From: Eubacterium sp. UBA3279
Lineage (GTDB): Bacteria; Bacillota; Clostridia; Lachnospirales; Lachnospiraceae
Assembly (NCBI GenBank): GCA_002361775.1
Contig: DETV01000048.1
Coordinates: 2,186 to 66,185 of the forward strand
DNA: 64,000 bases
Direction: 5' to 3'
Part shown: piece after piece, positions 1 through 64,000 of the stretch
Layout of the letters: each line of letters begins with the position of its first letter
How positions within the stretch are numbered: the first letter of the stretch is position 1
Program-made: the position numbers and the translations under genes
Notes under the pieces: model-generated
The model's input: the letters and a program-made list of their open reading frames with translations, nothing else
What the model was told of the DNA's origin: nothing
The model's database searches: none

Positions 1-176
1 TTATTCGCAGAAACAACTCTTTTCGTTATCCAAAAATAAATGAAGTCGGATATGATAACCGCAATGCCTGCAAGTATCCACCGACTTCTTTGTACTAATA
101 TTGTTTTTGTGGTACTTAGGGCATTGTCCGCAACCTTTGCTACGAACAACACCGCTAAATTTATCAAACTAATCAT
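1..176 (-). CDS. Membrane protein, DUF5698/UPF0316-like (partial, runs off window)
   Basis: Manual translation from ATG 176 after AAGGAGG: MISLINLAVLFVAKVADNALSTTKTILVQRSRWILAGIAVIISDFIYFW...; not in ORF track. Confidence 0.6.
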   Translation of the reverse strand, partial: MISLINLAVLFVAKVADNALSTTKTILVQRSRWILAGIAVIISDFIYFWITKRVVSAN

Positions 177-193
177 ACAAGGCTTATCCCTCC

Positions 194-961
194 TTACTCA
201 GCCACTTTCTTTGCCACGACAACCATTCTTCCGTTGTTACGGGAATACTCGCAGGTAGAAAGCGTAATCAATTTATCTCCATATTCTGCATTGACTCCTG
301 TATCATATATAGCAAGTTCCTTGCACTTAGCAATATACGCATTGAAATCATCTGCCGTATCTGCATTGACAAAATCATAGTATCTGAAGCTATTTGGACT
401 GTCTGTATATACTTCTGTCTTGAAAGCAACCACTACTTCGTATTTGCCTTTCTCGGTCAGCGTATCAAACTGAATGGTTTTATGCTTTTTCCAAAAAGAT
501 TTATCGACATACTTCATCAATCCGGCGAACATCGACTTGTCGTTCATATGATGACCGTAGATAACAAGGTTATCTGACGGAGCGTCCACATCGCAGTTTT
601 CCTGCACATACGGGCAACCATAAACTGTGTAGCCTTTATCAAATCCGTGTCTTAGATAGAAATTCGGATTGTCTTTTGACTGCATAACCGGATAGTTGAT
701 TTTTGTATCCTCAACTTTTATCCAACCGACCATATCGTTGTTCTGCATATACAGTTCCTGATAGTCCGGCAGAAAGTCCTTATCTTCGGAATAGGACATT
801 GCATCTTCCATATCATCTGTATCCTCGATGGCTTCAATCAAGTTATCATAGAGTTCTGCCTGTTTTTTTGAGTCGCAATAGTCTTTGACCAAGAAGCCAA
901 CACTCACAGCAAGTACAACGCTTAATAGCGATATAACCGCAATTCTTAATTTCTTATTCAT
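194..961 (-). CDS. srtB: Class B sortase
   Basis: N-terminal TM anchor, IYGHHM, TLSTC catalytic motif followed by NGRMVVVAK. Confidence 0.92.
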   Translation of the reverse strand: MNKKLRIAVISLLSVVLAVSVGFLVKDYCDSKKQAELYDNLIEAIEDTDDMEDAMSYSEDKDFLPDYQELYMQNNDMVGWIKVEDTKINYPVMQSKDNPNFYLRHGFDKGYTVYGCPYVQENCDVDAPSDNLVIYGHHMNDKSMFAGLMKYVDKSFWKKHKTIQFDTLTEKGKYEVVVAFKTEVYTDSPNSFRYYDFVNADTADDFNAYIAKCKELAIYDTGVNAEYGDKLITLSTCEYSRNNGRMVVVAKKVAE

Positions 962-973
962 CGTTTTATACCT

Positions 974-1375
974 TTACCTTTCCATATCTTTTCGTTTGGA
1001 CGGAGTCAAATCTCTACAATATTCTGGATACCTGAGTTTGATACCCTCCATAAAGTAGGGAGCATATCCGCAACAGAATAATTCATCCGGTGTGAAAAGG
1101 TTTTCTTTTCCCTCCTCCGTAAAACCGTTCCAAAGATTAAAGGCAAGGTGGCAGACCTTGACTGTTCCACTGGTCTGCCAGCCACCATACATCCCCTCCG
1201 GCACAATGCAATCGTTCTTAAAATCAAACATTTTTCCGATATTCATTCTGGTTTCTTCTGAAATGCCCATCACATAGAAAAACGCCTGATGATAGCAGTC
1301 ATTGTGTCTGCACTTTTCGAGATTTTCAAAGACGAAATCTCTGTGTGCTTTGTTTCTGAATTGAATTTTTGCCAT
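974..1375 (-). CDS. Conserved ICE hypothetical protein (DUF6075-like)
   Basis: AAGGAGG RBS before ATG 1375 (MAKIQF...); WQTSGT..V..LAFNLWNG motif. Confidence 0.6.
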   Translation of the reverse strand: MAKIQFRNKAHRDFVFENLEKCRHNDCYHQAFFYVMGISEETRMNIGKMFDFKNDCIVPEGMYGGWQTSGTVKVCHLAFNLWNGFTEEGKENLFTPDELFCCGYAPYFMEGIKLRYPEYCRDLTPSKRKDMER

Positions 1376-1388
1376 AGAAAACACCTCC

Positions 1389-3722
1389 TTATAAGCCTTC
1401 ACCGGGCTTCGTCGTCATCAAGCGGTACAACTTCGTATTCTTCGGGAACTTGTTTGCAAACGGTACAAGAGAACTGCCAACCTTGATAAGTCCGTGTCCT
1501 GCATCAACATTCGTGATATACGAAAGCTGAAGGTCGGAGATATTCAAAAGCTTTGCAAGTTCCAGTCTGTCGGTAGAAGCCTGATTGAGCATAATGATAA
1601 ACTCGCTGTTTGCAAGCATTGTTCTTGCGGTATGGCTCTGTAAGAGGTCGTCCACATTCTGCGTGATACCGGTTGCGTATGCACCGTACTTTCTTACACG
1701 CTTCCAGAGTGTAAAGAGGAAGTTTGCAGAATACTCGTGTTGGAACAAGAGGTAAATCTCATCAATGAAGATAAAGGTATGCTTACCCTTTGCTCGGTTC
1801 TGTGTGATTCGGTTCAAAATGCTATCGAGGACGACAAGCATACCGATTGGCATAAGCTGCTTACCAAGGTCGAGAATGTCATAACAGATAAGTCGATTGT
1901 GAGTGTCTACATTTGTCTGCTTTGCAAATGTGTTCAGCGAACCGTGGGTAAACAACTCAATAGCAAGAGCGATTTCCTTTGCTTCCGGCTCATCCTGTTT
2001 GAGAAGTTCATCTCTGAAATCCTGCAAGGTCGGAACCTGCCCGGTGTAATCATTCTGCTGATAGGTGCGGTAAACGCTTGCAGTGCAACGGTCAATAATG
2101 GACTTCTGCTTTGCTCCGAGATTTGTACCGCCGATAAGCTGTTCGCAAAGGGACATAATAAACTCGGATTTCAAGATAACAGGATTTGCTCCGTCGCCAT
2201 AGTCCTTGTTCATATCCATTGCATTGATATGGTTTTTCGATGTTGCGGAGATATTGATAATCTCTCCACCAAGTGCATTTACAAGGTGGGAATACTCCCT
2301 CTCAGGGTCGATGATGATTACATCGGCGTCGGAAGAAAGGATAATATTTTCAATCTCCCCCTTAGCCGCAAAGGACTTACCGCCACCAGATACACCGAGG
2401 ATAAAGGAATTACCGTTAAGAAGCTGTTTTCTGTCGGCAATTATCATATTTTTACTGATAACATTCTGACCGTAGTAAATACCGTTCTCGTGGTAAATAT
2501 CCTGAACTCTGAACGGAATAAACACTGCAAGGCTCTCGGTTGTAAGGGTTCTGAAGGTATCAATTTTCCTTGTACCGTATGGCATAACGGTATTGAGTCC
2601 GTCCATCTGCTGAAATTTAAGAACCGCAAACTGACAAAGATGCTTTCTCGCTGTTGTGAGCAACGCTTCTGTATCGTTATCGAGCTGTTCTTTGGTATCT
2701 GCGGTATGCACCATCGTAAGCACTGCGAACATCATTCTCTGGTCACGGGTGGTAAGGTCATCAAGAAACTCTTTCATTTCCTTTTTCTGCTGTTCCATAT
2801 CATAAGGAACGGTTGCCGAAAAGTTATTGTTCATATTCTGCTTTCTCTGCCAGTTCGTGATGTTGGTTTCTACACCGAGCAATCTGTTTTCGGCTTCTCT
2901 GACTGCTTCATCGGTAGGAACAGGTACAATATCAATGGACATCATCAGATTTCGGTTCATATCCGTAAGTTCCGCCACCATACTGTCCTTGATATAGGAC
3001 GCATATTCACGTAAAAAGATAACTCTGCCATAACGATTGCCGATTTTGAAATAATCACTTTCAAATTCTAAAGAGTCCGGGCAAATATAGTCCTTGAAAT
3101 CGTGTCCTTTCTTTCGGGTTTCCTTAACATCAAAGTGATACGAGGTTTCCTCTCCCACACGGAAGAAATCGTGAATAATGCGAAGTCGCTCATCTGTTTC
3201 AAGTTCCACGCACTTACTGCCAAGTCGTGAAAAGTGTGAAATCAAATCCGCACCCACACGGGCAAAATAAGTTCTTGCGTCGTCTACATTCTTTTTGTTG
3301 ATGGAGATGGTCACATACTTATCCTGCACCGTTGAATTTGCTCCCGTCGCCTTATCAAGAAGCATTTTATTGTATTCCTCTCGATACTCATCAAGTTCAT
3401 CTCCGGTTTCAGGAATAAGGATTGTTTTCTCAAAGTCCAAACGGTTCAGTCGTCTGTTGTTGATAGTGAGCTTTGTTGTTGCTCCACTGTCAAGAGAGTT
3501 AAGCAGTTCCGAATACTCAAGGAACATCGCTTCCTTATCTTCTCGACTGGCAACCGCATAGTTAATATCCGTAAACTTAAAAGATTTGGAATACTTATCT
3601 TTGCCCACTCTGAAAACACCGTCGTCATAGATGGCAGTAACCGGAATACAGTCCTGCACACCCTTCGGTACAACGAATTTTTCCTTATCCTGCTTAAAGA
3701 TGTTGTTTAATGTCTTAATCAT
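1389..3722 (-). CDS. virB4: VirB4-like conjugative ATPase
   Basis: Walker A GVSGGGKS, IIDPEREY, Walker B FIDEIY, RVRKYG; start moved to ATG 3722 (MIKTL) after AGGAGG. Confidence 0.93.
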   Translation of the reverse strand: MIKTLNNIFKQDKEKFVVPKGVQDCIPVTAIYDDGVFRVGKDKYSKSFKFTDINYAVASREDKEAMFLEYSELLNSLDSGATTKLTINNRRLNRLDFEKTILIPETGDELDEYREEYNKMLLDKATGANSTVQDKYVTISINKKNVDDARTYFARVGADLISHFSRLGSKCVELETDERLRIIHDFFRVGEETSYHFDVKETRKKGHDFKDYICPDSLEFESDYFKIGNRYGRVIFLREYASYIKDSMVAELTDMNRNLMMSIDIVPVPTDEAVREAENRLLGVETNITNWQRKQNMNNNFSATVPYDMEQQKKEMKEFLDDLTTRDQRMMFAVLTMVHTADTKEQLDNDTEALLTTARKHLCQFAVLKFQQMDGLNTVMPYGTRKIDTFRTLTTESLAVFIPFRVQDIYHENGIYYGQNVISKNMIIADRKQLLNGNSFILGVSGGGKSFAAKGEIENIILSSDADVIIIDPEREYSHLVNALGGEIINISATSKNHINAMDMNKDYGDGANPVILKSEFIMSLCEQLIGGTNLGAKQKSIIDRCTASVYRTYQQNDYTGQVPTLQDFRDELLKQDEPEAKEIALAIELFTHGSLNTFAKQTNVDTHNRLICYDILDLGKQLMPIGMLVVLDSILNRITQNRAKGKHTFIFIDEIYLLFQHEYSANFLFTLWKRVRKYGAYATGITQNVDDLLQSHTARTMLANSEFIIMLNQASTDRLELAKLLNISDLQLSYITNVDAGHGLIKVGSSLVPFANKFPKNTKLYRLMTTKPGEGL

Positions 3723-4080
3723 TATTCTTGTAAGCCTCCTTTGTCTTTTTCTCAATGCTCGGTTTCATCAGTTCTAAATAGGTGTTTGTGGAGTGAAATA
3801 CCAACTTCTTGGGCATAAGAAATTCAGACTTAATCCACGCCCATATAAATTTCTCCGCTGTCATTCCGTTGTATTTCACAAATCCGAGAGCCGCAAACGG
3901 TGCTGCTCCCAAAATACACACCCACGATACTGTTTCTGTTCCAAGATGCGGTTTGAGTAAGAAGTACAACCCTACTGCCACACCACACGCAAGGACAGAA
4001 AAAATGAACTGTCTGAGCGACAGCCCAAAGAACATTGATTCTGTGTAATTTCGTATTTCTCTGTTAATCTTCACTTCCAC
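3715..4080 (-). CDS. prgI: PrgI family protein (VirB3-like)
   Basis: MEVKINREIRNYTESMFFGLSLRQ, two TM segments, directly upstream of virB4. Confidence 0.85.
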   Translation of the reverse strand: MEVKINREIRNYTESMFFGLSLRQFIFSVLACGVAVGLYFLLKPHLGTETVSWVCILGAAPFAALGFVKYNGMTAEKFIWAWIKSEFLMPKKLVFHSTNTYLELMKPSIEKKTKEAYKNND

Positions 4081-4349
4081 AGTTCTTCACGCTCCTTAAC
4101 AAGCAAGTATTTGTTTCAAATCGGTCAGGTTCAGCATCAACTCTGACATCTCCGGTTGTAATATACGCAATATTCTTTTTCGGAATATAGCAAGAACCTA
4201 AGAGCAAATCGGTAATGAGAAAAATATCCTCATCATCTGCTCTTTGAAAAAGGCTGACGATTGTTTTCTTCCCTTTAAGTTCATAATCTTCAGCCGCCTG
4301 AACGACCTCGCCGGTAACGAGGTGTAAGTTATATCTGTACTGTTTTCAT
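4064..4349 (-). pseudogene. Small ICE gene with apparent +1 frameshift just after the start codon
   Basis: RBS GAAAGGA then ATGAAAACAG gives MKTVQI*; removing one A gives an open ~94-aa MKQYRYNLHLVTGEVVQAAEDYELKG...CGSED. Confidence 0.5.
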
Positions 4350-4516
4350 TTGTTTTTCCTTTCTCTGCGAATCGGTCGAATTTTAGAAGGCACGACACAA
4401 ATATCCGTAAGACAAATACGCTCGCCCCTTCTTTTACCGCCGTTATACACGCAGGCTTTACATCTACGGTCAGCAGAGAAATATTTCTGCCGACCTGTCC
4501 TGTTTCTGTTTTTCAT
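4346..4516 (-). CDS. Small basic Cys-containing hypothetical protein (56 aa)
   Basis: GGAGG RBS; MKNRNRTGRQKYFSADRRCKACVYNGGKRRGERICLTDICVVPSKIRPIRRERKNK; TGA overlaps next ATG. Confidence 0.5.
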   Translation of the reverse strand: MKNRNRTGRQKYFSADRRCKACVYNGGKRRGERICLTDICVVPSKIRPIRRERKNK

Positions 4517-4531
4517 TTTCTTGAACCTCCG

Positions 4532-5368
4532 TTATAAGCCCATCATTTCTCTGATAATACGGTCACTCATCTTTACTGCACCAACAAGAACAAGCATATT
4601 AAATACAAGTTCTCCGATATATGACCATACCTGTGTAACTGCCGCAGCGTCCGGGTTTACTACCGGCGGACTTGACGCAAACAGTGAGAAGATTATGCAG
4701 GCAAGCACGATTACTGCACCTTCAAGCAGTACCGCACAGTAACTTTTAATAAAACTCTTGCCCACATTCTGCGTTGGTTCTCCGGCAAAGGTAGATAGCG
4801 GTATCGGTGCTAATGCCGTATACATATACAGTTTGAAAAATCTGCCGTAAACCGTCATTATCAGAATGAATGACAACACCGTAATAAAAAGACCGCCTAT
4901 CAGAGTCACTGCCCATAGCGGAATGCTTTCAAAGAATCCGCAGTCCTCAATGGTTGTTACCATTTCGGATGGGAACGTCGTTTGATTCGGTGTTCCAAAT
5001 CCCGATGATGTCATAATGGTTGAAATGATACCTTGAACGATATTGAATAAAGCAAGCATAAGCTCCATACCGTAGGTTATGACACCTTTGGCAATGGCAA
5101 AGCGAACAAACAATTTCAATGCGTGTTCCGGCTTTTTCACATCGGTAAAGCTGCCACAGGTACGGACAACGCCTACCACAAAGAACAGTACTAATAGTGC
5201 AAGCCCGATTGCCTGAATTGCTCCGTTAATTGTTACCATCACATTCCATATGCTTCCGCCTTTGAAATTCTGCGGTGTTGTGGTTAAAAGCTGCCATATC
5301 TCGCTTAATTTATCGTTCCAAGTTTCAAGAGCGTTTTCGAGGTTTTGAACTACCCAGTTATCGCTCAT
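4532..5368 (-). CDS. VirB6-like conjugative membrane protein
   Basis: Multiple TM helices, VYGRFFKLYMYTALAPIPLSTFAGE motif, position between pilin-like gene and prgI. Confidence 0.8.
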   Translation of the reverse strand: MSDNWVVQNLENALETWNDKLSEIWQLLTTTPQNFKGGSIWNVMVTINGAIQAIGLALLVLFFVVGVVRTCGSFTDVKKPEHALKLFVRFAIAKGVITYGMELMLALFNIVQGIISTIMTSSGFGTPNQTTFPSEMVTTIEDCGFFESIPLWAVTLIGGLFITVLSFILIMTVYGRFFKLYMYTALAPIPLSTFAGEPTQNVGKSFIKSYCAVLLEGAVIVLACIIFSLFASSPPVVNPDAAAVTQVWSYIGELVFNMLVLVGAVKMSDRIIREMMGL

Positions 5369-5386
5369 TCATTCGCACCTCCTTGT

Positions 5387-5423
5387 AAAAATGGAGGCAT
5401 ACCCGTTTTGGCGAGTATGCCCC
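5387..5423 (-). terminator. Intra-operon intrinsic terminator-like hairpin
   Basis: Minus strand GGGGCATACTCG-CCAAAA-CGGGTATGCCTC then CATTTTT (12 bp incl. 2 G-U). Confidence 0.65.
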
Positions 5424-5440
5424 GTGATAACTGTTGCTTC

Positions 5441-5806
5441 TTAGCCTGTGATAAGAGTAAGGATTTCTTTTGCGAAAGTAATGATGATACCTCCGGCAAG
5501 AGTAAGAAAACCGTTTGCTCTCTGGGACGGGTCGTGGGACTTCAAAGAAAGTCCGACCTGCACGATACCGAAGCCGAGCAGGATAAGTCCAATTGCACGG
5601 ATAAGTCCGAAAATGAAATCGGACAGATTGTTTACTACCGTGATAGGGTCGTTTGCCGCAAATGCGGTTACACCTGTGCCGAGTACAATGGTCATTGCCA
5701 GTACCGCCACACAATATGCACGGTAGCCTTTCTTAACCTTTCCGGTCATAGGCAGTTTAGAGGTTGCTTTGTTTTCTGTGTTTCTCTTAAAAAATCTCAT
5801 TATCAT
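5441..5806 (-). CDS. VirB2/TrbC-like pilin precursor
   Basis: Leader ending in TAFAA, two hydrophobic helices, SLKSHDPSQRANG motif; downstream of virD4. Confidence 0.7.
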   Translation of the reverse strand: MIMRFFKRNTENKATSKLPMTGKVKKGYRAYCVAVLAMTIVLGTGVTAFAANDPITVVNNLSDFIFGLIRAIGLILLGFGIVQVGLSLKSHDPSQRANGFLTLAGGIIITFAKEILTLITG

Positions 5807-5818
5807 TTCCTCCTGTGA

Positions 5819-7609
5819 TTAAAAATTGTTATCTACTTCAAAATCCTCATCGGACAGAAGTTCATAAGTGGTTTCTCCGTAATTGCTTTCCTCAACCTCA
5901 TCAGGGTCAATGGCAAGAACGGAAATAGATGAGTGCGGTATCGTTACTTCTCCGTGCTTGTACGGTTTCTCTTTTCCGTCTGTGGTCAGTGCCACATTCG
6001 GGTGCTTCAAGATGTCGTACTTAAAATCCATAATCGGTCGCTCCCCTCGGATAAATAAAATCGCATATTGGTTATCCAGCATACGCACTTCATCCGGTGT
6101 AAGAAGTTCTCGACCACTTATCTGATAGTTGGTGGAGTAGTTACCGCTTCGACCGGAACTCTTACCGTAAGTGTTCGTGTCGATAGTTTCTTTGCCGAGT
6201 AGCTCCGACACATATTTGTGTGTACTTTGCTCGTTGCCGCCAAGATACAGAAATTCATCGCAGTTGCCCACGATACTTTCCCATTGTTTTTCAAACAAGG
6301 CTTTAAGCTGTGCCAAGTTCTGTAAGATGATACTGACCGACACACCTCTGGAACGCATTACCGAAAGTATCTTGTCAAAGTCATCCGGCAATGAAACATT
6401 GGCAAATTCGTCCATCAGAAAATGGACGGGAACGGGAAGCGAACCTCCGTGGATATGGTCGGCGGCATAGAATAACTGCTGAAACAGTTGGGTATATAAA
6501 ATCGACACCAGAAAATTGAAACTGGAGTCGTTATCGGGTATCAGGGCAAACAAGGCGACTTTCTTTTCTCCCATAGAGGGCAGGTCTAACTCGTCTGCCG
6601 AAGTTAATGAAGCAAGGCTTTCAAGATTGAATTTCTCAAGCCTTGCGGCAAGCGTTATCTGAATGGATTTCAGTGTCTTTGCCGAACCGGAATGATAGGA
6701 ACGGTAATACTTTAGAGCAATATGGTCGGGATTGTTCATCTCAAGCTCTGCAAATAATTCATCGAGAGGAGATGGTCTTGTATCCTCCTCGTCCTCAATC
6801 GAACCGGCTCTGAGCATTTCCATAACCATTGCAAAGTTCTGTTCTTCCTCCGGTGCTTCATAGCGTAAATAAAACACCAACGCCAAAAGGAGCATAGAAG
6901 CTGAAGTGTCCCAAAACGGGTCTTGGGACTGACTGCCCTTTGGTGTGGTGCTTTTGAATAAGTTAGTTACAAGTTTCTGCACATCGTTGTCGTTCTGAAG
7001 ATACACAAAAGGATTGTAACAGTGGCTCTTTTCCATAGAGATAAGGTCAAGAACTCTGACCTCATATCCTTTTTTCTCAAGAAGTTTTCCCGTATCCCTC
7101 AAGATTTCGCCTTTCGGGTCAAGGATTACAAAAGAGGTATTGCACTGCATAAGGTTGGGCTTACAGTAAAATCTTGTTTTACCTGCACCGGAACCGCCGC
7201 ATACCAGTGTATTCAGATTTCGTCTGTGCTTTTTCGCATTCAATCCGATACGGACATTCTGCGTCATCAGCTTATTATCGGAATACGGAGACTGTCTGTA
7301 CTTCTTATCCACGGCTCTTGCATTGCCCCATTTTGCAGAACCGTGTTCCTCCCGCCTGCGGTAGTTTCTCTGTGTGGAGAAATATATCCCGATACCCATT
7401 CCATAGCACAAAAGCAAAATGAGGACAGTTTTCACACTGTCCTCACAAACTTCTATATGAAACGGATTGTTAAATACATTCATCAGGCTCGGCAATATCT
7501 CCGGCAATCCGCCTTTAACTGACGGAGCTATGAGAAGTGCCAGCCACACAACCGGAACAATGCCGATGACAGAAAGAATCATCGCAGACTGTCTTTCGTT
7601 ATCTCGCAT
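5819..7609 (-). CDS. virD4: VirD4/TraG type IV coupling protein
   Basis: EEHGSAKWG, Walker A GGSGAGKT, DPKGE, Walker B LMDEFAN, ILQNLAQL. Confidence 0.93.
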   Translation of the reverse strand: MRDNERQSAMILSVIGIVPVVWLALLIAPSVKGGLPEILPSLMNVFNNPFHIEVCEDSVKTVLILLLCYGMGIGIYFSTQRNYRRREEHGSAKWGNARAVDKKYRQSPYSDNKLMTQNVRIGLNAKKHRRNLNTLVCGGSGAGKTRFYCKPNLMQCNTSFVILDPKGEILRDTGKLLEKKGYEVRVLDLISMEKSHCYNPFVYLQNDNDVQKLVTNLFKSTTPKGSQSQDPFWDTSASMLLLALVFYLRYEAPEEEQNFAMVMEMLRAGSIEDEEDTRPSPLDELFAELEMNNPDHIALKYYRSYHSGSAKTLKSIQITLAARLEKFNLESLASLTSADELDLPSMGEKKVALFALIPDNDSSFNFLVSILYTQLFQQLFYAADHIHGGSLPVPVHFLMDEFANVSLPDDFDKILSVMRSRGVSVSIILQNLAQLKALFEKQWESIVGNCDEFLYLGGNEQSTHKYVSELLGKETIDTNTYGKSSGRSGNYSTNYQISGRELLTPDEVRMLDNQYAILFIRGERPIMDFKYDILKHPNVALTTDGKEKPYKHGEVTIPHSSISVLAIDPDEVEESNYGETTYELLSDEDFEVDNNF

Positions 7610-7802
7610 CGCCAGAGCGTTCCTTTTCGATAACCTTGAATTTTTTCTTTGGGGCAGTCCCGACCTTGATAATCAGGTCGTCCACAGCGTCTGTTGATTT
7701 CCCTTCGTTCATTAAATCTGTTTTCTCATCATTAAGAGAACGGATAACGATACCGTGTTCATAATCATCCAACGCTATATGGTAAAGTTCTTCTTTTGCC
7801 AT
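7599..7802 (-). CDS. Small conserved ICE protein, paralogue of 29125..29298
   Basis: 67-aa ORF coupled to virD4; ungapped similarity to the 29125 ORF. Confidence 0.75.
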   Translation of the reverse strand: MAKEELYHIALDDYEHGIVIRSLNDEKTDLMNEGKSTDAVDDLIIKVGTAPKKKFKVIEKERSGDAR

Positions 7803-7813
7803 ATCAGTACCTC

Positions 7814-8698
7814 TTATCTTTCATAATCTTTTGAGCGTGTCTGCTTTTTCTTATACAGTTCATCGGACACACGGGAATGAACATCAGCCATCGCATTTCT
7901 CGTCTTGGATAGTTCAAAACGAATGTCCTTCGGCTCTTTGTTTGCCAGCTTATCCGGAATACGGTTGATGGCAAAATTCTGTGTATCAATCCCATACTTC
8001 TTGCAAAGCATATATCCGATACACACCGCCTGAAAGCCCGTATCAGAACGACTGTAACTGTCGCTGTTGATGGAAAGCTGTGCGTGTCCCAGTTCCTGTG
8101 CTACGCACTGTGCAACCGCTACGCTGTCTCCCACATCACGCTTTACATACAAGGTCTGTTCCTCATTATTGTAAAACGCCGCCATATTTGGATAGGGGAG
8201 GTCGTTTGTTGCTTCTACATTCACAGGAGAAGAATCAAGCATTGTGGTAATCAGTGCTTTCGGGTCACGATTAGCTGTCGGTGCAGGCGGTCGTTTCCCA
8301 TTGGTCTGTGCCACATCAAACACTTTCTTCACATTGTAGGAAATGCCTGTTGTTCCGTCACGCTTTGCATATTCCACCGGTTCAAGAATGGATATGCTCT
8401 TAGCACCTTTTGTAATTTTAATGTTGTCTTTGCTCCAGTCATCAAAATCTTTAAGCTGTACCGCCTGCGGATACTGCTTGTAAATCAAAAGTGCGTTGAC
8501 TGCCGAATATCTGTCAAGTCGGCTCTGTGTATCAAGGAACGCTTTGAATTTCTCCGGCGAAGATACAATCTCTTTCGCCGCTTCATCCGCAAGCTGATAC
8601 ACAGCGTCTTTCTCGGCTCGTTTCTTCTCAGCATATTCCTCTTTGGAAAGTCTCGGTCGCTGACCGCCTGCTTTTGCAGGAGTAAAATTTTCTGTCAT
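7814..8698 (-). CDS. ArdC-like ssDNA-binding / anti-restriction protein
   Basis: RYSAVNALLIYKQYPQA...FDDW...KGAKSISILEP N-terminal ArdC motif; C-terminal AQELGH (HEXXH-like, first His replaced). Confidence 0.7.
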   Translation of the reverse strand: MTENFTPAKAGGQRPRLSKEEYAEKKRAEKDAVYQLADEAAKEIVSSPEKFKAFLDTQSRLDRYSAVNALLIYKQYPQAVQLKDFDDWSKDNIKITKGAKSISILEPVEYAKRDGTTGISYNVKKVFDVAQTNGKRPPAPTANRDPKALITTMLDSSPVNVEATNDLPYPNMAAFYNNEEQTLYVKRDVGDSVAVAQCVAQELGHAQLSINSDSYSRSDTGFQAVCIGYMLCKKYGIDTQNFAINRIPDKLANKEPKDIRFELSKTRNAMADVHSRVSDELYKKKQTRSKDYER

Positions 8699-8703
8699 TG
8701 TAA

Positions 8704-9510
8704 TTACCTCTCTTTCGGTTTCTTGGATTTTGTTTTTGGCTGTTGGTGTACCGTCTGCTTCGGTACAGAAGGATGCTTTGCCTTATCTGTTTCCGGCTCT
8801 TTGCGTTCTGCTTCTTTCTGCTGTTTCGCCTGAGCCTTATAGCGGTCGAGCTTTTCCTTTACCGATGGCTTCTTCTGTCTGTCAACAACAGTACCCTTAT
8901 CAGTTTGCATATCTACCGGCTCTGAGTTTTGCCTTGACGGAGGGTTTTTGTCCGTTTTGGCGGTTGTGGGGTTTGACTGTGCGTTTTCCTCTTTCTGAAG
9001 TGGTTTTCGTACAGCTTCCTCCGTGATGATTTCATTCTTGGATTTTGTCGGCTTATCTTTTTCCACGGCTTCTCGTTTTTCAACCGCCTTCTGCGATTCT
9101 GTTACGATTGCCGCCTTATCCACCTTACCGAGTTCAAATCTCTCAACGATTCTCTGAATTTTAGAAGCGTCCTCCGCACGTGCGATAATATCAATCGGGA
9201 CATTATCTCCCCTTGTATTCTTATCTCGGAGAACACAATAGAGAACACCGTAGCGTTTTGCCTGTTCGGTGAATTTCTTCAAGTCCTTATTCGGAATAGA
9301 AAACACTTTCAATTCTTTGCCCGATTTAATCATATTGGTAAGACGGGCTTTTCCTCTGGTCTTGTTCGCCTGCGTTGCTTCCTGTTTTAATACGGAAGCA
9401 AGAAGAATTGCGATATTCTTTGCGGCTGAACCGGTAAGTCTTGCAGCAACTTCAAAGCCTTCAAGGGATAACCTGACGACCTGTTCGGCTGCGTCACCTG
9501 AATTTGTCAT
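8704..9510 (-). CDS. PcfB family (DUF3801) protein
   Basis: MTNSGDAAEQVVRLSLEG start after AAAGGAG; KRYGVLYCVLRD motif. Confidence 0.8.
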   Translation of the reverse strand: MTNSGDAAEQVVRLSLEGFEVAARLTGSAAKNIAILLASVLKQEATQANKTRGKARLTNMIKSGKELKVFSIPNKDLKKFTEQAKRYGVLYCVLRDKNTRGDNVPIDIIARAEDASKIQRIVERFELGKVDKAAIVTESQKAVEKREAVEKDKPTKSKNEIITEEAVRKPLQKEENAQSNPTTAKTDKNPPSRQNSEPVDMQTDKGTVVDRQKKPSVKEKLDRYKAQAKQQKEAERKEPETDKAKHPSVPKQTVHQQPKTKSKKPKER

Positions 9511-10858
9511 TTCGCTTTTGCTCCTTTCGCTGTTGTTTTTCTTCTTCGGCTCTGATTGTTTCAAGGTTCTGCTCCATAACCTTTGACCTCTCGGCAATGT
9601 CGTTACAGAGTCGAACCTCTTTGTTCAGTTCCCGAATTTTGTCGCTTACCGTCGAAATCTGTTCTTTGACCTTAGACAGCTCATCGTCACTCATCTTTGT
9701 TCTTGCTTTTTTTCGCAGGTGCGTTCTGTCGTCATTCAATGTTTTAATTTGACCTTTCAGCGACTCTTTATATGAGAAAAGCTGCTCGTCCGTAGAAATA
9801 TTTTCTCGTCCGAGCAGCCTTGTCTCTGCTGTGATTTTATCCAGCTTCAATAAATCCTCTTTCAAAAGATAGTGAAGCCTTGCTGTATTCTGTTTTTTAT
9901 ATTTTGGCAGATAACCGAGCCTGTAACAGTAATGCAGATACAAGCCATACAGTCCGCCCACTTTTTTGATTTTATTTTCTCTTGTAGGCAATCGGTACTG
10001 CCTGATAACCACCGTCTGCTTTGCAAACGGAACTATGCGTACTCTCTGATTTTCCATAAGCCTACGCCTGATTGCTTCCTCGGTATAATCTTCTCCGAGA
10101 TTTTTAAGTCGTATGGGTTTCGTGTACCCTTTCGGTACAATCGTCCAATATTTCCGGCTCTCGCTTAGACAATGCTCATATCCCATCTGCGTAAGTGCGT
10201 AGTCAAGACTTCTGATATTTGTGCTGTGGGCAATCGCTTCATCTATGGCTTCTCGCACCATAGAATATCTGGTCGGCATTCCCGCCTGTTCCTGCTTATA
10301 GTAGTAAGAGGATTGCTTACTGCGATTCGGATTCGGATTGTAATATAATCCATATTTCTCACAAATACGGTCGGCAACTTTTCTGAACTTAAACCACGAG
10401 GTATCTTGACATCGCTTGCCGTCTTTGAATGAAACAGAGTTAATTACATAGTGGCAATGCAGGTGTTTGGTGTTCAGGTGCGTTGTAACAACAACTTGAA
10501 ATCTTTCCCCCCACACTTCGTTTGCAAACTCCATTCCGATTTTTTGTGCAAGCTCCGGTGTGATATTTTGTTCCTTAAAACTCAAATATCCGTGATAGGC
10601 TTGTATGCCGTCCTCTTTCCCATATGCCTGCTTAACTGAAACAAATTGGTCACGGGCAGTGGTCGGATTACAGTTGATACCTTCCACGAAATATTCCCGT
10701 TCGGTTTTTTCTTCGTCCTTTGCATAGGAGAGAACATCTGCAAGTGCCTGATATTGTTCCTCGGTATAAATATCTGCCGCTGTCTTTTCAGGATTAGCGG
10801 CATAATCAATAACCTGACCAAGCCTTGAATTAACTGCCCACAACTTGCTTACTGCCAT
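9494..10858 (-). CDS. MOBP-type relaxase
   Basis: N-terminal VIDYAANPEKT, AYHGYLSF, 3H motif TTHLNTKHLHCHYVINSVS. Confidence 0.9.
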   Translation of the reverse strand: MAVSKLWAVNSRLGQVIDYAANPEKTAADIYTEEQYQALADVLSYAKDEEKTEREYFVEGINCNPTTARDQFVSVKQAYGKEDGIQAYHGYLSFKEQNITPELAQKIGMEFANEVWGERFQVVVTTHLNTKHLHCHYVINSVSFKDGKRCQDTSWFKFRKVADRICEKYGLYYNPNPNRSKQSSYYYKQEQAGMPTRYSMVREAIDEAIAHSTNIRSLDYALTQMGYEHCLSESRKYWTIVPKGYTKPIRLKNLGEDYTEEAIRRRLMENQRVRIVPFAKQTVVIRQYRLPTRENKIKKVGGLYGLYLHYCYRLGYLPKYKKQNTARLHYLLKEDLLKLDKITAETRLLGRENISTDEQLFSYKESLKGQIKTLNDDRTHLRKKARTKMSDDELSKVKEQISTVSDKIRELNKEVRLCNDIAERSKVMEQNLETIRAEEEKQQRKEQKRNDKFR

Positions 10859-11190
10859 TTCATTTCACTCTTATCGGGTCTTAAATAAGTACGCTCAATA
10901 TCTGCCTGAAACTTATGCCAACGCTCCGCTTCCTTTTTAAGCTGCGGTGCGTCAACAAAGCCAAGAGCGTTTGCTTTAACTGCAAGTTGATTGATGTTGT
11001 TGCCGATAGAAGAAAGCTCACGCATCACATCATAAAATCTTTCGTCCGGCTTTTCCCTCGGCTCATATCCTCGAAGAAGTAAACGGATAAGTCCCGCTTC
11101 ACTCAGGCAAGCCTTTTTTGCCTTCTTCTGCAAATCCTGTGCTTCGTCTCTACTGAACCTAACAATCTTCTGAATGTTTCTTTTCCTCAT
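10849..11190 (-). CDS. mobC: MobC relaxosome accessory protein
   Basis: RHH-like N-terminus, ELSSIGNNINQLA motif, overlaps relaxase start. Confidence 0.88.
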   Translation of the reverse strand: MRKRNIQKIVRFSRDEAQDLQKKAKKACLSEAGLIRLLLRGYEPREKPDERFYDVMRELSSIGNNINQLAVKANALGFVDAPQLKKEAERWHKFQADIERTYLRPDKSEMKWQ

Positions 11191-11317
11191 TTTCTGTGCC
11201 ATCCTTTCTTGTGATGATATAATGGCTGTCCTTATTTATCTGGAACAGACACATAAAAGTAACTCCTATAAAGCCGCCGGCAATTACACCGACGGCTACC
11301 AATGCTATCTCACGCAT
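11159..11317 (-). CDS. Small membrane protein, DUF3789-like (52 aa)
   Basis: AAGGAG RBS; MREIALVAVGVIAGGFIGVTFMCLFQINK...; missed by ORF track. Confidence 0.6.
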   Translation of the reverse strand: MREIALVAVGVIAGGFIGVTFMCLFQINKDSHYIITRKDGTENEEKKHSEDC

Positions 11318-11341
11318 AGCGTTCTCCTTTCTCTTGGGGTA

Positions 11342-11428
11342 TTAGGGGCAACCCCTAACGAGGTATTTGGTAGTGTGCTATCCAAATACACTGCTCGCTA
11401 AGAATATGCAGACTCTCCGGGTTGCCCC
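11342..11428. other. Candidate oriT
   Basis: Non-coding, upstream of mobC-relaxase; hairpins TTAGGGG-CAA-CCCCTAA and GTATTTGG...CCAAATAC; GGGGCAACCC/GGGTTGCCCC inverted pair. Confidence 0.6.
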
Positions 11429-11441
11429 ATCGTCTGTCTTT

Positions 11442-11846
11442 TTATCGCTCCATATCTTTTGAAATTGGTTTATATGCTTTCGCTTCAATGCCCTTGTCCG
11501 TCTGATAAAAACGCTCCGGATACCGGAACTTATCCTCATACTTTTTCATCAAATCCTTTGGCATACTGAGAAAACTCTCCGACTCAATCGGTGCATATGC
11601 GATAAAGAATTTGCCTGCAATAATGTCGAGGATTTCTTTATCATCGGAGTAAATTGCACGATTTAACTCAGCACCATTTATCTTCCCTTCCTCGTTACAT
11701 ACGATTGCAACCTCATCATCAAAAGGCATATATTCCTCAATATATCCGCCTACGGTTTCCTGCATTGCTTCCAGCGTATCCTCAATCTCAATCTGTTTCG
11801 GATACTTGCCCGGTTCAATGAGAAGTACATTTATTTTTTCGCTCAT
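11442..11846 (-). CDS. DUF3846 domain protein
   Basis: VLLIEPGKYP...LEAMQETVGGYIE...VCNEEGKING..LNR signature. Confidence 0.75.
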   Translation of the reverse strand: MSEKINVLLIEPGKYPKQIEIEDTLEAMQETVGGYIEEYMPFDDEVAIVCNEEGKINGAELNRAIYSDDKEILDIIAGKFFIAYAPIESESFLSMPKDLMKKYEDKFRYPERFYQTDKGIEAKAYKPISKDMER

Positions 11847-12799
11847 CTCTCAAAACTCCTTTCATTCTTCTTGGAAATTCCTAATTTGATACACAAAAAG
11901 TCGTTGACATCTTTCCCGCACTTGGGCGGATCGTCAACGACTTCGTATCTGTCTTTTAATTTAATTTTCAGTGCATTTGCCGCCTTTCTTCCGGCAATAT
12001 CATTATCAAAATGAAGCACGATTCTGTTAATCTTCTTGTTCTTTTCAAGCAGATTTTTCAGTGTAACAGGCACTTTGGATTTCTCTGTTTCTCTGTTAGG
12101 CGAATACACGCCGGATAGGGAAACAAGGTTTAATTTGTGCCAATCCCTGCCCTCCATCTTTGCTAATGTGGCATAGGATAACAGGTCAATGGCACATTCA
12201 AACAGGTGTACCTCTGTGCTTTCTTCATTTGTCAGCCTGAAAGAAAACTGCTTCTTACTACCAGTGCAGTCGCCCATAATACGACTGCTGTTTGTTGCCC
12301 GAAATGCAGCATACTTTGCTTCTTTTTTCTCGTCATAACCGATAAAAACAACATTGTGATATGGCAGTGATTCAATGATAAGTTCCTTATCAAGACAGTA
12401 GTTTATGATTTCATAATCAATCCCTCTACTGAAAAGATACTGCGTAACCACATCGTTACTCGGACTTTTTTGCGGTAAAAGAAGTGGCTGATTTTCATAA
12501 CTCCGGCTTTCTTTTTCATAGACCAGAGCAGAAACAGCACACTGTCCCATAATGGTTTCAACCGCTTCAACAAAATCAAGTCCTTTGACTTTGATAAGAT
12601 AGTCAAGGGCAGATTTGCCGCCGATACCTCTCGACCACCACATCCATTTCCCATTTGAAATCTTCAAACTGTCGTGTTCTCTGGTGCAGTAGGTGTTACC
12701 GCTGTAACGGACAAGTTCGCTCGGTTCATAGGTGCGAAGATAGGTCAGCAAATCCATTCTCTTTGCTTCGGTTATGACTTCCGGTGCTATATATGGCAT
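11843..12799 (-). CDS. DUF3991/toprim primase-like protein
   Basis: EHDSLKI, LFECAIDLLSY, LHFDNDIAGRKA, KDVNDFL toprim motifs; start at ATG 12799 after GAGGTG. Confidence 0.8.
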   Translation of the reverse strand: MPYIAPEVITEAKRMDLLTYLRTYEPSELVRYSGNTYCTREHDSLKISNGKWMWWSRGIGGKSALDYLIKVKGLDFVEAVETIMGQCAVSALVYEKESRSYENQPLLLPQKSPSNDVVTQYLFSRGIDYEIINYCLDKELIIESLPYHNVVFIGYDEKKEAKYAAFRATNSSRIMGDCTGSKKQFSFRLTNEESTEVHLFECAIDLLSYATLAKMEGRDWHKLNLVSLSGVYSPNRETEKSKVPVTLKNLLEKNKKINRIVLHFDNDIAGRKAANALKIKLKDRYEVVDDPPKCGKDVNDFLCIKLGISKKNERSFER

Positions 12800-12822
12800 A
12801 TTGACCACCTCACATTTCATTC

Positions 12823-15800
12823 TTATCTTTCATACGACTTCTCCTTTCGCTTCTCGGTCGATTCGCCCTCATCAGGCTCGCCGCCTACAATTTCATTTTC
12901 CTTTTTATCCATATTGAGCAAGATATTCAGCTCGTCCAAACGGGCAAGTTTTGACTTCAATTCTTCTTCCTGCACAAACGGTTTTTGCACTTCTTTCTGT
13001 GCGGTTTCAAACTGATTTTTCGTATCAGCAAGACTGTCCTTTGCTTTTTCAAGGTCGTCTGCAAAACGCTCAACCGCATTATCAATACGAGTGATATTAC
13101 CGAAAACATCATCGCCAAGCGACACCTGTTTGCCGGTTTCTCCCTTGACTGTCACGCAGTAAGAACGCTCTGTTGTGTCAAAAGACAGCTCCGTTTCAAA
13201 TCCTCTGTACTTACCGAGAGGAATAGGTGCAGGACTTGTCATTTCCTTGCAGGCTTCGATAATTGCTTTACCTGCGTCTGCCTTTTCGGAATAAAAAACA
13301 CCCTTAACCTCCATACCGACAAAGCGGTCATCTGTTGGTTTCGGGTGTTGTTTTGCAGTTTTCACATCTGCCGTCAAACCGTTAATTCGGTTTTCAAGAG
13401 AAGTGATACGCTGCGGATAATATTTAATTATCTTATCCTCAAGACTATACTTTTCAGATAGGAAATTGGATTTTAAGAGCTTCAATTTCTGTACCTGAAT
13501 GTCCAAATCCATCTTTTCCTTGATATATGGATTGCCTGTTGCAAGCATTTTAATCTCGGCATAAGATAGTGCGGTTTCATCAATATCTTCCGCACTTCTG
13601 ACGGGAGATTTGCTTGTCATAATCTGTGAAGCGAACTTCTGCTTTCCTTCGACAAGCTGATACAGATATGCGTCAAAGGTCTGCTTGGTAACATAACGAT
13701 AAATTTCCACCTTTGGATTAGAATTCCCCTGACGGATAATCCTACCACTACGTTGCTCCAAATCTGCCGGTCGCCAAGGACAATCAACATCGTGAAGTGC
13801 GATAAGTCTGTCCTGAACATTCGTACCGGCACCCATTTTTTGTGTTGAACCCATTAGCACTCTGACCTCACCTTTACGGACTTTCTGAAACAATTCTTTC
13901 TTCTTCACATCGGTTTCCGCTTCGTGGATAAATCGGACTTCGCTTTCGGGAACACCTCGCTCTATGAGCTTCTTTCTGATGTCGTTGTAAACGGAAAATG
14001 TTCCGTCGTTCTTTGGAGTAGATAAGTCGCAGAACACTAATTGTGCCGACTTTTTATCCTTGTTTTCTTCCCATATGCGATACACATTATCAACGCATGC
14101 ATTGATTTTACTGTTTTCAAAATCAGGCAGCATATCGTTTAACATACGCTGGTCAAGTGCAAGTTTTCTACCGTCGTTTGTTATCTTGAGCATATTATCT
14201 ACGCTTGAATCTACACCTCCGCCACGAACTTTCTCGGCTCGCTCTGCAAGGGAAGCAACCATTTCTTTCTGCATTTCGGACGGTTCAACTGACACATTAT
14301 GATACTCTGCTTCCGGCACAGGGAGGTTAAGCATATCGGCTGTTTTAATGTCTGCAACCTCTTTGAACATCGCCATAAGTTCGGGTAAGTTATAGAATTT
14401 AGCAAAGCGTGTTTTCGCTCTGTAACCCGTTCCCTCCGGCGTAAGTTCTATTGCTGTTACCGTTTCTCCAAATGTGGAAGCCCAAGCGTCGAAGTGCTGT
14501 AATCCGTTTTTCACAAGGGTATTATATTGCAAGTATCGCTGAATGGTGTAAAGTTCCACCATACTGTTTGAGATAGGCGTACCTGTCGCAAATACAGTTC
14601 CTCGTCCGCCGGTAATCTCATCAAGGTATCGGCACTTCATAAAGAGGTCGGAAGATTTCTGTGCTTCTGTCTGTGCAATACCGCCTACATTACGCATTTT
14701 TGTGTAAAGATAAAGGTTCTTGTAATAATGACTCTCATCAATAAAGAGCCTGTCCACACCTAATTCTTCGAAGGTTACAACATCATCCTTTCTGCTTTGG
14801 TCGTTGAGTTTTTGGAGCTTTTGCTTAACGGATTTTCTTGATTTTTCAAGCTGTTTGACAGAGAAGTTTTCTCCTCGGTTACGCTTTAGTTCTGCAATTC
14901 CTTCCGTCAATTCATTCAACTGCTGTTCAAGAATTGCCCTCTGCCTTTCAATCGACATCGGGATTTTCTCAAATTGAGAATGTCCGATGATAACTGCGTC
15001 ATAGTCGCCTGTTGCAATTCTACCACAGAACTTTTTACGGTTCTTTGTTTCAAAATCCTTCTTCGTCGCAACCAATATATTTGCTGACGGATAAAGCTGC
15101 AAGTATTCCGCCGCCCACTGTTCCGTCAGATGATTCGGTACAACAAACAGTGATTTATTACATAGTCCAAGCCTTTTCGACTCCTGCGATGCCGCTACCA
15201 TCTCGAACGTCTTGCCTGCCCCGACTGCGTGTGCAAGCAAGGTATTTCCACCGTAGAGAATGTGTGCAACCGCATTTCTCTGGTGTTCCCTTAATGTGAT
15301 TTCCGGATTCATGCCACTAAATGTGATGTGGCTTCCGTCATACTCACGAGGTCTGATACTGTTGAATTTTTCGTTATACATCTTCTTGAGTTTCTCTCTA
15401 CGGTCAGGGTCTGCCCATATCCAATCCTGAAAACCTTGTTTGATAAGTTCCTGCTTTGCCTGTGCGATTGCCGTTTCCTTTTTGTTGAGAACTGCCTTTT
15501 TCCTGCCCTCATCATCTTCGATATAATCAAAGATACGAACATCTTTCAGGTTCAGCGTTTCCTCAATTATTTTGTAGGCATTGATACGACCTGTTCCGTA
15601 TGTGCTGTACGCTTTGACATTGGAACGGTCATAACTTTTTCCCTCGATATTCCACTCGCCCGTATAGGGAGAGAAGTGAACTTTTATATTCCACTGTGCA
15701 TATCTCGGTGTATCAAGGAACTCAAACATAAACTGCTGGATTATCTCCTGTGGCAGCCAAGTAGCACCGAGCCTTACAGATATTTCGCTTGCAGTCAAGT

Positions 15801-18800
15801 CTTTCGGCTGAACCTTTTCCAGTGCTTCCACATTGATTTTGTAATCTTCAGGATAAAGTTCAGCCGACTTCTTTGCTGTGATAAGTTTCTCCCTGACATT
15901 GCCTGAGAGGTACTCATCTGCCATCAAATACTTTGCCTCAGTTACATTCCCGTACCCGTAAAGCGGATTTAAGAAGATAACGCCTTTCAAATCCTGATAG
16001 AGCGTCTCCTCACTTTTACCTGTGAGTTTTGACATATACTCCATATCAATCTCGGCTTTTTCTCCCATAGAAACAGCAAGTGCTTCACTGGCGGTATCTA
16101 CCTTTTCTACCGGCTTATGTGGCTTAATTGTACGCTTGAAGAACATATCCGCCTTGCGTTCCAGTTCTCCGTTTTCGTTAATGACTTCAAGTGCAGAAAG
16201 CAAGGCAAAGGAACTGTCATCACTGAAAGCAGAGATATTTGCTCTGCTGTTAATCAGTCCGTATTTCTTTGTGTAACTGTCATAAAGACTGTTGAGTTTT
16301 GACTGTTCGGCTTTGATTTCTTCATCCGGATAGTCCTCCGTTTGCAGTTCAATCAGGTTGCGAACGCTGTCACGAACAGCAACCATACCCTTGATTCTGT
16401 TTTCTGCGGTTGCCGATACCTCAACCGGAGTCATACGGGAATTTTCACGGAAATAGATTTTATCATCCACAACCGTGTAAGAAAAATTTCTCACATTCGG
16501 GTCTGCCGGAATAGAATTGTCTTCTTCCTCAAGTTCAGCTTCTACTTCATAATCGTTGATTTCTCCGTGTATATTTGCTACCGCTTCCGATAATAATTCT
16601 GATAAATCGGCATTTTCAAACGGTATACAAGTTACTTCTTCTCCAAAGCGTCCACTTACTGTTTTCATCTCGCCCAGTATCATTTCGGGATGTTCCACAA
16701 AGTACGAGTTCATCGTGATACCGTCATCGGTTGTGCCAAGTTGTACCCAATTAGGCTCTATATCTATGAGCCTGTCTCGCTTTTGCAAAAACAAAATATC
16801 CGATACAACTTCTGTACCGGCATTGCCCTTGAATGTGTCATTCGGAAGTCTGATTGCTCCCAAAAGGTCGGCTCTTTGAGCGATATATTTTCTGACCGAC
16901 GAATTCATTTTATCCATCGTGCCTTTGCTTGTCACAAGTGCCATCACACCGCCGGGTCTTAACTTATCCAAAGCTTTCGCAAAAAAATAATCGTGAATAA
17001 GGAAGTTATACTTATCGTACCTCTTATCAAGTACCTTGAAATCGCCAAACGGAACATTTCCCACAACTCCGTCAAAGAAGCTGTCCGGCACATTGACTTC
17101 TTCAAATCCCTGTGCTGCTATGGATGATTTCTGATAAAGTTGCTGAGCAATCCCTGCCGAAACAGTATCAAGTTCCACACCGTAAATCTTTGTATTTTTC
17201 ATTGACTCCGGCAACATACCGATAAAATTACCGATGCCGCAGGACGGCTCTAACAGATTGCCCTCCTTAAATCCCATCTGCTCCATTGCCTTGTATATAG
17301 CGTCTGTAACTTCTGGAGGAGTATAAAAGGCAGTCAGTGTGCTTTCTCTTGCGGTGGCATATTCTTCGGGAGAGAGTGCGGTATATAACTCAACAAATTC
17401 ATCTGCCCACGCCGAATTGTTCTCATCAAAGGCTTCTGGCAAACCTCCCCAGCCGACATATTTTGACAAAATAAACTGTTCTTCAGGTGTGGCAAATCTG
17501 TTTTCAAACTCACATTCCTTCAGAACCTTTATGGCTTCCATATTCCTGCGAAAGCGTTCTTTCTTGCCTGCCGGCTCTACCGGATTGGAACGCAAATCAA
17601 AAGTATTTCTCTCTGCCATCGGAATATCCGGGTGCAAATCAAAACTCTTGACCTTGCTCGTTTTATTCTCCCACTGCGGTTTTATCGGTTCAGTCTCTTT
17701 ATCATAGCCATTGCCGATACGAATGCCCTCGTTATACATCTCATCGTAGCTGTCAAAGCCATTCTGATTTGCAATGATTTCTCGGTAGTCCTCAATAGGT
17801 ACTTTACCAATATTGGTTGCTACCATATCGCTTCTTTCGGTATTTTCAATGAGTGCTCCCATTGTATCAGTCGTACATTCTGTAAAATCCGGTGTCTGCC
17901 TGAAAGCTGTATCTGCTTCTTCAAACCATTCTGTACCTACATCGGCAAGGGTTTGATTTGCGACACTGCCGAGGTAATCAAAGAACTCATCTGCCGATTT
18001 ATAGTTCTGTGCAGCATTTCTGATTTCATCAAAAGAAAGCGTATTTGTAACATACTGACCGCCGGCACTACTGTCTGGATTAAAGTACATCCAAGTAACG
18101 CTTTCCTGCTCTCTGTTAATGAAAAACGCATCCTCATAATCTGTTTTCTGTTCGGTTTCGGTATCACTATGCGTGATATTTTCGTCTGTATCGGCTTTTT
18201 CTGCGGCAGGTAATACCGTTACCCTCAAGTGGTCATTCAGCGGATTTTCCTGCACTTTGCGGTCAAATTCTCCCCTTGAAAACTCCTTGTTGAACAGTGG
18301 CATTTCTGTATCGTAAAGCATTACTCTCTCATCATCAAAAGATAAGATTTCATACTCCGAAGCACCGATATATACCGTGTCTCCAAGATGATATTCATAT
18401 CGGGTATCAGGTAATTGCTGTTCCTGTGTTTGCTCTGCAAGCAGACTGCGGACATAATCAATCTTCTCTACACGGTTAATCGGGAAACCTACGCTGTCCT
18501 CAAAAGTGACATCTCGCATAGAAACATCGCCGCTTATTTTACCGATACTTTCAATAACAAATCGGCGGGCATCAATCACAATTTCCTTGCCGATAATATC
18601 GTCATCATTTGCCTGCTCTGCTTCTTTCGGTGGTGCAGTAGAAAGAATTTCCCGATTTCTTTTCTGCTCCTCGATTTCTGCCCGTCTTGCTTCCTGCTTC
18701 TCAAGCCACTGCGGATACTGCTCCTTTTCCTTTGGATTTAAGTATCTGTCTGCACGGATAAGCTCCCCGATACGCTTTTCCACCTGTGTCCATTTAAGAT

Positions 18801-20664
18801 TGAGTTTCGGTGCGTCGTTTCCAAATCCTCTTGAAAGAGTTATGCCTTTCCCATCGTGGTTTTCATCAATACCTGCACCGATAATGACAGGATATGAACC
18901 TCCCCAACCGTATTCGTTTTTGAGAAAGTCTGCATTTTCTTTTGAAGATAAACTCTTTTGAAACTGCTCATAGATACGCATTTTACCTTCGTAAATACCG
19001 CTTCCACGAGTCAGAACTGCGTCGATAATCTCCTGAGAAAAAGTAAAGGCAGAGGTTTTGTTTTCCTCTGCCTGACCGTCTAATATGAAGCTCATCTGTC
19101 CGTCTACCGACGGTAGCGGTTTCATTCTATCATTTAATTCTCCCAAAAGACGCATTGCTTCAAAGTGCTGTGCAATCACACTCCAATTATAGAAACTCTG
19201 TGCAGTTCTGCTGTCATAATGACCTTCCCAAAGATGCAAAACATTCTGAAATGTCTTGTAACCTACGGTTCTCCCATCCTCTAATGTGAGTTCGGTATAG
19301 TCGTTATTGAAGATACTCTTGATATATTCGGTACGGGTATCGCTATCGGTATTTCTCTCATAGAGGTCTTTAATATCTTCAAGAGAAGCCGATAAATGCG
19401 GTGTAGTACCGAGTATCTCTCGGATAGTATCATCCCCACCGAAAAACGGCAGGCTCTTATCCTCGTTGCTTCTGTCGTAATACTCTAAACGAATATTACC
19501 TGTGCTTTCACGATTTCCTGTGCCGAGTTCCTGATGTTGTTCATCAAGCGAATCCAATTCATCATATCGTCCGCTTTCATCTGCTCCGTCAGCCCCTCTT
19601 GCTGTGCCATCTGCCTGATAAGCGTTTCTTCCAGTTTGGTCGCCCTCTGCTGTACTTCTGACAGATGACTGCTCAGTATCCCTTTCGTCAGGAGATTGTA
19701 ATACTGAACCTTGTGGTGTTCTTTCAGATAAGTTCTCCTCATCTGCGACCATTTGCCCTGAATGACCTCCGGCTGTTCGGGCAGAGTCAGGTTCGGAAGA
19801 TTGTAATCCCCGACCATCGTGTATGTTATCTCGTTCATAATCGCTACTCCTTTCGTCTTTGATGTCTTTATTGTATTCCGGTTGCCTGTTTGCTTCAATT
19901 ATGCGATTTTGACGGTTCAGTGCCATCACTGTTTTTGAGATTTCCGAAAGTCCCATCTCTGCAATATCGCTTGTGGCAAATCCCAGAGCGTTCATCGTAT
20001 CCTGCGTATTGAAATTTGTAACATCTCGAAAATCATCTACTTCAAAGTATTCGCTGGTATCAATTCCAAGCCTTGTCATAATCATATATGCCACGCTGTT
20101 TGTGACAACCTTTTTATACAGACTTGCAATCATCGTTTCGTCAAGTCCTTCTAAGAAACTGTCCTCGGAAGCATATATGAGGTCATTAAGATAATCCGGC
20201 AAATTATCTTCGGCGGCATTTTGTGCGGCACTCATAACTGCTTCGCCCAAAGTGACTTTGTTATCCAGTTCTCCGAATGTGCTTTCAAGCGTTTCAATAA
20301 CATCGTCTGTGTATTCGTTCCTCATATTCCAAAGTGGAACAGGACGGGAATATCTGCTCTCGTGAGTATCGGAAATATCGAAGTAGTGGATAAGTCTTTG
20401 TCTTGCTCTGTTTTCATCGGCAAATACCGCAATACCTCTTGCCCCTCTATTTACCCAACGTCCAAAACTCCTGTTCCAACGCTCGATTTCAAGAACTGCC
20501 GTAGCGTCCGGTCGCTGTGCATATATAAGCAACTGCTCATCGTATCTTAGCTTATAATTCCTACACGCAGACTGCAAGAAATTCCGCCAGTTCTGCGGAT
20601 TGGAAACAACCGTCTTGCAGGTTCTGTCATAGAGTTCGGATATGAGTTCGTATTTTCTTGACAC
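12823..20664 (-). CDS. Giant ArdC-N / N6-adenine methyltransferase / SNF2 helicase fusion (DarB-like)
   Basis: LLEPSCGIGNF and GNVPF MTase motifs; AHAVGAGKT, FIDESH, ATGTPISNS, QRSGRIIRQGN helicase motifs; ArdC-like N-terminus. Confidence 0.88.
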   Translation of the reverse strand: MSRKYELISELYDRTCKTVVSNPQNWRNFLQSACRNYKLRYDEQLLIYAQRPDATAVLEIERWNRSFGRWVNRGARGIAVFADENRARQRLIHYFDISDTHESRYSRPVPLWNMRNEYTDDVIETLESTFGELDNKVTLGEAVMSAAQNAAEDNLPDYLNDLIYASEDSFLEGLDETMIASLYKKVVTNSVAYMIMTRLGIDTSEYFEVDDFRDVTNFNTQDTMNALGFATSDIAEMGLSEISKTVMALNRQNRIIEANRQPEYNKDIKDERSSDYERDNIHDGRGLQSSEPDSARTAGGHSGQMVADEENLSERTPQGSVLQSPDERDTEQSSVRSTAEGDQTGRNAYQADGTARGADGADESGRYDELDSLDEQHQELGTGNRESTGNIRLEYYDRSNEDKSLPFFGGDDTIREILGTTPHLSASLEDIKDLYERNTDSDTRTEYIKSIFNNDYTELTLEDGRTVGYKTFQNVLHLWEGHYDSRTAQSFYNWSVIAQHFEAMRLLGELNDRMKPLPSVDGQMSFILDGQAEENKTSAFTFSQEIIDAVLTRGSGIYEGKMRIYEQFQKSLSSKENADFLKNEYGWGGSYPVIIGAGIDENHDGKGITLSRGFGNDAPKLNLKWTQVEKRIGELIRADRYLNPKEKEQYPQWLEKQEARRAEIEEQKRNREILSTAPPKEAEQANDDDIIGKEIVIDARRFVIESIGKISGDVSMRDVTFEDSVGFPINRVEKIDYVRSLLAEQTQEQQLPDTRYEYHLGDTVYIGASEYEILSFDDERVMLYDTEMPLFNKEFSRGEFDRKVQENPLNDHLRVTVLPAAEKADTDENITHSDTETEQKTDYEDAFFINREQESVTWMYFNPDSSAGGQYVTNTLSFDEIRNAAQNYKSADEFFDYLGSVANQTLADVGTEWFEEADTAFRQTPDFTECTTDTMGALIENTERSDMVATNIGKVPIEDYREIIANQNGFDSYDEMYNEGIRIGNGYDKETEPIKPQWENKTSKVKSFDLHPDIPMAERNTFDLRSNPVEPAGKKERFRRNMEAIKVLKECEFENRFATPEEQFILSKYVGWGGLPEAFDENNSAWADEFVELYTALSPEEYATARESTLTAFYTPPEVTDAIYKAMEQMGFKEGNLLEPSCGIGNFIGMLPESMKNTKIYGVELDTVSAGIAQQLYQKSSIAAQGFEEVNVPDSFFDGVVGNVPFGDFKVLDKRYDKYNFLIHDYFFAKALDKLRPGGVMALVTSKGTMDKMNSSVRKYIAQRADLLGAIRLPNDTFKGNAGTEVVSDILFLQKRDRLIDIEPNWVQLGTTDDGITMNSYFVEHPEMILGEMKTVSGRFGEEVTCIPFENADLSELLSEAVANIHGEINDYEVEAELEEEDNSIPADPNVRNFSYTVVDDKIYFRENSRMTPVEVSATAENRIKGMVAVRDSVRNLIELQTEDYPDEEIKAEQSKLNSLYDSYTKKYGLINSRANISAFSDDSSFALLSALEVINENGELERKADMFFKRTIKPHKPVEKVDTASEALAVSMGEKAEIDMEYMSKLTGKSEETLYQDLKGVIFLNPLYGYGNVTEAKYLMADEYLSGNVREKLITAKKSAELYPEDYKINVEALEKVQPKDLTASEISVRLGATWLPQEIIQQFMFEFLDTPRYAQWNIKVHFSPYTGEWNIEGKSYDRSNVKAYSTYGTGRINAYKIIEETLNLKDVRIFDYIEDDEGRKKAVLNKKETAIAQAKQELIKQGFQDWIWADPDRREKLKKMYNEKFNSIRPREYDGSHITFSGMNPEITLREHQRNAVAHILYGGNTLLAHAVGAGKTFEMVAASQESKRLGLCNKSLFVVPNHLTEQWAAEYLQLYPSANILVATKKDFETKNRKKFCGRIATGDYDAVIIGHSQFEKIPMSIERQRAILEQQLNELTEGIAELKRNRGENFSVKQLEKSRKSVKQKLQKLNDQSRKDDVVTFEELGVDRLFIDESHYYKNLYLYTKMRNVGGIAQTEAQKSSDLFMKCRYLDEITGGRGTVFATGTPISNSMVELYTIQRYLQYNTLVKNGLQHFDAWASTFGETVTAIELTPEGTGYRAKTRFAKFYNLPELMAMFKEVADIKTADMLNLPVPEAEYHNVSVEPSEMQKEMVASLAERAEKVRGGGVDSSVDNMLKITNDGRKLALDQRMLNDMLPDFENSKINACVDNVYRIWEENKDKKSAQLVFCDLSTPKNDGTFSVYNDIRKKLIERGVPESEVRFIHEAETDVKKKELFQKVRKGEVRVLMGSTQKMGAGTNVQDRLIALHDVDCPWRPADLEQRSGRIIRQGNSNPKVEIYRYVTKQTFDAYLYQLVEGKQKFASQIMTSKSPVRSAEDIDETALSYAEIKMLATGNPYIKEKMDLDIQVQKLKLLKSNFLSEKYSLEDKIIKYYPQRITSLENRINGLTADVKTAKQHPKPTDDRFVGMEVKGVFYSEKADAGKAIIEACKEMTSPAPIPLGKYRGFETELSFDTTERSYCVTVKGETGKQVSLGDDVFGNITRIDNAVERFADDLEKAKDSLADTKNQFETAQKEVQKPFVQEEELKSKLARLDELNILLNMDKKENEIVGGEPDEGESTEKRKEKSYER
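19485..19838 (-). CDS. TnpV family protein, nested in alternative frame of the giant helicase gene
   Basis: GAAAGGAG RBS 8 nt before ATG; MNEITYTMVGDYNLPNLTLPE..GKW..MRRTYLKEHH..YYNLL..G.L..HL..EQMKADDMMNWIRLMNNIRNSAQEIV is the TnpV pattern. Confidence 0.8.
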   Translation of the reverse strand: MNEITYTMVGDYNLPNLTLPEQPEVIQGKWSQMRRTYLKEHHKVQYYNLLTKGILSSHLSEVQQRATKLEETLIRQMAQQEGLTEQMKADDMMNWIRLMNNIRNSAQEIVKAQVIFV

Positions 20665-20679
20665 TGCTTTTGCACCTCC

Positions 20680-20961
20680 TTATCGTTCTTTTTCTTTGCT
20701 TTTTGTCGGTTTTGTCTTTTCCTTTCCGGCTGGTTCAACGGTATGACCGTTTCTTTCACACAGCTCTGCAAATTCACAGATATGAAAAACATCCGAACCG
20801 ATTTGTGTATGATAATCGTCGATATACTTACACTCACGCTCCAGTGTTGTTCCGTTTCTTGTGTGAATCAGGATTTTATCTCCGTCATTTACACGAAATT
20901 TCTCGTTGTATCCACTGTCAATAAAGCGGATACTGTTTTCCTTATGTTCCTGACTGCTCAT
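20680..20961 (-). CDS. Small ICE hypothetical protein
   Basis: GGAGGTG RBS; IRFIDSGYN...CKYIDDYH..IG...FHICEFAE module typical of Clostridiales ICE proteins. Confidence 0.7.
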   Translation of the reverse strand: MSSQEHKENSIRFIDSGYNEKFRVNDGDKILIHTRNGTTLERECKYIDDYHTQIGSDVFHICEFAELCERNGHTVEPAGKEKTKPTKSKEKER

Positions 20962-21169
20962 CCGTTCCACCTCCCAAATATGAGAACAACTTGTTGGCTT
21001 TGGTTTCTTTCTGAAGTTCGATGATGAGTGCCATATCCGGTATCGTAATACCCGGAATCTTCAAAATACTCTCCATATCAAGTTGTTGTAATTTCTTTTC
21101 CGTATTACAACCGGAATCAAACAGCTTCGCCATTAATTTTGTTTTCTGTTGAAATGTCGGTTTGCTCAT
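20942..21169 (-). CDS. Hypothetical protein
   Basis: GGAGG RBS, overlaps next gene. Confidence 0.65.
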   Translation of the reverse strand: MSKPTFQQKTKLMAKLFDSGCNTEKKLQQLDMESILKIPGITIPDMALIIELQKETKANKLFSYLGGGTDEQSGT

Positions 21170-21181
21170 CTTGCGTCCTCC

Positions 21182-21472
21182 TTATTCAATTTCTATGACT
21201 ACACGAATACTGCTGTCGCAGCCACTGCACTGTCTGGAAAGTTCCGGGAACAAAGATTGCACCCTCTGTCTTGACCTGCGGATAGTTTCAAAGCACGGTA
21301 AACCGTAGCCCTTGTAGTTGTTGACTATATCCTCAAGAGATAAGTCGCCGACTTTCAAATAACTGTATCGGTTGTAATAGCAGAGGATAAGCTGCATATC
21401 GTCATACCTTGTTTCAGGGCATTCTCTGAGGATTGCAAGCACCTTGCTGTCAACCGTTCTCTGCTTATTCAT
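21182..21472 (-). CDS. Hypothetical protein, possible helical DNA-binding fold
   Basis: GGAGGTG RBS before ATG 21472; VLAILRECPETRYDD...ETIRRSRQRVQ. Confidence 0.6.
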   Translation of the reverse strand: MNKQRTVDSKVLAILRECPETRYDDMQLILCYYNRYSYLKVGDLSLEDIVNNYKGYGLPCFETIRRSRQRVQSLFPELSRQCSGCDSSIRVVIEIE

Positions 21473-21485
21473 AAAGCACCTCCAT

Positions 21486-21519
21486 AAAGTAAATGGACGG
21501 AGTTTTTTCGCTCCGCCCA
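21486..21519 (-). terminator. Intra-operon intrinsic terminator-like hairpin
   Basis: Minus TGGGCGGAG-CGAAAAAA-CTCCGTCCA then TTTACTTT. Confidence 0.6.
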
Positions 21520-21531
21520 CCATTTTGTTTC

Positions 21532-21621
21532 TTATTTCTTTCTGTTTTTAATCTGTAAAAAGATAAAGCCGCCGATAATAAAGGCGACCAAAACAACTGC
21601 TACGATTGTCTTTGCGTCCAT
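21532..21621 (-). CDS. 29-aa single-TM peptide
   Basis: MDAKTIVAVVLVAFIIGGFIFLQIKNRKK; TAATG overlap with adhesin stop, AAGGAGG upstream. Confidence 0.6.
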   Translation of the reverse strand: MDAKTIVAVVLVAFIIGGFIFLQIKNRKK

Positions 21622-24600
21622 TATTCATTGCCCTCCTTTTTCTTCTTTCTCTTGGAAGCAACAACCGTTGCAACGATACCGAGTGCAGAAGCACCTGCAA
21701 GTGCTACCCAAAGACTGGTCTTTCTGTCATCGCCGGTTTTCGGTGTATCACGAAGTTTATTGTACATCTCGATTTCTACCGTTTCGCCGACCTTTACAGT
21801 CACTTTCTTATCGGCAGGTAAAATATATCCAGCAGATACATTGTCGCTGACCTCGGACACTGTGTATTCGCCGATACGAAGCCCATCTACGGAGATTTCG
21901 CCATTCTTATCGGTTGTAAAGGTGCTGTCATAACCGTTGACACCTGTTACTCTGAAAGTGAAGCCTTCCACCTTACCGTCGGAAGATGTCTTTTTAATTT
22001 TCAGGTTTCCTTTCATTGCTTCGTTGATAAAGCCGACTCCCGCTTTGTTTTCTACCTTGTAGGTAGTTTCATCTTTTTCAATGAATACGGAGTAAACGCC
22101 CTTATCAAGCACAAAGCCCTCCGGTGCTTTGGTTTCTCGTACAAGATATTTACCGTAGAGAAGTTCTTTCATCTCATAGATACCGGTTGCGGTTTCTTCA
22201 AGATTTCCGATAAGTTCATCGCCATCGTCCAGTTTACCGTCGCCATTAACATCCTTATATACTTCAAAAGTTGCACCCGTCAGTTTGTTATCTGGATAAT
22301 CAGCATCCACTTTGGTAAGTTCAATATTACCGTGAATATACTCGTCGGTAATTTCCACTTCGATGACCTGCTCATTCTCCCCGATGTTTACTTCGTAGGA
22401 AGTATCATCAAGCACAAAGCCTTCTGGAGCTTCGATTTCTCTTACAATCCACTTTCCATAAGGAACTTTTGCAAAAGAAAAACTGCCGTCCTTTTCAGAT
22501 GTGGCAGTCATAATAGCGTGTTCTTTTGTAAATTCGGTTTCATCTGCTTTGAAAATGCCGATTAAAGCACCGCCCAGTGCTTCTCCGTTCTCGTCAATCT
22601 TCTTACCGGATACAGAACCGTAAATAAGTTTGTTTTCAATCGGCTTACCGTCATTTACCTTGATTTCAACCGTTTCGGTATCCTGCCCGGCATACTCGAA
22701 TGTGAACGGATACTGTGTGTCGGAGAGAATATAATGCTCATCTGTGGCAATTTCCTTGATATAGTAACTGCCAAACGGAAGGTCTGTATTTGCAGTCGCT
22801 GCTCCGTTTTCATCAAGCGTGATAATCTCAATCAATCCGTCAGCCGGAATAACTGTGCCGCTTGAAGATACAACATCTTCTTTTGCATAAAGACCGAAGC
22901 TGATGTTTTTGATTTCATCGTTCTTGCCGATACCAAAGGTTTCATTCTGTTCTAAGATTTTTTCAAGAGAAATCTTCACTTTCTGTCGCTCGTTTACGAA
23001 GCTGGTTGCAGTTTCAGTTACCGCTACATCCTGTCCGGCATAAGTGAGTTCCACCGAATGCTTTTCTTTGTTGATGACCATACCTGTCGGTGCTTTGGTT
23101 TCTACTACCGTATATTTACCGAGATAGAGTTCCTTACTCTTAGCTGTTCCGTCCTCATCGGTTGTTACAGTATCTACTACATCGCCCTTGTGATAACGAA
23201 GTGTACCATCCGGTGTGATAACATCTTCATCGGCTGTGATTTCATAAACCGCACCTGCAAGTCCTTTGACTTTATACACCGGCTGATAAATCACATCTTT
23301 ATCTTCCTCGCCGGATACATTGACACCAAAGAATACTTCGCCGGTTTTCTCAACGGAAATCGTACCTTTCTGTGCCATATTCGGCTTATCCACCCTAATC
23401 AATGTGATACCACCTTCCTGTGTGGAATTTTCTTCTGTTACATCAAAGGAAACAGGTGTGCTGTCGAGTACATATCCATACGGAGCCTGAACCTCAACAA
23501 GAGAATATCCCTTGCCATAGTCCAATTTTTCAGGTGTAACAAGCTGACCGTCTGCATCAGTATAGAATGTGTCAATGGTTGTCGGTGTCGGATAAGTAAA
23601 TGTCATACTTACCTTGTTGCCGTCAGGGTCATAAATCTGGAAGCCTGCACCTGCATATGGAATCGTCTTGCCTGTTTCAACATCTTTCTTTACCACCTTG
23701 ATATATGACTCAAAGTTGGCATTGTTGATGAGATAACGGTAGGTCTGTCCGTCCTGAGAAATGAAAACATCAAAGTCTTTCATAAACTCACGACCTTCCC
23801 AACCTTTGGTCTGATGAACGGTATATACGCCGTATGGCATATCCTTTGTCTGAGCAAATCCGTTTTCATCGCAAACTATGGTATCTCTTTCATCCTTGTC
23901 GGCTTTTTCAAATGAGCCGGAAGATTTCAGATACACTTCAAATTCAGCACCGTTTTCCGGTGTCTCAATCTTGGTTTCCCCATCATCGGTGTGTTTGATG
24001 ATAGCAATATTTCCTTTCATAACCTGCTCTGTCACGTCGTTTGCCACAAGATTGTGTTCAATCGTAAAGAGTTTTGGCTCTGCACCTACCTTGTGGATTG
24101 TCTTATCAAGGAGATAACCCTCACTCGGTGTGATTTCTCTGATTGTCCAATCACTGTCGCAGACATATTCCTTAGTTGTGAACTGTCCGTCGCTGTCTGT
24201 CACATACTTATCCACAAGTGTGTCGCCTTTATAAATTCCGTAAACAGCACCGGAGAGTTTTGCGTCGCCCTGAGCAGTGCCTTCTTCTCGGTCGCTCTTT
24301 GTTACAGTTACGCTGAACTTCTTCAAGATATTTGTGAAATCACGGTTTGTAACCCCTTTCCACTGAATCGGTGCAGTCTGTTTTTCGGGAACGACATAGC
24401 GGATTGCTGTATCCACTTCTTCGAGCGTATATGGTGTGCTTCCGCTGATAAGAACATCTTTGAATGTTGCAACACCGTTTTTATCGGTAACTGCATATTC
24501 ATCAACTGCAATGCCTGCAAGGGAAGTACCGTAAAGGTGGAATTTCATACCCTCAACAAGATTATCTTCCGATGATTTAATGACCTGAAGATTACCTCTC

Positions 24601-25871
24601 TTGAGAACATTGTTGAAGTTTACGGTTGCCACCTGACCGGCTACAACAGTTACTCTGTGAACTTCCTGCGGTACATATTTGTCAATAGACTGTTCTGTTA
24701 CGGTATATACACCGGGCATAAGGTTGTCAAGCTGGAACTTACCGCCGTTTGCTGTGGTAACTGTCTGATTTACTCCGTTACCTGAAATAGTGAAATTGAT
24801 ACCGTCAACCTTTCCGTCCTCAGATGTTTTCACAATCTGACAAGAACCATAGCTGACTTTCATCTTCACATATCCGGTTACAGGGTCGCTGACTTCCTGT
24901 GCGTAAGTAACAACATCCTGCACGCTTGAATTTTGACTGTGCTTACCCTCAGACCATACGACAACACCTCTGCGGACACCGTTTTTCTTACTTGCGGTAA
25001 TAGTAAATTCCTTACTCGGTGCTTTATCCATTGACACCGTAAGTTTGTTTCCGTTTGTAGAAAATGTTACACCACTGATACTCGCCTTAAAATTATAATT
25101 GGCAAGTACACCGTTTGAGTCTGTAAGGGTTGCAACATATTTGCTTCCGTTCCATTCAAGCTCTTTTACTTTTGCAGAACCGCTTGATTTAGTACAGAAG
25201 CTCGGCACAACTGTGTGATTCTGCACACTGCTGACCATACTGTTGTAGTAACTCATAATCTTACTGCGAAGCGGATGTTTGGCATTGATAACATCTTTTA
25301 CATTACTGCAACCACTGGCTGCTTTGTGATTAAAGTTTGCGTCACGCTCACCTACGACAGTTTCCCAAATAAGAAGCTGTGTTGCATAAGCGTGAGCAAT
25401 ACTGTTTGCCGCACTTTCGTTCTGCGACCTCCAGCTTGTTGAAATCGTTCCTCGATAGCCGTACTGCAAGATACGACCGATAAAGAGTCTGATTTCATCG
25501 CCGGAGATAACTCCGTTTGCTGTGATATTGTTAAAATAATTTTCATCGTATTTGTTCATACTCTGACCTGAGCTAAGTGAAACACCCGGCTCGATACAAT
25601 AGGCAATATTACCGGAATATGAACCGATTGCCTTTAAGTTGGTATGGGTGGAACTGCCGGTATGCCAACCGTTCTTCAAAGTAAGGTTACTGTGTCCCCA
25701 CACACCGTCGTAATTTGCGTCGCCGTCACGAGGGAAATCAACCATATACACTTTGGTCTTTTCTCCGCTTGCGGCAAACGCTGTGCTTGTCCCAATACTC
25801 ATAAATGCACTGAGACTGAGAACCGTCACCATAACAAACGATACGGCTCTCTTGATTTTCGACTTTGCCAT
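21621..25871 (-). CDS. Sortase-anchored adhesin with thioester (TED) domain and SpaA/CnaB-type repeats
   Basis: Signal peptide; AYCIEPG and ATQLLIWE TED motifs; repeated G.Y.V.E..AP.GY domains; TPKTGD + TM + basic tail. Confidence 0.88.
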   Translation of the reverse strand: MAKSKIKRAVSFVMVTVLSLSAFMSIGTSTAFAASGEKTKVYMVDFPRDGDANYDGVWGHSNLTLKNGWHTGSSTHTNLKAIGSYSGNIAYCIEPGVSLSSGQSMNKYDENYFNNITANGVISGDEIRLFIGRILQYGYRGTISTSWRSQNESAANSIAHAYATQLLIWETVVGERDANFNHKAASGCSNVKDVINAKHPLRSKIMSYYNSMVSSVQNHTVVPSFCTKSSGSAKVKELEWNGSKYVATLTDSNGVLANYNFKASISGVTFSTNGNKLTVSMDKAPSKEFTITASKKNGVRRGVVVWSEGKHSQNSSVQDVVTYAQEVSDPVTGYVKMKVSYGSCQIVKTSEDGKVDGINFTISGNGVNQTVTTANGGKFQLDNLMPGVYTVTEQSIDKYVPQEVHRVTVVAGQVATVNFNNVLKRGNLQVIKSSEDNLVEGMKFHLYGTSLAGIAVDEYAVTDKNGVATFKDVLISGSTPYTLEEVDTAIRYVVPEKQTAPIQWKGVTNRDFTNILKKFSVTVTKSDREEGTAQGDAKLSGAVYGIYKGDTLVDKYVTDSDGQFTTKEYVCDSDWTIREITPSEGYLLDKTIHKVGAEPKLFTIEHNLVANDVTEQVMKGNIAIIKHTDDGETKIETPENGAEFEVYLKSSGSFEKADKDERDTIVCDENGFAQTKDMPYGVYTVHQTKGWEGREFMKDFDVFISQDGQTYRYLINNANFESYIKVVKKDVETGKTIPYAGAGFQIYDPDGNKVSMTFTYPTPTTIDTFYTDADGQLVTPEKLDYGKGYSLVEVQAPYGYVLDSTPVSFDVTEENSTQEGGITLIRVDKPNMAQKGTISVEKTGEVFFGVNVSGEEDKDVIYQPVYKVKGLAGAVYEITADEDVITPDGTLRYHKGDVVDTVTTDEDGTAKSKELYLGKYTVVETKAPTGMVINKEKHSVELTYAGQDVAVTETATSFVNERQKVKISLEKILEQNETFGIGKNDEIKNISFGLYAKEDVVSSSGTVIPADGLIEIITLDENGAATANTDLPFGSYYIKEIATDEHYILSDTQYPFTFEYAGQDTETVEIKVNDGKPIENKLIYGSVSGKKIDENGEALGGALIGIFKADETEFTKEHAIMTATSEKDGSFSFAKVPYGKWIVREIEAPEGFVLDDTSYEVNIGENEQVIEVEITDEYIHGNIELTKVDADYPDNKLTGATFEVYKDVNGDGKLDDGDELIGNLEETATGIYEMKELLYGKYLVRETKAPEGFVLDKGVYSVFIEKDETTYKVENKAGVGFINEAMKGNLKIKKTSSDGKVEGFTFRVTGVNGYDSTFTTDKNGEISVDGLRIGEYTVSEVSDNVSAGYILPADKKVTVKVGETVEIEMYNKLRDTPKTGDDRKTSLWVALAGASALGIVATVVASKRKKKKEGNE

Positions 25872-25887
25872 CTAATTTTCCTCCTTA

Positions 25888-25921
25888 AAATGAAAGAACG
25901 CACCGATTATCTCAGTGCGTC
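25888..25921 (-). terminator. Intra-operon intrinsic terminator-like hairpin
   Basis: Minus GACGCACTGA-GATAA-TCGGTGCGTT then CTTTCATTTT. Confidence 0.6.
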
Positions 25922-25945
25922 CGATACTGTATTTTATTTTGTTTT

Positions 25946-26626
25946 TTAGCAGTAGCCGATATAGATTTCATATTCCGTATCGGATACCTTTTCTGCCCAT
26001 ACCCATACTGCGGTAAATCCTTCCACATTTTTGTATCTGTTCAGCCTGCTTTGAATATCGTCCTTAATGCCTGTGCGTTTGGCATTGGCAGTGATAGGAT
26101 TATCCCAACAATCCGTAGCAGTACTGTCCAACTCCAAACCGATACTTTGAGCATAATTCTTAGCATAACTCACATAAGGATTAACATCAAAGCTCGGCTT
26201 TACTTCTTCCGTCGGTTTTGACTGCGTGGGTTTCACTTCTTCCTTAACCGTCGGTGTTTCCGGCTTTGACTGCGGTTGTTGCTGTGGCTGCTCCTGTTCT
26301 TGAATACTGTCAGGCTTTTTCGTTACTTGAACGGATTCATAGCTTTTTGCAGTTTCCGCCCTACTACCTGCCGTAGAAGAAACACCCGACTTTTCCTGCT
26401 GATTCGGCTCTGTTGCTGCTTCACTTGATACCGGTTGCTCCGTCTCGGGAACATCACTTGTATCATCTGCTTTTTCTGTTTCGGTCGTTGTTTCGGTATT
26501 ACCTGCCGTAGAAGAAATCCTTTTATCCGTGTCATTTCGTGCGGTTTCTTTGGCTGTGTTACCGTTACATCCAGCAAGCAAAATCATCAAGCAGGCAATC
26601 ATACAAACCATCCATTTCTTTTTCAT
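25946..26626 (-). CDS. Lipoprotein of unknown function
   Basis: Lipobox LLAGC, low-complexity T/E/Q/P linker, compact C-terminal domain. Confidence 0.8.
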   Translation of the reverse strand: MKKKWMVCMIACLMILLAGCNGNTAKETARNDTDKRISSTAGNTETTTETEKADDTSDVPETEQPVSSEAATEPNQQEKSGVSSTAGSRAETAKSYESVQVTKKPDSIQEQEQPQQQPQSKPETPTVKEEVKPTQSKPTEEVKPSFDVNPYVSYAKNYAQSIGLELDSTATDCWDNPITANAKRTGIKDDIQSRLNRYKNVEGFTAVWVWAEKVSDTEYEIYIGYC

Positions 26627-26866
26627 AAGCTATCATTCCTTTCGCCTTAATCGTAATCAATCGGGCGAAAAACAGCAAAGGTGCGAATATCCAAACTTTT
26701 AATCGTATCAGACATTTTATTTGCACTTCAAATGTGCGAACCCTTTATTAGACAGCTATAAGTTATGAGAGATAGTTATATTCAAGTGAGATAGAATATA
26801 TATTTTCAGCACGTAAACAGTAGGTATTAGGGGGTAGAGTGTGAGAAGGGGGAGTAACAAAATCGG

Positions 26867-27799
26867 CTATCTGCTGTCACGGTCTGCCCGTTGCCTGAGA
26901 TACTTGTTATAATGCTCCAATGCCTTGCACACGAAATCCTCCGTTTGGCTGATTGGAATATTCTTCGGGATGAGTTGTCGCACTCTGTCTCCCCTTAACA
27001 CAATCTTCTCTTTCTGGTTCGGCTTTTCCTCCGACATAATGGCTTGGATAGCTTCAGTTGTGAGTTTGCCCTCATCGAAAAACTTACGCATACGAATAGT
27101 CTGGTCGTGAGAGGGAGTTGCGTCGTTCATATCAATCTCGTCAACTACATCACGCTGACAATCTTCGTCAAGATACGAAAGCTCCACCGCCGGTCGCATT
27201 TTAATTCGCCCCTCATCAACAAATTCAAGCAGTTCGGGAACAAGGTTTGTAAGGCGAACATAACGCTGGATTTGCGTTTTACTATCAGCAGAATTTTCTG
27301 CAATTTGTTCCACCGAGAACTTCTGACCCACTGGGGCAGAAGTTAAATCAGAACGAAATCCTTGCCTTTTCATAGCGTCCAAACGCATTTTGTAGGCATA
27401 GGCTTTTTCAGAGGGAAGTATCTGTGACCTTTGGAAATTACTTTCCACCATTAGAATTGTGGCTTCATCTCTATTAAGGTCAACAACCTCACATCTTAGC
27501 GTTTCAAAACCGGCAAGTTCGCTTGCTCGTTTTCGTCTGTGACCGGATACGAGTTCATATCTTCCGTCCTCTTTCTGCCTTACCGTTGCCGGAGTAATCA
27601 CTCCACGCTCCTTGATACTCTCGACAAGCTGTTGCATATCTTCATCGTCCCTGACCTTGAACGGGTGATCTGGGAAATCGTCAATCAGCTCTAATGGAAT
27701 ATCTCGGATTTTAGAAAGTCTTTCTTCCTCTCTCTGTGCCTGCGTTGTAAAAAGGTCATCGAGTCTCGTGAGAGTGAAGTCGCTCTTTCTTCCTGCCAT
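26867..27799 (-). CDS. parB: ParB/RepB/Spo0J partition protein
   Basis: FPDHPFKV, YELVSGHRRKRA arginine patch, HTH region. Confidence 0.9.
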   Translation of the reverse strand: MAGRKSDFTLTRLDDLFTTQAQREEERLSKIRDIPLELIDDFPDHPFKVRDDEDMQQLVESIKERGVITPATVRQKEDGRYELVSGHRRKRASELAGFETLRCEVVDLNRDEATILMVESNFQRSQILPSEKAYAYKMRLDAMKRQGFRSDLTSAPVGQKFSVEQIAENSADSKTQIQRYVRLTNLVPELLEFVDEGRIKMRPAVELSYLDEDCQRDVVDEIDMNDATPSHDQTIRMRKFFDEGKLTTEAIQAIMSEEKPNQKEKIVLRGDRVRQLIPKNIPISQTEDFVCKALEHYNKYLRQRADRDSR

Positions 27800-28580
27800 C
27801 GGCTAACACCTCCTTCGTAAATTCGGTGTATGCCTTTGACACCGTACTGTTTGGCTCATAAGCAAAAATGCTCTTTCCTTTGGAAGAAGTTTCTGCGGCT
27901 TTTACAGCAATCGGAATAGATGTGCGATACAGCTTAATCTGATTTCCGAAATTCTCCCGCAATGCTTCCACCGTACTTTTGGCGAGGTTTGTGCGGTTAT
28001 CCACCAAAGTGAGAAGCATACCGTCTATCTTAATGTCCTGATTGATATACTTCTTGACTTTTGAAATGGTCTGCACAAGCTGGGTCATACCCTTAGCCGG
28101 CAAATACTGTGCCTGCACCGGAACAATCACGCTGTCTGCCGCAGATAGAGCATTAAGTGTTACCATACTCAGTGAGGGCATACAGTCAATCAGAACAAAA
28201 TCATATCTGTCTTTGACCTGACTTAAATAATTCCTCAAAGTGGTTTCTCTGCTCATAGCGTTCATCAGGTTATATTCCATCGCCGAAAGTTCAAGGTTTG
28301 CCGGTAAAAGGTCAACGCCTTCCTCGTGGTGTAGAATACCGTCTGTCGGGTCATTCATCGTTTCACTAATCACATCTGTAAGTTTCGTTGCAAGCGTGAT
28401 ACCCAAATTGTCTGTATCTCTCCAACCGAGACAGGTGGTTAAATCTCCCTGTGGGTCTGCGTCAATGAGCAAGACTTTCTTACCCTGCATTGCAAGCCCA
28501 ACACCAAGATTAACCGTTGTCGTTGTCTTTCCGACTCCGCCTTTTTGATTGCATATGGCAATCGTTTTGCAGTTTGACAC
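27756..28580 (-). CDS. parA: ParA/Soj ATPase
   Basis: NQKGGVGKTTT deviant Walker A, IDADPQG, LIDCMPSL. Confidence 0.92.
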   Translation of the reverse strand: MSNCKTIAICNQKGGVGKTTTTVNLGVGLAMQGKKVLLIDADPQGDLTTCLGWRDTDNLGITLATKLTDVISETMNDPTDGILHHEEGVDLLPANLELSAMEYNLMNAMSRETTLRNYLSQVKDRYDFVLIDCMPSLSMVTLNALSAADSVIVPVQAQYLPAKGMTQLVQTISKVKKYINQDIKIDGMLLTLVDNRTNLAKSTVEALRENFGNQIKLYRTSIPIAVKAAETSSKGKSIFAYEPNSTVSKAYTEFTKEVLADGRKKERLHSHETR

Positions 28581-28599
28581 TTCTTGCCTCCTCCTTTCA

Positions 28600-28955
28600 A
28601 TTTATTCATAGCCAATAAAAACGGCTATGTACTTGACCGTTTCATTTCCTAAACGGTCGTGGCAATATTTATTCTCAATATCCCTTGCCAAGCATATCGC
28701 TTTCGGGAAGTCGTTAAGGAACAGGCTGCTTATCTGTATCATAGGAATCTAACCTCTGCCGGGTACTCCGCCAGCTCCGTAGAGAAGTATCATTATCTTT
28801 CTGACCGTCATCGCCATATCGGTTGCAATCCGATACTCATAGCAGGAGTTCTCGCTGTTCTGAAATTTCAGAAGTTTCGGCGTACCTACTAAAGTGGCTA
28901 TCATCAGAATTAAAGTCTTAACGACCTGTGTATTCAGTTGTCAAAGAACAAGTGA
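28600..28955 (-). ncRNA. Candidate structured 5' leader RNA of the parA-to-transfer operon
   Basis: Stems at 28607-29, 28635-58, 28660-90, 28817-35, 28858-73; long-range 28710-18/28917-25; G-U extensions favour the minus strand. Confidence 0.45.
28932..28951 (-). promoter_or_regulatory. boxA-like antitermination element
   Basis: Minus TTGTTCTTTGACAACTGAAT resembles rrn boxA (E. coli TGCTCTTTAACAA; Firmicutes GTTCTTTGAAAAC). Confidence 0.55.
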
Positions 28956-28986
28956 AAAGGCTTCCGTTTTCATTATCAGGAATTAA

Positions 28987-29026
28987 CCCCTTCACTCATT
29001 GCACAAAAGGCTTCATTTTGGACACC
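28987..29026 (-). promoter_or_regulatory. Candidate alternative-sigma promoter
   Basis: Minus GGTGTCC...GTGAAGGGG preceded by A/T tracts, directly downstream of a terminator; inference only. Confidence 0.3.
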
Positions 29027-29073
29027 CAAAATCGCTTCTTTTCCGAAAAAAATTTCAAAAAATTTTTGACAAC

Positions 29074-29110
29074 AAAAAAAGCCGCCTGTTTCGGTTAAAA
29101 AACAGACGGC
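29074..29110 (-). terminator. Intrinsic terminator
   Basis: GCCGTCTGTTT-loop-AAACAGGCGGC then T7. Confidence 0.85.
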
Positions 29111-29124
29111 ATAAATGCTTGAAA

Positions 29125-29298
29125 TTATTTGATTTTCAGTTTCTTTTTCCTTGCGGACAGCACTTTCAGAAGAACTTCATCTACTGCGTCGGTGTATCTT
29201 CCTTGTACTATGAGGTTGTTTTTCAGATTGATAAGCGACTGTATCACTCTGCTTTGCTCATCATCGGTTAGATAAATGTGATATTTCTTTTCTCTCAT
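29125..29298 (-). CDS. Small conserved ICE protein (57 aa), paralogue of 7599..7802
   Basis: MREKKYHIYLTDDEQSRVIQSLINLKNNLIVQGRYTDAVDEVLLKVLSARKKKLKIK; GGAGG RBS, ATGA overlap; missed by ORF track. Confidence 0.75.
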   Translation of the reverse strand: MREKKYHIYLTDDEQSRVIQSLINLKNNLIVQGRYTDAVDEVLLKVLSARKKKLKIK

Positions 29299-30683
29299 CG
29301 GCTGTTCCTCCAGTTCTTAAATATTTTCCTGATTATCTTAACATCTTCTTCTGTATCGGAAGATATAAATATATGTACGCTCTGAAATGCTGCTTTGATA
29401 CGCTGTGCATATTCGGGTTCCGCTTCGTTTGGCTTCATCGGCAACTTAATGAGTTTGATTCCACGTTGTTTACAGAGATGTTCCTTTAGTATATCTATCT
29501 TCTCCGAGTCCGTATTCACTTGAATGGCAACCTGCTCCAGTGGAATATATACATCAAGTGGAATGCCGAATAACCTATCAGAGCCAAGTTCCACTTTCAA
29601 GCCTTTCAAATTGGCATAATAACTGATTGCAAGAGCCGGGAACAACGACAGATACTCCTGCTCACATATTCTGCACCCTTTTCCGAGAGCAGTACGCTCG
29701 TTTATCTTCATACTCCAAGAATGACCGTATCTGCATTGCCACCATGCTCTCTTTGCCGAATTTCTTGAAACTTCTGTCGGTTTTAACTTGTTTAATTCAT
29801 AATCCCACTCAACAAGCAGTTCTCTATCAGTTGTTGCAAGGTCATTGTATCCTGCAAGCACTTCTCGCTCTGCACAGACAGGGCAAACCGTTCCTTTCAC
29901 ACGAGCATTTATAACTGATTTCCACTCGTTTCCACATTTTCTGCAATGCCACCATACATTTTTCCTCGACTTTGCATTGACTTCATCCGGTTGCAGAGGA
30001 TAGTTTTTCTCTGACCATTCTTTGCCTATCTGTGGGTGTGTACTTTTTAGGTCATTCTTGCCTTTTATAAATGTATAGCCACTGCAACAGGGACATTTAC
30101 TGCCACCTGAGCGTGTAGAGATAAGCGTATTCCATTCATAACCGCAGGTATTGCACTTCCACCAAGCCTTGCTGTTTGCAAACGCCATAACTTCGGTAGG
30201 CTTCTTTTCATTCTTATCAGACCATTCGTCTGCAACTTCCGGGAACAGGGTTGCAAGGTCGTTAAATCCTGCAAGCACTTTGTTATGGGAGCAGTACGGG
30301 CAACCTGTTTTGTTGATGGTTCTACTCTTTACAGTGGCTATCCATTCGTGTCCTAATTTACACTTCCATATCACTTTCTTGTGTGAGCCGATAGATACAT
30401 CTGTCGGCTTGATTTCATTTTTCTCTGACCACTCCGAAGCCAATTCCGGCTTCAATGTACTTAAATCGTTAATTCCCTCAATCACTCTCGCACCGGAGCA
30501 TATGGGGCATTTCTCGCCACTGGAACGAGCCTTTATACTTGTTTCCCATTCGTGACCGCAAGCACCTTTCCACCATACTTTCTTATTCGAGCCGAAAGTC
30601 ACACTGTCTGGTGTCAGCGGTAAATTCCTGTCCGACCATTCTGCAATCAGTTCGGGATGTACTGCCGCTAAACTGTTACTCAT
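29295..30683 (-). CDS. Tandem treble-clef zinc-ribbon repeat protein (DUF4379-like) with degenerate nuclease-like C-terminus
   Basis: Five ~65-aa repeats P....EW...N...P..V...S..K.WW.C..GHEW......R.....CP.C. Confidence 0.8.
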   Translation of the reverse strand: MSNSLAAVHPELIAEWSDRNLPLTPDSVTFGSNKKVWWKGACGHEWETSIKARSSGEKCPICSGARVIEGINDLSTLKPELASEWSEKNEIKPTDVSIGSHKKVIWKCKLGHEWIATVKSRTINKTGCPYCSHNKVLAGFNDLATLFPEVADEWSDKNEKKPTEVMAFANSKAWWKCNTCGYEWNTLISTRSGGSKCPCCSGYTFIKGKNDLKSTHPQIGKEWSEKNYPLQPDEVNAKSRKNVWWHCRKCGNEWKSVINARVKGTVCPVCAEREVLAGYNDLATTDRELLVEWDYELNKLKPTEVSRNSAKRAWWQCRYGHSWSMKINERTALGKGCRICEQEYLSLFPALAISYYANLKGLKVELGSDRLFGIPLDVYIPLEQVAIQVNTDSEKIDILKEHLCKQRGIKLIKLPMKPNEAEPEYAQRIKAAFQSVHIFISSDTEEDVKIIRKIFKNWRNSR

Positions 30684-30762
30684 ATCAAAACCTCCACTTC
30701 CTCTGTGATTAAAGTATATGAAGTTTCGGATTTTTCTTGTAGTTTGCGAATGTAGGTAAAAT

Positions 30763-30807
30763 TAAAAAAGCCCTTTGAGAAAAGATTTCTCCTCGCTCAA
30801 AGGGCTT
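30763..30807 (-). terminator. Intrinsic terminator
   Basis: AAGCCCTTTGAG/CTCAAAGGGCTT 12-bp stem, T-run on minus strand. Confidence 0.85.
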
Positions 30808-30850
30808 GATAAATTGGAAGTTGTCACTTTCCTGTACTTATAATTTTTCA

Positions 30851-31303
30851 TCAAAGTGGTTGCATCATCTCAAGAATGATTCCATCCGGGTCTCTGAAAT
30901 AAAAAGCTCTGCTTTCCCCAAATCCATCTGCCCTAAAGTCGAAATACTGCGGTTCAGACAAGCACTCCACATGATTTTCGATAAGGGTTTTGTAAACAGA
31001 ATCAATGTCATCCGTGTAAAAGCATACTTCTGAGATAGATGTCGTAAACAAGTCTGATTGTTCTTTATGGATTTTGCTGTCTACAAACTGAATCAATTCA
31101 ATCGGTGGTGCTTCAAGAGCCTTCGAACCATTCAAATATGCAACCCTTGCTTTACAATTTTCCTTACGGAACATTTTATCTGTCTCTTCGCCTTCCATAA
31201 AGATTTCGCCCTGAAATTCAAGCCCAAGAATATCTCTGTAGAAAGCAATCGAGCGATCCAAATCAGAAACGGTTAATCCAACGTGATAAATTCTTCCAAC
31301 CAT
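30851..31303 (-). CDS. VOC / glyoxalase family protein
   Basis: YHVGLTVSDLDRSIAFYRDILGL; FYFRDPDGIILEM. Confidence 0.88.
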   Translation of the reverse strand: MVGRIYHVGLTVSDLDRSIAFYRDILGLEFQGEIFMEGEETDKMFRKENCKARVAYLNGSKALEAPPIELIQFVDSKIHKEQSDLFTTSISEVCFYTDDIDSVYKTLIENHVECLSEPQYFDFRADGFGESRAFYFRDPDGIILEMMQPL

Positions 31304-31344
31304 ATATACTCCTCCTGTAAATTTCGATATGTATTTTTGTTTGT

Positions 31345-31380
31345 TTTAAAAGTGGGCAATCCCGATTGGAATTGCCCACT
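31345..31380 (-). terminator. Terminator-like hairpin downstream of lysS
   Basis: AGTGGGCAAT/ATTGCCCACT 10-bp stem then TTTAAAA. Confidence 0.6.
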
Positions 31381-31429
31381 CATTGCACTAATTATGCGAT
31401 TTTTAAGGCTCTGCACCGTTTCAAGCACC

Positions 31430-31458
31430 ATTTGGTGTAAATTTGGTGTATTTGTGTA
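31430..31458. repeat. Tandem ATTTGGTGTA direct repeats (integrase arm-site-like)
   Basis: Copies at 31430-39, 31441-50, partial 31451-58; another exact copy at 31911-20. Confidence 0.6.
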
Positions 31459-31517
31459 TTTTCAGAGCTTTTTCACAAATGAAGTACATCCCGTTTTATA
31501 GGGTAAAACGGTACTTC

Positions 31518-33449
31518 TTAGTAGAGCTTTGCACCTGCCGGGATTCTGTCATCTACCATCAGAAGGTTCAGTCCTTCGTGACCGTCTTCCTCGTGTACGG
31601 CTGAAATCAGCATACCCTCAGAGTCAATGCCCATCATCTTTCTCGGTGGCAGGTTCACGATAGCGATTGCTGTCTTACCAACCAGTTCTTCCGGCTCATA
31701 ATAGTCGTGAATACCGCTTAAAATCACACGGTCTTTGCGTTCTCCGTCATCTAATGTAAACTTCAGAAGCTTCTTTGACTTCGGTACTGCTTCACAAGCT
31801 AAAATCTTAACTGCTCTGAAATCAGACTTACTGAATGTATCGAAATCTACCATTTCTTCAAAGATTGGCTCAATCTTCACATTAGAGAAATCAATTTTTT
31901 CTGGCTCTGAATTTGGTGTAGAAACCTCTTTAGAACTTACACCATTTTCGGATTTTACAGCACCGATGGTCTTCATTGTCGGGAACGCCAGAACGTCACG
32001 GATTGCTGCAGAATCTGTCAACAGCATTACCATACGGTCAATACCGAATCCAATTCCACCTGTAGGCGGCATACCGATCTCCAGCGCATTCAGGAAATCT
32101 TCATCTGTAGTATTGGCTTCTTCGTCTCCCTGAGCAAGCAGTTCTTCCTGTGCTTTAAAACGGGCTCTCTGGTCAATCGGATCATTCAGCTCGGAATAAG
32201 CATTTGCCATCTCCCATCCGTTCATGAAGAACTCAAAACGCTCTGTATATTCAGGATTTTCCGGTTTTTTCTTTGTCAGAGGAGAAATCTCAATCGGGTG
32301 ATCCATAACAAAGGTAGGCTGAATCAGATGTTCTTCTGCAAATTCTTCAAAGAACAGGGCAAGAATATCGCCTTTTTTATGACGTTCTTCATACTCTACA
32401 TTATGTTCTTTTGCTGCAGCTCTTGCTTCTTTCAGAGTGTGAATTTCATTGAAATCAACACCTGCATATTTCTTAACTGCATCTACCATAGTGATTCTTT
32501 CAAATGGTTTTCCCAGATCCATTTCAATTCCGTTATATACGATCTTAGTTGTTCCCAGAACTTCCTGAGCCACATAACGATACAGATTTTCTGTAAGATC
32601 CATCATTCCATTATAGTCTGTATAAGCCTGGTACAGCTCCATCAGTGTAAATTCCGGATTATGTCTTGTATCAAGTCCTTCGTTACGGAATACACGGCCA
32701 ATCTCATAAACTCTTTCCAGACCTCCTACGATCAGTCTCTTCAGATATAATTCCAGAGAAATACGCAGTTTCAGATCTTCATTCAATGCGTTAAAATGTG
32801 TTTCAAATGGTCTTGCTGCTGCACCGCCGGCATTTGCTACCAACATAGGAGTTTCCACTTCCATAAATCCCTGAGTATCCAGGTATTTACGGATAGCGCT
32901 GATAATTTTGGAACGTTTGATAAAGGTATCTTTAACTTCCGGATTCATAATCAGATCCACATATCTTTGACGATAACGGATATCTGTATTCGTCAGTCCG
33001 TGGAACTTCTCAGGAAGTACCTGCAGACTCTTGGAAAGCAGAGTCACAGCAGATGCATGAATGGAAATTTCTCCGGTTTTGGTTTTGAAAACTTCTCCGG
33101 TAATACCAACAATATCGCCAATATCCATTTTCTTAAATGCTTTGTATTCCTCTTCTCCAATGCTGTCTCTTGCCACATAAGACTGAATATTTCCCTTCAG
33201 ATCCTGCACATTGCAGAAAGAAGCTTTACCCATCACACGTTTGGACATCATACGGCCTGCGATAGAAACGCTTTTACCCTCATAAGCCTCAAAATCATCT
33301 TTCAATTCTGTGCTGTGATTGGTAACATCATATTTTGTAATTTGAAACGGGTCTTTTCCGTTTTCCTGGAGTTCTGCCAGTTTCTCCCGGCGCACCTTCA
33401 ATAACTGATTAATATCCTGTTCCTGAACCTGCTTCTTCTGTTCTGCCAC
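31518..33449 (-). CDS. lysS: Lysyl-tRNA synthetase (class II) with C-terminal tRNA-binding (Trbp111/MetG-C-like) domain
   Basis: OB-fold, [39 protein letters not shown]; tail SGIHDYY..LVGK...[10 protein letters not shown]; GTG 33449 after AAGGAG. Confidence 0.97.
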
Positions 33450-33472
33450 CTTTTTCACTCCTTATCTTTAAA

Positions 33473-33958
33473 TTAAATATTTCTCTCAATTTTCAGTACT
33501 TTATACTGCATCACATCACCGTCAGCCATTTCCACATCTACCACGTCTCCCTGTTTTGCGCCGATGAGTGCTTTTCCCACAGGAGATTCATTGGAAATTT
33601 TACCCTGGAGACTGTTGGCTTCTGTAGAACCTACCAACTGGAATTCCATTTCTTCGTCATATTCCATATCCAGAACTTTAACTTTACATCCCACATTGAT
33701 TTTTTCATAATCTACTTCGTCTTCTACAACAACTTCTGCATTTTTCAAAATCTTTTCGATTTCTTCGATACGCGCCTCGATATCTCTCTGTTCATCTTTC
33801 GCTGCATCATACTCTGCATTCTCAGACAGGTCACCCTGTTCTCTTGCTTCTTTAATTTTATCTGCAACTTCTTTTCTTTTTACTACCTTCAAGTCATGCA
33901 GTTCATCTTCCAGTTTTTTCAGACCTGCATATGTGAGAATATTTTTCTTAGCTTCCAT
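33473..33958 (-). CDS. greA: Transcription elongation factor GreA
   Basis: GDLSENAEYDAAK, ISNESPVGKALIG. Confidence 0.97.
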   Translation of the reverse strand: MEAKKNILTYAGLKKLEDELHDLKVVKRKEVADKIKEAREQGDLSENAEYDAAKDEQRDIEARIEEIEKILKNAEVVVEDEVDYEKINVGCKVKVLDMEYDEEMEFQLVGSTEANSLQGKISNESPVGKALIGAKQGDVVDVEMADGDVMQYKVLKIERNI

Positions 33959-34045
33959 TTTTGCTCCATCCCTTTCTGAATATCTCTCTATATTATCATC
34001 CTGTGTATAAAAATTCTGCTGTATTTATGTCATAACAATCACTGT

Positions 34046-34074
34046 ATTATAAAGGAAACCCCCGAAAATGTCAA
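34046..34074 (-). promoter_or_regulatory. Sigma-A promoter of greA-lysS
   Basis: Perfect TTGACA-N17-TATAAT. Confidence 0.85.
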
Positions 34075-34120
34075 CCATTCCAGCGGTTTCCTCTGTTTTT
34101 TTTAATAGTTTTTTATTGCT

Positions 34121-35083
34121 TTAAACTTCCCAGTGTTCCAGCAGATCAAACAACTGTTTCATGGTTTCAATCTCATTGACAGCTCCTCTCAGCCGGGCTG
34201 AATGGGGGAAGCCTGCCGTATACCAGGCCACGTGTTTCCGCATCTCCCGCATCCCGGTATATTCTCCTTTATAGTGAAGCTGAAGCTCTGCATGACGGCG
34301 AATCATCTTCTTTACTTCTTCCAGCGTGGGACGGGGAAGTAATTCCCCTGTTTCCAGATAATGAGGGATTTCGTGGAATATCCAGGGATTTCCCTGAGCA
34401 GCTCTTCCCACCATAATTCCATCACATCCGGTCTCTTCCACCAGTTTTTGAGCCTTACGGGGCGAATCCACATCTCCATTTCCTATCACAGGAATTGATA
34501 CTGCTTCTTTTACCTGACGGATAATATCCCAATCTGCCTTTCCGGAATAATACTGTTCCCTCGTCCTTCCATGAACGGCTATTGCGGCAGCGCCGCTGTC
34601 TTCTATAATCCTGGCTATTTCTACCGCATTAACAGAATCTTCTGTAAATCCTTTCCGGATTTTTACTGTCAACGGCTTTTTTATGGCCTTAGATACGGCT
34701 GTGACAATCTCCCGCACCAATTTGGGATTTTTCATCAGCGCAGAGCCTTCCTGGTTATTTACCACTTTAGGAACGGGACATCCCATATTGATATCCAGAA
34801 TATCAAACGGTTTTTCTTCGATTCTTTTCGCCATTTCACTCATGATCACCGGATCCGATCCAAAAAGCTGAAGAGATACGGGACGTTCTTCCGGCTCTAT
34901 CTTCATCAGGGTTTCAGTATTTTTATTGTTATAATAAATTGCTTTTGCACTGACCATCTCCATGCACAGCAATCCTGCTCCCTGTTCTTTACAAAGCAGA
35001 CGAAATGGCAGGTCGGTTACTCCTGCCATCGGCGCCAGAATCACATTGTTTGGTAAAATCACATTTCCGATCTGAAGCTTCAT
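34121..35083 (-). CDS. dusB: tRNA-dihydrouridine synthase B
   Basis: LAPMAGVTD, DINMGCP, AVHGRTREQYYSG, IGNGD. Confidence 0.93.
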   Translation of the reverse strand: MKLQIGNVILPNNVILAPMAGVTDLPFRLLCKEQGAGLLCMEMVSAKAIYYNNKNTETLMKIEPEERPVSLQLFGSDPVIMSEMAKRIEEKPFDILDINMGCPVPKVVNNQEGSALMKNPKLVREIVTAVSKAIKKPLTVKIRKGFTEDSVNAVEIARIIEDSGAAAIAVHGRTREQYYSGKADWDIIRQVKEAVSIPVIGNGDVDSPRKAQKLVEETGCDGIMVGRAAQGNPWIFHEIPHYLETGELLPRPTLEEVKKMIRRHAELQLHYKGEYTGMREMRKHVAWYTAGFPHSARLRGAVNEIETMKQLFDLLEHWEV

Positions 35084-35427
35084 TCTTCTGCTCCCTCTTC
35101 AATCTCTTCTCCCAGAAAAAACACTTTATAATATAATTCCAGTGCCTCCAGCAGTTCTGTTTTCGTTTTCTGAAGTTCCTTGATACGCAGCACACTTCCT
35201 ATATCATCATACATGGCGTCTGCTTCCAAAGCTTCTGTTTTAAACTGCAGACTGCCCTCCTCATCAAATTCCAGTGTGAGAATACCCCCAATTTCCTCCG
35301 TATACATCACACACATGATCTGAAGTTCTTCCTTCACCTGTTCCGGCAGAGCCGAAAAATCCTGATTAAAATAATATTTCTGTTCGTAAGCGCTGGCTCC
35401 GCAAAGTACAATTTTATCTGAATACAT
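35080..35427 (-). CDS. DUF6145-like conserved Clostridia protein
   Basis: VLCGASAYEQKYYFN; usual position between birA and dusB. Confidence 0.65.
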   Translation of the reverse strand: MYSDKIVLCGASAYEQKYYFNQDFSALPEQVKEELQIMCVMYTEEIGGILTLEFDEEGSLQFKTEALEADAMYDDIGSVLRIKELQKTKTELLEALELYYKVFFLGEEIEEGAEE

Positions 35428-35442
35428 GAATTCTCCCTTTCT

Positions 35443-36447
35443 TTAGACGTAACTGTAAAGTCCACGGACAGATACTTCTCCGGCATAGACCTGCTCTATC
35501 CTGTGATCTTCTCGTTCTACCAGAAGTTCGCCCATCTTATTGATTCCTCTTGCTATTCCCGTATATTCTTTTCCCGGTTCTAATACTTTTACCGGCTGTT
35601 GACAATTTGCCGACACTGCCTCGTACTCTTCTAACAACCCGGATAAATCCTGTGTTTTTTCAAAAATAGCATAATTATCCTCAAATCTTTTCATAATCTG
35701 CGCAATCAATTCTGCCCGGTTTACGGAATGACCAAGCTCTGCCTGAAGTGAAGTTGCTTTATCCTGCAATTCTTCCGGAAATTCTCCGGTATTGACATTG
35801 ATTCCCACACCGATTACCAGATATTCTATATAATCGATTTGAGCGCTCATTTCTGTAAGTATTCCCACCAGTTTTTTTCGATTCAACACCACATCATTAG
35901 GCCACTTGATCTGTACCTTCTGCGTACATTTTTCAGAATCCAGAATTTTTTGAACAGCCTGTGCCACCGACAATCCCATTACCAGTGTAAGCATGGAAGC
36001 TCTCTGAGGAAGGATGTCCGGGCGCATCAAAAGGGTCATATAAACCGATGAGCCTTTTGGCGATTCCCATACTCTTCCCCGTCTTCCTTTTCCCTTCTTC
36101 TGACAGTCTGCAACCACCAGGGTACCGGAAACAGCTCCTTCCTCCGCCAGCTTTTTCGCCTGTGTATTAGTGGAATCTGTTTCTTCCTGAAAATATACTT
36201 CCTTTCCTGCCCACTTCGTGGTCAGGCGGCTTTTTATCTCACTTTCTCCCAGCACATCCGGCACATCAACCAGGCAGTATCCCTTATTCTGTACTGCCTG
36301 AATCTGATATCCTTCTTCTTTTAGCTGTTTCATATATTTCCACACAGCGGTACGGGAAACACCCAGTTTTTCACACAACTCCTGCCCCGACAAATAGCCT
36401 TTTTCGCTGCGCAAAAGCTTTAAAATTTTTGTTTTTGTAGATTCCAT
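35443..36447 (-). CDS. birA: Bifunctional biotin ligase / repressor
   Basis: N-terminal HTH, QKKGKGRRGRVW, KWPND, GIGINV. Confidence 0.95.
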   Translation of the reverse strand: MESTKTKILKLLRSEKGYLSGQELCEKLGVSRTAVWKYMKQLKEEGYQIQAVQNKGYCLVDVPDVLGESEIKSRLTTKWAGKEVYFQEETDSTNTQAKKLAEEGAVSGTLVVADCQKKGKGRRGRVWESPKGSSVYMTLLMRPDILPQRASMLTLVMGLSVAQAVQKILDSEKCTQKVQIKWPNDVVLNRKKLVGILTEMSAQIDYIEYLVIGVGINVNTGEFPEELQDKATSLQAELGHSVNRAELIAQIMKRFEDNYAIFEKTQDLSGLLEEYEAVSANCQQPVKVLEPGKEYTGIARGINKMGELLVEREDHRIEQVYAGEVSVRGLYSYV

Positions 36448-36450
36448 GAA

Positions 36451-37440
36451 TCATGCTCCTAAAGTGGCTGCCATCACTGCTTTAATCGTATGCATTCTGT
36501 TCTCCGCTTCTTCAAACACCTTCGACTGAGCAGAACGAAATACCTCATCTGTTACTTCCATCTCTGTCAGATGAAATTTTTCTCCTATTTCTTTTCCAAT
36601 TTCTGTTTTCAGATCATGGAAAGAGGGGAGACAATGAAGGAAGATTGCCTGGCTGCCTGCTTGTTTCATCACCTCTCCGGTTACTTTGTAGGGACTTAAT
36701 TCCCGGATTCTTTCTTCCCAGATCTCATCCGGTTCTCCCATAGATACCCACACATCTGTGCAGATCACATCTGCTCCCTTTACCGCCTCGGCAACATTTT
36801 CTGTCAAAGTAATCGTTGCTCCTGATTCTTTCCCAAATTCTTCACATTCTTTCACCAATTCCTGATCAGGAAAATACTTTTTCGGCGCGCAGGCCACAAA
36901 ATTCATTCCCATTTTTGTACAGGCAATCATGTAAGAATTTCCCATATTGTAACGGGCATCTCCCATATAGACCAGCTTGATCCCCTTAATTCTTCCAAAG
37001 TTTTCTTTGATCGTCAGCATATCCGCCAGCATCTGTGTAGGATGGTATTCATTTGTCAGTCCATTCCACACGGGAACATCTGCATATTTAGCCAGTTCTT
37101 CCACAATCTCCTGTCCAAATCCACGATACTCGATCCCGTCAAACATACTTCCTAAAACCCTTGCACTGTCTTCAATACTCTCTTTCTTTCCAAACTGAGA
37201 GCTTTTAGGATCCAGATAAGTAGTTCCCATGCCCAGATCATGAGCTGCAATTTCAAAAGAACATCTTGTACGGGTACTTGTCTTTTCAAAAATCAAAGCA
37301 ACATTTTTTCCCCGCAGGGTGTCTACCAGAATTCCTTTTTTCTTTTTTTCTTTCAATTGAGCCGCCAGCTCCAGAAGATAAGTAATTTCCTCTGTGGTAT
37401 AATCTTTCAATGTCAGAAAATCTCTTCCTTTTAAGTTCAT
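36451..37440 (-). CDS. argF: Ornithine carbamoyltransferase
   Basis: STRTR, HPTQ, DVWVSMG, HCLP. Confidence 0.95.
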
Positions 37441-37484
37441 TTTTTCATTCCTCCTCCTGGTTCTTTATGGGTTCATATGGAAAT

Positions 37485-38651
37485 TCATGCCAAAAACCAT
37501 ACAAATACCGGTAACTCCTCACTTTTCTCAGGACTCATCCTGAGTAATCGGTTTTTGACTTCTTCCCTGAGTTCCTCCACCGTATATACACGATATTTGG
37601 GAACACGGCAAATCTTTGCAGTTGCCTCCAATATTGCCAGATATAACTCTTTATAGGTCCATTCTCTGGAAAGTTTCAACTCCATGGCAACTCCTGGCAG
37701 TACTTTTTCCACAAAAGCCCTGATCCTGCCCTCTTCTTTTTCCCAGGTGTGGTACCATTCCAACAGTCTGTCTCTGGCCTCTTCCGGTATTTGCAACAAT
37801 TTTCTTAAATAATAGCACTCTTCCTCATTTTCTTCAATATAATATATTTTTCCTTTTAAACCATAAATCATCCTTTGCGCGTCATAATACCCTATTTTCA
37901 TATTACGTCTGCTTTTTTCAGGATTAAAATCAATGATATTCCCCAGATTGACTCTTGGTTCTATAGTGAAAATCTGTGTACCCTCCGGAATTTTTACTCT
38001 TTTTTCTCTTCCGATCCCAAAAATCCGGATCATAATAATATCCTGATATCCCCGGTCTACTAATGAATCCAGCGGTACATTGTTAATGGCGCCTCCATCG
38101 ATATATTTCCTTCCATGAAGTTTTTCATTTTTAAATAATGGATAGATATACGCGCTTGCCAAAAGAAGATCTTTCATATACCCTGGCTCTACCCTTCTCA
38201 AATCAATATCCAGTTCCTTCAGCTCGTCCACACTGAACGTTTTAATATACAGTTCTACAGGAGAATTCCGGATTTTTTCTTCATCCACCACTTCCAGAAT
38301 CAGATTTTTTAACGGGGTAATATCCAATCCCCCTTCTCCCATTTTCTTTGCCACATCACTGAGAGCCTCCCAAAAAGGCGTATCCCCTTCCAACAGCCGC
38401 TCCATTTTCTGGTCTTCCACATCCATCACCTGAGAATAAGTCAGATGACTCCAGACTCTTTCTGCTCTCTCCAGATCATCCATGCACATCATGGCTCCAT
38501 TTAAGGCTCCCACGCTTGTTCCTGCAATCCCTTTTATCTTTATTCCCGCTTCTTTCAGAGCCTGCCAGGCGCCTACCTGATATGCGCCTTTGGCTCCTCC
38601 GCCCTCCAATACAATCCCATATTCTTTATCCAAATCAATTATCGGCTGCAT
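37485..38651 (-). CDS. Patatin-like phospholipase
   Basis: GGGAKG, GTSVG, DGG. Confidence 0.9.
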   Translation of the reverse strand: MQPIIDLDKEYGIVLEGGGAKGAYQVGAWQALKEAGIKIKGIAGTSVGALNGAMMCMDDLERAERVWSHLTYSQVMDVEDQKMERLLEGDTPFWEALSDVAKKMGEGGLDITPLKNLILEVVDEEKIRNSPVELYIKTFSVDELKELDIDLRRVEPGYMKDLLLASAYIYPLFKNEKLHGRKYIDGGAINNVPLDSLVDRGYQDIIMIRIFGIGREKRVKIPEGTQIFTIEPRVNLGNIIDFNPEKSRRNMKIGYYDAQRMIYGLKGKIYYIEENEEECYYLRKLLQIPEEARDRLLEWYHTWEKEEGRIRAFVEKVLPGVAMELKLSREWTYKELYLAILEATAKICRVPKYRVYTVEELREEVKNRLLRMSPEKSEELPVFVWFLA

Positions 38652-38705
38652 ATTTTCTCCTCTCTGCTTTCTTCTATCCTATGTCCTTTTCCTTATACTT
38701 ATGTC

Positions 38706-38749
38706 AAAACAGGGCTGCGGAAACATATTCACCCTGTTTCCCGCAGCCC
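38706..38749 (-). terminator. Terminator-like hairpin after nfeD-SPFH
   Basis: GGGCTGCGG+AAACA stem, GTTTT tail on minus strand. Confidence 0.6.
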
Positions 38750-38765
38750 CCTTGCAGCTTTCTCT

Positions 38766-39692
38766 TTAATTTTTATCAGTCATAATCTCTTTCAATGATG
38801 TGGCCAGACTTGCCAGACCCTGAATATCTGACGGAACAATAATCTTAGTGGCTTTTCCTTCTGCCATCTGGCCCAGCGCTTCCAGACTCTTCAATGTCAG
38901 TACGGCTTCATCTGCTCCCGCTTCTTTCAGGAAACGAATACCGTCTGCATTTGCCTGCTGCACTTTCAGGATAGCTTCCGCTTCACCTTCTGCTTCTTTG
39001 ATCATCTTTTCTTTTTCAGCTTCTGCCCGAAGAATGGCAGCCTGTTTCTCAGCTTCTGCGTCCAGAATAGCAGAAGCTTTTTTACCTTCCGCCACCAGGA
39101 TAGTAGATTTCTTCTCTCCTTCTGCGATCAGAATAGATTCCCGTCGTTCTCTCTCTGCTTTCATCTGCTTCTCCATGGCTTCCTGAATTGCTGCCGGAGG
39201 CATGATGTTTTTCAATTCTACTCGGTTCACCTTAATTCCCCATGGATCTGTGGCAATATCCAGCGCCGCTCTCATCTTGGTATTAATGATCTCACGGGAT
39301 GTAAGCGTTTCATCCAGTTCCATATCACCGATAATATTACGCAGAGTAGTTGCTGTCAGATTCTCTATTGCCATGATAGGATTTTCCACACCGTAGGCAA
39401 ATAACTTCGGATCTGTAATCTGAAAAAATACAACTGTATCAATCCGCATGGTTACATTATCTTTTGTGATAACCGGCTGAGGCGGAAAATCCACAACCTG
39501 CTCTTTCATATTTACTCTCTTGGCAACCCGGTCAATAAACGGCATTTTAAAATGAATACCCGTATCCCATGTTTCCTGATAAGCTCCCAGTCGTTCCACA
39601 ACAAAAGCCTTCGCCTGAGGAACCACTTTGATACAGGAAAAAACGACCAATATCAATAAAACAAACAGTAATCCCAAAATAACCCAAATCAT
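38766..39692 (-). CDS. SPFH/band 7 (stomatin/QmcA-like) protein
   Basis: VVERLG.Y, QPVITKDNV, DPWGIKVNRVE, QMKAERERR. Confidence 0.92.
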   Translation of the reverse strand: MIWVILGLLFVLLILVVFSCIKVVPQAKAFVVERLGAYQETWDTGIHFKMPFIDRVAKRVNMKEQVVDFPPQPVITKDNVTMRIDTVVFFQITDPKLFAYGVENPIMAIENLTATTLRNIIGDMELDETLTSREIINTKMRAALDIATDPWGIKVNRVELKNIMPPAAIQEAMEKQMKAERERRESILIAEGEKKSTILVAEGKKASAILDAEAEKQAAILRAEAEKEKMIKEAEGEAEAILKVQQANADGIRFLKEAGADEAVLTLKSLEALGQMAEGKATKIIVPSDIQGLASLATSLKEIMTDKN

Positions 39693-39695
39693 ACG

Positions 39696-40130
39696 CTACC
39701 CTTCCTTTCTCCTCACAATAAGTTTTACACCATCAATTTTTTCTACCACCACAACAGTTCCTTTTTCTATATTGGTATGATTATCCATTGCTCTGGCTGT
39801 CCATTCCAGTCCATTGAGCTGCACCTGACCCCGGGCGCTGAGATTATCTATATTCTCAGAAACCACCGCTTCCTTTCCTACCAGACTTTCCACATTCGTT
39901 TTAGTCCGGTTCTTGTTCATAAAACGCATCGCCACAGGTCTGGTAAATATTAAAAGCAAAACAGAAACACCTAAAAACAGAAGCACCTGCACCAATATGC
40001 TGGCATGGAACAAGGCTGCTATACACGCTATCAGGGCTCCTCCGGCAAACCAGATAGTTGTCAGACCCAAAGTTACAATTTCAAAAATCACCAACAAAAT
40101 CACTACTCCCAGCCAGAAAATCGCTTCCAT
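39696..40130 (-). CDS. NfeD-like (YbbJ) membrane protein
   Basis: TM N-terminus, C-terminal OB-fold G.V.L.G..W.A; adjacent to SPFH gene. Confidence 0.88.
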   Translation of the reverse strand: MEAIFWLGVVILLVIFEIVTLGLTTIWFAGGALIACIAALFHASILVQVLLFLGVSVLLLIFTRPVAMRFMNKNRTKTNVESLVGKEAVVSENIDNLSARGQVQLNGLEWTARAMDNHTNIEKGTVVVVEKIDGVKLIVRRKEG

Positions 40131-40261
40131 TATTCTCCCTCCTTTGCTCTGGATTCAAAATATTTGTGATTAATTTATCATACACCATTTTTTCTGAAAA
40201 TACAATATTTTATATGAAAATGTCCTTTCAGTTTTCTTACATTTTCTTTTTATTTTGTAAC

Positions 40262-40320
40262 AAAAACAGGAAGATTATACGAACGGGAATTTCATTCCTG
40301 TCTGTATAATCTTCCTGTTT
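40262..40320 (-). terminator. Long hairpin terminator
   Basis: AAACAGGAAGATTATAC/GTATAATCTTCCTGTTT 17-bp stem. Confidence 0.75.
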
Positions 40321-40403
40321 TCTTTGCATATCTGCTTACTCCGAAAGCTGATTTTCTGAGTTTCCTGCAGTTATACATCTTTTATATACAATACTCCACA
40401 CTC

Positions 40404-41360
40404 TTAATAAAAATGCTGGTTTCCAATCTGAATTCCTCTTCCGCTTCCACTGTTAAAGTAAAGCGCTCCTCCAATAGGATTGGAACCATTCAAAGCTTCC
40501 TGAGCTGCCTGATAACAGTCGCTTCTTGCGCCCTGGCTTAATACAGAAGCTAAAATACCGCTGGCTACCGGCGAAAACTGTCCGCTCTGGTAAACCACAT
40601 CCGTAATCGTATTCGGGAATCTTCCGTCTCTTACACGATTCATGATTACTGCTCCTACAGCAACCTTTCCTGTATGACTTTCTCCTCCTGCTTCGCACTG
40701 AATGATCGCAGCCAGAAGATCCATTTCACCGCTTCCTGCATTTACAACTGCGCCTGTTGCCTGCTGCTCCTTATATTCCTCCATCGTAATGGCGGTTGCT
40801 TCCCCTATTTCAATATATTCTGCCGCCACATACGCTTCATTGTTTCCGTGATGAATCCGATACCAGTCTCCCTCCTGGCTGAGGATTTCTACAGTACTTC
40901 CTTTCTTTTTGGAACCAATCTGATTTCCCTCCAGAGAAGGAGTATTTCTTACCCGAAGAGAACTTGCCGTTACGGTTCCCTGATTACCGTACGTTTCTTC
41001 GTAAATATTTTTAGCTTCTTCAGCAAAAGCCAACAATTCTGTTTTCACGTAACCTTCTACTTCGCCGGAAGAAACTTTTGTCCATTCTCCTTCCTGCTCT
41101 ACAACTTCTGCTGCCGCTCCCTTAGGCATAACTCCGGTTTTCTCCGAATCTTCAGAAGCTTCTTCTCTAACATTTGCATAGGTATTAACATTTGCCGCTG
41201 CCCTGGTCTCCCAGGCGCTTGCTTCCAGAACGGAATCAGCAGAATTATCATTCGTAATTTCTGTGGATGTTTCATCTGCCCGTACCAGTGTTCCTGTACC
41301 TGCTGATATTGCCAACACGCCTCCCAGGATACCTGCTACTTTCCAAGTTCTATTTTTCAT
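40404..41360 (-). CDS. SH3b-domain cell wall hydrolase (Hydrolase_2/SleB-like)
   Basis: Signal peptide, two SH3b repeats, LLAAIIQCEAGGE...VGAVIMNRV...YQSGQFSP. Confidence 0.88.
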   Translation of the reverse strand: MKNRTWKVAGILGGVLAISAGTGTLVRADETSTEITNDNSADSVLEASAWETRAAANVNTYANVREEASEDSEKTGVMPKGAAAEVVEQEGEWTKVSSGEVEGYVKTELLAFAEEAKNIYEETYGNQGTVTASSLRVRNTPSLEGNQIGSKKKGSTVEILSQEGDWYRIHHGNNEAYVAAEYIEIGEATAITMEEYKEQQATGAVVNAGSGEMDLLAAIIQCEAGGESHTGKVAVGAVIMNRVRDGRFPNTITDVVYQSGQFSPVASGILASVLSQGARSDCYQAAQEALNGSNPIGGALYFNSGSGRGIQIGNQHFY

Positions 41361-41385
41361 GACTACCTCCTAACATTTTCGTTCT

Positions 41386-41457
41386 CGTTACGATTTGTTA
41401 CATAATTGTTAAATTATGTTACGAATGCATTGTAACAGAATTACGTTTCCCTGTCAA
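41386..41457 (-). promoter_or_regulatory. Sigma-A promoter plus four phased TGTTAC-like repeats (WalR-box-like)
   Basis: TTGACA-N17-TACAAT at 41457-41429; TGTTAC-N5-TGTTAA at 41396-41412 with flanking copies. Confidence 0.6.
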
Positions 41458-41577
41458 CAAATACTTTTCGCCAAAAAATCTCAAAATAAAACTGTTTTTA
41501 TTTTATGTAAACTAAATTGCAAACTGCCATAATACCTATGCTTTCCCGGGTAAAGCCTTTTTTCTTACATTTTTTTC

Positions 41578-41607
41578 AAAAAAAGAAGCCATCACCTGGA
41601 TAGCTCC
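41578..41607 (-). terminator. Intrinsic terminator
   Basis: Minus GGAGCTATC-CAGGT-GATGGCTTC then T-run. Confidence 0.7.
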
Positions 41608-41630
41608 TTTTTGAGATTCAAATATGAACT

Positions 41631-43118
41631 TTATAAAGAAGGTACATCTGTCCTCTTTGGATCCAGAATCTGTGTTGCATCAAATAAATCACTGGTTCTG
41701 TTCTTTTCTCCATGCACATCATTCCACAGGCGATATCCATCCAGATTTCTTCTTCCCTGTCTCACATAATTGTCCCGTATCTGAAGGAAATACTGGGTGG
41801 AATCCACATTACAGTAGAAATGGTATCCCTGTCCTTTCAGGTACTGGAATTTTTCATTATCTCCACTATAATCATGCCAGTCGGATAAATCCTGACCATG
41901 GGCAAAAATAATTGTATCGGTAGCTCCCACCAGAGGTTCTACATAGCTTTTCCACTTGTCTGTATCTGTCTGGATTCTCTCTAAAGAAGCATCTCCGATT
42001 CGGATATGTCCCCATGTATGGCTGGCAAATTCCCAACCATCCGCTTTGATGGCTTCAGCAACTTTTTTTGCTTCCTCACACTCCGTATCCCAATTAAAAT
42101 CAGGATGAGCATCCAGCCATGCCTGCTGATCTGCTGTCAGATTTTCTTTCGTTTTATAGGCAATATCTGTACGATATCCCAAAATGCCGTTGTATCCGGT
42201 CAATGCGATCATTCCTTTTGCTCCTTTATAAGAAGCATCCGGATGTTCTGCAATAAACTGATCCAGTAATGGTACGCAGTCATATGCTCCCGTCACTGTT
42301 GTTCCATCTGCCTGCACATATTCACAGGTTGGTTTTCCATTTTCATCCAGAACAACTTTGCTGGCAATTCCTCTTCCATCATAGCTGTGATAATAACTGA
42401 GGTCATCCAGAGACATGACAAAAGCCTTTTTCCCCTGTGGAAGCTTCAGTTCTGTATTTGGTGTAAAATGCACTGTTCCATCTTCATCTGTTATCTGAAT
42501 AACCAGATCTCTAAGACGTACCAGCACATATCCGTTATCATACATGGCCTGGGTAATCTTATTGAATTCGTCCACTGTTGTCATCCACTGCTTAAATCCT
42601 GCAGATAAACTGTCGTCTCCGGCAAATCCCCGATCAGGATCCACCACCAGAGAGTGGTAGAAAATATGTGTGACTTCATTCATATTCACCGGCACGCAAC
42701 TGTCTTTTGCCGCCTGATATTCTGCCACCTTCGCTGCAATCTCCGAATCTTCCGCTGCTCCCTCCAGACTGTTTAATTTTTCAATTGCCCCATCATAATC
42801 ATAAGTGGCTGCCAGATACGCCGCTTCTTCCATAGCTGCTGTTCTATCCGTTCCCGGCTGTGCTGCCGTATCCTCCGCCGGCTCTGTCTCCTCTTCCGGC
42901 GCTGCTTCCGGTGTCACTTCCGGCGTTACCTCTGTCTGAATATCTTCTTTTTTATCAGATGACTGTGATTCCTGATCTTTTTTCAGAGTGCGTACCAGGA
43001 AAAACACACAGACTCCCAACACCACCAGCAAAAGCACCAGAACCACTGTCTTAATCATCAGGGTACGTTTTTTCTTTTTTTGTTTTAACTCTTTTTTACT
43101 GAGAGATTCCTTACCCAT
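41631..43118 (-). CDS. Membrane-anchored polysaccharide deacetylase family protein
   Basis: N-terminal TM, HIFYHSL, MSLDD, SHTWGH. Confidence 0.8.
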   Translation of the reverse strand: MGKESLSKKELKQKKKKRTLMIKTVVLVLLLVVLGVCVFFLVRTLKKDQESQSSDKKEDIQTEVTPEVTPEAAPEEETEPAEDTAAQPGTDRTAAMEEAAYLAATYDYDGAIEKLNSLEGAAEDSEIAAKVAEYQAAKDSCVPVNMNEVTHIFYHSLVVDPDRGFAGDDSLSAGFKQWMTTVDEFNKITQAMYDNGYVLVRLRDLVIQITDEDGTVHFTPNTELKLPQGKKAFVMSLDDLSYYHSYDGRGIASKVVLDENGKPTCEYVQADGTTVTGAYDCVPLLDQFIAEHPDASYKGAKGMIALTGYNGILGYRTDIAYKTKENLTADQQAWLDAHPDFNWDTECEEAKKVAEAIKADGWEFASHTWGHIRIGDASLERIQTDTDKWKSYVEPLVGATDTIIFAHGQDLSDWHDYSGDNEKFQYLKGQGYHFYCNVDSTQYFLQIRDNYVRQGRRNLDGYRLWNDVHGEKNRTSDLFDATQILDPKRTDVPSL

Positions 43119-43211
43119 CCTTTATACTCCTTTCCTTAAACATCAAAATACATTTTTCTTCTATAGATTGTAGCAAATCCTTTCCGGAATGTCGACATCT
43201 TTCCCGGTTCT

Positions 43212-44003
43212 TTATAATTTTGTAAGACTTCTCCTCTGCCGAAATGCTTCATACATAAGAACTGCTGCCGCCACTCCTGCATTCAGAGACTCCAACTGTC
43301 CTTCCATGGGAATTTTGATCCATTTTGACGCCATTTGCGACAAATGTTCCGACAGCCCATTTCCTTCATTTCCAATAAGAAATGCGCTTCCACCCCGATA
43401 ATCTTCTTCGTCATAATATTTTTTCCCCTGCAAATGAGCCGCATAAGAAATAATTCCCTGGGATGCAAACCACCCCATGGCTTCTTCGGTATCTTCTACG
43501 CATACGAAAGGCATCCGGTAAATTGAGCCCATTGTAGAACGTATCGTTTTGGGATTGTAAATATCCACACATTTTTTCGTCATAATAATACCGGTAACAC
43601 CGGCTCCCTCCGCCGTACGAAAAATTGTTCCCACGTTTCCCGGATCCTGCAAATCTTCCAGCAAAAGAAAAAGAGGAGAGTCACTGAGATTTTTCCATTG
43701 TTCCAGGGTATGCTCCTGCTGCTTTACCACTGTAAGGATTCCCTGAGGAGTCAGTGTATCGCTCATCTGTGTAAAAACAGCATCTTTTACCACCTCATAA
43801 GAAATCCCCTGCAATATCTCCCGGTGGTCTTCTGTCTCCAGAAAGCTTTCCGCCACATACGTTTTCACCAGACGATCTTTGGGAGCTTCACTGAACATCT
43901 TCAACCCTTCCACCAGGAATACTCCCTGTTTTTTCCGTTCTCTGGACTTTTTATTTAACTGTATGATCTGCTTGACCTGCGAGTTCGAAGCACTGGTAAT
44001 CAT
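43212..44003 (-). CDS. TrmH/SpoU RNA methyltransferase
   Basis: Start MITSASN at 44003; LQDPGNVGTIFRTA, GNEGNG, ESLNAGVAA. Confidence 0.92.
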   Translation of the reverse strand: MITSASNSQVKQIIQLNKKSRERKKQGVFLVEGLKMFSEAPKDRLVKTYVAESFLETEDHREILQGISYEVVKDAVFTQMSDTLTPQGILTVVKQQEHTLEQWKNLSDSPLFLLLEDLQDPGNVGTIFRTAEGAGVTGIIMTKKCVDIYNPKTIRSTMGSIYRMPFVCVEDTEEAMGWFASQGIISYAAHLQGKKYYDEEDYRGGSAFLIGNEGNGLSEHLSQMASKWIKIPMEGQLESLNAGVAAAVLMYEAFRQRRSLTKL

Positions 44004-44155
44004 AGTATTTCCGCCTTTCTTATTTTCATTCTGTGTACTGTATACTCTGGATTTATGTCTGAGATAAAAACAGCGGCATACCACATATCCGGCACACCGC
44101 TGACTGTTTTTCTGGGTAACTATTCTTTTGTTTCCAGGCAATTACAGCCCTGTCT

Positions 44156-45142
44156 TTATTTTTTGTAGTTTGCAGAAAGAGATTTTGCAACTTCATACTG
44201 ATACTCCGGAATCTCTTTGTGCATAGCCAGAGCTTCATTGATATCGAAGTCCACGTATTCTCCGTTCTTATAACCTACTACTCTCTTTGTTTTTCCTGCC
44301 AGAAGCAGATCCACTGCATAAGCTCCCATAATAGAAGCATATACTCTGTCCTTACAAGTAGGGCTTCCACCACGCTGCATATGGCCAAGAATCGTTGCTC
44401 TTGTTTCAATACCTGTGGCAGCTTCAATTCTTTTTGCCATGCTTCCGGAATGTCCAATACCTTCCGCATTAATAATGATATGGTGTTTTTTGCCACGTTT
44501 TCTGTTATCAATAATATTGTTGATGATCTTCTGCTCATCATAATCATATTTTTCCGGAAGAAGAATATCTTCTGCTCCATTGGCAATACCACACCACAAA
44601 GCAATATATCCTGCATTTCTTCCCATAACTTCAATGATACTACATCTTTCATGAGAAGTAGAAGTATCACGAACTTTGTCAATTGCTTCCATCGCAGTAT
44701 TTACTGCTGTATCAAAACCAATTGTATATTCTGTACATGCAATATCCAGGTCAATTGTTCCCGGAACACCTACGGTGTTAATTCCCAGATTTGCCAGTTT
44801 CTGTGCTCCGGCAAAGGATCCGTCACCACCGATAACAACCAGACCGTCAATTCCATACTTTTTACAAATATCTGCTGCCTGCTTCTGACCTTCTTCGGTT
44901 CTCATCTCTGCGCAACGTGCTGTATACAGAATCGTACCGCCACGTGATATCGTATCCGATACATCTCTTGCTGTCATGTCAATAATCTCTTCATTCAGCA
45001 GTCCATCATATCCTTTCTGGATACCTTTCATCTTCACGCCTTTAATCAGACCCCGGCGAACAACCGCACGGATTGCAGCATTCATGCCCGGAGCATCTCC
45101 TCCACTTGTCAATACACCAATGGTCTTGATTTCCTTAGCCAT
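44156..45142 (-). CDS. pfkA: ATP-dependent 6-phosphofructokinase
   Basis: TSGGDAPGMNA, GGDGS, TIDLD, EVMGR, GHMQRGG. Confidence 0.96.
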   Translation of the reverse strand: MAKEIKTIGVLTSGGDAPGMNAAIRAVVRRGLIKGVKMKGIQKGYDGLLNEEIIDMTARDVSDTISRGGTILYTARCAEMRTEEGQKQAADICKKYGIDGLVVIGGDGSFAGAQKLANLGINTVGVPGTIDLDIACTEYTIGFDTAVNTAMEAIDKVRDTSTSHERCSIIEVMGRNAGYIALWCGIANGAEDILLPEKYDYDEQKIINNIIDNRKRGKKHHIIINAEGIGHSGSMAKRIEAATGIETRATILGHMQRGGSPTCKDRVYASIMGAYAVDLLLAGKTKRVVGYKNGEYVDFDINEALAMHKEIPEYQYEVAKSLSANYKK

Positions 45143-45203
45143 AACCTTTCCCTCCATGTTGTTTATCTAAATTCAAATCACTTGTCATATTATCGTTCTT
45201 ATT

Positions 45204-48200
45204 TTAATGCATCTTGCTCTGTTTTTCAATACTCTTTTCTACAACTTTCACGTTTTCTGTGCCGTATTCTCTCGTCAACATTTCCACAAGACTGTTATTG
45301 ATCAGCACACTCCTGGATGCAGGAAGCCGTTTCATCATTCTTTCCTTCTTCAAAAACACCACCACCTGATCATTTCCGTCAGAATTGGCAAGAAGTTCAT
45401 AGAGATGATGAACCTGCTGTTCATACTCTGTTTTTCCTTCAAATTGTACCCAGATTTCTTTCGGAATCGACTCAAAAGAAGATATCTTTTCGCAGATCAG
45501 CTTGCTGGGTTTATCATCTTCCGCCGACACTCTTCCCTGGATAAATACCTTTGCATCCACTTCCATCATATGGGCATTTTTCTCATAATCCCTTGGAAAT
45601 ACTACTATTTCCATTGTTCCCACCAGATCTTCCAGTGTAAGAAAAGCCATAATCTTGTTATTTCTTGTATACTTGATGGTCTTTTCTGTGATCATTCCTC
45701 CCACGATCTGTTTTGATCCATCCAGCACATGAGGCTGCCCCGTTTCTTCATCCGGGTAAAAATCGGAAGTAACCGCCGATATATTTTTTCTCCAGCTCTG
45801 TTCATATTCTTCCAGAGGATGTCCGCTGATATACACTCCCAGAACTTCTTTTTCGAAGGCCAGTTTTGTTTCTCTTGAATATTCTCCCACATCCGGCAAT
45901 TTTATCTCAAAGCTTTTTCTTTCTTCCTCTCCCATAATATCAAACAGGCTCATCTGGCCACTCATGGAAGACTTTTTCTCCTGGTTTACAGAATCCAGAA
46001 TCTGAATATAAATCATCATAAACTGTTTTCTTGTTCCTCCCAGACCGTCAAAAGCTCCTGATTTAATAAAATTCTCTATGGTTCTTTTATTCACTTCTTT
46101 TCCCGTTAAGCGCTGACAAAAATCCTTCAGGGATATAAAATCACCGGCCAGTTCTCTCTCTGCCACAATAGCATCCATCACCGGTTTTCCAATACCTTTT
46201 ACCGCTGACAACCCATAGCGGATACCGCCTTCTTCTACAGAAAAATTTCCCACACTTCTATTAATATCCGGAGGGAGGATTTTAATTCCCATCTGTCGGC
46301 AGGTAAGGATATATTCAGAAACTTTTGAAGGATTTTCTATACAGGACGTCATAAGCGCCGCCATAAATTCCACCGGATAATAATACTTCAGCCATGCCGT
46401 CTGATAAGATACCACCGCATATGCCGCCGCATGAGATTTATTAAAAGCATATTTGGCAAAATCTGTCATATCATCGTAAATTTTATTGGCCACTTTCTCT
46501 TCAATTCCTCTGGAAATACAGCCGGGAACCCCTTCATCCGGATTACCGTACACAAAGTTCTGTCTTTCTTTTGCCATTACCGCCGCTTTTTTCTTTGACA
46601 TGGCGCGGCGCACCAGATCGCTTCGTCCCAGCGTATATCCCGCCAGATCACGCACGATCTGCATTACCTGCTCCTGATAGACGATACATCCGTAGGTAGG
46701 CTCCAAAATCGGCTCCAACTGGGGACAATCATACGTAATCTCTTCCGGATGGTTTTTTCCTTTGATATACTGGGGGATAAAGTCCATCGGACCTGGACGA
46801 TACAAAGAAATACCTGCAATAATATCTTCCAGACTCTGAGGTTTTAATTCTTTCATAAAGTTCTTCATCCCGGCGCTTTCCAACTGAAACACACCTTCAC
46901 ATTTTCCACTGCCGATCATCCGCAGCACTGCCGGATCATTATAGTCAATCTTATCCATATCCAGCGCTGTTCCCGTACTTCTCTCCACCAGCTTCACTGC
47001 ATTTTGAATCACCGTCAACGTACGAAGTCCCAGAAAATCCATTTTCAGCAGTCCCAGTTCTTCCAGTGTAGTCATGGTAAACTGGGTGGTAATAGAACCG
47101 TCCGAAGCTCTGGATAAGGGCACATACTCATCCACATCTTTCTGACTGATCACCACTCCCGCCGCGTGCATAGACGTATGCCGGGGAAGTCCCTCCAGAC
47201 GTCTGGACATATCGATCAAATATTTAATCTGCGAATCTTCCTCGTATTTTTTCTTTAATTCCGGATTCATATCCAGCGCTTTATTTATGGTAATATTCAG
47301 TTCATTGGGAATCATTTTCGCAATGGTGTCCACCTGGGCATAAGGTAGATCCAACACTCTTCCCACATCTCGGATCACACCTCTGGCAGCCAGTGTTCCA
47401 AAAGTTACAATCTGCACCACCCGGTCTTTTCCATACTTTCTCACCACGTAATCAATAACTTCCTGTCTTCTTTCAAAACAGAAATCAATATCGATATCCG
47501 GCATGGATACACGTTCCGGATTAAGAAAACGCTCAAAAAGAAGTTGGTAACGAATCGGATCCAATTTGGTAATTCCCAGCGTATATGCCACCAGACTTCC
47601 CGCTGCAGAACCTCGTCCCGGTCCTACCATAATTTCGTGATCTCTGGCATATTTGATAAAATCCCACACAATAAGGAAATAATCCACATATCCCATCGTT
47701 TGGATCGTATCCAATTCATATTTTAATCGCTCCCGCAATTCCTCTGTTACAGGATGGTATCTTTCTTCCAGCCCTTCATAACAAAGCTTATTCAGATATT
47801 CCCAGGATGTATAACCTTCAGGAACATCAAATTTGGGAAGTTTCGTCACTCCAAACTCTATATCCACATGACACCGATCTGCAATTTTCTGAGTATTTTC
47901 CAGCGCTTCCGGCGCATAAGGGAACAGTTGAGCCATTTCCTGGGGGGACTTTACATAATACTGCCCCCCTTCATATCTCATTCTGTCCTCATCTTCCACT
48001 TTCTTTCCGGTCTGAATACACAACAAAATATCATGAGCCGCCGCATCCTCAGCATAAGTATAATGTATGTCATTGGTGCAGACCAAACCAATTCCCGTCT
48101 CCCGGTTCATACGGATCAACTGCTGGTTCACCATCTGCTGTTGGGGAATTCCATGGTCCTGAAGTTCCAGAAAGAAATTATTCTTTCCGAAAATTTCTTC

Positions 48201-48692
48201 ATATTTTAATGCTGCCCGTTTTCCTTCCTCATAAAGACCTTTCGAAAGATACCGAGCCACTTCCCCTGCCAGACAGGCGCTAAGCGCAATTACCCCTTCG
48301 TGATATTTTTTCAGCACATCTATGTCTACTCTCGGCTTATAATAATAGCCTTCCACAAAACCTGCCGAAACAATTTTCATCAGGTTACTATATCCCTGAT
48401 TATTTTCTGCCAGAAGTACCAGATGATAATATCTGTCCTCTCCGGTCTGAGTCTCTTTATCAAACCGGGAACCAGGCGCCACGTAGACCTCACACCCCAG
48501 AATGGGATTGATCTCCGCTTCTTTTGCAGCGCGGTAAAAATCAATAACCCCAAACATAACTCCATGGTCTGTGATTGCAGCGCTGTTCATCCCTAATTCT
48601 TTCACTCTGGCCACATATTCTTTAATTTTATTGGAACCATCCAAAAGGCTGTATTCCGTATGCACATGTAAATGAGAAAAATTCACTTTCAC
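45204..48692 (-). CDS. dnaE: DNA polymerase III alpha subunit
   Basis: PHP HLHVHTEYSLLDG, GRGSAAGS, MPDIDIDF, YAFNKSH. Confidence 0.97.
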   Translation of the reverse strand: MKVNFSHLHVHTEYSLLDGSNKIKEYVARVKELGMNSAAITDHGVMFGVIDFYRAAKEAEINPILGCEVYVAPGSRFDKETQTGEDRYYHLVLLAENNQGYSNLMKIVSAGFVEGYYYKPRVDIDVLKKYHEGVIALSACLAGEVARYLSKGLYEEGKRAALKYEEIFGKNNFFLELQDHGIPQQQMVNQQLIRMNRETGIGLVCTNDIHYTYAEDAAAHDILLCIQTGKKVEDEDRMRYEGGQYYVKSPQEMAQLFPYAPEALENTQKIADRCHVDIEFGVTKLPKFDVPEGYTSWEYLNKLCYEGLEERYHPVTEELRERLKYELDTIQTMGYVDYFLIVWDFIKYARDHEIMVGPGRGSAAGSLVAYTLGITKLDPIRYQLLFERFLNPERVSMPDIDIDFCFERRQEVIDYVVRKYGKDRVVQIVTFGTLAARGVIRDVGRVLDLPYAQVDTIAKMIPNELNITINKALDMNPELKKKYEEDSQIKYLIDMSRRLEGLPRHTSMHAAGVVISQKDVDEYVPLSRASDGSITTQFTMTTLEELGLLKMDFLGLRTLTVIQNAVKLVERSTGTALDMDKIDYNDPAVLRMIGSGKCEGVFQLESAGMKNFMKELKPQSLEDIIAGISLYRPGPMDFIPQYIKGKNHPEEITYDCPQLEPILEPTYGCIVYQEQVMQIVRDLAGYTLGRSDLVRRAMSKKKAAVMAKERQNFVYGNPDEGVPGCISRGIEEKVANKIYDDMTDFAKYAFNKSHAAAYAVVSYQTAWLKYYYPVEFMAALMTSCIENPSKVSEYILTCRQMGIKILPPDINRSVGNFSVEEGGIRYGLSAVKGIGKPVMDAIVAERELAGDFISLKDFCQRLTGKEVNKRTIENFIKSGAFDGLGGTRKQFMMIYIQILDSVNQEKKSSMSGQMSLFDIMGEEERKSFEIKLPDVGEYSRETKLAFEKEVLGVYISGHPLEEYEQSWRKNISAVTSDFYPDEETGQPHVLDGSKQIVGGMITEKTIKYTRNNKIMAFLTLEDLVGTMEIVVFPRDYEKNAHMMEVDAKVFIQGRVSAEDDKPSKLICEKISSFESIPKEIWVQFEGKTEYEQQVHHLYELLANSDGNDQVVVFLKKERMMKRLPASRSVLINNSLVEMLTREYGTENVKVVEKSIEKQSKMH

Positions 48693-48810
48693 ACCTCTTA
48701 ATCTCAGACATAAAAAAGCTGCCTTTCAAAAACATCCACGGGAATTCCCTCTTCCAGACACTATCTGCAATAAGGAAATCCCCCCTGAGAATGTTCTATT
48801 CCGACAGCCT

Positions 48811-49407
48811 TTATCTTTCTACTTCAGTTTTTTTAGCTAAAACATTCAGCCACTGTCCGTCCGTTTTTCCTGAACGGGCATCCTGGGTTGTCCAAATATT
48901 GATCAGCTCCAGTTCCGGAAATTCTTCCATCAATCCGCTCAGCTCTTTTTTCGAGTAATCCCGAAAATAACGTCCGTTATATATTCCATCCCGATTTCCC
49001 TTATGCACGGAGAAATACAGAATGCCATCCGTCTTCAGTGCAAGCACCAGTTTTTTCATCACATCCCGCATCTCTTCATCTGTAAGATGCACCAGAGACG
49101 CACAGGCCCAGATTCCATCAAAAACATTATCGAATTCCATCTCTTCATATGTCATCTGAAGCACTTCCTGATCCGTGTTCACCTCTGCCAGTTTACACAT
49201 CTCCTCAGATCCATCCATGGCAGTGACATAGAAGCCTCTTTCTTCTAATGTAATTGTATCTCTTCCTGAACCGCACCCCAGATCCAGCACTTCTGCATTT
49301 TCCGGTAACAGTTCCATAAATGGCTCTATAACCTCAGTCATATCCACATCTACTGTTTCTTCATAATACGGTACCGCATATCGGTTATAATAGTCTATCG
49401 AGTCCAA
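48811..49407 (-). CDS. Class I SAM-dependent methyltransferase
   Basis: VLDLGCGSGRD, DGIWACASLVH. Confidence 0.88.
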   Translation of the reverse strand: MDSIDYYNRYAVPYYEETVDVDMTEVIEPFMELLPENAEVLDLGCGSGRDTITLEERGFYVTAMDGSEEMCKLAEVNTDQEVLQMTYEEMEFDNVFDGIWACASLVHLTDEEMRDVMKKLVLALKTDGILYFSVHKGNRDGIYNGRYFRDYSKKELSGLMEEFPELELINIWTTQDARSGKTDGQWLNVLAKKTEVER

Positions 49408-49559
49408 CGAAAATCCTCCTTTTATTTTTCACGATGCCAGGATCAAAAGGCCATAAATCACATTGTGCTTGCAGATAAATAGTCTTATACTTTTATGACC
49501 AACCCCTCACGGCAATATCAAATTTAGTATAGCAATAATATCAAAAAAAATCAACATTT

Positions 49560-50399
49560 CTACAGTCGGAAAATCCTTTTATCTTTAATCTCCACCTTTT
49601 TGTCTTTTAAGAGATGGCCTACTGCCCGCTTAAAAGCAGCCTTACTCAATCCAAATTCTCTTCTTATCACTTCCGGAGAAACCTTATCATCAAAAGGAAG
49701 TACCCCGGCAAATTCGTCCAGCACTTTCATTATCAGTTCTGCATCATCATCAATCTGTTCATAGGCCTTTTTTCTCGGTGACAGATTCAGCTTGCCGTCT
49801 TCTCTCACACTGGTAACACGGCATCGCAACTGTTCTCCCGGACGATAATCCCCCTGTGCTTCTTTCTTTGGTATCAGACCGGAATACTGATCATCCACCG
49901 CCACAAATACTCCGAAATTATCGCTGACTTCGTATACCCGTCCTTCCACTTCATCTCCCAGTACATACGGGGAATTCTGTTTCAGATAAGGATATACTTT
50001 CATAGTAGCGCAAAGACGGGAACTTTTGTCAATATAAAGCCCTACAAGCACCTGCTGTCCTGCCTGAACCCGTCTTGTCTGTTCTCTGAAGGGAAGAAGC
50101 AGATCTTTTTCCAGTCCCCAGTTCAAAAATGCGCCGATTTTCCCCACTTCTGCCACCGTAAGAACAGCCGTCTGGTGTAAGGTAATAAGCGGCACTCTGG
50201 TAGTGGCAATCATTCTGTCAGCAGAATCTTTGTAAATAAACACTTCCAGGCGATCTCCCATTCCTGTTCCTTCCGGTACCTGTTTTCCCGGAAGCAGTAC
50301 CTTTTCTTTTTCACTATTTTCGCCTTCTTCTCCCAGATACACTCCAAATTCTACTTTTTTCACTACCTGAAGTGTCTGTCTTTTCCCCAATTCAATCAT
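49560..50399 (-). CDS. CvfB-like S1 RNA-binding protein
   Basis: GAFLNWGLEKDLLLPF, SKAAFKRAVGHLLK. Confidence 0.88.
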   Translation of the reverse strand: MIELGKRQTLQVVKKVEFGVYLGEEGENSEKEKVLLPGKQVPEGTGMGDRLEVFIYKDSADRMIATTRVPLITLHQTAVLTVAEVGKIGAFLNWGLEKDLLLPFREQTRRVQAGQQVLVGLYIDKSSRLCATMKVYPYLKQNSPYVLGDEVEGRVYEVSDNFGVFVAVDDQYSGLIPKKEAQGDYRPGEQLRCRVTSVREDGKLNLSPRKKAYEQIDDDAELIMKVLDEFAGVLPFDDKVSPEVIRREFGLSKAAFKRAVGHLLKDKKVEIKDKRIFRL

Positions 50400-50482
50400 G
50401 CAATTTTCTCCTTTTCTTATCTAAACCTTCGCACATTTCAAATACGTTCTGGCGGATACCTAAACAACATACCGCTAACTAC

Positions 50483-51184
50483 TCACTCAAATTCTATTAT
50501 GGCATAAGGATTTTTCTTTTCATCACACAGGGACACTATCCATTTTTCCTGATCATAAGATACTTCCGGGACGATCACATCTCCCAGCACCGCCTGTTTT
50601 TTATACTCCGCTCTCATCTGATGAACAGGAAAATCTTCCGGAATATAATCCTGAGCCATTCTGACATACTGCCCGTTATTCACATGATGGTTTGTGTCCA
50701 GATGATGATGTTTCACCGTAAAAGCTTCCTTTTTTTCTCCCTGTTCCAAAATTACTATTTTTCTCGGAGCATACTCCATATCTAATTTTTCTTCTATTTT
50801 ATATGCATCCTTTTCTTCTGGCAATATCCGACAGGGAATTCCTTTTTCCAAATCAAGAAAACTCCACAGAGAATTGGCATAAGCCAGAATTTCCCCTTCT
50901 TCTGTTTTCAAAAGAAAGTTACGTCCTCCGTAAAATCCCTTAAATTCATAAGGCCAGGTACAGGCTACAATTTTTTCACCCAGCGAGGGATAACGATTCA
51001 CACAAATCTGCCATCCTGACAACACCCATATTTTCCTGATCTGTTCCAAAACTTCCATTCCTCTTCCCACAGACTGGGAGTGAAATGTAGTACAATCCTG
51101 AAAATAATTCAAAATGCTGTTTAAGGTTATTTTTTTATCTTCTCCAATTTCACTGTATCTTACGCGGCTCTCAAAAGTATACAT
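50483..51184 (-). CDS. Acyl-ACP thioesterase
   Basis: RVRYSE, LDTNHHVNNGQY. Confidence 0.88.
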   Translation of the reverse strand: MYTFESRVRYSEIGEDKKITLNSILNYFQDCTTFHSQSVGRGMEVLEQIRKIWVLSGWQICVNRYPSLGEKIVACTWPYEFKGFYGGRNFLLKTEEGEILAYANSLWSFLDLEKGIPCRILPEEKDAYKIEEKLDMEYAPRKIVILEQGEKKEAFTVKHHHLDTNHHVNNGQYVRMAQDYIPEDFPVHQMRAEYKKQAVLGDVIVPEVSYDQEKWIVSLCDEKKNPYAIIEFE

Positions 51185-51257
51185 ATTTCCTCCTGAAAAT
51201 CAAGATTCACTGCCGATGACAGGAAACGACTTCCCGTCTTTTACATCACTATATGCT

Positions 51258-51290
51258 AAAAAAAGCTCTGGATAAATCTATCCAGAGCTT
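51258..51290 (-). terminator. tRNA terminator
   Basis: AAGCTCTGGATA-loop-TATCCAGAGCTT then T-run. Confidence 0.85.
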
Positions 51291-51294
51291 CAAG

Positions 51295-51366
51295 CTGGGC
51301 TACAAGGATTCGAACCTTGAAATGACGGAGTCAGAGTCCGTTGCCTTACCATTTGGCGATAGCCCA
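51295..51366 (-). tRNA. tRNA-Gln(CTG)
   Basis: TGGGCTA acceptor stem, ACGGA-CTCTGAC-TCCGT anticodon arm, GTTCGAATC T-loop; CCA not encoded. Confidence 0.95.
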
Positions 51367-51403
51367 TCATCATCTTGTCGTCTGTACCTCAGCGACAAGA
51401 TGT

Positions 51404-51432
51404 ATTATATCTTACCTCTCAAAAAAATGCAA
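51404..51432 (-). promoter_or_regulatory. Sigma-A promoter of tRNA-Gln
   Basis: TTGCAT-N17-TATAAT. Confidence 0.7.
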
Positions 51433-51474
51433 GTACTTTTTTTAATTTTTTTAAATTTTTTTATTTTGTGATTT

Positions 51475-52647
51475 TTACCCCAAATAACTGGTATCTACCG
51501 TAATGACACACACATACCGGGGATCCAGACGCTTCATTTCCATGGCGATGGTTTTCTTCAGATAATTCTGCTGTTCCCGGTCATAAGAAAAGGGAACCAG
51601 AATATCAAAAATCAGATTAATCTGCTTCTCACCCTGAACGAGACGGAAATCATGAAAGGTTACCTGTTCGTCAATATTCTTCAGAACCTGTTCCACTTCT
51701 TCTCTTACTTTCAAAACTCTCTGGTCCCTGGTTTCTACCGGGTCCATATGAATCACCAGGAATACCCCTGTTTTTTTACTCACTTCCCGTTCAATTCTGT
51801 CTATAATCTCATGGGACACCTCTATATCCGTATCCCGGGGGACTTCTGCATGAATAGACGCCATACTCCGATTGGGACCATAATTATGAATGATCAAATC
51901 ATGAGTTCCCACAATTCCCTCATAGTTTTCCACCTGTTCACGGATTTCCCTGGCCAATTCCGGATCTGCCGCCTGCCCGATCAGAGGCTCCAATGTATCT
52001 CTGGCAATTCCGATACCCGCCCACACAACCAGAAGGGATACGATCAGTCCTGCCACCGCATCAATATTTACGCTGGTAAACCGGAAAATAAGTATAGAAA
52101 GTATTGTGGCGCTGGTGGTTACCACATCGCCCATGGAATCGGCAGCTACTGCCAACATTACTTTAGAATCAATCCGTTTTCCCAGTTTTTTGTTAAATAA
52201 CCCCATCCACAGCTTTACTCCCACAGACAGTACCAGAATTAAAAATGGTATCAGATTAAACACCATCTCTTCCGGATTGCGTAATTTTCCAATACTGGAT
52301 TTAAAAAGGCTGAAGCCCACCTGGATAACCAGGAAAGATACCACCAATGCAGATATATACTCGATTCTTCCATGGCCGAAAGGATGTTCCTCGTCCGCCG
52401 GTTTTTCTGCCATCTTTACTCCTATAAAACTGATAATGGAAGAGGCAGCATCGGAAAGATTATTAAACGCGTCTGCCATAACCGCTATACTGTGCATCAG
52501 CACACCGATCACCAGTTTTACCAGAAACAGCAAAACGTTGCAGAAAATCCCCACCTGGCTGGAAAGTATCCCGTAGGCGCTGCGTACCTTTGTATCGTCT
52601 GTCTGATCTGGATTTTTGATAAACTTTTTCACTAAAAATTCTGTCAT
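51475..52647 (-). CDS. Cation diffusion facilitator transporter
   Basis: ADAFNNLSD, HPFGHGRIEY, HDLIIHNYG, IHMDP. Confidence 0.92.
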   Translation of the reverse strand: MTEFLVKKFIKNPDQTDDTKVRSAYGILSSQVGIFCNVLLFLVKLVIGVLMHSIAVMADAFNNLSDAASSIISFIGVKMAEKPADEEHPFGHGRIEYISALVVSFLVIQVGFSLFKSSIGKLRNPEEMVFNLIPFLILVLSVGVKLWMGLFNKKLGKRIDSKVMLAVAADSMGDVVTTSATILSILIFRFTSVNIDAVAGLIVSLLVVWAGIGIARDTLEPLIGQAADPELAREIREQVENYEGIVGTHDLIIHNYGPNRSMASIHAEVPRDTDIEVSHEIIDRIEREVSKKTGVFLVIHMDPVETRDQRVLKVREEVEQVLKNIDEQVTFHDFRLVQGEKQINLIFDILVPFSYDREQQNYLKKTIAMEMKRLDPRYVCVITVDTSYLG

Positions 52648-52683
52648 TATTACCTCACCTTCATTCCCCTTCTCTTCTCTTCT

Positions 52684-52765
52684 ATCCTAATCACTGCTTC
52701 TGTGTTCGTCAAGTATAACCTTTTGCCCCGGTATCATTTACATTGTTTTTACAAAATGATATAAT
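52684..52765. promoter_or_regulatory. Divergent sigma-A promoters (CDF minus, pncB plus)
   Basis: Minus TTGACG-N17-TAGGAT (52712-52684); plus TTTACA-N17-TATAAT with TG (52737-52765). Confidence 0.55.
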
Positions 52766-52806
52766 GAGGAAAATTTAGATTGTTCTGTCTGAAACGGAGG
52801 AATATC

Positions 52807-54276
52807 ATGAGAGCATTAGATTTAACATTACTGACTGATTTATATGAACTGACTATGATGCAGGGATATTTTAAAAATCCCACAAATCAAATCGTAGTTT
52901 TCGATGCATTTTACAGAAAAAATCCCTGTGACGGCGGTTATGCCATTGCTGCCGGACTGGAACAGATTGTGGAATATATCCGGGATCTGCACTTTACGCC
53001 GGATGATGTGGATTATCTGAGAAGTCTTAATATTTTTGATGAAGATTTTCTGGAATACCTGAGAGGATTTCATTTTACAGGAGATATTTATGCTATTCCG
53101 GAAGGAACAGTTGTATTTCCCCGGGAACCTCTCTTAAAAGTGATCGCTCCTATGATGGAAGCTCAGTTGGTGGAAACCGCCATTTTGAACATTATTAATC
53201 ATCAAAGTCTGATCGCCACAAAAGCCGCCCGGGTAGTGTACGCCGCAAAGGGTGACGGTATTATGGAATTTGGTCTGCGCCGCGCCCAGGGACCGGATGC
53301 GGGAATCTACGGAGCAAGAGCTGCCATGATCGGCGGCTGTATTGGTACTTCCAATGTACTGACCGGAAAAATGTTTTCCGTTCCTGTAAAGGGAACTCAC
53401 GCCCACAGTTGGATCATGAGTTTTCCTGACGAATATACGGCGTTTAAAACTTATGCCCAGATGTATCCCTCTGCCTGTATTCTGCTGGTAGATACTTATG
53501 ATGTACTGGATTCCGGCGTTCCCAATGCCATCCGTGTATTCAGGGAAATGAAAGAGCAGTATCCTGACTTCAAAAATTACGGTATCCGTATCGACAGCGG
53601 AGACTTGGCTTATCTGTCCAAAGAAGCATATAAGATGTTGGATGAAGCCGGATTTGGAGACGCTATTATTTCCGCCTCCAGCGATCTGGACGAATATCTT
53701 ATCGACAGCCTGAAAGCCCAGGGTGCAAAGATTAATTCCTGGGGTGTGGGAACTAATCTGATCACCTCAAAAGACTGCCCGGCTTTTGGCGGCGTATACA
53801 AACTGGCTGCCATCAAAGACAACCCTGAGGAAGATTTTGTTCCCAAGATTAAGCTTTCCGAAAACACAGAAAAAATCACAAATCCGGGAAATAAAACTAT
53901 TTATCGTATTTATGACAAAAAAACCGGGAAAATCCGCGCTGATCTGATTTGTCTTGCAGATGAGATTTTTGATGAAACAAAAGATATGATTATTTTTGAT
54001 CCTGTAGAAACCTGGAAAAAGACAAAAATCAAAGGCGGCTCCTACACCCTCCGGGAACTTCTGGTTCCTGTTTTCCAGAAAGGACTTTGTGTCTATACCT
54101 CTCCCTCCGTTATGGAGATGCGGGAAATCTGTCAGAAAGAACAGAATACTCTGTGGCCGGAAACACGTCGTCTGGTAAATCCCCATGAGGTTTATGTGGA
54201 TCTTTCAGACAGGCTTTACAAAATGAAATCTGAACTTTTAGAAGAAATGAGTCTGAAATCTCTTCAACTCCAATAA
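52807..54276 (+). CDS. pncB: Nicotinate phosphoribosyltransferase
   Basis: LLTDLYELTM, EFGLRRAQG, GTHAHSW, RIDSGDL; GGAGG RBS before ATG 52807. Confidence 0.95.
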   Translation: MRALDLTLLTDLYELTMMQGYFKNPTNQIVVFDAFYRKNPCDGGYAIAAGLEQIVEYIRDLHFTPDDVDYLRSLNIFDEDFLEYLRGFHFTGDIYAIPEGTVVFPREPLLKVIAPMMEAQLVETAILNIINHQSLIATKAARVVYAAKGDGIMEFGLRRAQGPDAGIYGARAAMIGGCIGTSNVLTGKMFSVPVKGTHAHSWIMSFPDEYTAFKTYAQMYPSACILLVDTYDVLDSGVPNAIRVFREMKEQYPDFKNYGIRIDSGDLAYLSKEAYKMLDEAGFGDAIISASSDLDEYLIDSLKAQGAKINSWGVGTNLITSKDCPAFGGVYKLAAIKDNPEEDFVPKIKLSENTEKITNPGNKTIYRIYDKKTGKIRADLICLADEIFDETKDMIIFDPVETWKKTKIKGGSYTLRELLVPVFQKGLCVYTSPSVMEMREICQKEQNTLWPETRRLVNPHEVYVDLSDRLYKMKSELLEEMSLKSLQLQ

Positions 54277-54282
54277 TCATTC

Positions 54283-54324
54283 ATATAGCCATCCAAAGCG
54301 CTGACTTCGGATGGCTATATTTTT
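54283..54324. terminator. Terminator between convergent pncB and spoVT
   Basis: ATATAGCCATCC/GGATGGCTATAT 12-bp stem. Confidence 0.75.
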
Positions 54325-54357
54325 ATACTCTCCCTATAAGTTATCTTCTGCAATTAT

Positions 54358-54906
54358 TTAATCTTCCATCTGACGTCCCAAAAATCCTGCCGCAATCTGA
54401 GTCACTTTTCTTTCTGTTTCCGTCATAACGCTTCCTTCTTTTTTATTGAGAACAATCACTCCTCCTATGACATCTCCTGCTGCAATGATCGGATATATGA
54501 TCCTAAATCCCGTCTTGTCCCTCTCATCTTCTGTGATGGGAATCCATTGTTTTTCTTTCTCACCGGCACAGACAACTTCTCTGTTTTTCAACACCTCTTC
54601 CAATTCCCTGCTTATGGCTTTTCCCTGATATTCCTGCTGTCGGGAACCTCCTGCCGCCACAATCTGATCATAATCAGAAATACATACCGTACCTCCCATA
54701 GCCTGGGACATGGCCTGAACAAATCCCCGCACTGTATTCCCCAAATCCTCCATGGGAGAGTATTTTTTCAGCACAATTTCTCCTTCTCTCCCTGTAAATA
54801 TCTCCATAGGCTCGCCTTCTCTTATATGAAGCGTTCTCCGAATTTCTTTTGGGATCACAACCCGGCCCAAATCATCTATACGACGGACAATTCCTGTTGC
54901 TTTCAT
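54358..54906 (-). CDS. spoVT: Stage V sporulation protein T
   Basis: MKATGIVRRIDDLGRVVIPKEIRRT AbrB domain plus GAF-like C-terminus ending FLGRQME. Confidence 0.92.
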   Translation of the reverse strand: MKATGIVRRIDDLGRVVIPKEIRRTLHIREGEPMEIFTGREGEIVLKKYSPMEDLGNTVRGFVQAMSQAMGGTVCISDYDQIVAAGGSRQQEYQGKAISRELEEVLKNREVVCAGEKEKQWIPITEDERDKTGFRIIYPIIAAGDVIGGVIVLNKKEGSVMTETERKVTQIAAGFLGRQMED

Positions 54907-55133
54907 CTTCTCTTCTCCTTATTCTGATTTCTATTAATAACAATCTGCTGTTAGTATCACACATTTTTTAGAAATTATGAGTTTATTTACCAGTTTTCAG
55001 AGAAGTTTACACTACTTACATTTTTAAGTACAGATTTCCTCACTATTCAAAGTCAAAATAACTGTACTGATTTTTCCTGTCTTGACAAACACTTTTCTTT
55101 AAAATATCCTATCTATAAAAAGAGGTGAATCGT

Positions 55134-55664
55134 ATGGAATATCGCACATTAAAGGAAGAAGAAATTACATTAGAACTTTTTTCCCATTTTCAGAGACATC
55201 AGACTGTGGGAAAATGCTGGCGTCGGGATAAAGACGGATTCTGGTGTATTAAAGAAGATCCCTTTATTGATGACTGGAGCAAAGAGGATTACATTTTTCT
55301 GGTAGACTGTCTGCAAAACACCATCCGCACAGACGGGATTGTCATAGGGGCTTTTTATCAGAATAAATTAAAAGGATTTGTTTCTGTAGAATCTGATTTT
55401 ATAGGAGAAAAGAAAGAATATCTGGATCTTACCAGTATCCATGTATCAGAAGATATGAGAGGAAAAGGAATCGGAAAAGAATTATTTTCCCGCGCCGCCT
55501 GTTGGGCAAAAGCACGCGGAGGGAAAAAACTATATATTTCTGCCCATTCTGCCGTGGAAACTCAATCTTTCTACCGTAATCTGGGATGCACTGACGCTGC
55601 AGAATATCAAAAATCTCATGTGGAGCAAGAGCCATATGACGTACAGATGGAGTTCATACTATGA
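55134..55664 (+). CDS. GNAT acetyltransferase
   Basis: IHVSEDMRGKGIGKELF, LYISAHSAVETQSFY. Confidence 0.88.
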   Translation: MEYRTLKEEEITLELFSHFQRHQTVGKCWRRDKDGFWCIKEDPFIDDWSKEDYIFLVDCLQNTIRTDGIVIGAFYQNKLKGFVSVESDFIGEKKEYLDLTSIHVSEDMRGKGIGKELFSRAACWAKARGGKKLYISAHSAVETQSFYRNLGCTDAAEYQKSHVEQEPYDVQMEFIL

Positions 55665-56269
55665 GAGATAATTATAAAATTCAGACAGAATATGCCAGAA
55701 ACATTTTCCTCCGATATGATCAGGAAACTCTGATTCAAAACTTTTCTCTGGAGCATAATAAAGATTTTCTTTTCCTCAATTTTGTTCACCATCCTTACAG
55801 AATCCACAGAACATCCGGTCTGGTGGAATATCTGGATGCTCAACACCTTTGGAGGGAAGGCGGATTTAATGAAGTGCTTTCTATCTATGATATGATCTGC
55901 AATCCCAAAGGAAGGCCTGTACTGTCCGGGGAGTGGAGTCCTGTAGGTAATCTGGGCGGTATGAAAAATGCCTCAGAGGCTGTGGGCGAAAGTGGACTGA
56001 ATACATATGGAAAATATTTTGCAGGCAAAACCGCTGTATTGACAGATGCCTGTCAACGCCTGGGCGGTACTCCCGCGCCTATGGGAGATGTTGCATTCTA
56101 TCTCCCTGTCTTTGATTTTTTCCCTGTATACCTGCGTTTTTATGATGAAGATGAGGAATTTCCCGCTCAGCTTCAACTTCTCTGGGATAAAAATACCTGT
56201 CTTTACATTCACTATGAAACCACTTTTTATATTGCCGGACATTTATTCCACACATTATTAGGGGAGTGA
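55661..56269 (+). CDS. DUF3786-like protein
   Basis: FYDEDEEFPAQLQLLWDKN..YIHYE motif. Confidence 0.7.
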   Translation: MRDNYKIQTEYARNIFLRYDQETLIQNFSLEHNKDFLFLNFVHHPYRIHRTSGLVEYLDAQHLWREGGFNEVLSIYDMICNPKGRPVLSGEWSPVGNLGGMKNASEAVGESGLNTYGKYFAGKTAVLTDACQRLGGTPAPMGDVAFYLPVFDFFPVYLRFYDEDEEFPAQLQLLWDKNTCLYIHYETTFYIAGHLFHTLLGE

Positions 56270-56270
56270 A

Positions 56271-56927
56271 TCAACCCTCCCCTAATAATGTGTCCAAAGC
56301 CTTTATCAAAGCTTCCTTTTCTATAAGCCCGGGGGCATACGCCGCCACCCTTCCTTCTTTATCCAATAACATTGTAGTCGGCAGAGAATTTACCGAATAA
56401 GTATAGACCGCATTCATATCCTCGTCATAAAATGCGGGAATCGTATATCCCTGCTCCTGAAGATAGGTTTCTGCCTTTTCTCTGGTTTCCCGGGAACCAT
56501 CTGTGGAATTAATAAAAAGAAATTCTACTTTATCCTTATATTCCTCATAAACCTCCTGAAAATCAGGCATTTCCTGTTTACAGTAACCGCACCAGGTAGC
56601 CCAGAAATTCATTACTACAGGCTTCCCGTAATAATCAGAAAGTTTTACTGCTTTTCCTTCGCTGTCATAAAAAGTTACGTCTATGGCTTCCTGCCGTTTA
56701 GCTCCCGGATCACCTGATGTCTCCTCCTCTTCCGGCTTGGATTCCTCTTTCTCAGCATTTTCTGTTACTTCCTCTCCCTTTTTCTCCTCTGTTTCCGAAT
56801 TTTTCACTTTTTCTTCCAGAGAGGGAATATTCGCTTCAGCCTGCAATTTTTGATAGGCAAATATCGCCACCCCAAGGATTGCAGCCAAAACCACTGCCAT
56901 CCCTATTAATTTTCCATATTTTTTCAT
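56271..56927 (-). CDS. TlpA-like thiol:disulfide oxidoreductase
   Basis: NFWATWCGYC, SLPTT; start MKKYGK at 56927 after GGAGG. Confidence 0.9.
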   Translation of the reverse strand: MKKYGKLIGMAVVLAAILGVAIFAYQKLQAEANIPSLEEKVKNSETEEKKGEEVTENAEKEESKPEEEETSGDPGAKRQEAIDVTFYDSEGKAVKLSDYYGKPVVMNFWATWCGYCKQEMPDFQEVYEEYKDKVEFLFINSTDGSRETREKAETYLQEQGYTIPAFYDEDMNAVYTYSVNSLPTTMLLDKEGRVAAYAPGLIEKEALIKALDTLLGEG

Positions 56928-56941
56928 TCCGGCCTCCTTTT

Positions 56942-57613
56942 TTATGACAGCATTCCCAAAACTCTGCTCATCAATCCTGTCATCATCAAAATACCAATCC
57001 CCACCAGCAGAGCGCCGCACACCCGGTTAATCACCTGATAATGAGTCTTAATAAACTGGAAAGTTCCTTTCAGCTTATCAATCAACAGGGCGCTCACAAG
57101 AAACGGAATTCCCAGTCCCAGAGAATATAAAAAAAGCATAACAATCCCCTGCAGTACCGATCCTTGCTGAGAAGCCATCAATAAAGCCGAACCCAGAAAA
57201 GTTCCCACACAGGGAGTCCACCCGATAGAAAAAATAATTCCAAAAACCACTGCCGAAAAAAATCCCAGTTCCTTTACCTCTTTTTGAATTTTATGGGTTC
57301 CATTCAGCAGTCCGATATTTAAAATCCCCATAAAATTTAATCCAAAAATAATCACCACCGCTCCGGTGATCAGATTTACCACTGTCTGGTATCGCTGCAA
57401 AAGACTTCCCAGCCCTGCCATAAATGCTCCCAGAGCCACAAACACCAACGTAAATCCTAATACAAATCCCAAAGCATTCACCAAGGTTTTTCTGCTTTTT
57501 CCCTCTTCCGCTTTTCCTCCTGTAAAATAAAGAACATATACGGGAAGCATAGGCAGCAGACAAGGGGAAATAAACGTGATGATTCCTTCCAGAAAAGATA
57601 ATACGTATGTCAT
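56942..57613 (-). CDS. ccdA: CcdA-type cytochrome c biogenesis / DsbD TM protein
   Basis: FISPCLLP and GWTPCVG conserved Cys motifs. Confidence 0.9.
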   Translation of the reverse strand: MTYVLSFLEGIITFISPCLLPMLPVYVLYFTGGKAEEGKSRKTLVNALGFVLGFTLVFVALGAFMAGLGSLLQRYQTVVNLITGAVVIIFGLNFMGILNIGLLNGTHKIQKEVKELGFFSAVVFGIIFSIGWTPCVGTFLGSALLMASQQGSVLQGIVMLFLYSLGLGIPFLVSALLIDKLKGTFQFIKTHYQVINRVCGALLVGIGILMMTGLMSRVLGMLS

Positions 57614-57759
57614 TCTTTCTCTCCTTATCGTCTATCAATGATGTTAAAATCTGATGCTATTATAGCGTGTTTCCTCTCTTTTGACTGTAACCTGATCACA
57701 CAAATTTTCTTGCTTGTCAGGAATATTTCATTCTGGAAAGCAACTTGCAATCATTCCTT

Positions 57760-58293
57760 TCATTTATCCTTGTCTAAAAACACTTTTGAACCTGTTGCGC
57801 CTCTTTGCCCCTGATATTTTCCTCTATATGGATTCAATGCCGTATCGTCAAGCTGTGCAAATACTAATTGTCCAACTCGTCGTCCTGCCCTCAACTCAAT
57901 AGCACATCTATTCGCATTAAACAATTCCAATGTTATTTCACCCTTAAATCCAGGATCAACCCAACCTGCGTTTTGAATAAATAATCCCATTCTTCCCAAA
58001 GAGCTGCGTCCTTCAACAAATGCGGTAAGATTATCAGGCAATTCGAAATATTCCATTGTTGTAGCCAGTACAAATTGTCCCGGAAGCAATATATATTTTT
58101 CTGCGGTAATTTGTTTATATACTATTTCACCATTTAAATCAATTATACCGGAGGACGAATCCTCCACAACACTGTATGTATTCCCAATGCGAATATCAAT
58201 GCTCGCCGGTTGTATTTGTTCAATTTTCAAGGGTTCGACAACAAGTGTTTGCTCTTTAATCATTTTCATTAATGTTTTATCTGAAAGTATCAT
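57760..58293 (-). CDS. dcd: dCTP deaminase
   Basis: IQPASIDIR, GRSSLGRMGL, DPGFKGEITLEL, GKYQGQ. Confidence 0.93.
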   Translation of the reverse strand: MILSDKTLMKMIKEQTLVVEPLKIEQIQPASIDIRIGNTYSVVEDSSSGIIDLNGEIVYKQITAEKYILLPGQFVLATTMEYFELPDNLTAFVEGRSSLGRMGLFIQNAGWVDPGFKGEITLELFNANRCAIELRAGRRVGQLVFAQLDDTALNPYRGKYQGQRGATGSKVFLDKDK

Positions 58294-58337
58294 TCTCTTC
58301 TCCTTTGCAATTTCTCATTTATATAACTCTTTTCACC

Positions 58338-58490
58338 TTAACAAACTGGAAATTTTATACTTCCTTCATATGTACAGTTGAAGAAAATTCGGTTCCCTAT
58401 TATCATCATAACAGGATAAAATACAAGAACAGCCACAGCAGTGCAAACTACCGTGGCTGTTAACTGTCTTATAAATACCGCACTTTCCAT
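58338..58490 (-). CDS. Short hydrophobic ORF, possible transporter remnant
   Basis: MESAVFIRQLTATVVCTAVAVLVFYPVMMIIGNRIFF...; weak RBS. Confidence 0.3.
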   Translation of the reverse strand: MESAVFIRQLTATVVCTAVAVLVFYPVMMIIGNRIFFNCTYEGSIKFPVC

Positions 58491-58519
58491 ACGGGACGTT
58501 TTCTTTCTATGTATCTATA

Positions 58520-59806
58520 TTAGTTCAATTCTACCTTGATCGCTCCCTGTGGACGGATATGCATAACATACGCAGATCCCTCTCCCAGAGCTTTATCAAT
58601 ATACTGTGTAAAGCCTTCTGTATATTCTTTTGGAAGAAATGCTGCGATAACTCCGGCAAATCCGCCTCCATGTACACGGCATACGCCATGACCGATCTTA
58701 TCCAGATACAATTTGGTCAGCGCCAGCGCCACTGTAATAGACTGTTCCTCAGGAGTCTCATTGCAATAGCAGTTCTGCAGCCATTTCCAGGAAGAATCTC
58801 CAGATTCTGTGATTTTTCTCAGGAATGTATCAAAATCTTTTGCTTCCAAAGCTTCTACTTCTGCATCCACTCTCTTATTTTCTTCAAAGAAATGGAACGC
58901 ACGAAGTACTCCCCGGTCTCCGGCAAATTCACGAATCGCCCGTACATTTTCAATAACTGCCTCTTCGTCAACCTGCTGCAACACTTCTTTTCCAAAATAT
59001 TCAGCAACCTTCTTCATTTCATTCGGCACTGCAGAATATTCCGCGCTCAGGTCTGCATGACCCTTTCCTGTATTGATAATAACCAGATCGTGACCCATTT
59101 CATCAAAATTACACTGAATCTCACGAATTTTCGGATTTTCAATATCCGCAAAATCTATAGTTATCATACCGCCAACTGCACAAGCCAACTGATCCAGAAG
59201 ACCGGAACCCTTCAGCCAATATTTATTTTCCGCATACTGACCTGCTTTTGCATAAGCCACCACACCGATTTTTCCATCGTTAAACAGATAATCCACGATA
59301 ACACAAACTAACATTTCAAAAGAAGCAGAAGAACTTACCCCTGCGCCTCCAATAACATTAGAAGTCACATAAGCATCAAAACCGTCTACTTTAAAACCTT
59401 TCTCCAGAAGACCTGCAAAAATACCTTTCAACAACGGCTCTGTACCTGTGGTCTTCTCTGTAGGAGCCAGATTGTCCAGATCAATCACCAGACGCTGGTT
59501 ATAAGTTTCGCTGATCAGCGTAACTGTATGAGTTCCATTGGCAGAAGCAGCCGCTACACAGTCCAGATGTACGCTTCCTGCCAGAACCTTTCCATGGTTA
59601 TGGTCCGTATGATTACCGCCGATTTCTGTTCTTCCCGGCGCGGTAAAGAATTCAAATTCTCTGTCTCCAAACTCTTTTGCAAAACCCTCTGCTACCATTT
59701 CATACCGTTTTGCATTCTCTTCCACTCTGTTTTCGCCATACATCTGTTTGAAAAGGCTGACTGCTTTTTCACTTTTTACAACCTCTGCTACATTTGCTGC
59801 TTTCAT
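58520..59806 (-). CDS. Galactokinase-family GHMP sugar kinase
   Basis: APGRTEIGGNHTDH, GAGVSSSA, RVHGGGFAG. Confidence 0.85.
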   Translation of the reverse strand: MKAANVAEVVKSEKAVSLFKQMYGENRVEENAKRYEMVAEGFAKEFGDREFEFFTAPGRTEIGGNHTDHNHGKVLAGSVHLDCVAAASANGTHTVTLISETYNQRLVIDLDNLAPTEKTTGTEPLLKGIFAGLLEKGFKVDGFDAYVTSNVIGGAGVSSSASFEMLVCVIVDYLFNDGKIGVVAYAKAGQYAENKYWLKGSGLLDQLACAVGGMITIDFADIENPKIREIQCNFDEMGHDLVIINTGKGHADLSAEYSAVPNEMKKVAEYFGKEVLQQVDEEAVIENVRAIREFAGDRGVLRAFHFFEENKRVDAEVEALEAKDFDTFLRKITESGDSSWKWLQNCYCNETPEEQSITVALALTKLYLDKIGHGVCRVHGGGFAGVIAAFLPKEYTEGFTQYIDKALGEGSAYVMHIRPQGAIKVELN

Positions 59807-59930
59807 ATTCCCTCTCCTTTATAGAAATTTGTAACTGTTTCACACCTTCACTCTGAACAGTTGCCTGCCACTTATCATTATAAAGAGAAATTCCCAATAA
59901 TACAACAACTATATTGATAATTCTTTGTAT

Positions 59931-60596
59931 TCACATATAGGTTTTTTTCCTGATTTCTTCCCAAAAACTACGTCCCTGGAAAATAATCAGCCCCGCCAGA
60001 ATCAAAATGGACACAGTTCCACATAAAATCACCGGAATTTTCATTTGCACAAGACCGGTTACCCAGAAAATCATCTGTAAAATACCTGCCAGACAAGTCA
60101 TAATATAATAAATCATATAATAAACGGAAGGCAGATGAAGAATCTTCACTATCATAGTCAAAACAGGAAATACCAGAAGAATAGTGATAGGAATTCCATA
60201 TTCCAGCGACCATCCCCGATAACCTGTGAGAAAATCCCATAATACGCAGATTCCACACAGCAACACCATTTCCCAGAGTGTATTTTTCAGCAAATTTTTC
60301 CGTTTATAAATTGCCACTGCCGTAAGCACCCATACGCACACCACTGCCGCAGAAGAAAATCCTGCCCAAAATACCCTGACGGGGATCATCAGATTGATTG
60401 CAAAGCTTAATACAACCACTGCGATGCAGGAAAACGTAAATATTCTCATAAAGAGTGTAATGACTGATTTTTCCCGGGTCATATCAGGAAATAATTGTCC
60501 CTCCTTCTCCGGTTTCCCTTCCAGTTTTCCCTGACATAAGGGACATCGATTTGAAGGACACAGCACCTGAACCTTACATCTTTCACAATATTGCAT
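59931..60596 (-). CDS. DUF6320-like membrane protein with N-terminal zinc ribbon
   Basis: MQYCERC...RCPLCQ then about 6 TM helices; RBS GAAAGGGG before ATG 60596. Confidence 0.7.
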   Translation of the reverse strand: MQYCERCKVQVLCPSNRCPLCQGKLEGKPEKEGQLFPDMTREKSVITLFMRIFTFSCIAVVVLSFAINLMIPVRVFWAGFSSAAVVCVWVLTAVAIYKRKNLLKNTLWEMVLLCGICVLWDFLTGYRGWSLEYGIPITILLVFPVLTMIVKILHLPSVYYMIYYIMTCLAGILQMIFWVTGLVQMKIPVILCGTVSILILAGLIIFQGRSFWEEIRKKTYM

Positions 60597-60597
60597 C

Positions 60598-61872
60598 CTA
60601 CAACTCCCCTTTCTCATCATTCCAGGAAATAATCTTTACGCCAGCTCCCGTTGCCGTCAGCATACGGAAAAAATTTTTCTCCACCACACTCTCCGCAAAA
60701 CAGGAAGTAAAACTGATGGTCAGATTATCTTCATAGGAACACATACAGATTTCCATCTTGGGAGTGGTGGTATAAAAATCAAACCAGTCTATATATTCTT
60801 TGCACTCTTCTGGCATTTCTATTTTTCCAATATTCGAAAAAACCGCCGTTCCGCTGGAAGAAGAAAACATAGCTCCCGCCTGCATCCCCCATAATTTCAC
60901 CGGTAAGGGTAATATTCTCATAAAAGGATTTTTCTCCAGTCTGATCAGTCCGTTCATTCTGGCAGCTATCCGCCGGGGAGTCAGTTCCTCTTTGAAGAAA
61001 CGGGAAGTAAATTCTATCACATCCTCCAGTTTTTTGCTTTGTTTGGAAAAATCATAGCCGATATCAATCCATCCGAAAAAATTTCTCACCGAATCAGAGG
61101 GAAAATAATTTCTCAAATTCACCGGAATCATCAATGCCACCGGTTTTTTCTTTTGTCGTTCACTCATTTCCTCTGCTATAGCGCAAAGATACACCGCCGT
61201 CAGATAAACGGTAAGGGTAGTTCCATAGGATCTGGCCGTTTCCAGCATTTCCTTTACAGATAAAATCCCTTCCGTCAAATGAAGCTGATGATATTCCGTC
61301 TTGCGAAATTTCATTTGATGGGCTTTATATTTAGGAATATTTTCTCCTTTTCCCTGATCGGAATAATATTTTTCAAAACTATCTTCTGACATTTCATTTT
61401 CTGTGGCGTCGATCTGCACCTGCCGGGGAGAACCGGTGATCCATTTTGGGTACCGTTCTTTTAAATAATAAAATATCAGCGTTTTTACAAACTGCATCGC
61501 CCCTGTTCCATCTGTCAGGGCATGATACGTTTCAAAATTGATCCGTTTTTTATAATATGTGACTTCAAAAAGAAGATTTTTCTGATCCCTCACATAAATC
61601 TGACTGCAGGGAGGACGATATTCTTCCCGGACTGCGGGACGTAAATGGGATTCTTCCAGATAATTCCAAAACAACCCTCCCCGCAGCACGCACAAAAACA
61701 TAGGATAATCCTCCATGCACAGATCTAAGGCCTTCTGCAGTTTTGCCGGATCTACTTCTTCCCTTAGCTGACAGGATATACGAAACACTCTTTCATCCTT
61801 TTTTCCGCTGGTTGCCGGAAAAATTTTTGCTGTATTTTCCAGTAACCGCCACTTCTTTCTTCCGGAACTCAA
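60598..61872 (-). CDS. Alcohol acetyltransferase / condensation-fold acyltransferase
   Basis: YHALTDG (HxxxDG), PVNLR, FSNIG. Confidence 0.8.
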   Translation of the reverse strand: MSSGRKKWRLLENTAKIFPATSGKKDERVFRISCQLREEVDPAKLQKALDLCMEDYPMFLCVLRGGLFWNYLEESHLRPAVREEYRPPCSQIYVRDQKNLLFEVTYYKKRINFETYHALTDGTGAMQFVKTLIFYYLKERYPKWITGSPRQVQIDATENEMSEDSFEKYYSDQGKGENIPKYKAHQMKFRKTEYHQLHLTEGILSVKEMLETARSYGTTLTVYLTAVYLCAIAEEMSERQKKKPVALMIPVNLRNYFPSDSVRNFFGWIDIGYDFSKQSKKLEDVIEFTSRFFKEELTPRRIAARMNGLIRLEKNPFMRILPLPVKLWGMQAGAMFSSSSGTAVFSNIGKIEMPEECKEYIDWFDFYTTTPKMEICMCSYEDNLTISFTSCFAESVVEKNFFRMLTATGAGVKIISWNDEKGEL

Positions 61873-61875
61873 GTT

Positions 61876-62871
61876 TTACTTCATCTCCTTTTCCTCATTC
61901 TGCAAAAATTCATTGATATACCCATAGGTTTCCCGTACCGGAGTATAAAAAGGTTCCAAGAGGAAAAAGCCGTGAATCCCCTCTTCAATTCTGTGATGCT
62001 CCACTTTATTACCGGCTTCTTTTAATTTCCGGGCAAATGTTTCCCCTTCATCCCGCAAAGGATCAAATTTACCCGTAATAATCAGTGTATCGGGTAAATT
62101 TTTCAAATTCTCCTCCAGTAAAGGGGCAAAATAAGGATTACTTTTATCTTCTTCCGAACTTTGATAGTATTCCAGATAATCCGCCATATTCTGCCGGGTA
62201 AGAAGATAATCCTGCCCGTTTTCCATCACAGACGGGAAACCGTTGTTTTCTTCATAATTATTATTCAGACAAGGATAAATTAAAATCTGTCTTGCAACGG
62301 TAAATTCTCCCCGGTCCCGCGCCATCAAAGACACTGCAGCCGTAATATTTCCTCCGGCGCTGTCTCCCATCAGTGTAATCTGCTCCGGTTCCACATTCAG
62401 GATACTCCTGTCCGTCAGCACCGCTCTGGCTACAGCATAACAATCTTCTATCTGCCGGGGAAACCGATGTTCCGGCGCCAACGGATAATCTATAGAAACC
62501 ACCACATGACCGGTATGTTTTGCCAGATTCCAACACACCCGATTATAAGATTCCACGCTTTCTGTAACAAAGCCGCCTCCGTGAATATACAAAATCACCG
62601 GGCAGGTATTGTCCCCCATATTGCCGCTGTAATTCTTTTCATTTCTCTGCAATTCCTCAATATCAACTGTATCATAAGATTCCTCGTTGGGAAAATAAAT
62701 CCGTATGGGAACTTCATGTTTTCCATGATAAATCTTTGTATCCAACGTTCTGTAAAACCCCTTAAAGGGATCTATGGTTTTCAGGTTCATCAACCGCCGG
62801 GATTTCTGTACATCCAGCTTTGTCTCGGGATCTGACAGAGCTTTTAAAAAAAGATGCATTGCTTTATTCAT
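61876..62871 (-). CDS. HSL-family alpha/beta hydrolase (esterase/lipase)
   Basis: HGGGF, GDSAGG, DPLRDEG, HGF. Confidence 0.92.
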   Translation of the reverse strand: MNKAMHLFLKALSDPETKLDVQKSRRLMNLKTIDPFKGFYRTLDTKIYHGKHEVPIRIYFPNEESYDTVDIEELQRNEKNYSGNMGDNTCPVILYIHGGGFVTESVESYNRVCWNLAKHTGHVVVSIDYPLAPEHRFPRQIEDCYAVARAVLTDRSILNVEPEQITLMGDSAGGNITAAVSLMARDRGEFTVARQILIYPCLNNNYEENNGFPSVMENGQDYLLTRQNMADYLEYYQSSEEDKSNPYFAPLLEENLKNLPDTLIITGKFDPLRDEGETFARKLKEAGNKVEHHRIEEGIHGFFLLEPFYTPVRETYGYINEFLQNEEKEMK

Positions 62872-62889
62872 ATTTGAAACTCCCTTTTA

Positions 62890-64000
62890 TCACTTCGAGA
62901 TCAATTCCAATATTTCTTCTCTTGTAAAACTTCCGCTTCCCATATCCTCTCCAGACAGGATCTGATCTGCAAGAGCATATTTTTTCTCCTGAAGTTTTAC
63001 GATGTTTTCTTCTATAGTATCTTTCGTAATCAATTTATATACATTGACCGTATTTTTCTGTCCAATTCGATGCGCTCTGTCAGTCGCCTGATTTTGTACT
63101 GCCAGATTCCACCAGGGATCATAATGAATCACAATATCTGCTGCTGTAAGATTCAGACCTGTCCCTCCGGCTTTCAGAGAAATGCAAAATACCGGAACTT
63201 CATCCTGATTAAAGTCTTCCACCATTTTTGCCCGTTTTTCTTTTCCTGTAGATCCAGTCAGCATATAGTAATTTATCCCTTCTTTATCCAGTCGTTTTGC
63301 AAGACGATCCAGCATGGTAGTAAACTGAGAAAACACAAGAATCTTATGACCACCCTCTACCGCATTACAGATCATATCCACACACATCTCTAGTTTTGCT
63401 GATTCTCCCTTATATTCTTCGAAAAGCAGCGCTGGATCGCAGCAAATCTGTCTTAGTTTTGTCAATTCTGACAAAATGACAATCTTGGAAGTATTGAATT
63501 CTTCTTCCGTTTGTTTGTCCAGCAAAAGTCTCATCCGTTTTACATGAGCGTCGTATAATTTCTGCTGTTCTCCTTCCAGACAGGTATATCTGTTTTCTTC
63601 TACTTTTTCCGGAAGGTCCTGCAATACATCTTTTTTCAGCCTTCTCAACACAAAAGGACGAATCATCTTCCGCAGACGTTCCCTCGCCTCTTCACTGTCA
63701 TGCTGTACAATCGGCTGTTCCAGTTCTGTCCGAAATCGGGTATAACTGTAGAGAAAACCCGGCATCAGATAATCGAAAATACTCCAAAGTTCACTCAGTC
63801 TGTTCTCCACCGGTGTCCCCGTAAGGGCAAAACGGGTATCTGCCTGTATTTTCTTTACCGCCTTTGCCACCTGTGTGCTGTGATTTTTGATATACTGTCC
63901 TTCATCAATAATCTGATGTTGGAAATGATATTTTTTGTAATGCTCCACATCTCTGCGCAAAAGATCGTAGGAAGTGATCAGAATATCTTTTTCATTCGCC
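62890..64000 (-). CDS. SNF2-family helicase (partial, begins beyond window)
   Basis: ILITSYDLLRRD continues to window edge; IIDEGQ, LTGTPVEN, QATDRAHRIGQ. Confidence 0.92.
   Translation of the reverse strand, partial: ANEKDILITSYDLLRRDVEHYKKYHFQHQIIDEGQYIKNHSTQVAKAVKKIQADTRFALTGTPVENRLSELWSIFDYLMPGFLYSYTRFRTELEQPIVQHDSEEARERLRKMIRPFVLRRLKKDVLQDLPEKVEENRYTCLEGEQQKLYDAHVKRMRLLLDKQTEEEFNTSKIVILSELTKLRQICCDPALLFEEYKGESAKLEMCVDMICNAVEGGHKILVFSQFTTMLDRLAKRLDKEGINYYMLTGSTGKEKRAKMVEDFNQDEVPVFCISLKAGGTGLNLTAADIVIHYDPWWNLAVQNQATDRAHRIGQKNTVNVYKLITKDTIEENIVKLQEKKYALADQILSGEDMGSGSFTREEILELISK

Follow-up and report, generated by a model that had tools for sequence, protein, structure and literature searches.

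The window (the whole 64,000-nucleotide stretch that was analysed) carries on its minus strand an open reading frame for a giant polyvalent protein, and a complete tnpV-family gene lies wholly inside it, on the same strand and in another frame (Table 1). The initial annotation had placed a complete 117-codon ORF of this family at 19485-19850, and the coordinates and a full-model Pfam match bear this out: the gene runs from an ATG at 19838 to a TAG at 19487-19485, and its product aligns with PF14198 over model positions 1-111 of 111 (E 2.6e-40; 137.3 bits, the cut-off being 27), scores 136.5 bits in a six-frame search of the genome, and also matches PHROG 24764 (E 8e-36). Alignment with TnpV of close relatives is gapless over the 117 codons. 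The dual-coding overlap is 354 nt long, and across it the giant frame reads ...DGRGLQSSEPDSARTAGG...DELDSLDEQHQELG..., a linker that, as had been claimed, contains no stop in an uninterrupted 2613-aa ORF. The strong ribosome-binding site of its own that had been ascribed to the nested gene is present as well, with GAAAGGAG at an N8 spacing from the ATG, and a promoter-like site ends 31 nt upstream of that ATG, again inside the giant ORF.

Table 1. Features of the nested tnpV locus, in window coordinates.
Feature	Position	Strand	Description
Giant polyvalent ORF	12823..20664	(-)	2613 aa, GTG start, without internal stop
tnpV CDS	19485..19838	(-)	117 codons + TAG, +1 frame of the giant ORF
Shine-Dalgarno (SD) GAAAGGAG	19847..19854	(-)	8-nt spacer, then tnpV ATG; giant frame: Glu-Arg-Ser
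Promoter-like site	19870..19898	(-)	TTGAAG 19898-19893, 17 nt, TACAAT 19875-19870; from scan
ArdC-like N-domain, residues 1-261	19882..20664	(-)	AlphaFold pLDDT ~90, fold match
Predicted disordered linker, residues 262-401	19462..19881	(-)	AlphaFold pLDDT < 50, confident domains on both sides
Next folded domain, residues 402 to ~513	19126..19461	(-)	AlphaFold pLDDT 80-88 from 402; begins right after tnpV stop

The giant protein consists, in order, of an ArdC-like N-domain, a disordered linker, a further domain, an Eco57I-type N6-adenine methylase (Pfam match at residues 1175-1268) and an SNF2/ResIII helicase (1789-1982) with Helicase_C (2207-2313). Such a series of unrelated domains in one protein of a conjugative element is that of a polyvalent protein; the neighbours of the gene in syntenic relatives encode ParB, a SpaA-type adhesin, TOPRIM/DUF3991, YodL and a relaxase, and public data hold full-length homologues (P0248, 2613 aa, 3139 members). 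The best PDB fold match of the N-domain was ArdC of plasmid R388 (6sna; E 0.01, probability 0.97-1.0, target TM 0.42), and the domain shares 25% identity across 114 residues with the product of an ArdC-like gene that stands alone at 7814-8698 (E 2e-9). As it gave no Pfam match at E up to 1, ArdC-N (PF08401) included, and ArdC came first in the fold search, we label it ArdC-like only, on the strength of its predicted fold, membership in ArdC-N being not proven. The linker holds the promoter-like site, the SD and the entire tnpV overlap. Giant-frame residues within the overlap are predicted with pLDDT below 30, between two confident domains, and in related loci the overlapped linker is 13.6% hydrophobic compared with 32.8% in the flanks. 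The peptide KDERSSDYER at the end of the N-domain was considered as a former C-terminus and rejected; its Glu-Arg pairs are explained by the tnpV SD (GAA AGG) and first codons (the second pair by ATG AAC GAG read one base earlier), and it is therefore not independent evidence.

Logan contigs of four further runs, one of them possibly from the sample of the window itself, agree with the window base for base over 19300-20100, without substitutions or indels; therefore no hidden stop or frameshift splits the large ORF, an outcome that the initial annotation had proposed to look for in reads. That a wrong base, introduced in sequencing or assembly, joins separate genes has next to no probability: it is refuted by these identical contigs and by the occurrence of the layout in > 70 genomes of other species. 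A search against Rfam detected no known RNA family in 18500-21500, and the 11-bp repeat TTTTGCGGACA, which flanks S. suis IMEs inserted in snf2, does not exceed chance frequency in the window and is absent at the overlap. The overlap region is covered by metatranscriptome contigs of relatives, which indicates that these relatives are transcribed; the contigs are assemblies without strand information and could include DNA.

About 75 unique relatives across Clostridia share the layout and its phase, with N-domain identity ranging from 100% down to about 24%. In all 16 close loci of other species (TnpV 53-96% identical) the giant frame is open across tnpV, and the third frame contains 11-16 stops. 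The N-domain occurs in 67 of 400 Clostridia genomes, where it nearly always opens an ORF of 2000-3900 aa, and is directly followed by full-length tnpV in the same phase in 29 of the 30 loci fetched. More distant loci share the arrangement in 34 cases out of 40, and four of the six distant loci that lack an HMM match still have a TnpV-like ORF in the alternative frame. We then compared stop codons with the number expected when the tnpV protein is fixed and synonymous codons are drawn at random. Such shuffling predicts about 8.1 stops in the giant frame, with a probability of none at all of at most 0.0075 per locus, and yet 73 of 74 unique loci have this frame free of stops over the length of tnpV; stops in the third frame number 7-23 per locus, matching expectation. 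Stand-alone tnpV genes (n = 20) have 2-11 stops in the frame corresponding to the giant one. Both frames are thus open in divergent relatives far beyond chance. The giant frame is sometimes broken in public data, by nonsense and frameshift variants (L023, directly after the tnpV ATG; L039, within the overlap) and in 393-aa chimeras.

These stop counts bear on whether the giant ORF is translated through. There is a small probability that tnpV is real and that its surroundings are separate genes, for an ArdC-like protein and a separately initiated methylase-helicase, with the giant frame open for some other reason. Public annotation can be read in this way, since RefSeq and ENA calls keep TnpV and start the helicase 500-1700 codons downstream, removing that part of the giant ORF (one locus lacks a giant ORF call entirely), and the stops of L023 and L039 point in the same direction. 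However, the annotated downstream starts are inconsistent among near-identical loci (10574, 10658, 11889 and 13335), as expected of gene-caller artefacts; an ORF of about 280 aa with the N-domain alone was almost never found in the 400 genomes; and short database proteins are either fragments cut off at a contig end or point mutants in which the frame stays open downstream. Stop avoidance in the giant frame has a requirement for read-through as its sole explanation. Other public calls, the majority, list the giant ORF alone and omit tnpV, so that annotation pipelines keep one frame only, as had been anticipated.

Codon-position diversity was used to ask which of the two frames is under selection. 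Diversity in the flanking parts of the giant ORF is about 0.29, 0.22 and 0.55 at codon positions 1, 2 and 3. Within the overlap the most variable position is position 3 of tnpV (0.40) and the least variable is position 3 of the giant frame (0.20), and giant-frame periodicity is normal again from the next folded domain onwards. Mean amino-acid identity is 67% for TnpV versus 49% for the linker frame. Selection in the overlap appears to act mainly on the amino-acid sequence of TnpV; in the giant frame it would mostly forbid stop codons, a constraint that a disordered linker can tolerate. A codon-usage test for the older frame gave near-uniform values for the two overlap frames (-0.011 and 0.022), compared with 0.128 in the flank.

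The same data make it very improbable that expression is confined to the giant ORF and that the tnpV frame is the fossil of a captured gene, open by chance and not translated on its own. When the shuffling is reversed and the linker protein fixed, the tnpV frame does stay open fairly often (about 2.1 stops expected, median probability of none about 0.10 per locus), and the majority of gene calls is consistent with such a fossil. It would not, however, account for a TnpV frame that is more conserved than the linker frame and dictates codon periodicity, for full-length HMM matches that persist where N-domains are only 24-40% identical, for an SD and ATG kept together with a rare Arg codon (see below), or for a protein that AlphaFold folds confidently (pLDDT 89; a beta-hairpin and five helices). 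Frame-specific conservation, which the initial annotation had suggested examining, is present in both frames, and its description of a true, fully nested overlap is upheld by the shared phase, the switch in periodicity and the conserved start signals.

Start signals for the nested gene were examined in 78 unique loci. An SD-like motif is present in 76 and the ATG in 73 of them. GAAAGG is kept in 60 loci, in 58 of which it is read as the codons GAA-AGG; AGG makes up 16% of Arg codons in the flanks, i.e. a rare codon is held at the SD. The arrangement GAAAGG(AG)-N8-ATG is conserved at the nucleotide level, and the sequence of the SD-ATG spacer varies among loci. Internal SD-like sequences can also stimulate frameshifting, as in prfB and dnaX. 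A programmed +1 frameshift near the SD could fuse the ArdC-like N-domain to TnpV in a protein of about 393 aa, beside or instead of internal initiation, and the databases contain dozens of proteins, each exactly 393 aa long, that do join the two domains. Still, the two chimeras examined differ from one another, one switching frame mid-overlap (P0022) and the other about 40 codons upstream of the ATG (P0121), and hence suggest indels or sequencing errors at scattered points, not one programmed site. In many loci, moreover, the tnpV frame is closed by a stop just 21-30 nt before the ATG, no conserved shift site was noticed in the comparison of loci, with the spacer sequence not conserved, and the SD-N8-ATG geometry is canonical for initiation. 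We consider such a frameshift unlikely, to about the same degree as separate genes, and favour independent initiation at the tnpV ATG.

A promoter-like motif, TTGnnn-17/18-TAyAAT with a spacer of variable sequence, recurs in relatives 31-52 nt upstream of the ATG. Scores of at least 9/12 were obtained for 36 of 75 loci, compared with 6.9% of control windows; in the most distant loci the site was not evident. Bases of the motif also encode conserved residues of the giant frame (R-I/T-I/F-A and Y-N), and part of its apparent conservation could therefore reflect protein constraint.

Taken as a whole, the stretch 19838-19485 is very probably dual-coding, specifying the giant protein in frame 0 and TnpV in frame +1, both of them functional. 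Ribosomes that start at 20664 would read the overlap as an unstructured linker rich in Gly, Ser, Asp, Glu and Arg, which would join the ArdC-like N-domain to the methylase-helicase body of this protein of an integrative conjugative element. Ribosomes translating TnpV would start independently, at the conserved GAAAGGAG-N8-ATG. They probably use both the long operon mRNA and a transcript with a short leader, made from an internal promoter of the sigma-70 type (TTGAAG-17-TACAAT). We infer that both proteins are made and that the promoter fires.

The function of TnpV was approached through its fold and its family. Neither fold nor sequence gave a significant match in PDB or BFVD. An Xis-type excisionase is a role once proposed for TnpV; among PDB matches at E up to 10 there was no excisionase. 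A passage of PMC2475636, citing Lyras et al. (2004), states that TnpX alone suffices for transposition of Tn4451. Members of the family are also carried by Tn4451-type mobilisable elements and by plasmids, and on this basis we guess, with low confidence, that TnpV is an accessory factor, not an essential one, in the transfer or establishment of mobile elements. Five stand-alone TnpV matches were found in the same genome. Classical TnpV (Tn4451/Tn4453, PF14198) resembles the nested protein in full-length homology, length and carriage on Firmicutes mobile elements. Classical tnpV genes, however, are free-standing, with 2-11 stops in the giant-equivalent frame, which is open in nested tnpV; they often adjoin a large serine recombinase gene, and their products differ at the N-terminus, where they carry an MxKSIFEEMGGTY... 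extension.

Out-of-frame nested genes are known from comS in srfAB of Bacillus subtilis, Rz1 in Rz of phage lambda and GndA in gnd of E. coli (cited in PMC12350097 and PMC11230408). Like tnpV, each has a start codon of its own and encodes a small protein in a different frame of the same strand, wholly inside a larger gene, and srfAB, like the host of tnpV, is a giant multidomain gene. At 117 codons, tnpV is much longer than comS (46) and GndA (36). It differs from all three in belonging to a widespread family that also occurs stand-alone, in being the more constrained of the two frames, in coinciding with a disordered inter-domain linker, and in a nesting that is conserved across a whole bacterial class. 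Viral overprinted genes (reviewed in PMC8227390 and PMC6195259) share with the tnpV overlap a long same-strand dual-coding stretch in which one partner is rich in disorder, but here the setting is a bacterial conjugative element and the disordered partner is the linker of the host gene, not the small gene. The polyvalent proteins of conjugative elements described by Iyer, Burroughs, Anand, de Souza and Aravind (2017; PMC5512222) resemble the giant protein in having an N-terminal ArdC-N-type domain followed by methylase and SNF2 helicase in one ICE polypeptide; a search of that text for TnpV and for nested or overlapping genes in polyvalent proteins returned no mention. Neither in that paper nor in the literature searched on TnpV with overlapping genes was an earlier description of the nested layout found.

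As to origin, TnpV could have arisen in a linker free of constraint within an ancestral polyvalent gene, to escape only later to Tn4451-type mobilisable elements and plasmids, a scenario that we regard as rather doubtful. In the TnpV tree a single change separates nested from stand-alone proteins, and midpoint rooting puts the stand-alone clade inside the nested diversity; the split is weakly supported (39) and the deep nested branches are long. Among short N-domain database proteins no convincing lineage with ancestral, unfused ardC-like, tnpV and helicase genes was found. Those considered as such a state were contig-end fragments, frameshift chimeras or a CGA-to-TGA variant, and in the point mutants the downstream frame is open.

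In bacteria, long nested genes on the same strand with good support are rare, and the accepted cases mostly concern tiny peptides. Judged on sequence evidence, tnpV within the giant gene is among the best-supported long cases of a gene within a gene in bacteria: one frame of the overlap specifies a folded protein of 117 aa, the other a linker between domains, and the overlap has survived divergence of the host N-domain to about 24% identity. The case shows how a disordered linker may absorb the cost of dual coding and can be used to study the co-evolution of two frames. It also exposes a fault of annotation, in that pipelines drop TnpV or cut 500-1700 codons from an ICE gene that is very common in the gut microbiome. 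The direction of overprinting is directly testable with this system, and if TnpV did escape from the linker, a widespread bacterial protein family would have originated by overprinting. The layout links the TnpV family with the module of conjugative elements that serves anti-restriction and establishment.

A complete tnpV-family ORF lies inside a giant ORF on the same strand, as proposed by the initial annotation; coordinates are collected in the table. The nested product matches the Pfam family TnpV (PF14198) over 111/111 model positions (E 2.6e-40; 137 bits, cut-off 27) and also PHROG 24764; the 117-codon ORF from ATG 19838 is as initially described. The host, a polyvalent conjugative-element protein, carries Eco57I-type methylase, SNF2/ResIII and Helicase_C domains (Pfam). 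Four additional public runs, one of which may be the window's own sample, have Logan contigs that reproduce 19300-20100 with zero differences; a sequencing artefact is thereby ruled out as the origin of the nested layout, and no stop or frameshift splitting the large ORF was found.

Features of the tnpV/giant ORF pair
Feature	Coordinates	Strand	Basis or detail
Giant ORF, GTG start, 2613 aa	20664..12823	-	uninterrupted reading frame
Nested tnpV ORF, 117 codons, +1 frame of giant ORF	ATG 19838 .. TAG 19487-19485	-	ORF read
Shine-Dalgarno (SD) GAAAGGAG	19854-19847	-	spacer to tnpV ATG exactly 8 nt
Promoter-like site TTGAAG-17-TACAAT	19898-19870	-	motif scan

With TnpV as query against species-representative genomes, 16 loci were obtained from many Clostridia genera (TnpV 53-96% identical). 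The giant-equivalent frame was stop-free across tnpV in all 16, remaining open ~840 nt further upstream and >3 kb downstream, and the third frame, read by neither gene, held 11-16 stops. In the 15 loci with a whole gene, tnpV had 117 codons and no indels, as in the window. Residues 1-275 of the giant protein had matches in 67 of the 399 Clostridia genomes sampled, and these N-domain matches nearly always open a frame of 2000-3900 aa. Full-length tnpV lay directly 3' of the N-domain, in the same phase, in 29 of the 30 loci returned, and a more distant set of 40 additional loci (N-domain identity 24-57%) had the same arrangement in 34. At the corresponding position, four of six HMM-negative distant loci had a TnpV-like alternative-frame ORF (94-138 codons); L078 and L080 are the only loci apparently lacking tnpV among the distant loci screened by HMM and then by ORF.

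Chance openness of the giant frame was evaluated by simulation, with each locus's TnpV protein fixed and synonymous codons sampled according to flanking codon usage. The expected number of giant-frame stops across tnpV was 8.1 on average, with P(0 stops) <=0.0075 at every locus. Observed stops numbered 0 in 73 of 74 unique loci and 1 in locus L039; third-frame stops (7-23) matched the simulated expectation. Stops in the equivalent frame were also counted, as a control, in 20 free-standing tnpV genes of the sampled genomes; these had 2-11 and never zero, and two stand-alone copies from the window's own genome read on the right strand (contigs C68 and C4) had 4 and 7. In the reverse simulation, with the linker peptide fixed, 2.1 stops were expected in the tnpV frame (median P(0) 0.10).

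Both frames are thus kept open across divergent relatives, and codon periodicity in the overlap follows tnpV. Pairwise diversity at codon positions 1/2/3 was about 0.29/0.22/0.55 in the flanks of the giant ORF (giant frame) and 0.24/0.20/0.40 in the overlap (tnpV frame), where the least variable site is giant-frame position 3. The lower tnpV wobble diversity (0.40 versus 0.55) is consistent with an added no-stop constraint. Mean pairwise amino-acid identity was 67% for TnpV versus 49% for the linker frame, and seemingly conserved linker motifs such as VLQSPDER are likely by-products, because VLQSPDER overlies YYNLLTKG, the most conserved motif of TnpV. An AlphaFold model of the giant protein's N-terminal part, built with a 52-sequence alignment, was confident for residues 1-261 (pLDDT about 90), disordered for 262-401 (pLDDT 22-43) and confident again for 402-513. 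Since the disordered stretch sits between confident parts, the inter-domain linker is precisely where the overlap falls (residues about 280-398); hydrophobic content in the related loci was 13.6% in the overlapped linker versus 32.8% in the flanks. Judged from these sequence patterns, the nested frame is the main target of selection and the host frame a disordered linker, and both frames are very probably functional genes.

The top PDB fold match of the N-domain was ArdC of plasmid R388 (6sna; E 0.01, prob 0.97-1.0), consistent with the 25% identity between the N-domain and the ArdC-like gene nearby (7814-8698); a Pfam search with the N-domain gave no match of its own. TnpV was modelled as a beta-hairpin (residues 6-15) followed by five helices (pLDDT 89). 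It had no significant match in PDB or BFVD, leaving the older proposal of an Xis-like role without support, and any specific function would be assigned to TnpV with low confidence. Passages in two reports state that TnpX alone is enough for Tn4451 transposition (PMC2475636; PMC3158075).

Of 78 unique loci, 76 have an SD-like motif before the tnpV start, bearing out a ribosome-binding site for tnpV itself, and 73 use ATG. GAAAGG occurs in 60 of the 78, in 58 of these as giant-frame codons GAA-AGG; AGG accounts for only 16% of Arg codons in the giant-ORF flanks, and the SD-ATG spacer sequence is free to vary. The promoter-like layout recurs in relatives 31-52 nt 5' of the tnpV ATG, with constant spacing and variable spacer sequence, scoring >=9/12 in 36 of 75 loci versus 6.9% of control windows taken from those loci. 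Because the site coincides with conserved giant-frame residues and fades in the most distant loci, the predicted internal promoter is graded as probable, not proven. Metatranscriptome contigs from relatives cover the region, transcription starts being beyond their resolution. In the mouse-gut metatranscriptome X1, a contig over the N-domain and tnpV (word depth 85.8) ends ~60 nt past the tnpV stop, and contigs further downstream have a depth of about 4-5 (19422-20704 compared with 18600-19300). A shorter transcript of high abundance may explain this drop, but so may strain variation together with assembly breaks.

In relatives from two RNA runs, the 231 nt at 20705-20935, just upstream of the giant ORF start, give way to the 3 nt ATC; this indel polymorphism lies among the small ORFs that separate the adhesin gene from the giant gene. 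Three of four runs compared (X16, X17, X18) showed contig breaks, and depth 2-3 times higher, at 19507-19546 (3' part of tnpV) and 19846-19878 (SD/start region); these samples therefore contain several element copies with identical nucleotides at both stretches.

The remark that automatic annotation normally keeps one of two such genes was correct in substance, because where TnpV is called, RefSeq and ENA start the helicase late or miss it. RefSeq NZ_OY725736 (L094) has TnpV as 110 aa and an 'SNF2-related protein' starting at 11271; the true giant ORF in NZ_OY725736.1 is 8175-15839 (2554 aa), the PLSDB gene table used being incomplete. ENA calls with TnpV place the helicase start at four different downstream positions or miss the helicase altogether. 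Among calls retaining TnpV (L094; L115-L119), the helicase is begun 500-1700 codons too late, or missed, so that no gene is annotated over the ArdC-like N-domain and as much as 4 kb of coding sequence.

Databases contain full-length giant ORFs in large numbers (>8000 candidates scored; e.g. P0248, 2613 aa, 3139 members). An N-domain-only search also turned up numerous short proteins, dozens of them N-domain-TnpV chimeras of 393 aa. On inspection these were contig-end fragments or frameshift variants with differing switch points (within the overlap in P0022, about 40 codons upstream in P0121), and one, P0103 (locus L023), had a CGA-to-TGA nonsense change directly after the tnpV ATG, the remaining giant frame still being open. 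No credible ancestral three-gene state is among them, and those inspected do not indicate a single programmed frameshift site.

In a tree of 76 nested and 24 stand-alone TnpV sequences, the two states part with one change, with weak support for the split (39); midpoint rooting places the stand-alone clade inside nested diversity, and a codon-usage test for the older frame was uninformative as to order. An ArdC-like gene and a methylase-helicase gene may have fused by read-through across an intervening tnpV, or TnpV may have been born in the linker and escaped later.

The window's own genome holds five further TnpV matches (C68, C4, C93, C53, C11; L001-L003, L005, L006), none beside a giant-gene homologue. 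A small gene module is common to C53 and C93; on C53 the tnpV copy adjoins a large serine recombinase (683 aa), an arrangement also known from Tn4451-type elements. A second, partial methylase-helicase paralogue, 60% identical over residues 1010-2589, starts at the contig end (C45:559-6144). At L107 (G171:C11:196772-199504), a homologous giant gene is cut short within its C-terminal helicase part (residue ~2321), and an inserted element starts about 40 nt from the break, free-standing tnpV first; many database homologues end at 2021 or 2025 aa, without Helicase_C. Both resemble the situation in Streptococcus suis, where IMEs with tnpV insert into snf2 genes of ICEs (PMC9815147), and TnpV-bearing elements seem to target the same gene that hosts the nested tnpV. 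One near-identical giant gene has its helicase part interrupted, at L116:15124-16938, by the reverse-transcriptase/maturase gene of a group II intron (RVT_1, Intron_maturas2, HNH).

Out-of-frame nested genes are known from comS in srfAB, Rz1 in Rz and GndA in gnd, which use internal initiation in another frame. The mechanism predicted here is the same. No description of the nested tnpV layout was found in the searched literature. Conservation, stop avoidance, periodicity and start signals support the initial reading of a true, fully nested, same-strand out-of-frame overlap. Unlike comS, Rz1 and GndA, the nested tnpV is 117 codons long, comes from a widespread family that also exists free-standing, is the main object of selection over a host frame encoding a disordered linker, and has its layout kept across a bacterial class.

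Follow-up and report, generated by a model that had tools for sequence, protein, structure and literature searches.

The window, a 64,000-nucleotide stretch of DNA from Eubacterium sp. UBA3279, contains one very long reading frame that runs straight through a tnpV gene, and this arrangement raises the question of how the two genes came to share their DNA, and when. According to the initial annotation, an ancestral ardC-tnpV-helicase operon had lost the ardC stop codon, the alternate frame of tnpV had become the linker of the resulting fusion, and the locus would offer a snapshot of how overlapping genes arise. The long frame is the following.

12823..20664, minus strand: giant polyvalent ORF, 2613 codons, open throughout

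The ORF starts with GTG, with AGGAGG 10 nt upstream, and encodes, in this order, an ArdC-like head, a linker, an Eco57I-type N6-adenine methylase and an SNF2 helicase. The Pfam matches in this frame are PF07669 (Eco57I-type methylase), PF00176 (SNF2), ResIII and Helicase_C. A single 2613-codon frame therefore carries at least two distinct effector domains together with an N-terminal ArdC-type head, which is the makeup of a polyvalent protein. Polyvalent proteins with an N-terminal ArdC-N 'header' have been described in conjugative elements, where the header has been suggested to guide the protein, together with the DNA, into the recipient (Iyer, Burroughs, Anand, de Souza and Aravind 2017, PMC5512222). 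Like them, the giant protein combines an ArdC-type ssDNA-binding head, a methylase and a SWI2/SNF2 ATPase in one chain encoded by a conjugative element; the conjugative context is read from the neighbouring genes. Unlike them, it has a tether encoded by a live gene read in its alternate frame, and its head, although lacking the HExxH motif, comprises both domains of the ArdC fold. The words TnpV and overlapping are absent from that paper, and we found no description of the nested tnpV in the literature searched (open-access papers and preprints).

The head and its paralogue in the same element are located as follows.

19879..20664, minus strand: ArdC-like head of the giant protein (residues 1 to about 262), with both domains of the ArdC fold
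7814..8698, minus strand: stand-alone ArdC-like paralogue, 294 aa, C-terminus ...RSKDYER, ArdcN E 0.0057

About 260 structured residues open the giant protein (AlphaFold pLDDT 93 for the head model). The top three Foldseek matches of the model were ArdC of plasmid R388 (6I89, 6SNA; probability 0.96-1.00). VIA gave Z scores of 11.1 and 10.6 against the same protein, as compared to 5.4 for the next chain, and aligned 215 residues between positions 6-245 of the head model and 7-291 of the ArdC chain. The fold match coexists with a sequence identity of only 6-10%: the window's head has no match to Pfam ArdcN (PF08401) at E <= 0.1 and does not reach its gathering score, the matches among the relatives are weak (5 of 31, best E 1.2e-4), and a profile search of the PDB sequences found nothing. 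Within the element, BLASTP aligned giant residues 8-113 with the stand-alone protein (E 2e-9, 25% identity over 114 columns), and a profile of the head unit also picked up the stand-alone gene (locus L161; E 9e-19, profile positions 2-201). Inspection of the translation revealed no HExxH metalloprotease motif in giant residues 1-280, while the fold of the second domain is retained. From the model, the head is predicted to be a complete but non-catalytic ArdC-like unit, the second in the element. It resembles ArdC of R388, an anti-restriction protein, in its fold over both domains and its origin from a conjugative element; it differs in being fused, in lacking HExxH, and in its divergence to below the Pfam threshold. 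The ArdC-like nature of the N-terminus, as originally proposed, is thus borne out by the fold and by the similarity to the paralogue.

The nested gene lies directly behind this unit.

19485..19838, minus strand: tnpV, 117 codons and a stop codon, +1 relative to the giant frame, overlapping giant residues 276-394

The gene is complete, matching PF14198 over positions 1-111 of 111 (E 4e-40, 136.7 bits against a cut-off of 27) and phrog_24764 (E 8e-36), which PHROGs labels only as 'unknown function'. The structure of TnpV is predicted with a pLDDT of 90. Foldseek found no structural relatives in the PDB (best E 3.8), and the best VIA-wide match, with Z 6.1, was dismissed as a generic helical match. 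TnpV of Tn4451/Tn4453 and Tn6104-6106 is encoded by free-standing genes beside large serine recombinases (PMC3158075); the window's copy is likewise a full-length PF14198 member of about 117 aa with its own Shine-Dalgarno sequence and ATG, but it sits out of frame inside a larger gene. Its -1 reading is the tether, about 120 residues long, that joins the head to the methylase and the helicase.

The same arrangement recurs widely. A tnpV was detected in 94 related loci, made up of 79 at class level (from 63 genomes in 52 genera and 33 families), 12 in other classes and 3 on plasmids, and in every one the gene lies in the +1 frame after the ArdC-like unit. It is intact in all 79 class-level loci. 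Only one of the 94 has a stop in the giant frame across it: the frame is free of stops in 78 of the 79 class-level loci and in all 12 of the other classes, while the third frame contains a mean of 15 stops. As a control, we used 44 free-standing tnpV genes, a biased sample drawn from the top Pfam scores: the equivalent frame was open in none and carried on average 6.7 stops (range 2-20), which makes an open frame by chance very unlikely. The +1 overlap is kept down to 22% identity in the head and 14% in TnpV. About 70 of the 86 head matches lie in open frames of more than 1000 aa; the short frames reflect contig ends, broken frames or shorter architectures (688-820 aa). The giant frame is broken in or just after tnpV at L022, L021, L041 and L044, and two giants, L068 and L070, have a short linker and no tnpV.

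It is hardly conceivable that an assembly or frameshift error, or a decaying pseudogene, disguises what are in truth three ordinary genes. Gene callers seldom permit such overlaps, and each of the three RefSeq plasmid gene tables that we checked shows either the giant gene or TnpV, never both. However, dozens of assemblies made independently of one another, complete genomes and plasmids among them, show the same open frame, and the free-standing controls make chance openness very unlikely.

To compare the constraints on the two frames, substitution classes were counted in 16 independent close pairs. Changes synonymous in TnpV but nonsynonymous in the giant frame ran at 0.61, equal to those synonymous in both frames (0.61) and near the 0.53 measured at synonymous sites where the head does not overlap. 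Changes nonsynonymous in TnpV ran at 0.09, whether or not they were silent in the giant frame, and changes creating a stop in the giant frame at 0.016. The omega of TnpV is about 0.15, indicating purifying selection. No purifying selection on the amino acids of the linker was found in these pairs, since TnpV-silent changes accrue there at the synonymous rate, and the conservation of the giant frame falls over exactly the tnpV span and then returns. The comparison shows that TnpV is the selected product of the overlap and that the tether drifts, the giant frame being selected only to stay open and in register. Openness would suffice there because the frame encodes a flexible tether. The linker is therefore exactly what the initial annotation took it to be, the alternate frame of tnpV, and it drifts as a passive by-product. 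The two genes would thus share DNA without adaptive conflict, one frame bearing all of the amino-acid constraint and the other merely staying open.

The ArdC-like fold stops a few codons ahead of the tnpV ribosome-binding site, at about the point where ArdC-like proteins that stand alone have their C-terminus. At this junction, the giant protein reads KDERSSDYER, which had been regarded as mirroring the RSKDYER C-terminus of the paralogue.

19847..19854, minus strand: tnpV Shine-Dalgarno GAAAGGAG, 8 nt upstream of the ATG, read as E-R-S in the giant frame

The string is indeed present, but its resemblance to RSKDYER does not reflect homology, as DYER is not conserved: the relatives read xERSxx, followed by N, D, H or Y and then mostly by E-R. 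The first ER is the Shine-Dalgarno GAAAGG read in the giant frame. The tnpV ATG at 19838 falls within the TAT-GAA codons that encode Y-E, so that the Y is set solely by the base preceding this ATG, and the second ER is the M-N/S-E of TnpV read one base earlier. The letters of DYER are thus dictated by the Shine-Dalgarno sequence, the ATG context and the first codons of tnpV, and we rejected a common origin with the C-terminus of the paralogue. A 17-nt string from the end of the stand-alone gene was not found at the tnpV junction; it recurs, with 3 mismatches, at the 3' end of the giant gene.

Shine-Dalgarno-like sequences within an ORF can stimulate frameshifting, as in prfB, and in the window no stop interrupts the tnpV frame in the 20 codons ahead of its ATG. 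A programmed +1 frameshift near the internal Shine-Dalgarno could accordingly yield an ArdC-TnpV fusion protein with no independent start for TnpV. We consider this very improbable: nearly all loci have an ATG at the expected position with normal Shine-Dalgarno spacing, the bases between the two are free to vary and include no conserved slippery or hungry codon, and in some loci, L019 and L023 among them, the tnpV frame is closed by a stop just 6-7 codons ahead of the ATG. An SD-like motif is present in 66 of 76 unique related loci.

Further signals resembling those of an ordinary gene surround tnpV inside the giant ORF, and an RNA motif lies upstream of the ORF.

19870..19898, minus strand: promoter-like site TTGAAG-17-TACAAT, its -10 box ending 32 nt before the tnpV ATG
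19035..19073, minus strand: terminator-like hairpin, 9-bp stem AGGCAGAGG/CCTCTGCCT, 9-nt loop, T-rich tail
28739..28796, minus strand: pemK RNA motif, upstream in the same direction of transcription (Rfam RF02913, 67 bits, E 2e-10)

The giant frame reads the -10 box as E-Y-N and the hairpin as Q-A-E-E-N-K-T-S-A-F-T-F-S. Promoter-like sites occur upstream of tnpV in 33 of 76 loci (13% expected), and a homologous hairpin in 34 of 76 (12% expected), its stems covarying between clades; these assignments come from consensus scans that fewer than half of the loci pass. In the window, the terminator scan found nothing directly after tnpV. The homologous hairpin, which the scan missed on account of its 9-nt loop, lies 412 nt further on and has a predicted stability of about -16 kcal/mol (z -2.8). 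The sequence signals support the view that tnpV retains the equipment of a once or still independent gene. It would be expressed alone from the internal promoter and Shine-Dalgarno sequence, and its transcripts would stop at the hairpin, also within the giant ORF. The full giant mRNA would then be made by polymerases that start at the main promoter of the element and are rendered terminator-resistant by the upstream pemK/canT-like RNA. Processive antitermination by canT over internal terminators has been demonstrated in Tn916 (Wirachman and Grossman 2024, PMC11658703), and the pemK motif is a candidate core of an antiterminator of this type. The two elements are alike in having a long conjugation operon that could be transcribed across internal intrinsic terminators, with the pemK RNA lying upstream in the window's element. 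They differ in that the terminators of Tn916 are intergenic, whereas the terminator-like hairpin here lies inside a coding sequence, for which antitermination is only proposed. Should both the internal promoter and the terminator prove genuine, a complete transcription unit would lie within a coding sequence whose own expression needs antitermination.

The position of tnpV just behind the ArdC-like fold and its retained expression signals are what would be left if ardC had lost its stop codon recently, with separate ardC, tnpV and helicase genes persisting in close relatives. However, no stop before tnpV was found among 86 class-level and 30 phylum-level head matches, and no separate ardC, tnpV and helicase genes among the homologues examined; versions with a stop after DYER, as would befit the original proposal, are missing from the relatives, essentially all of which are fused. 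Stand-alone ArdC-N proteins such as that at 7814-8698 have no tnpV downstream, and we rejected them as an unfused version. In an outgroup-rooted tree of the head, the overlap is present in every basal lineage. With the overlap spread over 33 families and further classes, and DYER unconserved, a recent event in this lineage has very little chance of being correct. The stop-loss proposal thus keeps its account of the linker but not the recency of the fusion. Nor is the locus a snapshot of how overlaps arise: it represents a fixed end state rather than an intermediate.

The evidence therefore favors, with good confidence, an anciently fixed gene within a gene, in which the tether of a polyvalent protein comes from reading a fully functional tnpV in the -1 frame. 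Most likely, a single frame was formed from an ArdC-like gene, a tnpV cassette and a gene for the methylase-helicase, and the merger would have taken place at or before the last common ancestor of the ArdC-like subfamily. An origin by read-through is plausible but unproven, because no unfused ancestor-like form was found.

The order of events could also have been the reverse, the giant being fused first and tnpV arriving second, either as a promoter-to-terminator cassette inserted in the linker or through de novo overprinting followed by escape. ArdC-N headers are commonly fused to other domains without tnpV (PMC5512222), the short-linker giants L068 and L070 lack it, and the overlap in all basal lineages of the head tree would fit as well. 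In the TnpV tree, the embedded copies form the deepest branches and the free-standing ones nest inside, which needs only three changes of state. This nesting ill fits a simple story of a free tnpV engulfed by a larger frame; however, the free-standing sample is biased and the alleles recombine. On the other side, L068, the one clear lineage without tnpV, is nested among tnpV-bearing lineages in the head tree, so that the gene was lost there. TnpV is confidently folded and strongly selected, while the linker is unconstrained, as the younger of two overlapping frames usually is. The bias of the free-standing sample toward top Pfam scores weakens the TnpV tree, and the histories of tnpV and head differ in places, L007 and L012 being 82% identical in TnpV but 58% in the head. 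We regard a late arrival of tnpV as unlikely, though it deserves some weight. More doubtful still is its strongest form, in which TnpV (PF14198) originated as a family when the disordered tether of a polyvalent protein with an ArdC head was overprinted, and the free-standing Tn4451-like genes are later escapes; if true, a widespread and well-folded bacterial family would have a de novo, out-of-frame origin. Read-through over an existing tnpV, insertion of a tnpV cassette and birth of tnpV in the linker would each be compatible with the data.

In bacteria, genes that overlap over long stretches of the same strand are uncommon and frequently contested; for the tnpV/giant pair, the comparative support is unusually clean. 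Known nested out-of-frame genes include comS in srfAB of Bacillus subtilis and Rz1 in Rz of phage lambda. In these, as here, a small complete gene lies on the same strand, in the +1 frame and wholly inside a larger one, with its own translation start. In contrast to them, the nested gene is here the conserved, folded one and the host frame a neutral tether; moreover, tnpV has relatives that are ordinary genes, apparently possesses its own promoter and terminator, and keeps the overlap phylum-wide. Relatives are known from Clostridioides, Streptococcus suis and clostridial plasmids. Since each RefSeq table checked shows just one of the two genes, annotation can easily overlook a gene that is conserved in conjugative elements of gut and pathogen-associated bacteria.

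Downstream of the overlap, the giant protein carries one further variable segment.

19117..19476, minus strand: optional domain of the giant protein, ~120 residues, between the tnpV stop and the terminator-like hairpin

This domain is found in ~30% of the aligned relatives.

A complete tnpV gene lies in another frame of the open reading frame that encodes the giant polyvalent protein of the window.

12823–20664, minus strand: giant ORF, a single open frame of 2613 codons
Giant residues about 1175–1268, minus strand: Eco57I-type N6-adenine methylase (Pfam)
Giant residues about 1790–2313, minus strand: SNF2/ResIII/Helicase_C motor (Pfam)
ATG 19838 to end 19485, minus strand, +1 frame of the giant ORF: tnpV, 117 codons

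The first 1100 giant residues have no Pfam match. The tnpV ATG is preceded by GAAAGGAG at a spacing of 8 nt, and the product spans the whole Pfam TnpV profile (positions 1–111 of 111; 136.7 bits; E 4e-40). The overlap covers giant residues 276–394, read by the giant frame as an acidic, low-complexity tether; the proposal of the initial annotation that this linker is the other frame of tnpV thus holds. The TnpV model (pLDDT 90) comprises an N-terminal hairpin and helices, and structure searches with it found no convincing relative. For the role of TnpV, the accessible literature offers only an old suggestion of Xis-like activity, repeated in PMC3158075.

With the 280-residue N-terminal head as the query, a search of 400 species of the same class matched 67 genomes, and about 70 of the 86 head matches belong to open frames of more than 1000 aa. 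When these 86 loci were scanned with head and TnpV profiles made for this analysis, TnpV matched downstream of the head in 79, always in the +1 frame (79/79), and the giant frame crosses tnpV without any stop in 78. The 79 loci represent 63 genomes, 52 genera and 33 families, and fall into 26 clusters at 60% TnpV identity. Sampling at the phylum level gave 12 more loci, from other classes, all in the +1 frame (12/12) and all open (12/12), and the same layout occurs on three RefSeq plasmids, from Cohnella, Clostridium botulinum and C. perfringens. As a control, 44 free-standing tnpV genes, including four from the window's own genome, carry 2–20 stops in the equivalent frame (mean 6.7; 0/44 open). 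Given these closed controls, the probability that the giant frame is open by chance is about 1 in 1000 per lineage; thus, as judged from sequence, the frame must be held open by selection.

The third frame of embedded tnpV is never open. It holds 15 stops per gene on average (L007, the window's own locus, to L092), versus about 8.7 in free-standing tnpV; it seems that clearing one frame of stops shifts them to the other. One related locus (L041; G303:C216:31983-34983) carries a tandem pair of tnpV copies after the head, and its giant frame has a stop at the end of the first, truncated copy, which has the look of a scar left by duplication or recombination.

To separate the constraints on the two frames, each difference in the overlap was classed by its effect per frame in 16 phylogenetically independent close pairs.

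Jukes-Cantor-corrected substitution rates, by class
TnpV-silent, giant-frame replacement: 0.61
Silent in both frames: 0.61
Non-overlapping head, synonymous sites: 0.53
TnpV replacement, giant-frame silent or not: 0.09
TnpV-silent, giant-frame stop-creating: 0.016

With omega about 0.15 for TnpV and about 0.13 for the head, TnpV evolves as a normal protein. By these rates the amino acids of the tether are effectively neutral, and the only giant-frame constraint in the overlap is to avoid stops and stay in register. Conservation of the giant frame falls over exactly the tnpV span and rises again afterwards.

The sequence link between the head and ArdC is weak. The window's head has no match in Pfam, and a profile search of PDB sequences with it found nothing; ArdcN is matched by 5 of 31 head relatives (best E 1.2e-4). 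Residues 1–300 match the stand-alone 294-aa protein (7814–8698) over 114 columns (BLASTP, E 2e-9), and that protein itself barely reaches Pfam ArdcN (E 0.0057). A head-based profile finds the stand-alone gene as well (positions 2–201; E 9e-19). In the AlphaFold model, built on 31 relatives (pLDDT 93), the fold link is clear. ArdC of R388 (6I89, 6SNA) provides the top three Foldseek matches in the PDB (probability 0.96–1.00), the following rows having E near 1, and in VIA-align they score Z 11.1 and 10.6, the next chain reaching 5.4. The alignment comprises 215 residues, placing model residues 6–245 on ArdC chain residues 7–291. Since the match spans both domains, the head is, on the modelled structure, an entire two-domain unit with the fold of R388 ArdC, more than the ArdC-N domain alone. 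No HExxH motif was found in its translation. Given this fold and the profile match to the stand-alone gene, "second ArdC-like gene" was a fair description.

The peptide DYER at the tnpV start, which had been taken for a relic of an ardC C-terminus, is better explained by the signals of tnpV. In 70 distinct relatives the giant frame reads xERSxx followed by N, D, H or Y and, in most, by E-R. The first E-R is encoded by the Shine-Dalgarno (SD) sequence GAAAGG, the variable residue is fixed by one free base ahead of the tnpV ATG, and the second E-R is the M-N/S-E of TnpV read one base earlier. Given that these residues are dictated by the SD and ATG context, DYER is a coincidental, local accident of the window and no relic of a C-terminus.

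The 17-nt string that closes the stand-alone gene is found again at the end of the giant gene itself and is absent from the head/tnpV junction. The two ends (7812–7828 and 12821–12837, both minus strand) share nearly identical 14–17 nt, TATGAAAGATAAGA, which yield ...DYER* and ...SYER* with a tiny MKDK... ORF within each. This string may be related to the "...ER tail" noted initially.

The expression signals of tnpV are predicted at the consensus level and are no proof. Of 76 unique loci, 66 have an SD-like motif 4–16 nt ahead of the ATG. Sigma-70-like −35/−10 pairs ending 15–120 nt ahead of it occur in 33/76, against 13% expected from other parts of the same strand; most end 32–35 nt upstream. 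The tail of the head alignment has only two conserved spots, "YN" and "ER", corresponding to the −10 box and the SD. Downstream of tnpV, within the giant ORF, a hairpin of 7–11 bp followed by a T-run is found in 34/76 loci (12% expected). Its position in the protein is constant (A-E-E...S-S-A-F-S-F-S), and pairing is kept while stem sequences differ between clades.

19898–19870, minus strand: promoter-like site TTGAAG-17-TACAAT (consensus scan)
19073–19035, minus strand: terminator-like hairpin, 9-bp stem, 9-nt loop, about −16 kcal/mol, z −2.8
28739–28796, same orientation: pemK RNA motif upstream of the giant ORF

In the window the hairpin lies 412 nt past the tnpV stop, because an optional domain intervenes. 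This conserved domain of ~120 residues (giant residues about 397–516; 19117–19476, minus strand) has no Pfam match, is confined to the window's clade and is absent from ~70% of aligned relatives; the domain common to all relatives follows it.

A predicted terminator inside a 7.8-kb coding sequence calls for explanation. The canT RNA of Tn916 has been demonstrated to carry polymerase processively past internal terminators (PMC11658703). By analogy, given the upstream pemK motif, we infer that the full giant mRNA would come from antiterminated polymerases, and transcripts from the internal promoter would end after tnpV.

Several features fit the joining of three units by read-through, as first proposed: the head fold stops a few codons ahead of the tnpV SD, near the point at which stand-alone ArdC-like proteins finish; tnpV has the appearance of a complete cassette; and the domain common to all relatives starts immediately after the terminator-like hairpin. 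The proposed "snapshot" of a recent fusion is contradicted by the spread over 33 families and other classes. With stand-alone ArdC-like proteins as the outgroup, the head tree places all fused members in one clade (support 97) with nested tnpV in every basal lineage; the event is old, and the locus is an end state that is ancient and under selection. Of the giants, L068 and L070 lack tnpV, one of them by loss, since its lineage is nested among tnpV-bearing ones.

How the overlap arose has three candidate answers: an older tnpV was engulfed, a tnpV cassette was inserted, or tnpV was born in the tether. The TnpV tree has only three embedded/free changes, with free copies inside the embedded diversity, its polarity being limited by a free-standing sample drawn from top Pfam scores. 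Alleles of tnpV also recombine between elements: L007 and its relative L012 (G280:C1:164395-168228) share 82% TnpV identity versus 58% head identity, and nucleotide divergence is 15% in tnpV versus 39% in the head. Given this inequality, a recombination breakpoint must, from the alignment, lie near the junction. With a score-selected sample and such recombination, the data are compatible with each of the three origins.

The window's own genome (G000) has four other full-length tnpV genes (C68:86913-87248, C93:13884-14225, C4:39942-40286 and C53:6315-6659), all free-standing with stops in both remaining frames; one adjoins a large serine recombinase. At L111 (G171:C11:197670-198610), a free-standing tnpV starts where that genome's giant gene breaks in its helicase C-terminal motif (...DCPWRPSDV), which suggests insertion of a tnpV-bearing element into this giant gene.

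Full-text literature searches found no description of a nested tnpV, and the polyvalent-protein paper (PMC5512222) mentions neither TnpV nor overlaps. RefSeq annotates the giant gene without TnpV on the C. botulinum p05/025 and C. perfringens plasmids, and TnpV without the giant gene on the Cohnella plasmid. On the latter (L133; Cohnella herbarum, NZ_CP051681.1; locus 3289–3852, minus strand), RefSeq places an antisense "hypothetical protein" opposite the ArdC-like head, although the giant frame there is open for >1260 codons; the likely reason is a mis-annotation, or else a pseudogene call not shown in the plasmid table. NCBI "TnpV protein" entries include embedded-type ones from Clostridioides difficile, Streptococcus suis and others.

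Follow-up and report, generated by a model that had tools for sequence, protein, structure and literature searches.

The window analysed here, a stretch of 64,000 nucleotides in all, carries a co-directional gene array of at least 28 kb headed by parA. All 13 large ORFs from position 28580 to position 194 lie on the same strand and have ICE functions. Pfam scans showed that parA is followed by parB and by genes for a lipoprotein, a SpaA/thioester adhesin, a giant SNF2-methylase protein and a toprim protein, and later in the array by those for a relaxase, a coupling protein, a VirB4-like ATPase and a sortase. As parA is encoded on the minus strand, the leader upstream of it is read from high to low coordinates. 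The array and its surroundings contain the following features:

29081-29110, minus strand: upstream intrinsic terminator (12-bp stem and T-run), which ends the DUF4379/57-aa gene unit
28587-28598, minus strand: parA ribosome-binding site GAAAGGAGGAGG, read from the sequence and conserved in all homologues
27756-28580, minus strand: parA, first gene of the array (Pfam scan)
25896-25922, minus strand: intrinsic terminator inside the array, behind its third gene; a candidate antiterminator target

A terminator is found at the same upstream place in most related loci, and the one seen here probably shields both leader and array from transcription that reads in from upstream. The 57-aa upstream ORF is widespread, occurring on at least 1000 contigs; it matched no Pfam or NCBIfam family. 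The internal terminator has a poor U-tract (TTTCATTTT), and divergent related elements have a canonical terminator after the third gene too, with non-homologous stems. Terminator-like sites within the array lie at 25922-25896, 21521-21492, 11529-11513, 5423-5394 and 4027-4005.

The earlier note had described a structured non-coding leader at 28600-28930, and an inverted-repeat search recovered all five of the stems that it listed:

28607-28613 with 28623-28629: CATAGCC/GGCTATG stem
28635-28642 with 28651-28658: GACCGTTT/AAACGGTC stem
28660-28665 with 28685-28690: TGGCAA/TTGCCA stem
28817-28822 with 28830-28835: TATCGG/CCGATA stem
28710-28718 with 28917-28925: 9-nt long-range pair GTCGTTAAG/CTTAACGAC

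The extension of the long-range pair on the minus strand was also found, one G-U and one A-U pair lengthening it to 11 bp. The single-sequence fold was only modestly better than those of shuffled sequences (z = -2.8 for the minus strand and -2.0 for the plus strand), so the case that the stems exceed chance was made by comparison of homologues. ORFs of 46-77 codons are present on both strands, but the view that none is credible was upheld by the compensatory base changes in the leader and by its indels, which are not multiples of three.

The leader upstream of parA is kept in ~75 of 80 related conjugative elements, which come from many different Clostridia. When its homologues were examined for conservation and covariation, both were found and both were strong. 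The covariation set consisted of 57 distinct aligned homologues, scored over ten specified helices with 49 pairs. In these helices 96.9% of cells were paired, compared with 27-45% when the partners were slid by 1-3 columns, and compensatory changes on both sides were present in 39 of the 49 pairs. None of 500 shuffles reached any one of the observed pairing and covariation measures. The large excess of G-U over A-C cells (136 vs 29) indicates that the strand that folds is the parA-sense (minus) strand; covariation alone cannot tell an RNA fold from a fold of the sense strand as single-stranded DNA.

The long-range helix, P1, is kept in all 57 aligned homologues with several different sequences, at least seven of them in the leader family. 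Over 47 distinct strand pairs the median helix was 9 bp, with a shuffle P ≤ 0.05 in 83%, and the mean helix was 9.3 bp with a strand's own partner and 6.0 bp with swapped partners. A closing helix of the P1 type was found in Tn916-type elements as well. The alignments show, at the level of sequence, that the leader forms several helices on the parA-sense strand that are conserved and covary, and that it contains a domain of ~220 nt closed by P1. The claim of a structured RNA at this place was therefore correct, but its limits had been set too narrowly. The element extends over ~28995-28600 (minus strand) and includes covarying helices that had gone unlisted: P0 (28995-28952), P2, P3 (28874-28858), the three pemK hairpins and P8 (28737-28721). 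From 5′ to 3′ its parts are:

28952-28995, minus strand: two-tier hairpin P0, GUGAAGGGG...CCUUUUCAC, outermost on the 5′ side of the conserved element
28931-28946, minus strand: conserved box CUUUGACAACUGAAUA, nearly invariant in the 57 homologues
28917-28927, minus strand: P1 5′ strand AGGUCGUUAAG, pairs with 28708-28718
28885-28891, minus strand: P2 5′ strand UAGUAGG, pairs with 28840-28846
28858-28874, minus strand: P3 hairpin CUUCUG...CAGAA, after a conserved GGUACGCC
28848-28856, minus strand: conserved single-stranded block AGCGAGAAC, nearly invariant
28840-28846, minus strand: P2 3′ strand CCUGCUA
28818-28834, minus strand: P4 hairpin AUCGG-AUUGCAA-CCGAU (the TATCGG/CCGATA stem)
28797-28815, minus strand: conserved junction GGCGAUGACGGUCAGAAAG into the pemK motif
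28739-28796, minus strand: pemK motif (RF02913), 5′ AUAAUGAUACUUC and then three hairpins
28721-28737, minus strand: P8 hairpin ACAGAU...GCCUGU, between pemK and the P1 3′ strand
28708-28718, minus strand: P1 3′ strand CUUAACGACUU, pairs with 28917-28927
28660-28691, minus strand: P9, with outer UGGCAA/UUGCCA and inner UAUU/AAUA
28635-28658, minus strand: P10, a variable hairpin GACCGUUU...AAACGGUC that covaries where present
28626-28631, minus strand: UACAUA at the base of P11, a match to the motif U^ACAUA cut by MazF/EndoA
28607-28629, minus strand: P11 hairpin CAUAGCCG...UGGCUAUG, just 5′ of the ribosome-binding site

P0 folds in 37 of 39 distinct variants and its inner stem covaries. Further upstream, a GGGTGTSCA sequence and an AAT-rich stretch at 29030-29000 are also conserved. 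The P2 helix occurs as UAUCGGG/CCCGGUA, UAGACGG/CCGUCUA and GUAGUGGG/CCCACUAC in other variants; its predicted pairing has moderate support, with a mismatch or bulge in some homologues. Nearly all variants have a hairpin at the position of P3, with differing stem sequences. In P4, where 97.9% of cells are paired, compensatory changes were found in all five pairs, while the three pemK hairpins are 100% paired with 9 of 12 pairs changed on both sides, and P8 has compensatory changes in five of its six pairs.

On the 3′ side of the P1-closed domain, a module comprising a UUCCC sequence, P9 and P11 with its UACAUA separates the putative antiterminator domain from the ribosome-binding site; it was seen in the parA-type leaders that were compared, including the distant one at locus L083. 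Compensatory changes were seen in all six outer pairs of P9 and in three of its four inner pairs, and its internal loop and apex are conserved (GGGGyGUUGAGAACAAAUA). RNAalifold pairs UUCCC with the GGGG of P9, and both are invariant. The GACCGTTT hairpin of the earlier note, here P10, is real, but it is absent from 14 of the 57 homologues and so is a feature of about three quarters of them. In P11 the distal pairs covary and the base is conserved in sequence beyond the needs of pairing. A pairing of GAUAGCC (28900-28895) with the 3′ arm of P11 was considered; the local hairpin was preferred because substitutions in P11 have their compensating partners in P11 itself, with none in the upstream GAUAGCC copy.

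An Rfam covariance-model search of the leader identified its core. Positions 28739-28796 (minus strand) match the pemK family (RF02913) at 67.1 bits, against a gathering score of 34.8, over model positions 1-61 of 61 and with E = 6.7e-10 for the whole window. No other family rose above its gathering score in a permissive Rfam scan of the region. The suggestion of a new ncRNA motif was not borne out for the core, where RF02913 scores at about twice its gathering score. The match has the whole 61-position model in common with Rfam pemK, along with the three hairpins and the conserved AUAAUGAUAC, which is invariant among the compared loci. It differs in that the Rfam model spans only ~60 nt, whereas the conserved domain here is ~220-400 nt, and in that the downstream gene is parA and not the pemK of the motif's name.

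RF02913 is a candidate cis-regulatory RNA from the screen of Weinberg et al. (2017, PMC5737381), although the pemK motif is not mentioned in the main text of that paper. A literature search found no function assigned to pemK and no paper containing both 'pemK' and 'canT'. The motif was present in 25 of 301 genomes of the phylum (~8% of those sampled), always beside mobile-element genes, and the genes downstream of it include parA, xis-like genes, serine recombinases and tyrosine recombinases. This diversity of mobile-element contexts suggests that the target of the pemK RNA is a factor shared by many hosts, which we infer to be RNA polymerase.

A function for the motif is suggested by Tn916. 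This element carries canT, a cis-acting, orientation-specific, processive antiterminator RNA, which works in a chromosomal transcription reporter on terminators placed downstream (Wirachman and Grossman, PLoS Genet. 2024, PMC11658703). The canT(S3) mutation and a 162-bp deletion each abolished more than 95% of antitermination and lowered conjugation ~100-fold, and the authors could not derive a structure for canT by single-sequence folding (PMC11658703). In the pCF10 copy of Tn916 (locus L112) the pemK motif was found at 1535-1635. By the paper's coordinates, canT(S3), a change of ATA to TGC at +283 after the orf8 stop, falls on L112 1535-1537, which are pemK positions 1-3, and the deletion (1481-1642) takes out the entire motif. 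The equivalents of the S3 nucleotides, the first three of pemK, are invariant in the leader family of the window.

The likeness extends beyond the motif. The box CUUUGAMAAYUGAAUA, with a closing helix directly after it, is found in Tn916 and at most other pemK loci, with differing helix sequences; it thus stands upstream of pemK in unrelated contexts, and the active 452-bp canT fragment of Tn916 begins with it. As this fragment is active and has no equivalent of P0, it may be that antitermination does not need P0. When the 5′ half of the leader, with pemK excluded, was used as an nhmmer profile, it found Tn916 canT at E = 0.0017, a weak similarity outside the core; in all, 15 of 30 pemK loci were found at E < 0.01, and every hit adjoined the motif on its 5′ side, in the same orientation. 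In summary, canT and the parA leader have in common the pemK core, the 5′ box UUGAMAAYUGAAUA, a long-range helix whose 5′ strand follows the box by a few nucleotides and whose 3′ strand comes after a hairpin located 3′ of pemK, and the blocks ACGCC..GAC, AGCGAG and GCC..GAC..GAUAAUGAUAC. Tn916-type elements also carry AGCGAGCG, a block related to AGCGAGAAC, the GCC..GAC block of the junction and an equivalent of P8. Both RNAs lie on the sense strand of a conjugative element with a long operon containing intrinsic terminators. Judged by these correspondences, the pemK motif here is the counterpart of the functional core of Tn916 canT, and the proposal that the leader is a cis-acting antitermination RNA gains support from the homology (pemK core, box, P1, blocks and S3 site).

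There are also differences. In Tn916 canT lies between sig8 (orf8) and xis, before xis-int, and its targets are reached only after excision and circularisation; here the RNA is directly before parA, the first gene of the array, and downstream of the insulating terminator. The 3′ module (UUCCC, P9, P10 and P11) and its single MazF site are absent from Tn916, which has a large insertion in the first pemK hairpin.

We therefore consider it likely, with a probability of about 0.7, that the parA leader (~28995-28600, minus strand) is a processive antiterminator RNA of the canT/pemK family that heads the main array of the ICE. The context fits such a role, with at least 28 kb of co-directional genes behind the leader and, in relatives, an internal terminator conserved in position. 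By analogy with canT, the nascent leader RNA would fold during transcription and act in cis on its own polymerase. That polymerase would become resistant to intrinsic terminators and would complete the array of at least 28 kb, from parA and parB, past the adhesin and DNA-processing genes, to those for type IV secretion. Polymerases without a transcribed leader would be halted, those reading in from upstream at 29110-29081 and those from spurious internal starts at sites like 25922-25896.

Between the upstream terminator and P0 the search gave no convincing sigma-70 promoter, and hence the start of transcription could be deduced solely from the extent of the covarying structure; covarying helices reaching to 28995 imply a start upstream of the P1 5′ strand. 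Two candidates inside the leader were rejected. TTGGCA-16-AATATT (28691-28664), the only sigma-70-like match in the leader, lies within P9, where homologues keep the pairing and not the hexamers. The TTGACA of the box has no usable -10 sequence at 16-18 nt and is transcribed in the active canT fragment.

The leader can also be compared with other antitermination systems. The conAn system of pLS20 is made up of the ConAn1 protein and the conAn2 RNA (Miguel-Arribas et al. 2021, PMC8191782). It is similar in having a large RNA at the start of a ~30 kb conjugation operon with internal terminators, and a central region of ~240 nt between long-range inverted repeats. It differs in needing the ConAn1 processivity protein (Pfam PF17362, pXO2-34), which is encoded just upstream; none of the 16 proteins scanned here, the product of the 57-aa upstream ORF among them, matched PF17362. 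The flanking repeats of conAn2 are, moreover, dispensable, and we know of no sequence or Rfam relationship between conAn2 and the parA leader. The put RNA of phage HK022 and the EAR of the Bacillus eps operon are cis-acting, protein-independent RNAs that confer terminator resistance, the mechanism proposed for canT, but both are much smaller than the leader and have a different fold and sequence.

From the extra 3′ module and its conserved MazF site it is clear that the leader has functions beyond those known for canT; the module probably provides a second layer of control, at the post-transcriptional level. Of the 57 homologues, 56 have a single UACAUA in the leader, 45-60 nt before the start codon. 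In the window's element it is the only sense-strand UACAU from contig position 48 to the leader, a distance of 30.8 kb; the downstream array contains none on that strand, whereas 18.5 ± 3.7 are expected from synonymous shuffles. The host encodes an EndoA-type MazF, and the motif U^ACAUA has been reported (bioRxiv 10.64898/2026.08.06.743204).

The single conserved site, the conservation of the P11 base beyond pairing needs, the lack of sites over the 30.8 kb downstream and the presence of the toxin with its reported motif could all be accommodated if the leader were mainly an element of post-transcriptional control or processing, in which a MazF/EndoA-type or other RNase cuts UACAUA at the foot of P11. 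The cut would leave a protective 5′ hairpin on the mRNA or shut the operon off, and the upstream domain would be a scaffold or sensor in place of an antiterminator. MazF cleaves single-stranded RNA, whereas the CAUA of the site is paired in P11. The upstream homology to canT, which antiterminates without a MazF site, would be left unexplained, and there is no UACAU depletion in Tn916 (21 sense and 18 antisense occurrences), so that depletion was rejected as a general trait of canT-bearing elements. Processing as the main role is on these grounds unlikely, and as an added layer it would be compatible with antitermination and not a strict alternative to it.

Such a combination is possible, and we put it forward tentatively: the leader may be a two-part switch, in which an antiterminator of the canT type is followed by the element's only MazF site (28631-28626), the others having been purged. 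When MazF is active, whether the EndoA-type enzyme of the host or one from a competing element, the coding transcript would be immune. A single cut in the leader could have either of two effects: the array would be silenced at its internal terminators, once the antiterminator had been severed from the polymerase, or the transcript would be shortened to an mRNA with the P11 hairpin at its 5′ end.

As covariation with G-T wobbles on one strand is also expected of a folded transferred strand, and as the only carriers of pemK motifs are mobile elements that pass through a single-stranded DNA stage, the possibility was considered that the fold forms in DNA, as a single-strand origin or promoter for rolling-circle replication or on the sense strand after transfer. 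An ssoA origin consists of a long imperfect hairpin with an RSB element and a CS-6 hexamer, TAGCGT, in its terminal loop. The AGCGAG of the leader bears a weak likeness to this hexamer; it is the only ssoA feature conserved, its first base varies among homologues, and the fold is a branched multi-helix junction and not a long promoter-mimicking duplex. The resemblance was judged too weak. Furthermore, the homologous canT is orientation-specific in a chromosomal reporter, where it acts on downstream terminators (PMC11658703), and sso916 has been drawn as a feature separate from canT in Tn916 (bioRxiv 10.64898/2026.10.01.756105). A role as folded DNA is accordingly very improbable.

It is just as improbable that the leader is a riboswitch that senses a ligand or tRNA and controls parA by attenuation or translation. 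A conserved multi-stem junction with invariant unpaired nucleotides, placed 5′ of genes and typed by Rfam as cis-regulatory, would suit a riboswitch, but no riboswitch family reached its cut-off in the Rfam scan of the leader region. There is no terminator/antiterminator platform between the domain and parA, P11 lacks a U-tract, and conserved pairings leave the ribosome-binding site free. RNAalifold did pair CUUCU (28874-28870) with the GGAGG of that site; this is an artefact of the MAFFT alignment, in which the 3′ half of P3 was misplaced, and the conservation is explained by the local P3 hairpin. The genes downstream are functionally unrelated except as mobile-element genes, and canT is active in a heterologous host with heterologous promoters and terminators.

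That the inverted repeats are DNA-level protein sites (parS or an operator) or a promoter, with no folded strand, is scarcely credible even though ParB sites often adjoin parA and the sigma-70-like TTGGCA-16-AATATT lies at 28691-28664, since the loop lengths vary (9-17 nt in P11) in a manner ill-suited to a dimeric DNA binder, the arms change compensatorily with no conservation of the hexamers, and the 136 to 29 ratio of G-U to A-C cells indicates that a single strand folds.

Processive antitermination by the leader RNA is thus the reading we prefer. Mapping the canT mutations onto pemK gives this RNA family a tested function, processive antitermination, and the family alignment in turn gives canT a covariation-supported structure made up of the box, P1, P2-P4, the pemK hairpins and P8. 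The array free of MazF sites, together with the one conserved site in the leader, suggests that toxin-antitoxin ribonucleases are linked to the control of conjugation. If the two-part switch is real, conjugation would be tied to the toxin-antitoxin state of the host, and this could bear on the pemK/mazF gene association behind the name of the RNA family. If the leader is an antiterminator, many conjugative elements of gut Clostridia, including the widespread parA-headed family studied here, would license their long operons with an RNA of this kind.

The non-coding stretch upstream of parA occupies 28581-29124, and on its far side it meets a strong intrinsic terminator (29110-29081) and a 57-codon ORF. 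The two genes that follow the leader (the structured, parA-sense RNA region) are:

27756-28580, minus strand: parA, from ORF and Pfam scans
26867-27799, minus strand: parB, following parA

All large ORFs from the leader to the window's left end lie on the same strand and have functions typical of conjugative elements; the products include ParA and ParB, a lipoprotein, a SpaA/thioester adhesin, a 2613-aa SNF2-methylase protein, a toprim protein, a MobA/VirD2-type relaxase, a VirD4-type coupling protein, a VirB4-like ATPase and a sortase. Comparison with related copies extends the element upstream to about 30820, towards the 3' end of lysS. This places the leader inside the element, where it heads the main array without reaching the element's end. 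A glyoxalase/VOC-family gene (30851-31303, minus strand), which separates the DUF4379 gene from the 3' end of lysS, is missing from at least one near-identical element copy (L002) and is thus probably variable cargo. In window positions 1-28580, GGCC, CTAG, CGCG and GCGC have no copies on either strand, CATG and GATC have two each, and neither of the pentamers CCWGG and GGWCC occurs; for the same 4-bp palindromes, the chromosomal part of the window has densities of 0.03-4.5 per kb. This scarcity looks like restriction-site avoidance.

An Rfam search matched 28739-28796 (minus strand) to the full pemK model (RF02913) with 67.1 bits, where the gathering score is 34.8. The core of the leader is thus an already described motif, and the earlier note's option of a new ncRNA motif is not supported. 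No paper giving pemK a function was found in a literature search. The motif is present in 25 of 301 sampled genomes of the phylum, from 22 genera, and mobile-element genes of diverse kinds come first downstream of it, among them parA and those for Xis-like helix-turn-helix proteins, serine recombinases, a tyrosine integrase and proteins resembling TnpW. One match, 76 nt upstream of a Tn916-type xis, prompted a comparison with canT, the antitermination RNA of Tn916.

[quoted passage not shown] The published features were mapped onto the Tn916 copy on pCF10 (NC_006827.2; locus L112, orf8 CDS end at 1252):

L112 1378-1829 (+126 to +577 after the orf8 stop): the 452-bp canT fragment
L112 1481-1642 (+229 to +390): the 162-bp deletion
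L112 1535-1537 (+283): the S3 substitution, ATA to TGC

Rfam places pemK at L112 1535-1635, and 1535-1537 read ATA, which are positions 1-3 of the pemK model (AUAAUGAUAC) and are invariant in the leader family of the window. The inactivating S3 change thus falls within the motif, which the 162-bp deletion takes out; the core of canT, as defined by mutation, is pemK. Neither pemK nor Rfam is mentioned in PMC11658703 or in a 2026 preprint from the same laboratory (bioRxiv 10.64898/2026.10.01.756105).

The likeness extends beyond the Rfam model. A box, CUUUGACAACUGAAUA (28946-28931, minus strand), is nearly invariant in the leaders and also precedes pemK in most other loci of the motif. In Tn916, too, it lies upstream of pemK, and the active 452-bp fragment begins with it. 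A helix follows, with its 5' strand 0-7 nt after the box and its 3' strand 13-20 nt after the pemK motif, and its sequence differs element by element (AGUAAUCGAAUA/UGUUCGAUUGCU in Tn916; AAACAGUCUGAU/GUCAGACUGUUU and GUUUUAUCCGGUA/UGCCGGAUAAAAC in other pemK elements). Alignment of nine diverse members gave as common invariant blocks the box, AC.UU, AGC, CGC..GA, GC.A.GA and GAUAAUGAUAC. An nhmmer profile of the 5' half of the parA leaders only, with pemK excluded, found 15 of 30 pemK loci at E < 0.01, each match lying immediately 5' of the motif and on its strand (Tn916, E = 0.0017; closer xis-type elements, 1e-8 to 1e-5). Together, the shared box, closing helix and blocks and the profile matches place the leader in the family that contains canT. 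The conserved unit of this family is a domain that spans about 220-300 nt; the Rfam model covers about 60 nt of it. At pemK loci before serine recombinases (L098, L099, L110, L091 and others) a shorter box variant, CUCUUUGAAAAA, comes after a P0-like GUGAGGGGG...CCCCC hairpin, and an extra hairpin is inserted between the box and the conserved AUAC-GUU, so the family has several architectural subtypes.

All five stems listed in the earlier note were found where it had placed them, and the long-range pair extends on the minus strand to 11 bp through one G-U and one A-U pair. The single-sequence fold energy is only modestly better than that of shuffles (z = -2.8 on the minus strand, -2.0 on the plus strand) and is unconvincing on its own. 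A ParA scan gave 80 loci from many genera of Clostridia, in about 75 of which the whole region upstream of parA is conserved (70-98% nucleotide identity). Pairs were counted in an alignment of 57 distinct leaders, in which MAFFT aligned ten helices cleanly. Of 2630 cells, 96.9% are paired; sliding the 3' partners by 1-3 columns lowers this to 27-45%. Both sides have changed in 39 of the 49 pairs, and none of 500 shuffles matched any observed pairing measure. G-U cells exceed A-C cells (136 vs 29), which identifies the parA-sense strand as the folding strand.

Because MAFFT shifts the register of the long-range closing helix, P1, this was tested sequence by sequence. It was found in all 57 leaders, with 6-11 bp and at least seven different sequences (AGGUCGUUAAG/CUUAACGACUU, UCACUAAG/CUUAGUGA, AGGCGCUAAGG/CCUUAGCGCUU, AGGCACUGAGG/CCUCAGUGCUU and UCAUCAGAA/UUCUGAUGA, for example). 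Over 47 distinct strand pairs, unrelated elements included, the median helix is 9 bp and 83% do better than shuffled partners (P <= 0.05); the mean helix is 9.3 bp with own partners and 6.0 bp with swapped ones. Covarying helices beyond the five first listed are P0 (28995-28952), P2, P3, three pemK hairpins and P8. Support for P2 is moderate, with exceptions, and P10, a GACCGUUU hairpin, is missing in 14 of the 57 homologues. The hexamer GAGAAC, exact or nearly so, occurs three times at unpaired positions and may be a repeated contact site:

28856-28848, minus strand: within AGCGAGAAC
28768-28762, minus strand: loop of the second pemK hairpin (GAGUAC here, consensus GAGAAC)
28677-28671, minus strand: P9 apex (GAGAAU here, GAGAAC in most homologues)

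Covariation alone would also be compatible with a single-stranded DNA element, but this is unlikely since canT works in a chromosomal transcription reporter (PMC11658703) and sso916 is a separate feature of Tn916 (bioRxiv 10.64898/2026.10.01.756105). Against a riboswitch, the leader has no expression platform. That the repeats are DNA-level operators or a promoter is contradicted by the compensatory changes, the varying loop lengths and the G-U asymmetry.

Homology to canT supports the earlier note's proposal of an antitermination RNA, and the leader appears to be a further member of the known canT/pemK antiterminator family. By that homology, the nascent leader RNA would fold and act in cis on its own polymerase, which would then be resistant to terminators. 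The surroundings agree with this. The strong terminator at 29110-29081 ends the upstream unit and should block read-in. Terminator-like sites lie on the sense strand of the array:

25922-25896, terminator-like site
21521-21492, terminator-like site
11529-11513, terminator-like site
5423-5394, terminator-like site
4027-4005, terminator-like site

After the third gene, divergent relatives have in the same place a canonical terminator (10-12 bp stem and U-tract) whose stem is unrelated in sequence; the position is kept and the sequence is not, as a termination-antitermination design predicts. In Tn916 canT acts across the circular junction, whereas the leader heads its array, an arrangement nearer to that of pLS20, with its RNA at the operon head. 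No ConAn1-type protein (PF17362) was found among the proteins scanned, and no leader promoter was identified between the upstream terminator and P0. The covariation of P0 implies that transcription would start upstream of 28995. A 77-codon ORF antisense to the leader (28659-28892, plus strand) has a parallel in orf5 of Tn916, an ORF that is antisense to canT, overlaps it and was found not to work through a protein product (PMC11658703); the ORF here is probably spurious as well.

Three extra features lie between P1 and the ribosome-binding site in parA-type leaders, a distant one (L083) included:

an invariant UUCCC
P9, covarying stems around a conserved GGGGyGUUGAGAACAAAUA
P11, a hairpin with a conserved sequence at its base and covariation in its distal pairs

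The array's most strand-asymmetric 5-mer is TACAT, with no copy on the sense strand (28,580 nt; window 1-28580) vs 31 antisense. For the 13 array genes, synonymous-codon shuffles gave an expected 18.5 +/- 3.7 UACAU (minimum 8 in 300), and the control pentamer ATGTA was at expectation. The UACAU-free sense run of 30,764 nt (contig C81, 48-30811) is the longest one-strand run in the 2.94-Mb genome (next, 12.6 kb) and stops exactly at one site:

28631-28626, minus strand: the leader's UACAUA

Related elements have 12 sense vs 164 antisense copies of UACAU in 221 kb, and 56 of 57 homologous leaders have exactly one, 45-60 nt before the parA start. The depletion is absent from Tn916 and is therefore a trait of this element family, not of canT RNAs generally. 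Two genes immediately upstream of the leader, common to many element copies, have normal UACAU density and end at terminator 29110-29081, and so form a separate transcription unit:

29125-29298, minus strand: 57-aa protein that matches no family in Pfam or NCBIfam and was seen on at least 1000 contigs
29295-30683, minus strand: 462-aa protein, five DUF4379 treble-clef zinc-finger repeats

For MazF of B. subtilis, Listeria and S. aureus, U^ACAUA is reported as a strict cleavage motif (bioRxiv 10.64898/2026.08.06.743204). On contigs other than the leader's, the host carries two PemK/MazF-family genes:

C63:51802-52125, minus strand: close homologue of EndoA/MazF (E = 1.7e-48 to PDB 4MDX)
C108:33787-34101, minus strand: second family member, with a cysteine-rich C-terminal extension of about 70 aa

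The leader's single MazF motif could be the point at which the cis-acting RNA is severed from the polymerase, or a maturation site leaving a 5' hairpin; alternatively, the UACAUA could be protected within P11 and kept for another reason. An array free of MazF sites with one conserved site in its leader is of wider interest, and the canT/pemK family now has a covariation-supported structure.

Follow-up and report, generated by a model that had tools for sequence, protein, structure and literature searches.

The locus and its conjugation operon

The window, which is the whole stretch of 64,000 nucleotides analysed here, originates from Eubacterium sp. UBA3279, whose assembly is a metagenome-assembled genome (MAG) of 113 contigs and 2.94 Mb that lacks a 16S gene. 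[quoted passage not shown] This gene is followed by parB, a gene for a thioester/SpaA adhesin of 1416 amino acids, a gene for a SNF2/Eco57I-methylase protein of 2613 amino acids, a DUF3991-Toprim primase, NikA/MobC, a MobA/VirD2 relaxase, VirD4, PrgI, a VirB4-type ATPase, DUF6075 and a sortase. Since the transfer genes extend on the same strand from parA through the sortase to the edge of the window, the conjugation operon of more than 28 kb that a preliminary description of this DNA had proposed is real. Terminator-like sites are in weak excess inside the operon (25 compared to 17±4 in shuffled sequences), and one of them is convincing. The best candidate (25896..25922) is located in the gap before the gene of the 1416-aa adhesin.

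Between parA (28580..27756) and a strong intrinsic terminator (29110..29081) lies a non-coding gap of 500 nt, and it is in this gap that the minus strand reads TTGTTCTTTGACAACTGAAT (20 bases, 28951..28932). A conserved ORF of 56 amino acids (MREKKYHIYLTDDEQ..., 29125-29295) stands directly before the terminator and the leader, and the same placement is seen in one or more distant relatives (L071). The ORF gave no hit in Pfam, and a regulator of leader transcription is one possible role for it.

Table 1 Features of the leader and of the conjugation operon in the window (all on the minus strand)
Feature	Position	Strand	Basis
Small ORF upstream of the terminator	29295..29125	-	
Intrinsic terminator ending the upstream unit	29081..29110	-	12-bp stem and T-run; kept in most homologous ICEs
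A/T-rich spacer, then GGGTGTCC	29025..29078	-	Pattern kept among relatives
Hairpin AGUGAAGGGG...(inner stem UUCC/GGAA)...CCUUUUCACU	28951..28996	-	MFE fold
boxA core UGUUCUUUGACAA	28938..28950	-	rrn-only matrix, family consensus, RNAalifold
CUGAAUA extension	28931..28937	-	Also in Clostridia rrn boxA regions (CUGAACA / CUGCAUA)
Multi-helix domain, closing helix UUCUGAU/GUCAGAA	28799..28909	-	RNAalifold covariation
pemK motif RF02913, single-stranded AUAAUGAUACUUC then three hairpins	28739..28796	-	Rfam
Distal leader helices	28659..28738	-	RNA contig boundary, fold
Two hairpins (GACCG..CGGUC; CAUAGCC..GGCUAUG at 28629..28607) and parA ribosome-binding site	28581..28658	-	
parA ribosome-binding site GAAAGGAGG	28598..28590	-	
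parA, GTG start, AAA_31/CbiA	28580..27756	-	Pfam
Best internal intrinsic-terminator candidate	25896..25922	-	11-bp stem, 6 GC pairs, T-rich tail
Conjugation operon, presumed under leader control	1..28580	-	Pfam hits, all on one strand

Architecture of the leader RNA

The motif had been described as lying just 5′ of a structured leader, and a multi-helix leader supported by covariation indeed follows it immediately. A consensus fold was calculated with RNAalifold from 29 non-redundant leaders; compensatory changes occur at 35 of its 57 pairs, the boxA-like stretch is unpaired, and no complementary partner for the motif is predicted within the leader. In the MFE fold the hairpin at 28951..28996 abuts boxA without any gap, a position resembling that of boxB. 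Its inner stem shows compensating changes among the relatives; for the outer stem 71 % of the cells in a MAFFT alignment are paired, a value that a control slid by +1 reaches equally well.

The multi-helix domain downstream of boxA (28799..28909) comprises the conserved blocks ACGCC..GAC, AGCGAGAA, a hairpin with a GGAUUGC loop and GGCGAUGAC. It is followed by the pemK motif, whose Rfam model RF02913 is matched over its full length (1-61) with 67.1 bits at a gathering score of 34.8, and the spacing between boxA and the pemK core amounts to 148 nt.

Two further pairings in the neighbourhood of the motif were noticed. AAGGGG (28992..28987) can pair with CCUUUU either upstream (29010..29005) or downstream (28960..28955), and in other members of the family the upstream AAGGGG pairing is followed by a U-run, resembling an intrinsic terminator 10-20 nt before boxA, which may be an attenuator gating the entry to the antiterminator. 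In addition, CCUUUUC right before boxA (28954-28960) is complementary to the parA ribosome-binding site GAAAGGAGG (28590-28598); RNAalifold pairs the corresponding columns 103-106 and 571-574 with little covariation.

The motif in comparison to rRNA operons

As the assembly is devoid of a 16S gene, the rrn leaders of the host itself are unreadable, and a genome of the same genus together with the genomes of ICE hosts served as stand-ins. The complete genome of the same genus possesses six rrn operons with the boxA TGATCTTTGATAACTGAACA in the leader and TGTACCTTGAAAACTGCATA in the spacer, with which the window motif agrees at 17 and 16 of 20 positions, respectively. Counts of patterns were less decisive: GTTCTTTGA[AC]AAC has a single occurrence in the 2.94-Mb host assembly, and a degenerate 14-mer has four matches genome-wide against 1.3 expected, one of them within a dCTP deaminase gene (at about 58230 of the window). 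For this reason a weight matrix was adopted. It was built from rrn boxA only, namely 27 leader and spacer sites of 19 Bacillota genomes (the same-genus genome, hosts of homologous ICEs and ten further pemK-carrying Bacillota genomes). With this matrix the window motif reaches 25.1 bits, which is rank 1 among 5,873,004 positions of the host assembly and falls within the range of the true rrn sites (19.2-31.1 bits); an earlier matrix of 13 rrn sites had placed it second of 5.87 million positions. The GACAAC variant is also present in genuine rrn spacers, and the core, this variant included, is common to rrn sites in ICE hosts and in other Bacillota.

Judged by its sequence the window motif, as RNA GUUCUUUGACAACUGAAUA (19 nt), is an rrn-type boxA beyond a chance match, in agreement with the preliminary description, and the comparison with rrn boxA that had been proposed there, carried out on same-genus and ICE-host genomes, shows that it fits the rrn consensus of the clade. 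NusB (contig C58, 122 bits) and Rho (contig C23) are encoded by the host; S10, NusG and NusA are universal.

Expression of the leader and start of transcription

Metatranscriptome contigs from four runs cover the leader region and place the motif within an abundant RNA species of about 325 nt (28983..28659). In three runs of one study they span 28659..28978/28983 with depths of about 490×, 500× and 40× compared to about 6×, 14× and 4× for parA contigs of the same runs, whereby the contigs are strandless and the depth sums up close variants. A run from pig gut contributed a contig 28659..28966 with an adapter joined at 28659. The 3′ boundary 28659/28660 recurs in four runs (X5, X6, X9 and X20; adapter-joined in X20), and in X6 a contig of the parA mRNA has an adapter-joined 5′ end at 28608, within the CAUAGCC..GGCUAUG hairpin. 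One contig of an RNA library (X1) extends up to 29102. The ends of the RNA contigs coincide with variable stretches, and the boundaries 28983, 28659 and 28608 may represent processing sites or breaks of the assembly graph rather than a transcription start; 28659 and 28608 could be sites of processing or termination between leader and parA.

A candidate promoter about 35 nt upstream of the motif, which the preliminary description had included, found no support. Its GATAAT (28977..28972) reads GATGAT in relatives with 99 % identical parA, differs in other relatives as well and sits in the loop of the hairpin 28951..28996, and the RNA contigs reach upstream of the start predicted from it. A scan from the terminator to the hairpin yielded no match to the sigma-70 consensus; the promoter is presumed to be located in 29025..29078 or further upstream.

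The motif itself contains a perfect TTGACA hexamer and could in principle act as DNA, namely as the −35 box of a sigma-A promoter with a start about 35 nt downstream, an alternative for which a check had been proposed along with the motif. A −10-like hexamer at a distance of 16-18 nt is found in none of 37 unique family members (TAAGAC in the window), TTGAAA is commoner than TTGACA, and two loci read CTTAAA (L049) and TTTAAA (L061). Conservation reaches well beyond the hexamer, the promoter scan was negative at the motif, and the motif, together with 27 nt or more of upstream sequence, is contained in abundant RNA contigs. The missing −10 partners and the RNA over the motif largely refute a −35 box, which is left with hardly any probability, and the outcome favours boxA.

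The RNA data also bear on a role in maturation. A motif mimicking the rrn leader or spacer could be a signal for RNase III or another maturation enzyme, or one partner of a stem, and thus set free the RNA of about 325 nt. The rrn spacer boxA region does pair with the 3′ flank of 23S, a complement of a spacer boxA adjoins a tRNA at the end of contig C111 of the host, and the leader accumulates as a discrete and abundant species with the fixed 3′ boundary 28659. Against this, the motif has no complementary partner in the leader and the 5′ boundary of the RNA (about 28983) is upstream of the motif and not at it, so that a processing signal is regarded as quite improbable.

Conservation among homologous ICE leaders

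A search with ParA led to 80 loci in Lachnospiraceae, Oscillospiraceae, Christensenellaceae and others, with parA identities down to 72 %. Near-identical ICEs with 99 % parA identity are carried, for example, by Blautia glucerasea MSK.18.94 and Ruminococcus intestinalis NSJ-71. The core TTGAMAAYTGAATA, written as TTGA[AC]AA[CT]TGAATA with at most two mismatches, is kept in 75 of these 80 ICE leaders about 360-380 nt before parA, which answers the question of motif conservation raised in the preliminary description; in the other five the locus is truncated or the upstream region differs. Within the ICE sub-family of the window the 3′ half and the CTGAATA extension are nearly invariant and the 5′ half drifts. 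Its variants are GTATTTTGACAAC (23 loci, 13.6 bits) and TTCGCTTGAAAAT (L010 group, 7.6 bits), to be read against a background in which the 99th percentile of the best match per 650 nt is 7.0 bits. Other ICE relatives score 20-31 bits and match the rrn sites in quality (best 30.9 bits). A blastn search against a plasmid collection gave two matches, both unannotated.

Loci of the L005/L010 type, a subgroup whose leader boxA is the most degenerate one, have a second boxA-like string AGAAATTGAAAATTGAATA (10.6 bits) about 561 nt before parA, which falls in the final codons of the small ORF that precedes the terminator.

boxA in the wider pemK family

To our knowledge the function of RF02913 pemK is given as unknown. 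The model comprises only the 61-nt core and is listed as cis-regulatory (Weinberg et al. 2017, PMC5737381), and the motif is absent from the main-text discussion of that paper. Among 401 evenly drawn Bacillota genomes 42 pemK matches were found in 32 genomes, and of the 41 loci outside the host genome 40, independent of each other, were analysed. The exact 9-mer C[CT]TTGA[ACT]AA is present on the sense strand 130-250 nt upstream of pemK in 35 of the 40 loci (88 %) compared to 1.1 % of random 270-nt windows, and the 12-mer GnnC[CT]TTGA[ACT]AA in the same interval and orientation in 34 of 40 compared to 0.18 %. On the antisense strand as well as within or downstream of pemK the 9-mer was found in none of the 40 loci. 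The pemK family extends about 150-250 nt upstream of the modelled core, up to boxA, and boxA, at its set spacing to the core, is strongly selected throughout the family.

The consensus of 36 unique sites is U-G-n-U/A-C-Y-U-U-G-A-A/C-A-A; C, UU and AA are invariant in all 36, and G is present in 35. Because 12 of its 13 positions agree with the E. coli boxA, UGCUCUUUAACAA, the family consensus can be equated at these positions with the classical boxA on sequence grounds, and the rrn sites in the genomes concerned show the identical consensus. YUGAAUA directly follows boxA in most members of the family. In some of them (e.g., L116) a hairpin is inserted between the boxA core and YUGAAUA, so that the two are separate modules. 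A comparison of the boxA variant of the canT/pemK RNAs (CCUUG/CUUUG) with that of the host rrn gave no clear pattern in a small sample of 12 genomes, ten of them with rrn sites.

These counts leave little room for a DNA site of an element protein (a regulator, ParB or a relaxosome factor) or for a chance resemblance. The location of the motif upstream of parA-parB and the inverted repeats in the region would suit such a site; the genes that follow the motif, however, vary greatly among family members (xis/int in Tn916 and parA in the window), and the motif is always in sense orientation, with a set spacing to an RNA motif. Likewise, chance would account for 1.1 % per window and 88 % was observed. 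Either reading is very unlikely.

Relation to canT of Tn916

The conjugation-associated antitermination RNA of Tn916, canT, was shown experimentally to be a cis-acting, orientation-specific and processive antiterminator that needs no other gene of the element (Wirachman & Grossman, PLoS Genet 2024, PMC11658703). A fragment of 452 bp, nt 126 to 577 after orf8, is fully active, and canT is inactivated by the mutation canT(S3), in which ATA at nt 283 past the stop codon of orf8 is replaced by TGC (PMC11658703). The authors favour a direct contact to RNA polymerase; neither boxA, pemK nor Nus factors as cofactors are named, and sequence analysis was stated not to have been pursued (PMC11658703).

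Tn916 was read here in the copy on pCF10 (Tn925, L104). Its gap between orf8 and xis contains ccaTTGTTCTTTGAAAACTGAATAaaag and, 157 nt downstream, gtGATAATGATACTCCCATAC. Thus canT possesses the boxA-like TTGTTCTTTGAAAACTGAATA at the same relative position as the window, with ccaTTGTTCTTTGAAAACTGAATA 157 nt ahead of the pemK core, and a pemK match of 55 bits (pCF10/Tn925 41922..41822). The bases changed in canT(S3) are positions 1-3 of the pemK model, exactly where the pemK match of canT starts. Between boxA and pemK the blocks ACGCC.UGAC, GAGCGA, a hairpin and GCC.UGAC can be aligned among the window, Tn916 and other members. The orphan Rfam motif pemK is the core of Tn916 canT, a link that is absent from the canT paper, and a function can hereby be assigned to it.

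Both RNAs have pemK (67 bits in the window and 55 in canT) as well as boxA and CUGAAUA about 150 nt upstream of the core. The shared pemK core, boxA and intervening blocks place the leader of the window in the canT/pemK RNA family, of which Tn916 canT is the member with demonstrated antitermination activity. The genetic surroundings are different. In the window the leader directly precedes parA and the conjugation genes of another ICE family (MOBP-type relaxase, VirD4, VirB4 and the giant SNF2 protein), whereas canT occupies the orf8-xis gap and reaches the conjugation genes of Tn916 only across the circle junction.

A putative Nus-dependent antitermination switch

The interpretation we prefer, with a probability of roughly 55 %, is that the 20-mer serves as boxA module in a canT/pemK leader of about 420 nt and recruits the host NusB-S10 for antitermination. 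In the nascent leader the single-stranded boxA would be bound by NusB-S10 (NusE) of the host, which together with NusG and NusA would tether the leader to RNA polymerase. The adjacent folded pemK domain would then keep the polymerase resistant to terminators and to Rho, and an enzyme modified in this manner could cross the long untranslated leader and the terminators inside the >28-kb operon. Such a leader would in effect be an RNA-only analogue of the lambda nut site, consisting of boxA and a structured partner. Of the Nus-dependent switch put forward in the preliminary description, the part that stands is a conserved boxA of the rrn type at the head of a structured canT/pemK leader; its promoter found no support, and neither did the view that antitermination is undescribed for such elements, canT of Tn916 and conAn of pLS20 having been published.

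In classical rrn antitermination Rho is the main target and intrinsic terminators are overcome only weakly, and boxA may for this reason be an auxiliary element. Its contribution may lie in long-range processivity, in protection against Rho or in co-transcriptional folding, or the element may function independently of Nus factors.

The last possibility is the main competitor. The motif would be functional in a canT-type RNA through a tertiary contact within the folded RNA or a direct contact to RNA polymerase as in the put RNA of HK022, and its likeness to rrn boxA would be due to shared ancestry or convergence, the factors not being shared. This would conform to the direct polymerase contact favoured for canT, which requires no proteins of the element (PMC11658703). 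Furthermore, the active 452-bp fragment starts on the pCF10 sequence at TTGAAAACTGAATA, inside boxA, and omits UGUUCU, the first six bases of the motif; since it starts within boxA, an intact boxA or its 5′ half is not needed for read-through of nearby intrinsic terminators in the B. subtilis reporter. Also the ICE family of the window keeps best the 3′ half and CUGAAUA, not the 5′ half which contacts NusB. On the other hand, this 5′ half is conserved family-wide (G 35/36, C 36/36), one of 13 consensus positions departs from the classical boxA, the rrn sites in the genomes concerned show the identical consensus, and an unrelated function would demand the coincidental copy of a known protein-binding site; for a tertiary contact no complementary partner is predicted. 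A Nus-independent role is therefore considered doubtful, though it deserves far more weight than the promoter, processing and DNA-site readings.

For NusB-S10 recruitment a more far-reaching version can be formulated, in which all pemK/canT RNAs of mobile elements in Bacillota would be RNA-only nut sites, boxA loading NusB-S10/NusG and the fold of about 250 nt replacing lambda N. This generalization is tentative and is given slightly less than an even chance.

Comparison with other antitermination systems

Known uses of boxA comprise rrn operons, lambda nut sites and some phage early regions, and among the non-rrn sites also the E. coli suhB leader and CRISPR leaders. The rrn system (boxB-boxA-boxC with NusB-S10, NusG, NusA and, in E. 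coli, SuhB) resembles the leader of the window in a boxA of the same range, a hairpin directly 5′ of it and a long untranslated structured RNA behind it. Unlike in rrn operons, the boxA of the window is located on a mobile element, is followed by protein-coding genes and is coupled to a pemK-type domain, which rrn leaders do not have; binding of Nus factors to it is putative. The lambda nut site (boxA, boxB and N) likewise places a host boxA beside a structured RNA on a mobile element, at the start of a long unit containing terminators. However, an N-like protein is not evident, the structured partner has about 250 nt instead of a 15-nt hairpin and canT works without proteins of the element, and the analogy to nut is a functional one only.

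Antitermination in conjugative elements (canT; conAn, PMC8191782) is already known, and boxA/Nus antitermination is classical. [quoted passage not shown] In the window a gene resembling ConAn1 is not evident between the leader and parA. In the literature searched, no paper came up that connects boxA or the pemK motif to canT, Tn916 or ICE leaders.

Processive antitermination decides on the expression of the transfer genes of conjugative elements, including the Tn916-type carriers of antibiotic resistance. For canT, identified by genetics in 2024, the nearly universal rrn-type boxA in canT/pemK RNAs provides a concrete cofactor hypothesis, NusB-S10, that can be tested in the B. subtilis/Tn916 system. 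It would extend the uses of boxA to Gram-positive conjugative elements and suggests that mobile elements borrow the Nus factors of their host to transcribe long transfer operons. If true, the pemK motif, the Tn916 antiterminator and rRNA-operon antitermination would belong to one mechanism across the conjugative elements of Bacillota.

Further boxA-like sites in the host genome

The boxA complement of the spacer type which adjoins a tRNA at the end of contig C111 is probably the 3′ flank of the processing stem of an rrn operon that is absent from the MAG. Two other sites have no pemK match. One of them, GTAACTTGTAAATTGCACA, is found at the end of contig C93 (L103) right before a TnpV-like ORF. 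The other, GCACATTGAAAATTAAATG, is located on contig C82 at about 14493 (L102, about 1994) between a divergent XRE repressor and xis with a frameshifted integrase. It lies about 130 nt past a strong TTGACA-17-TATAAT promoter with flanking inverted repeats and may represent a different boxA-led leader of a Tn916-like remnant.
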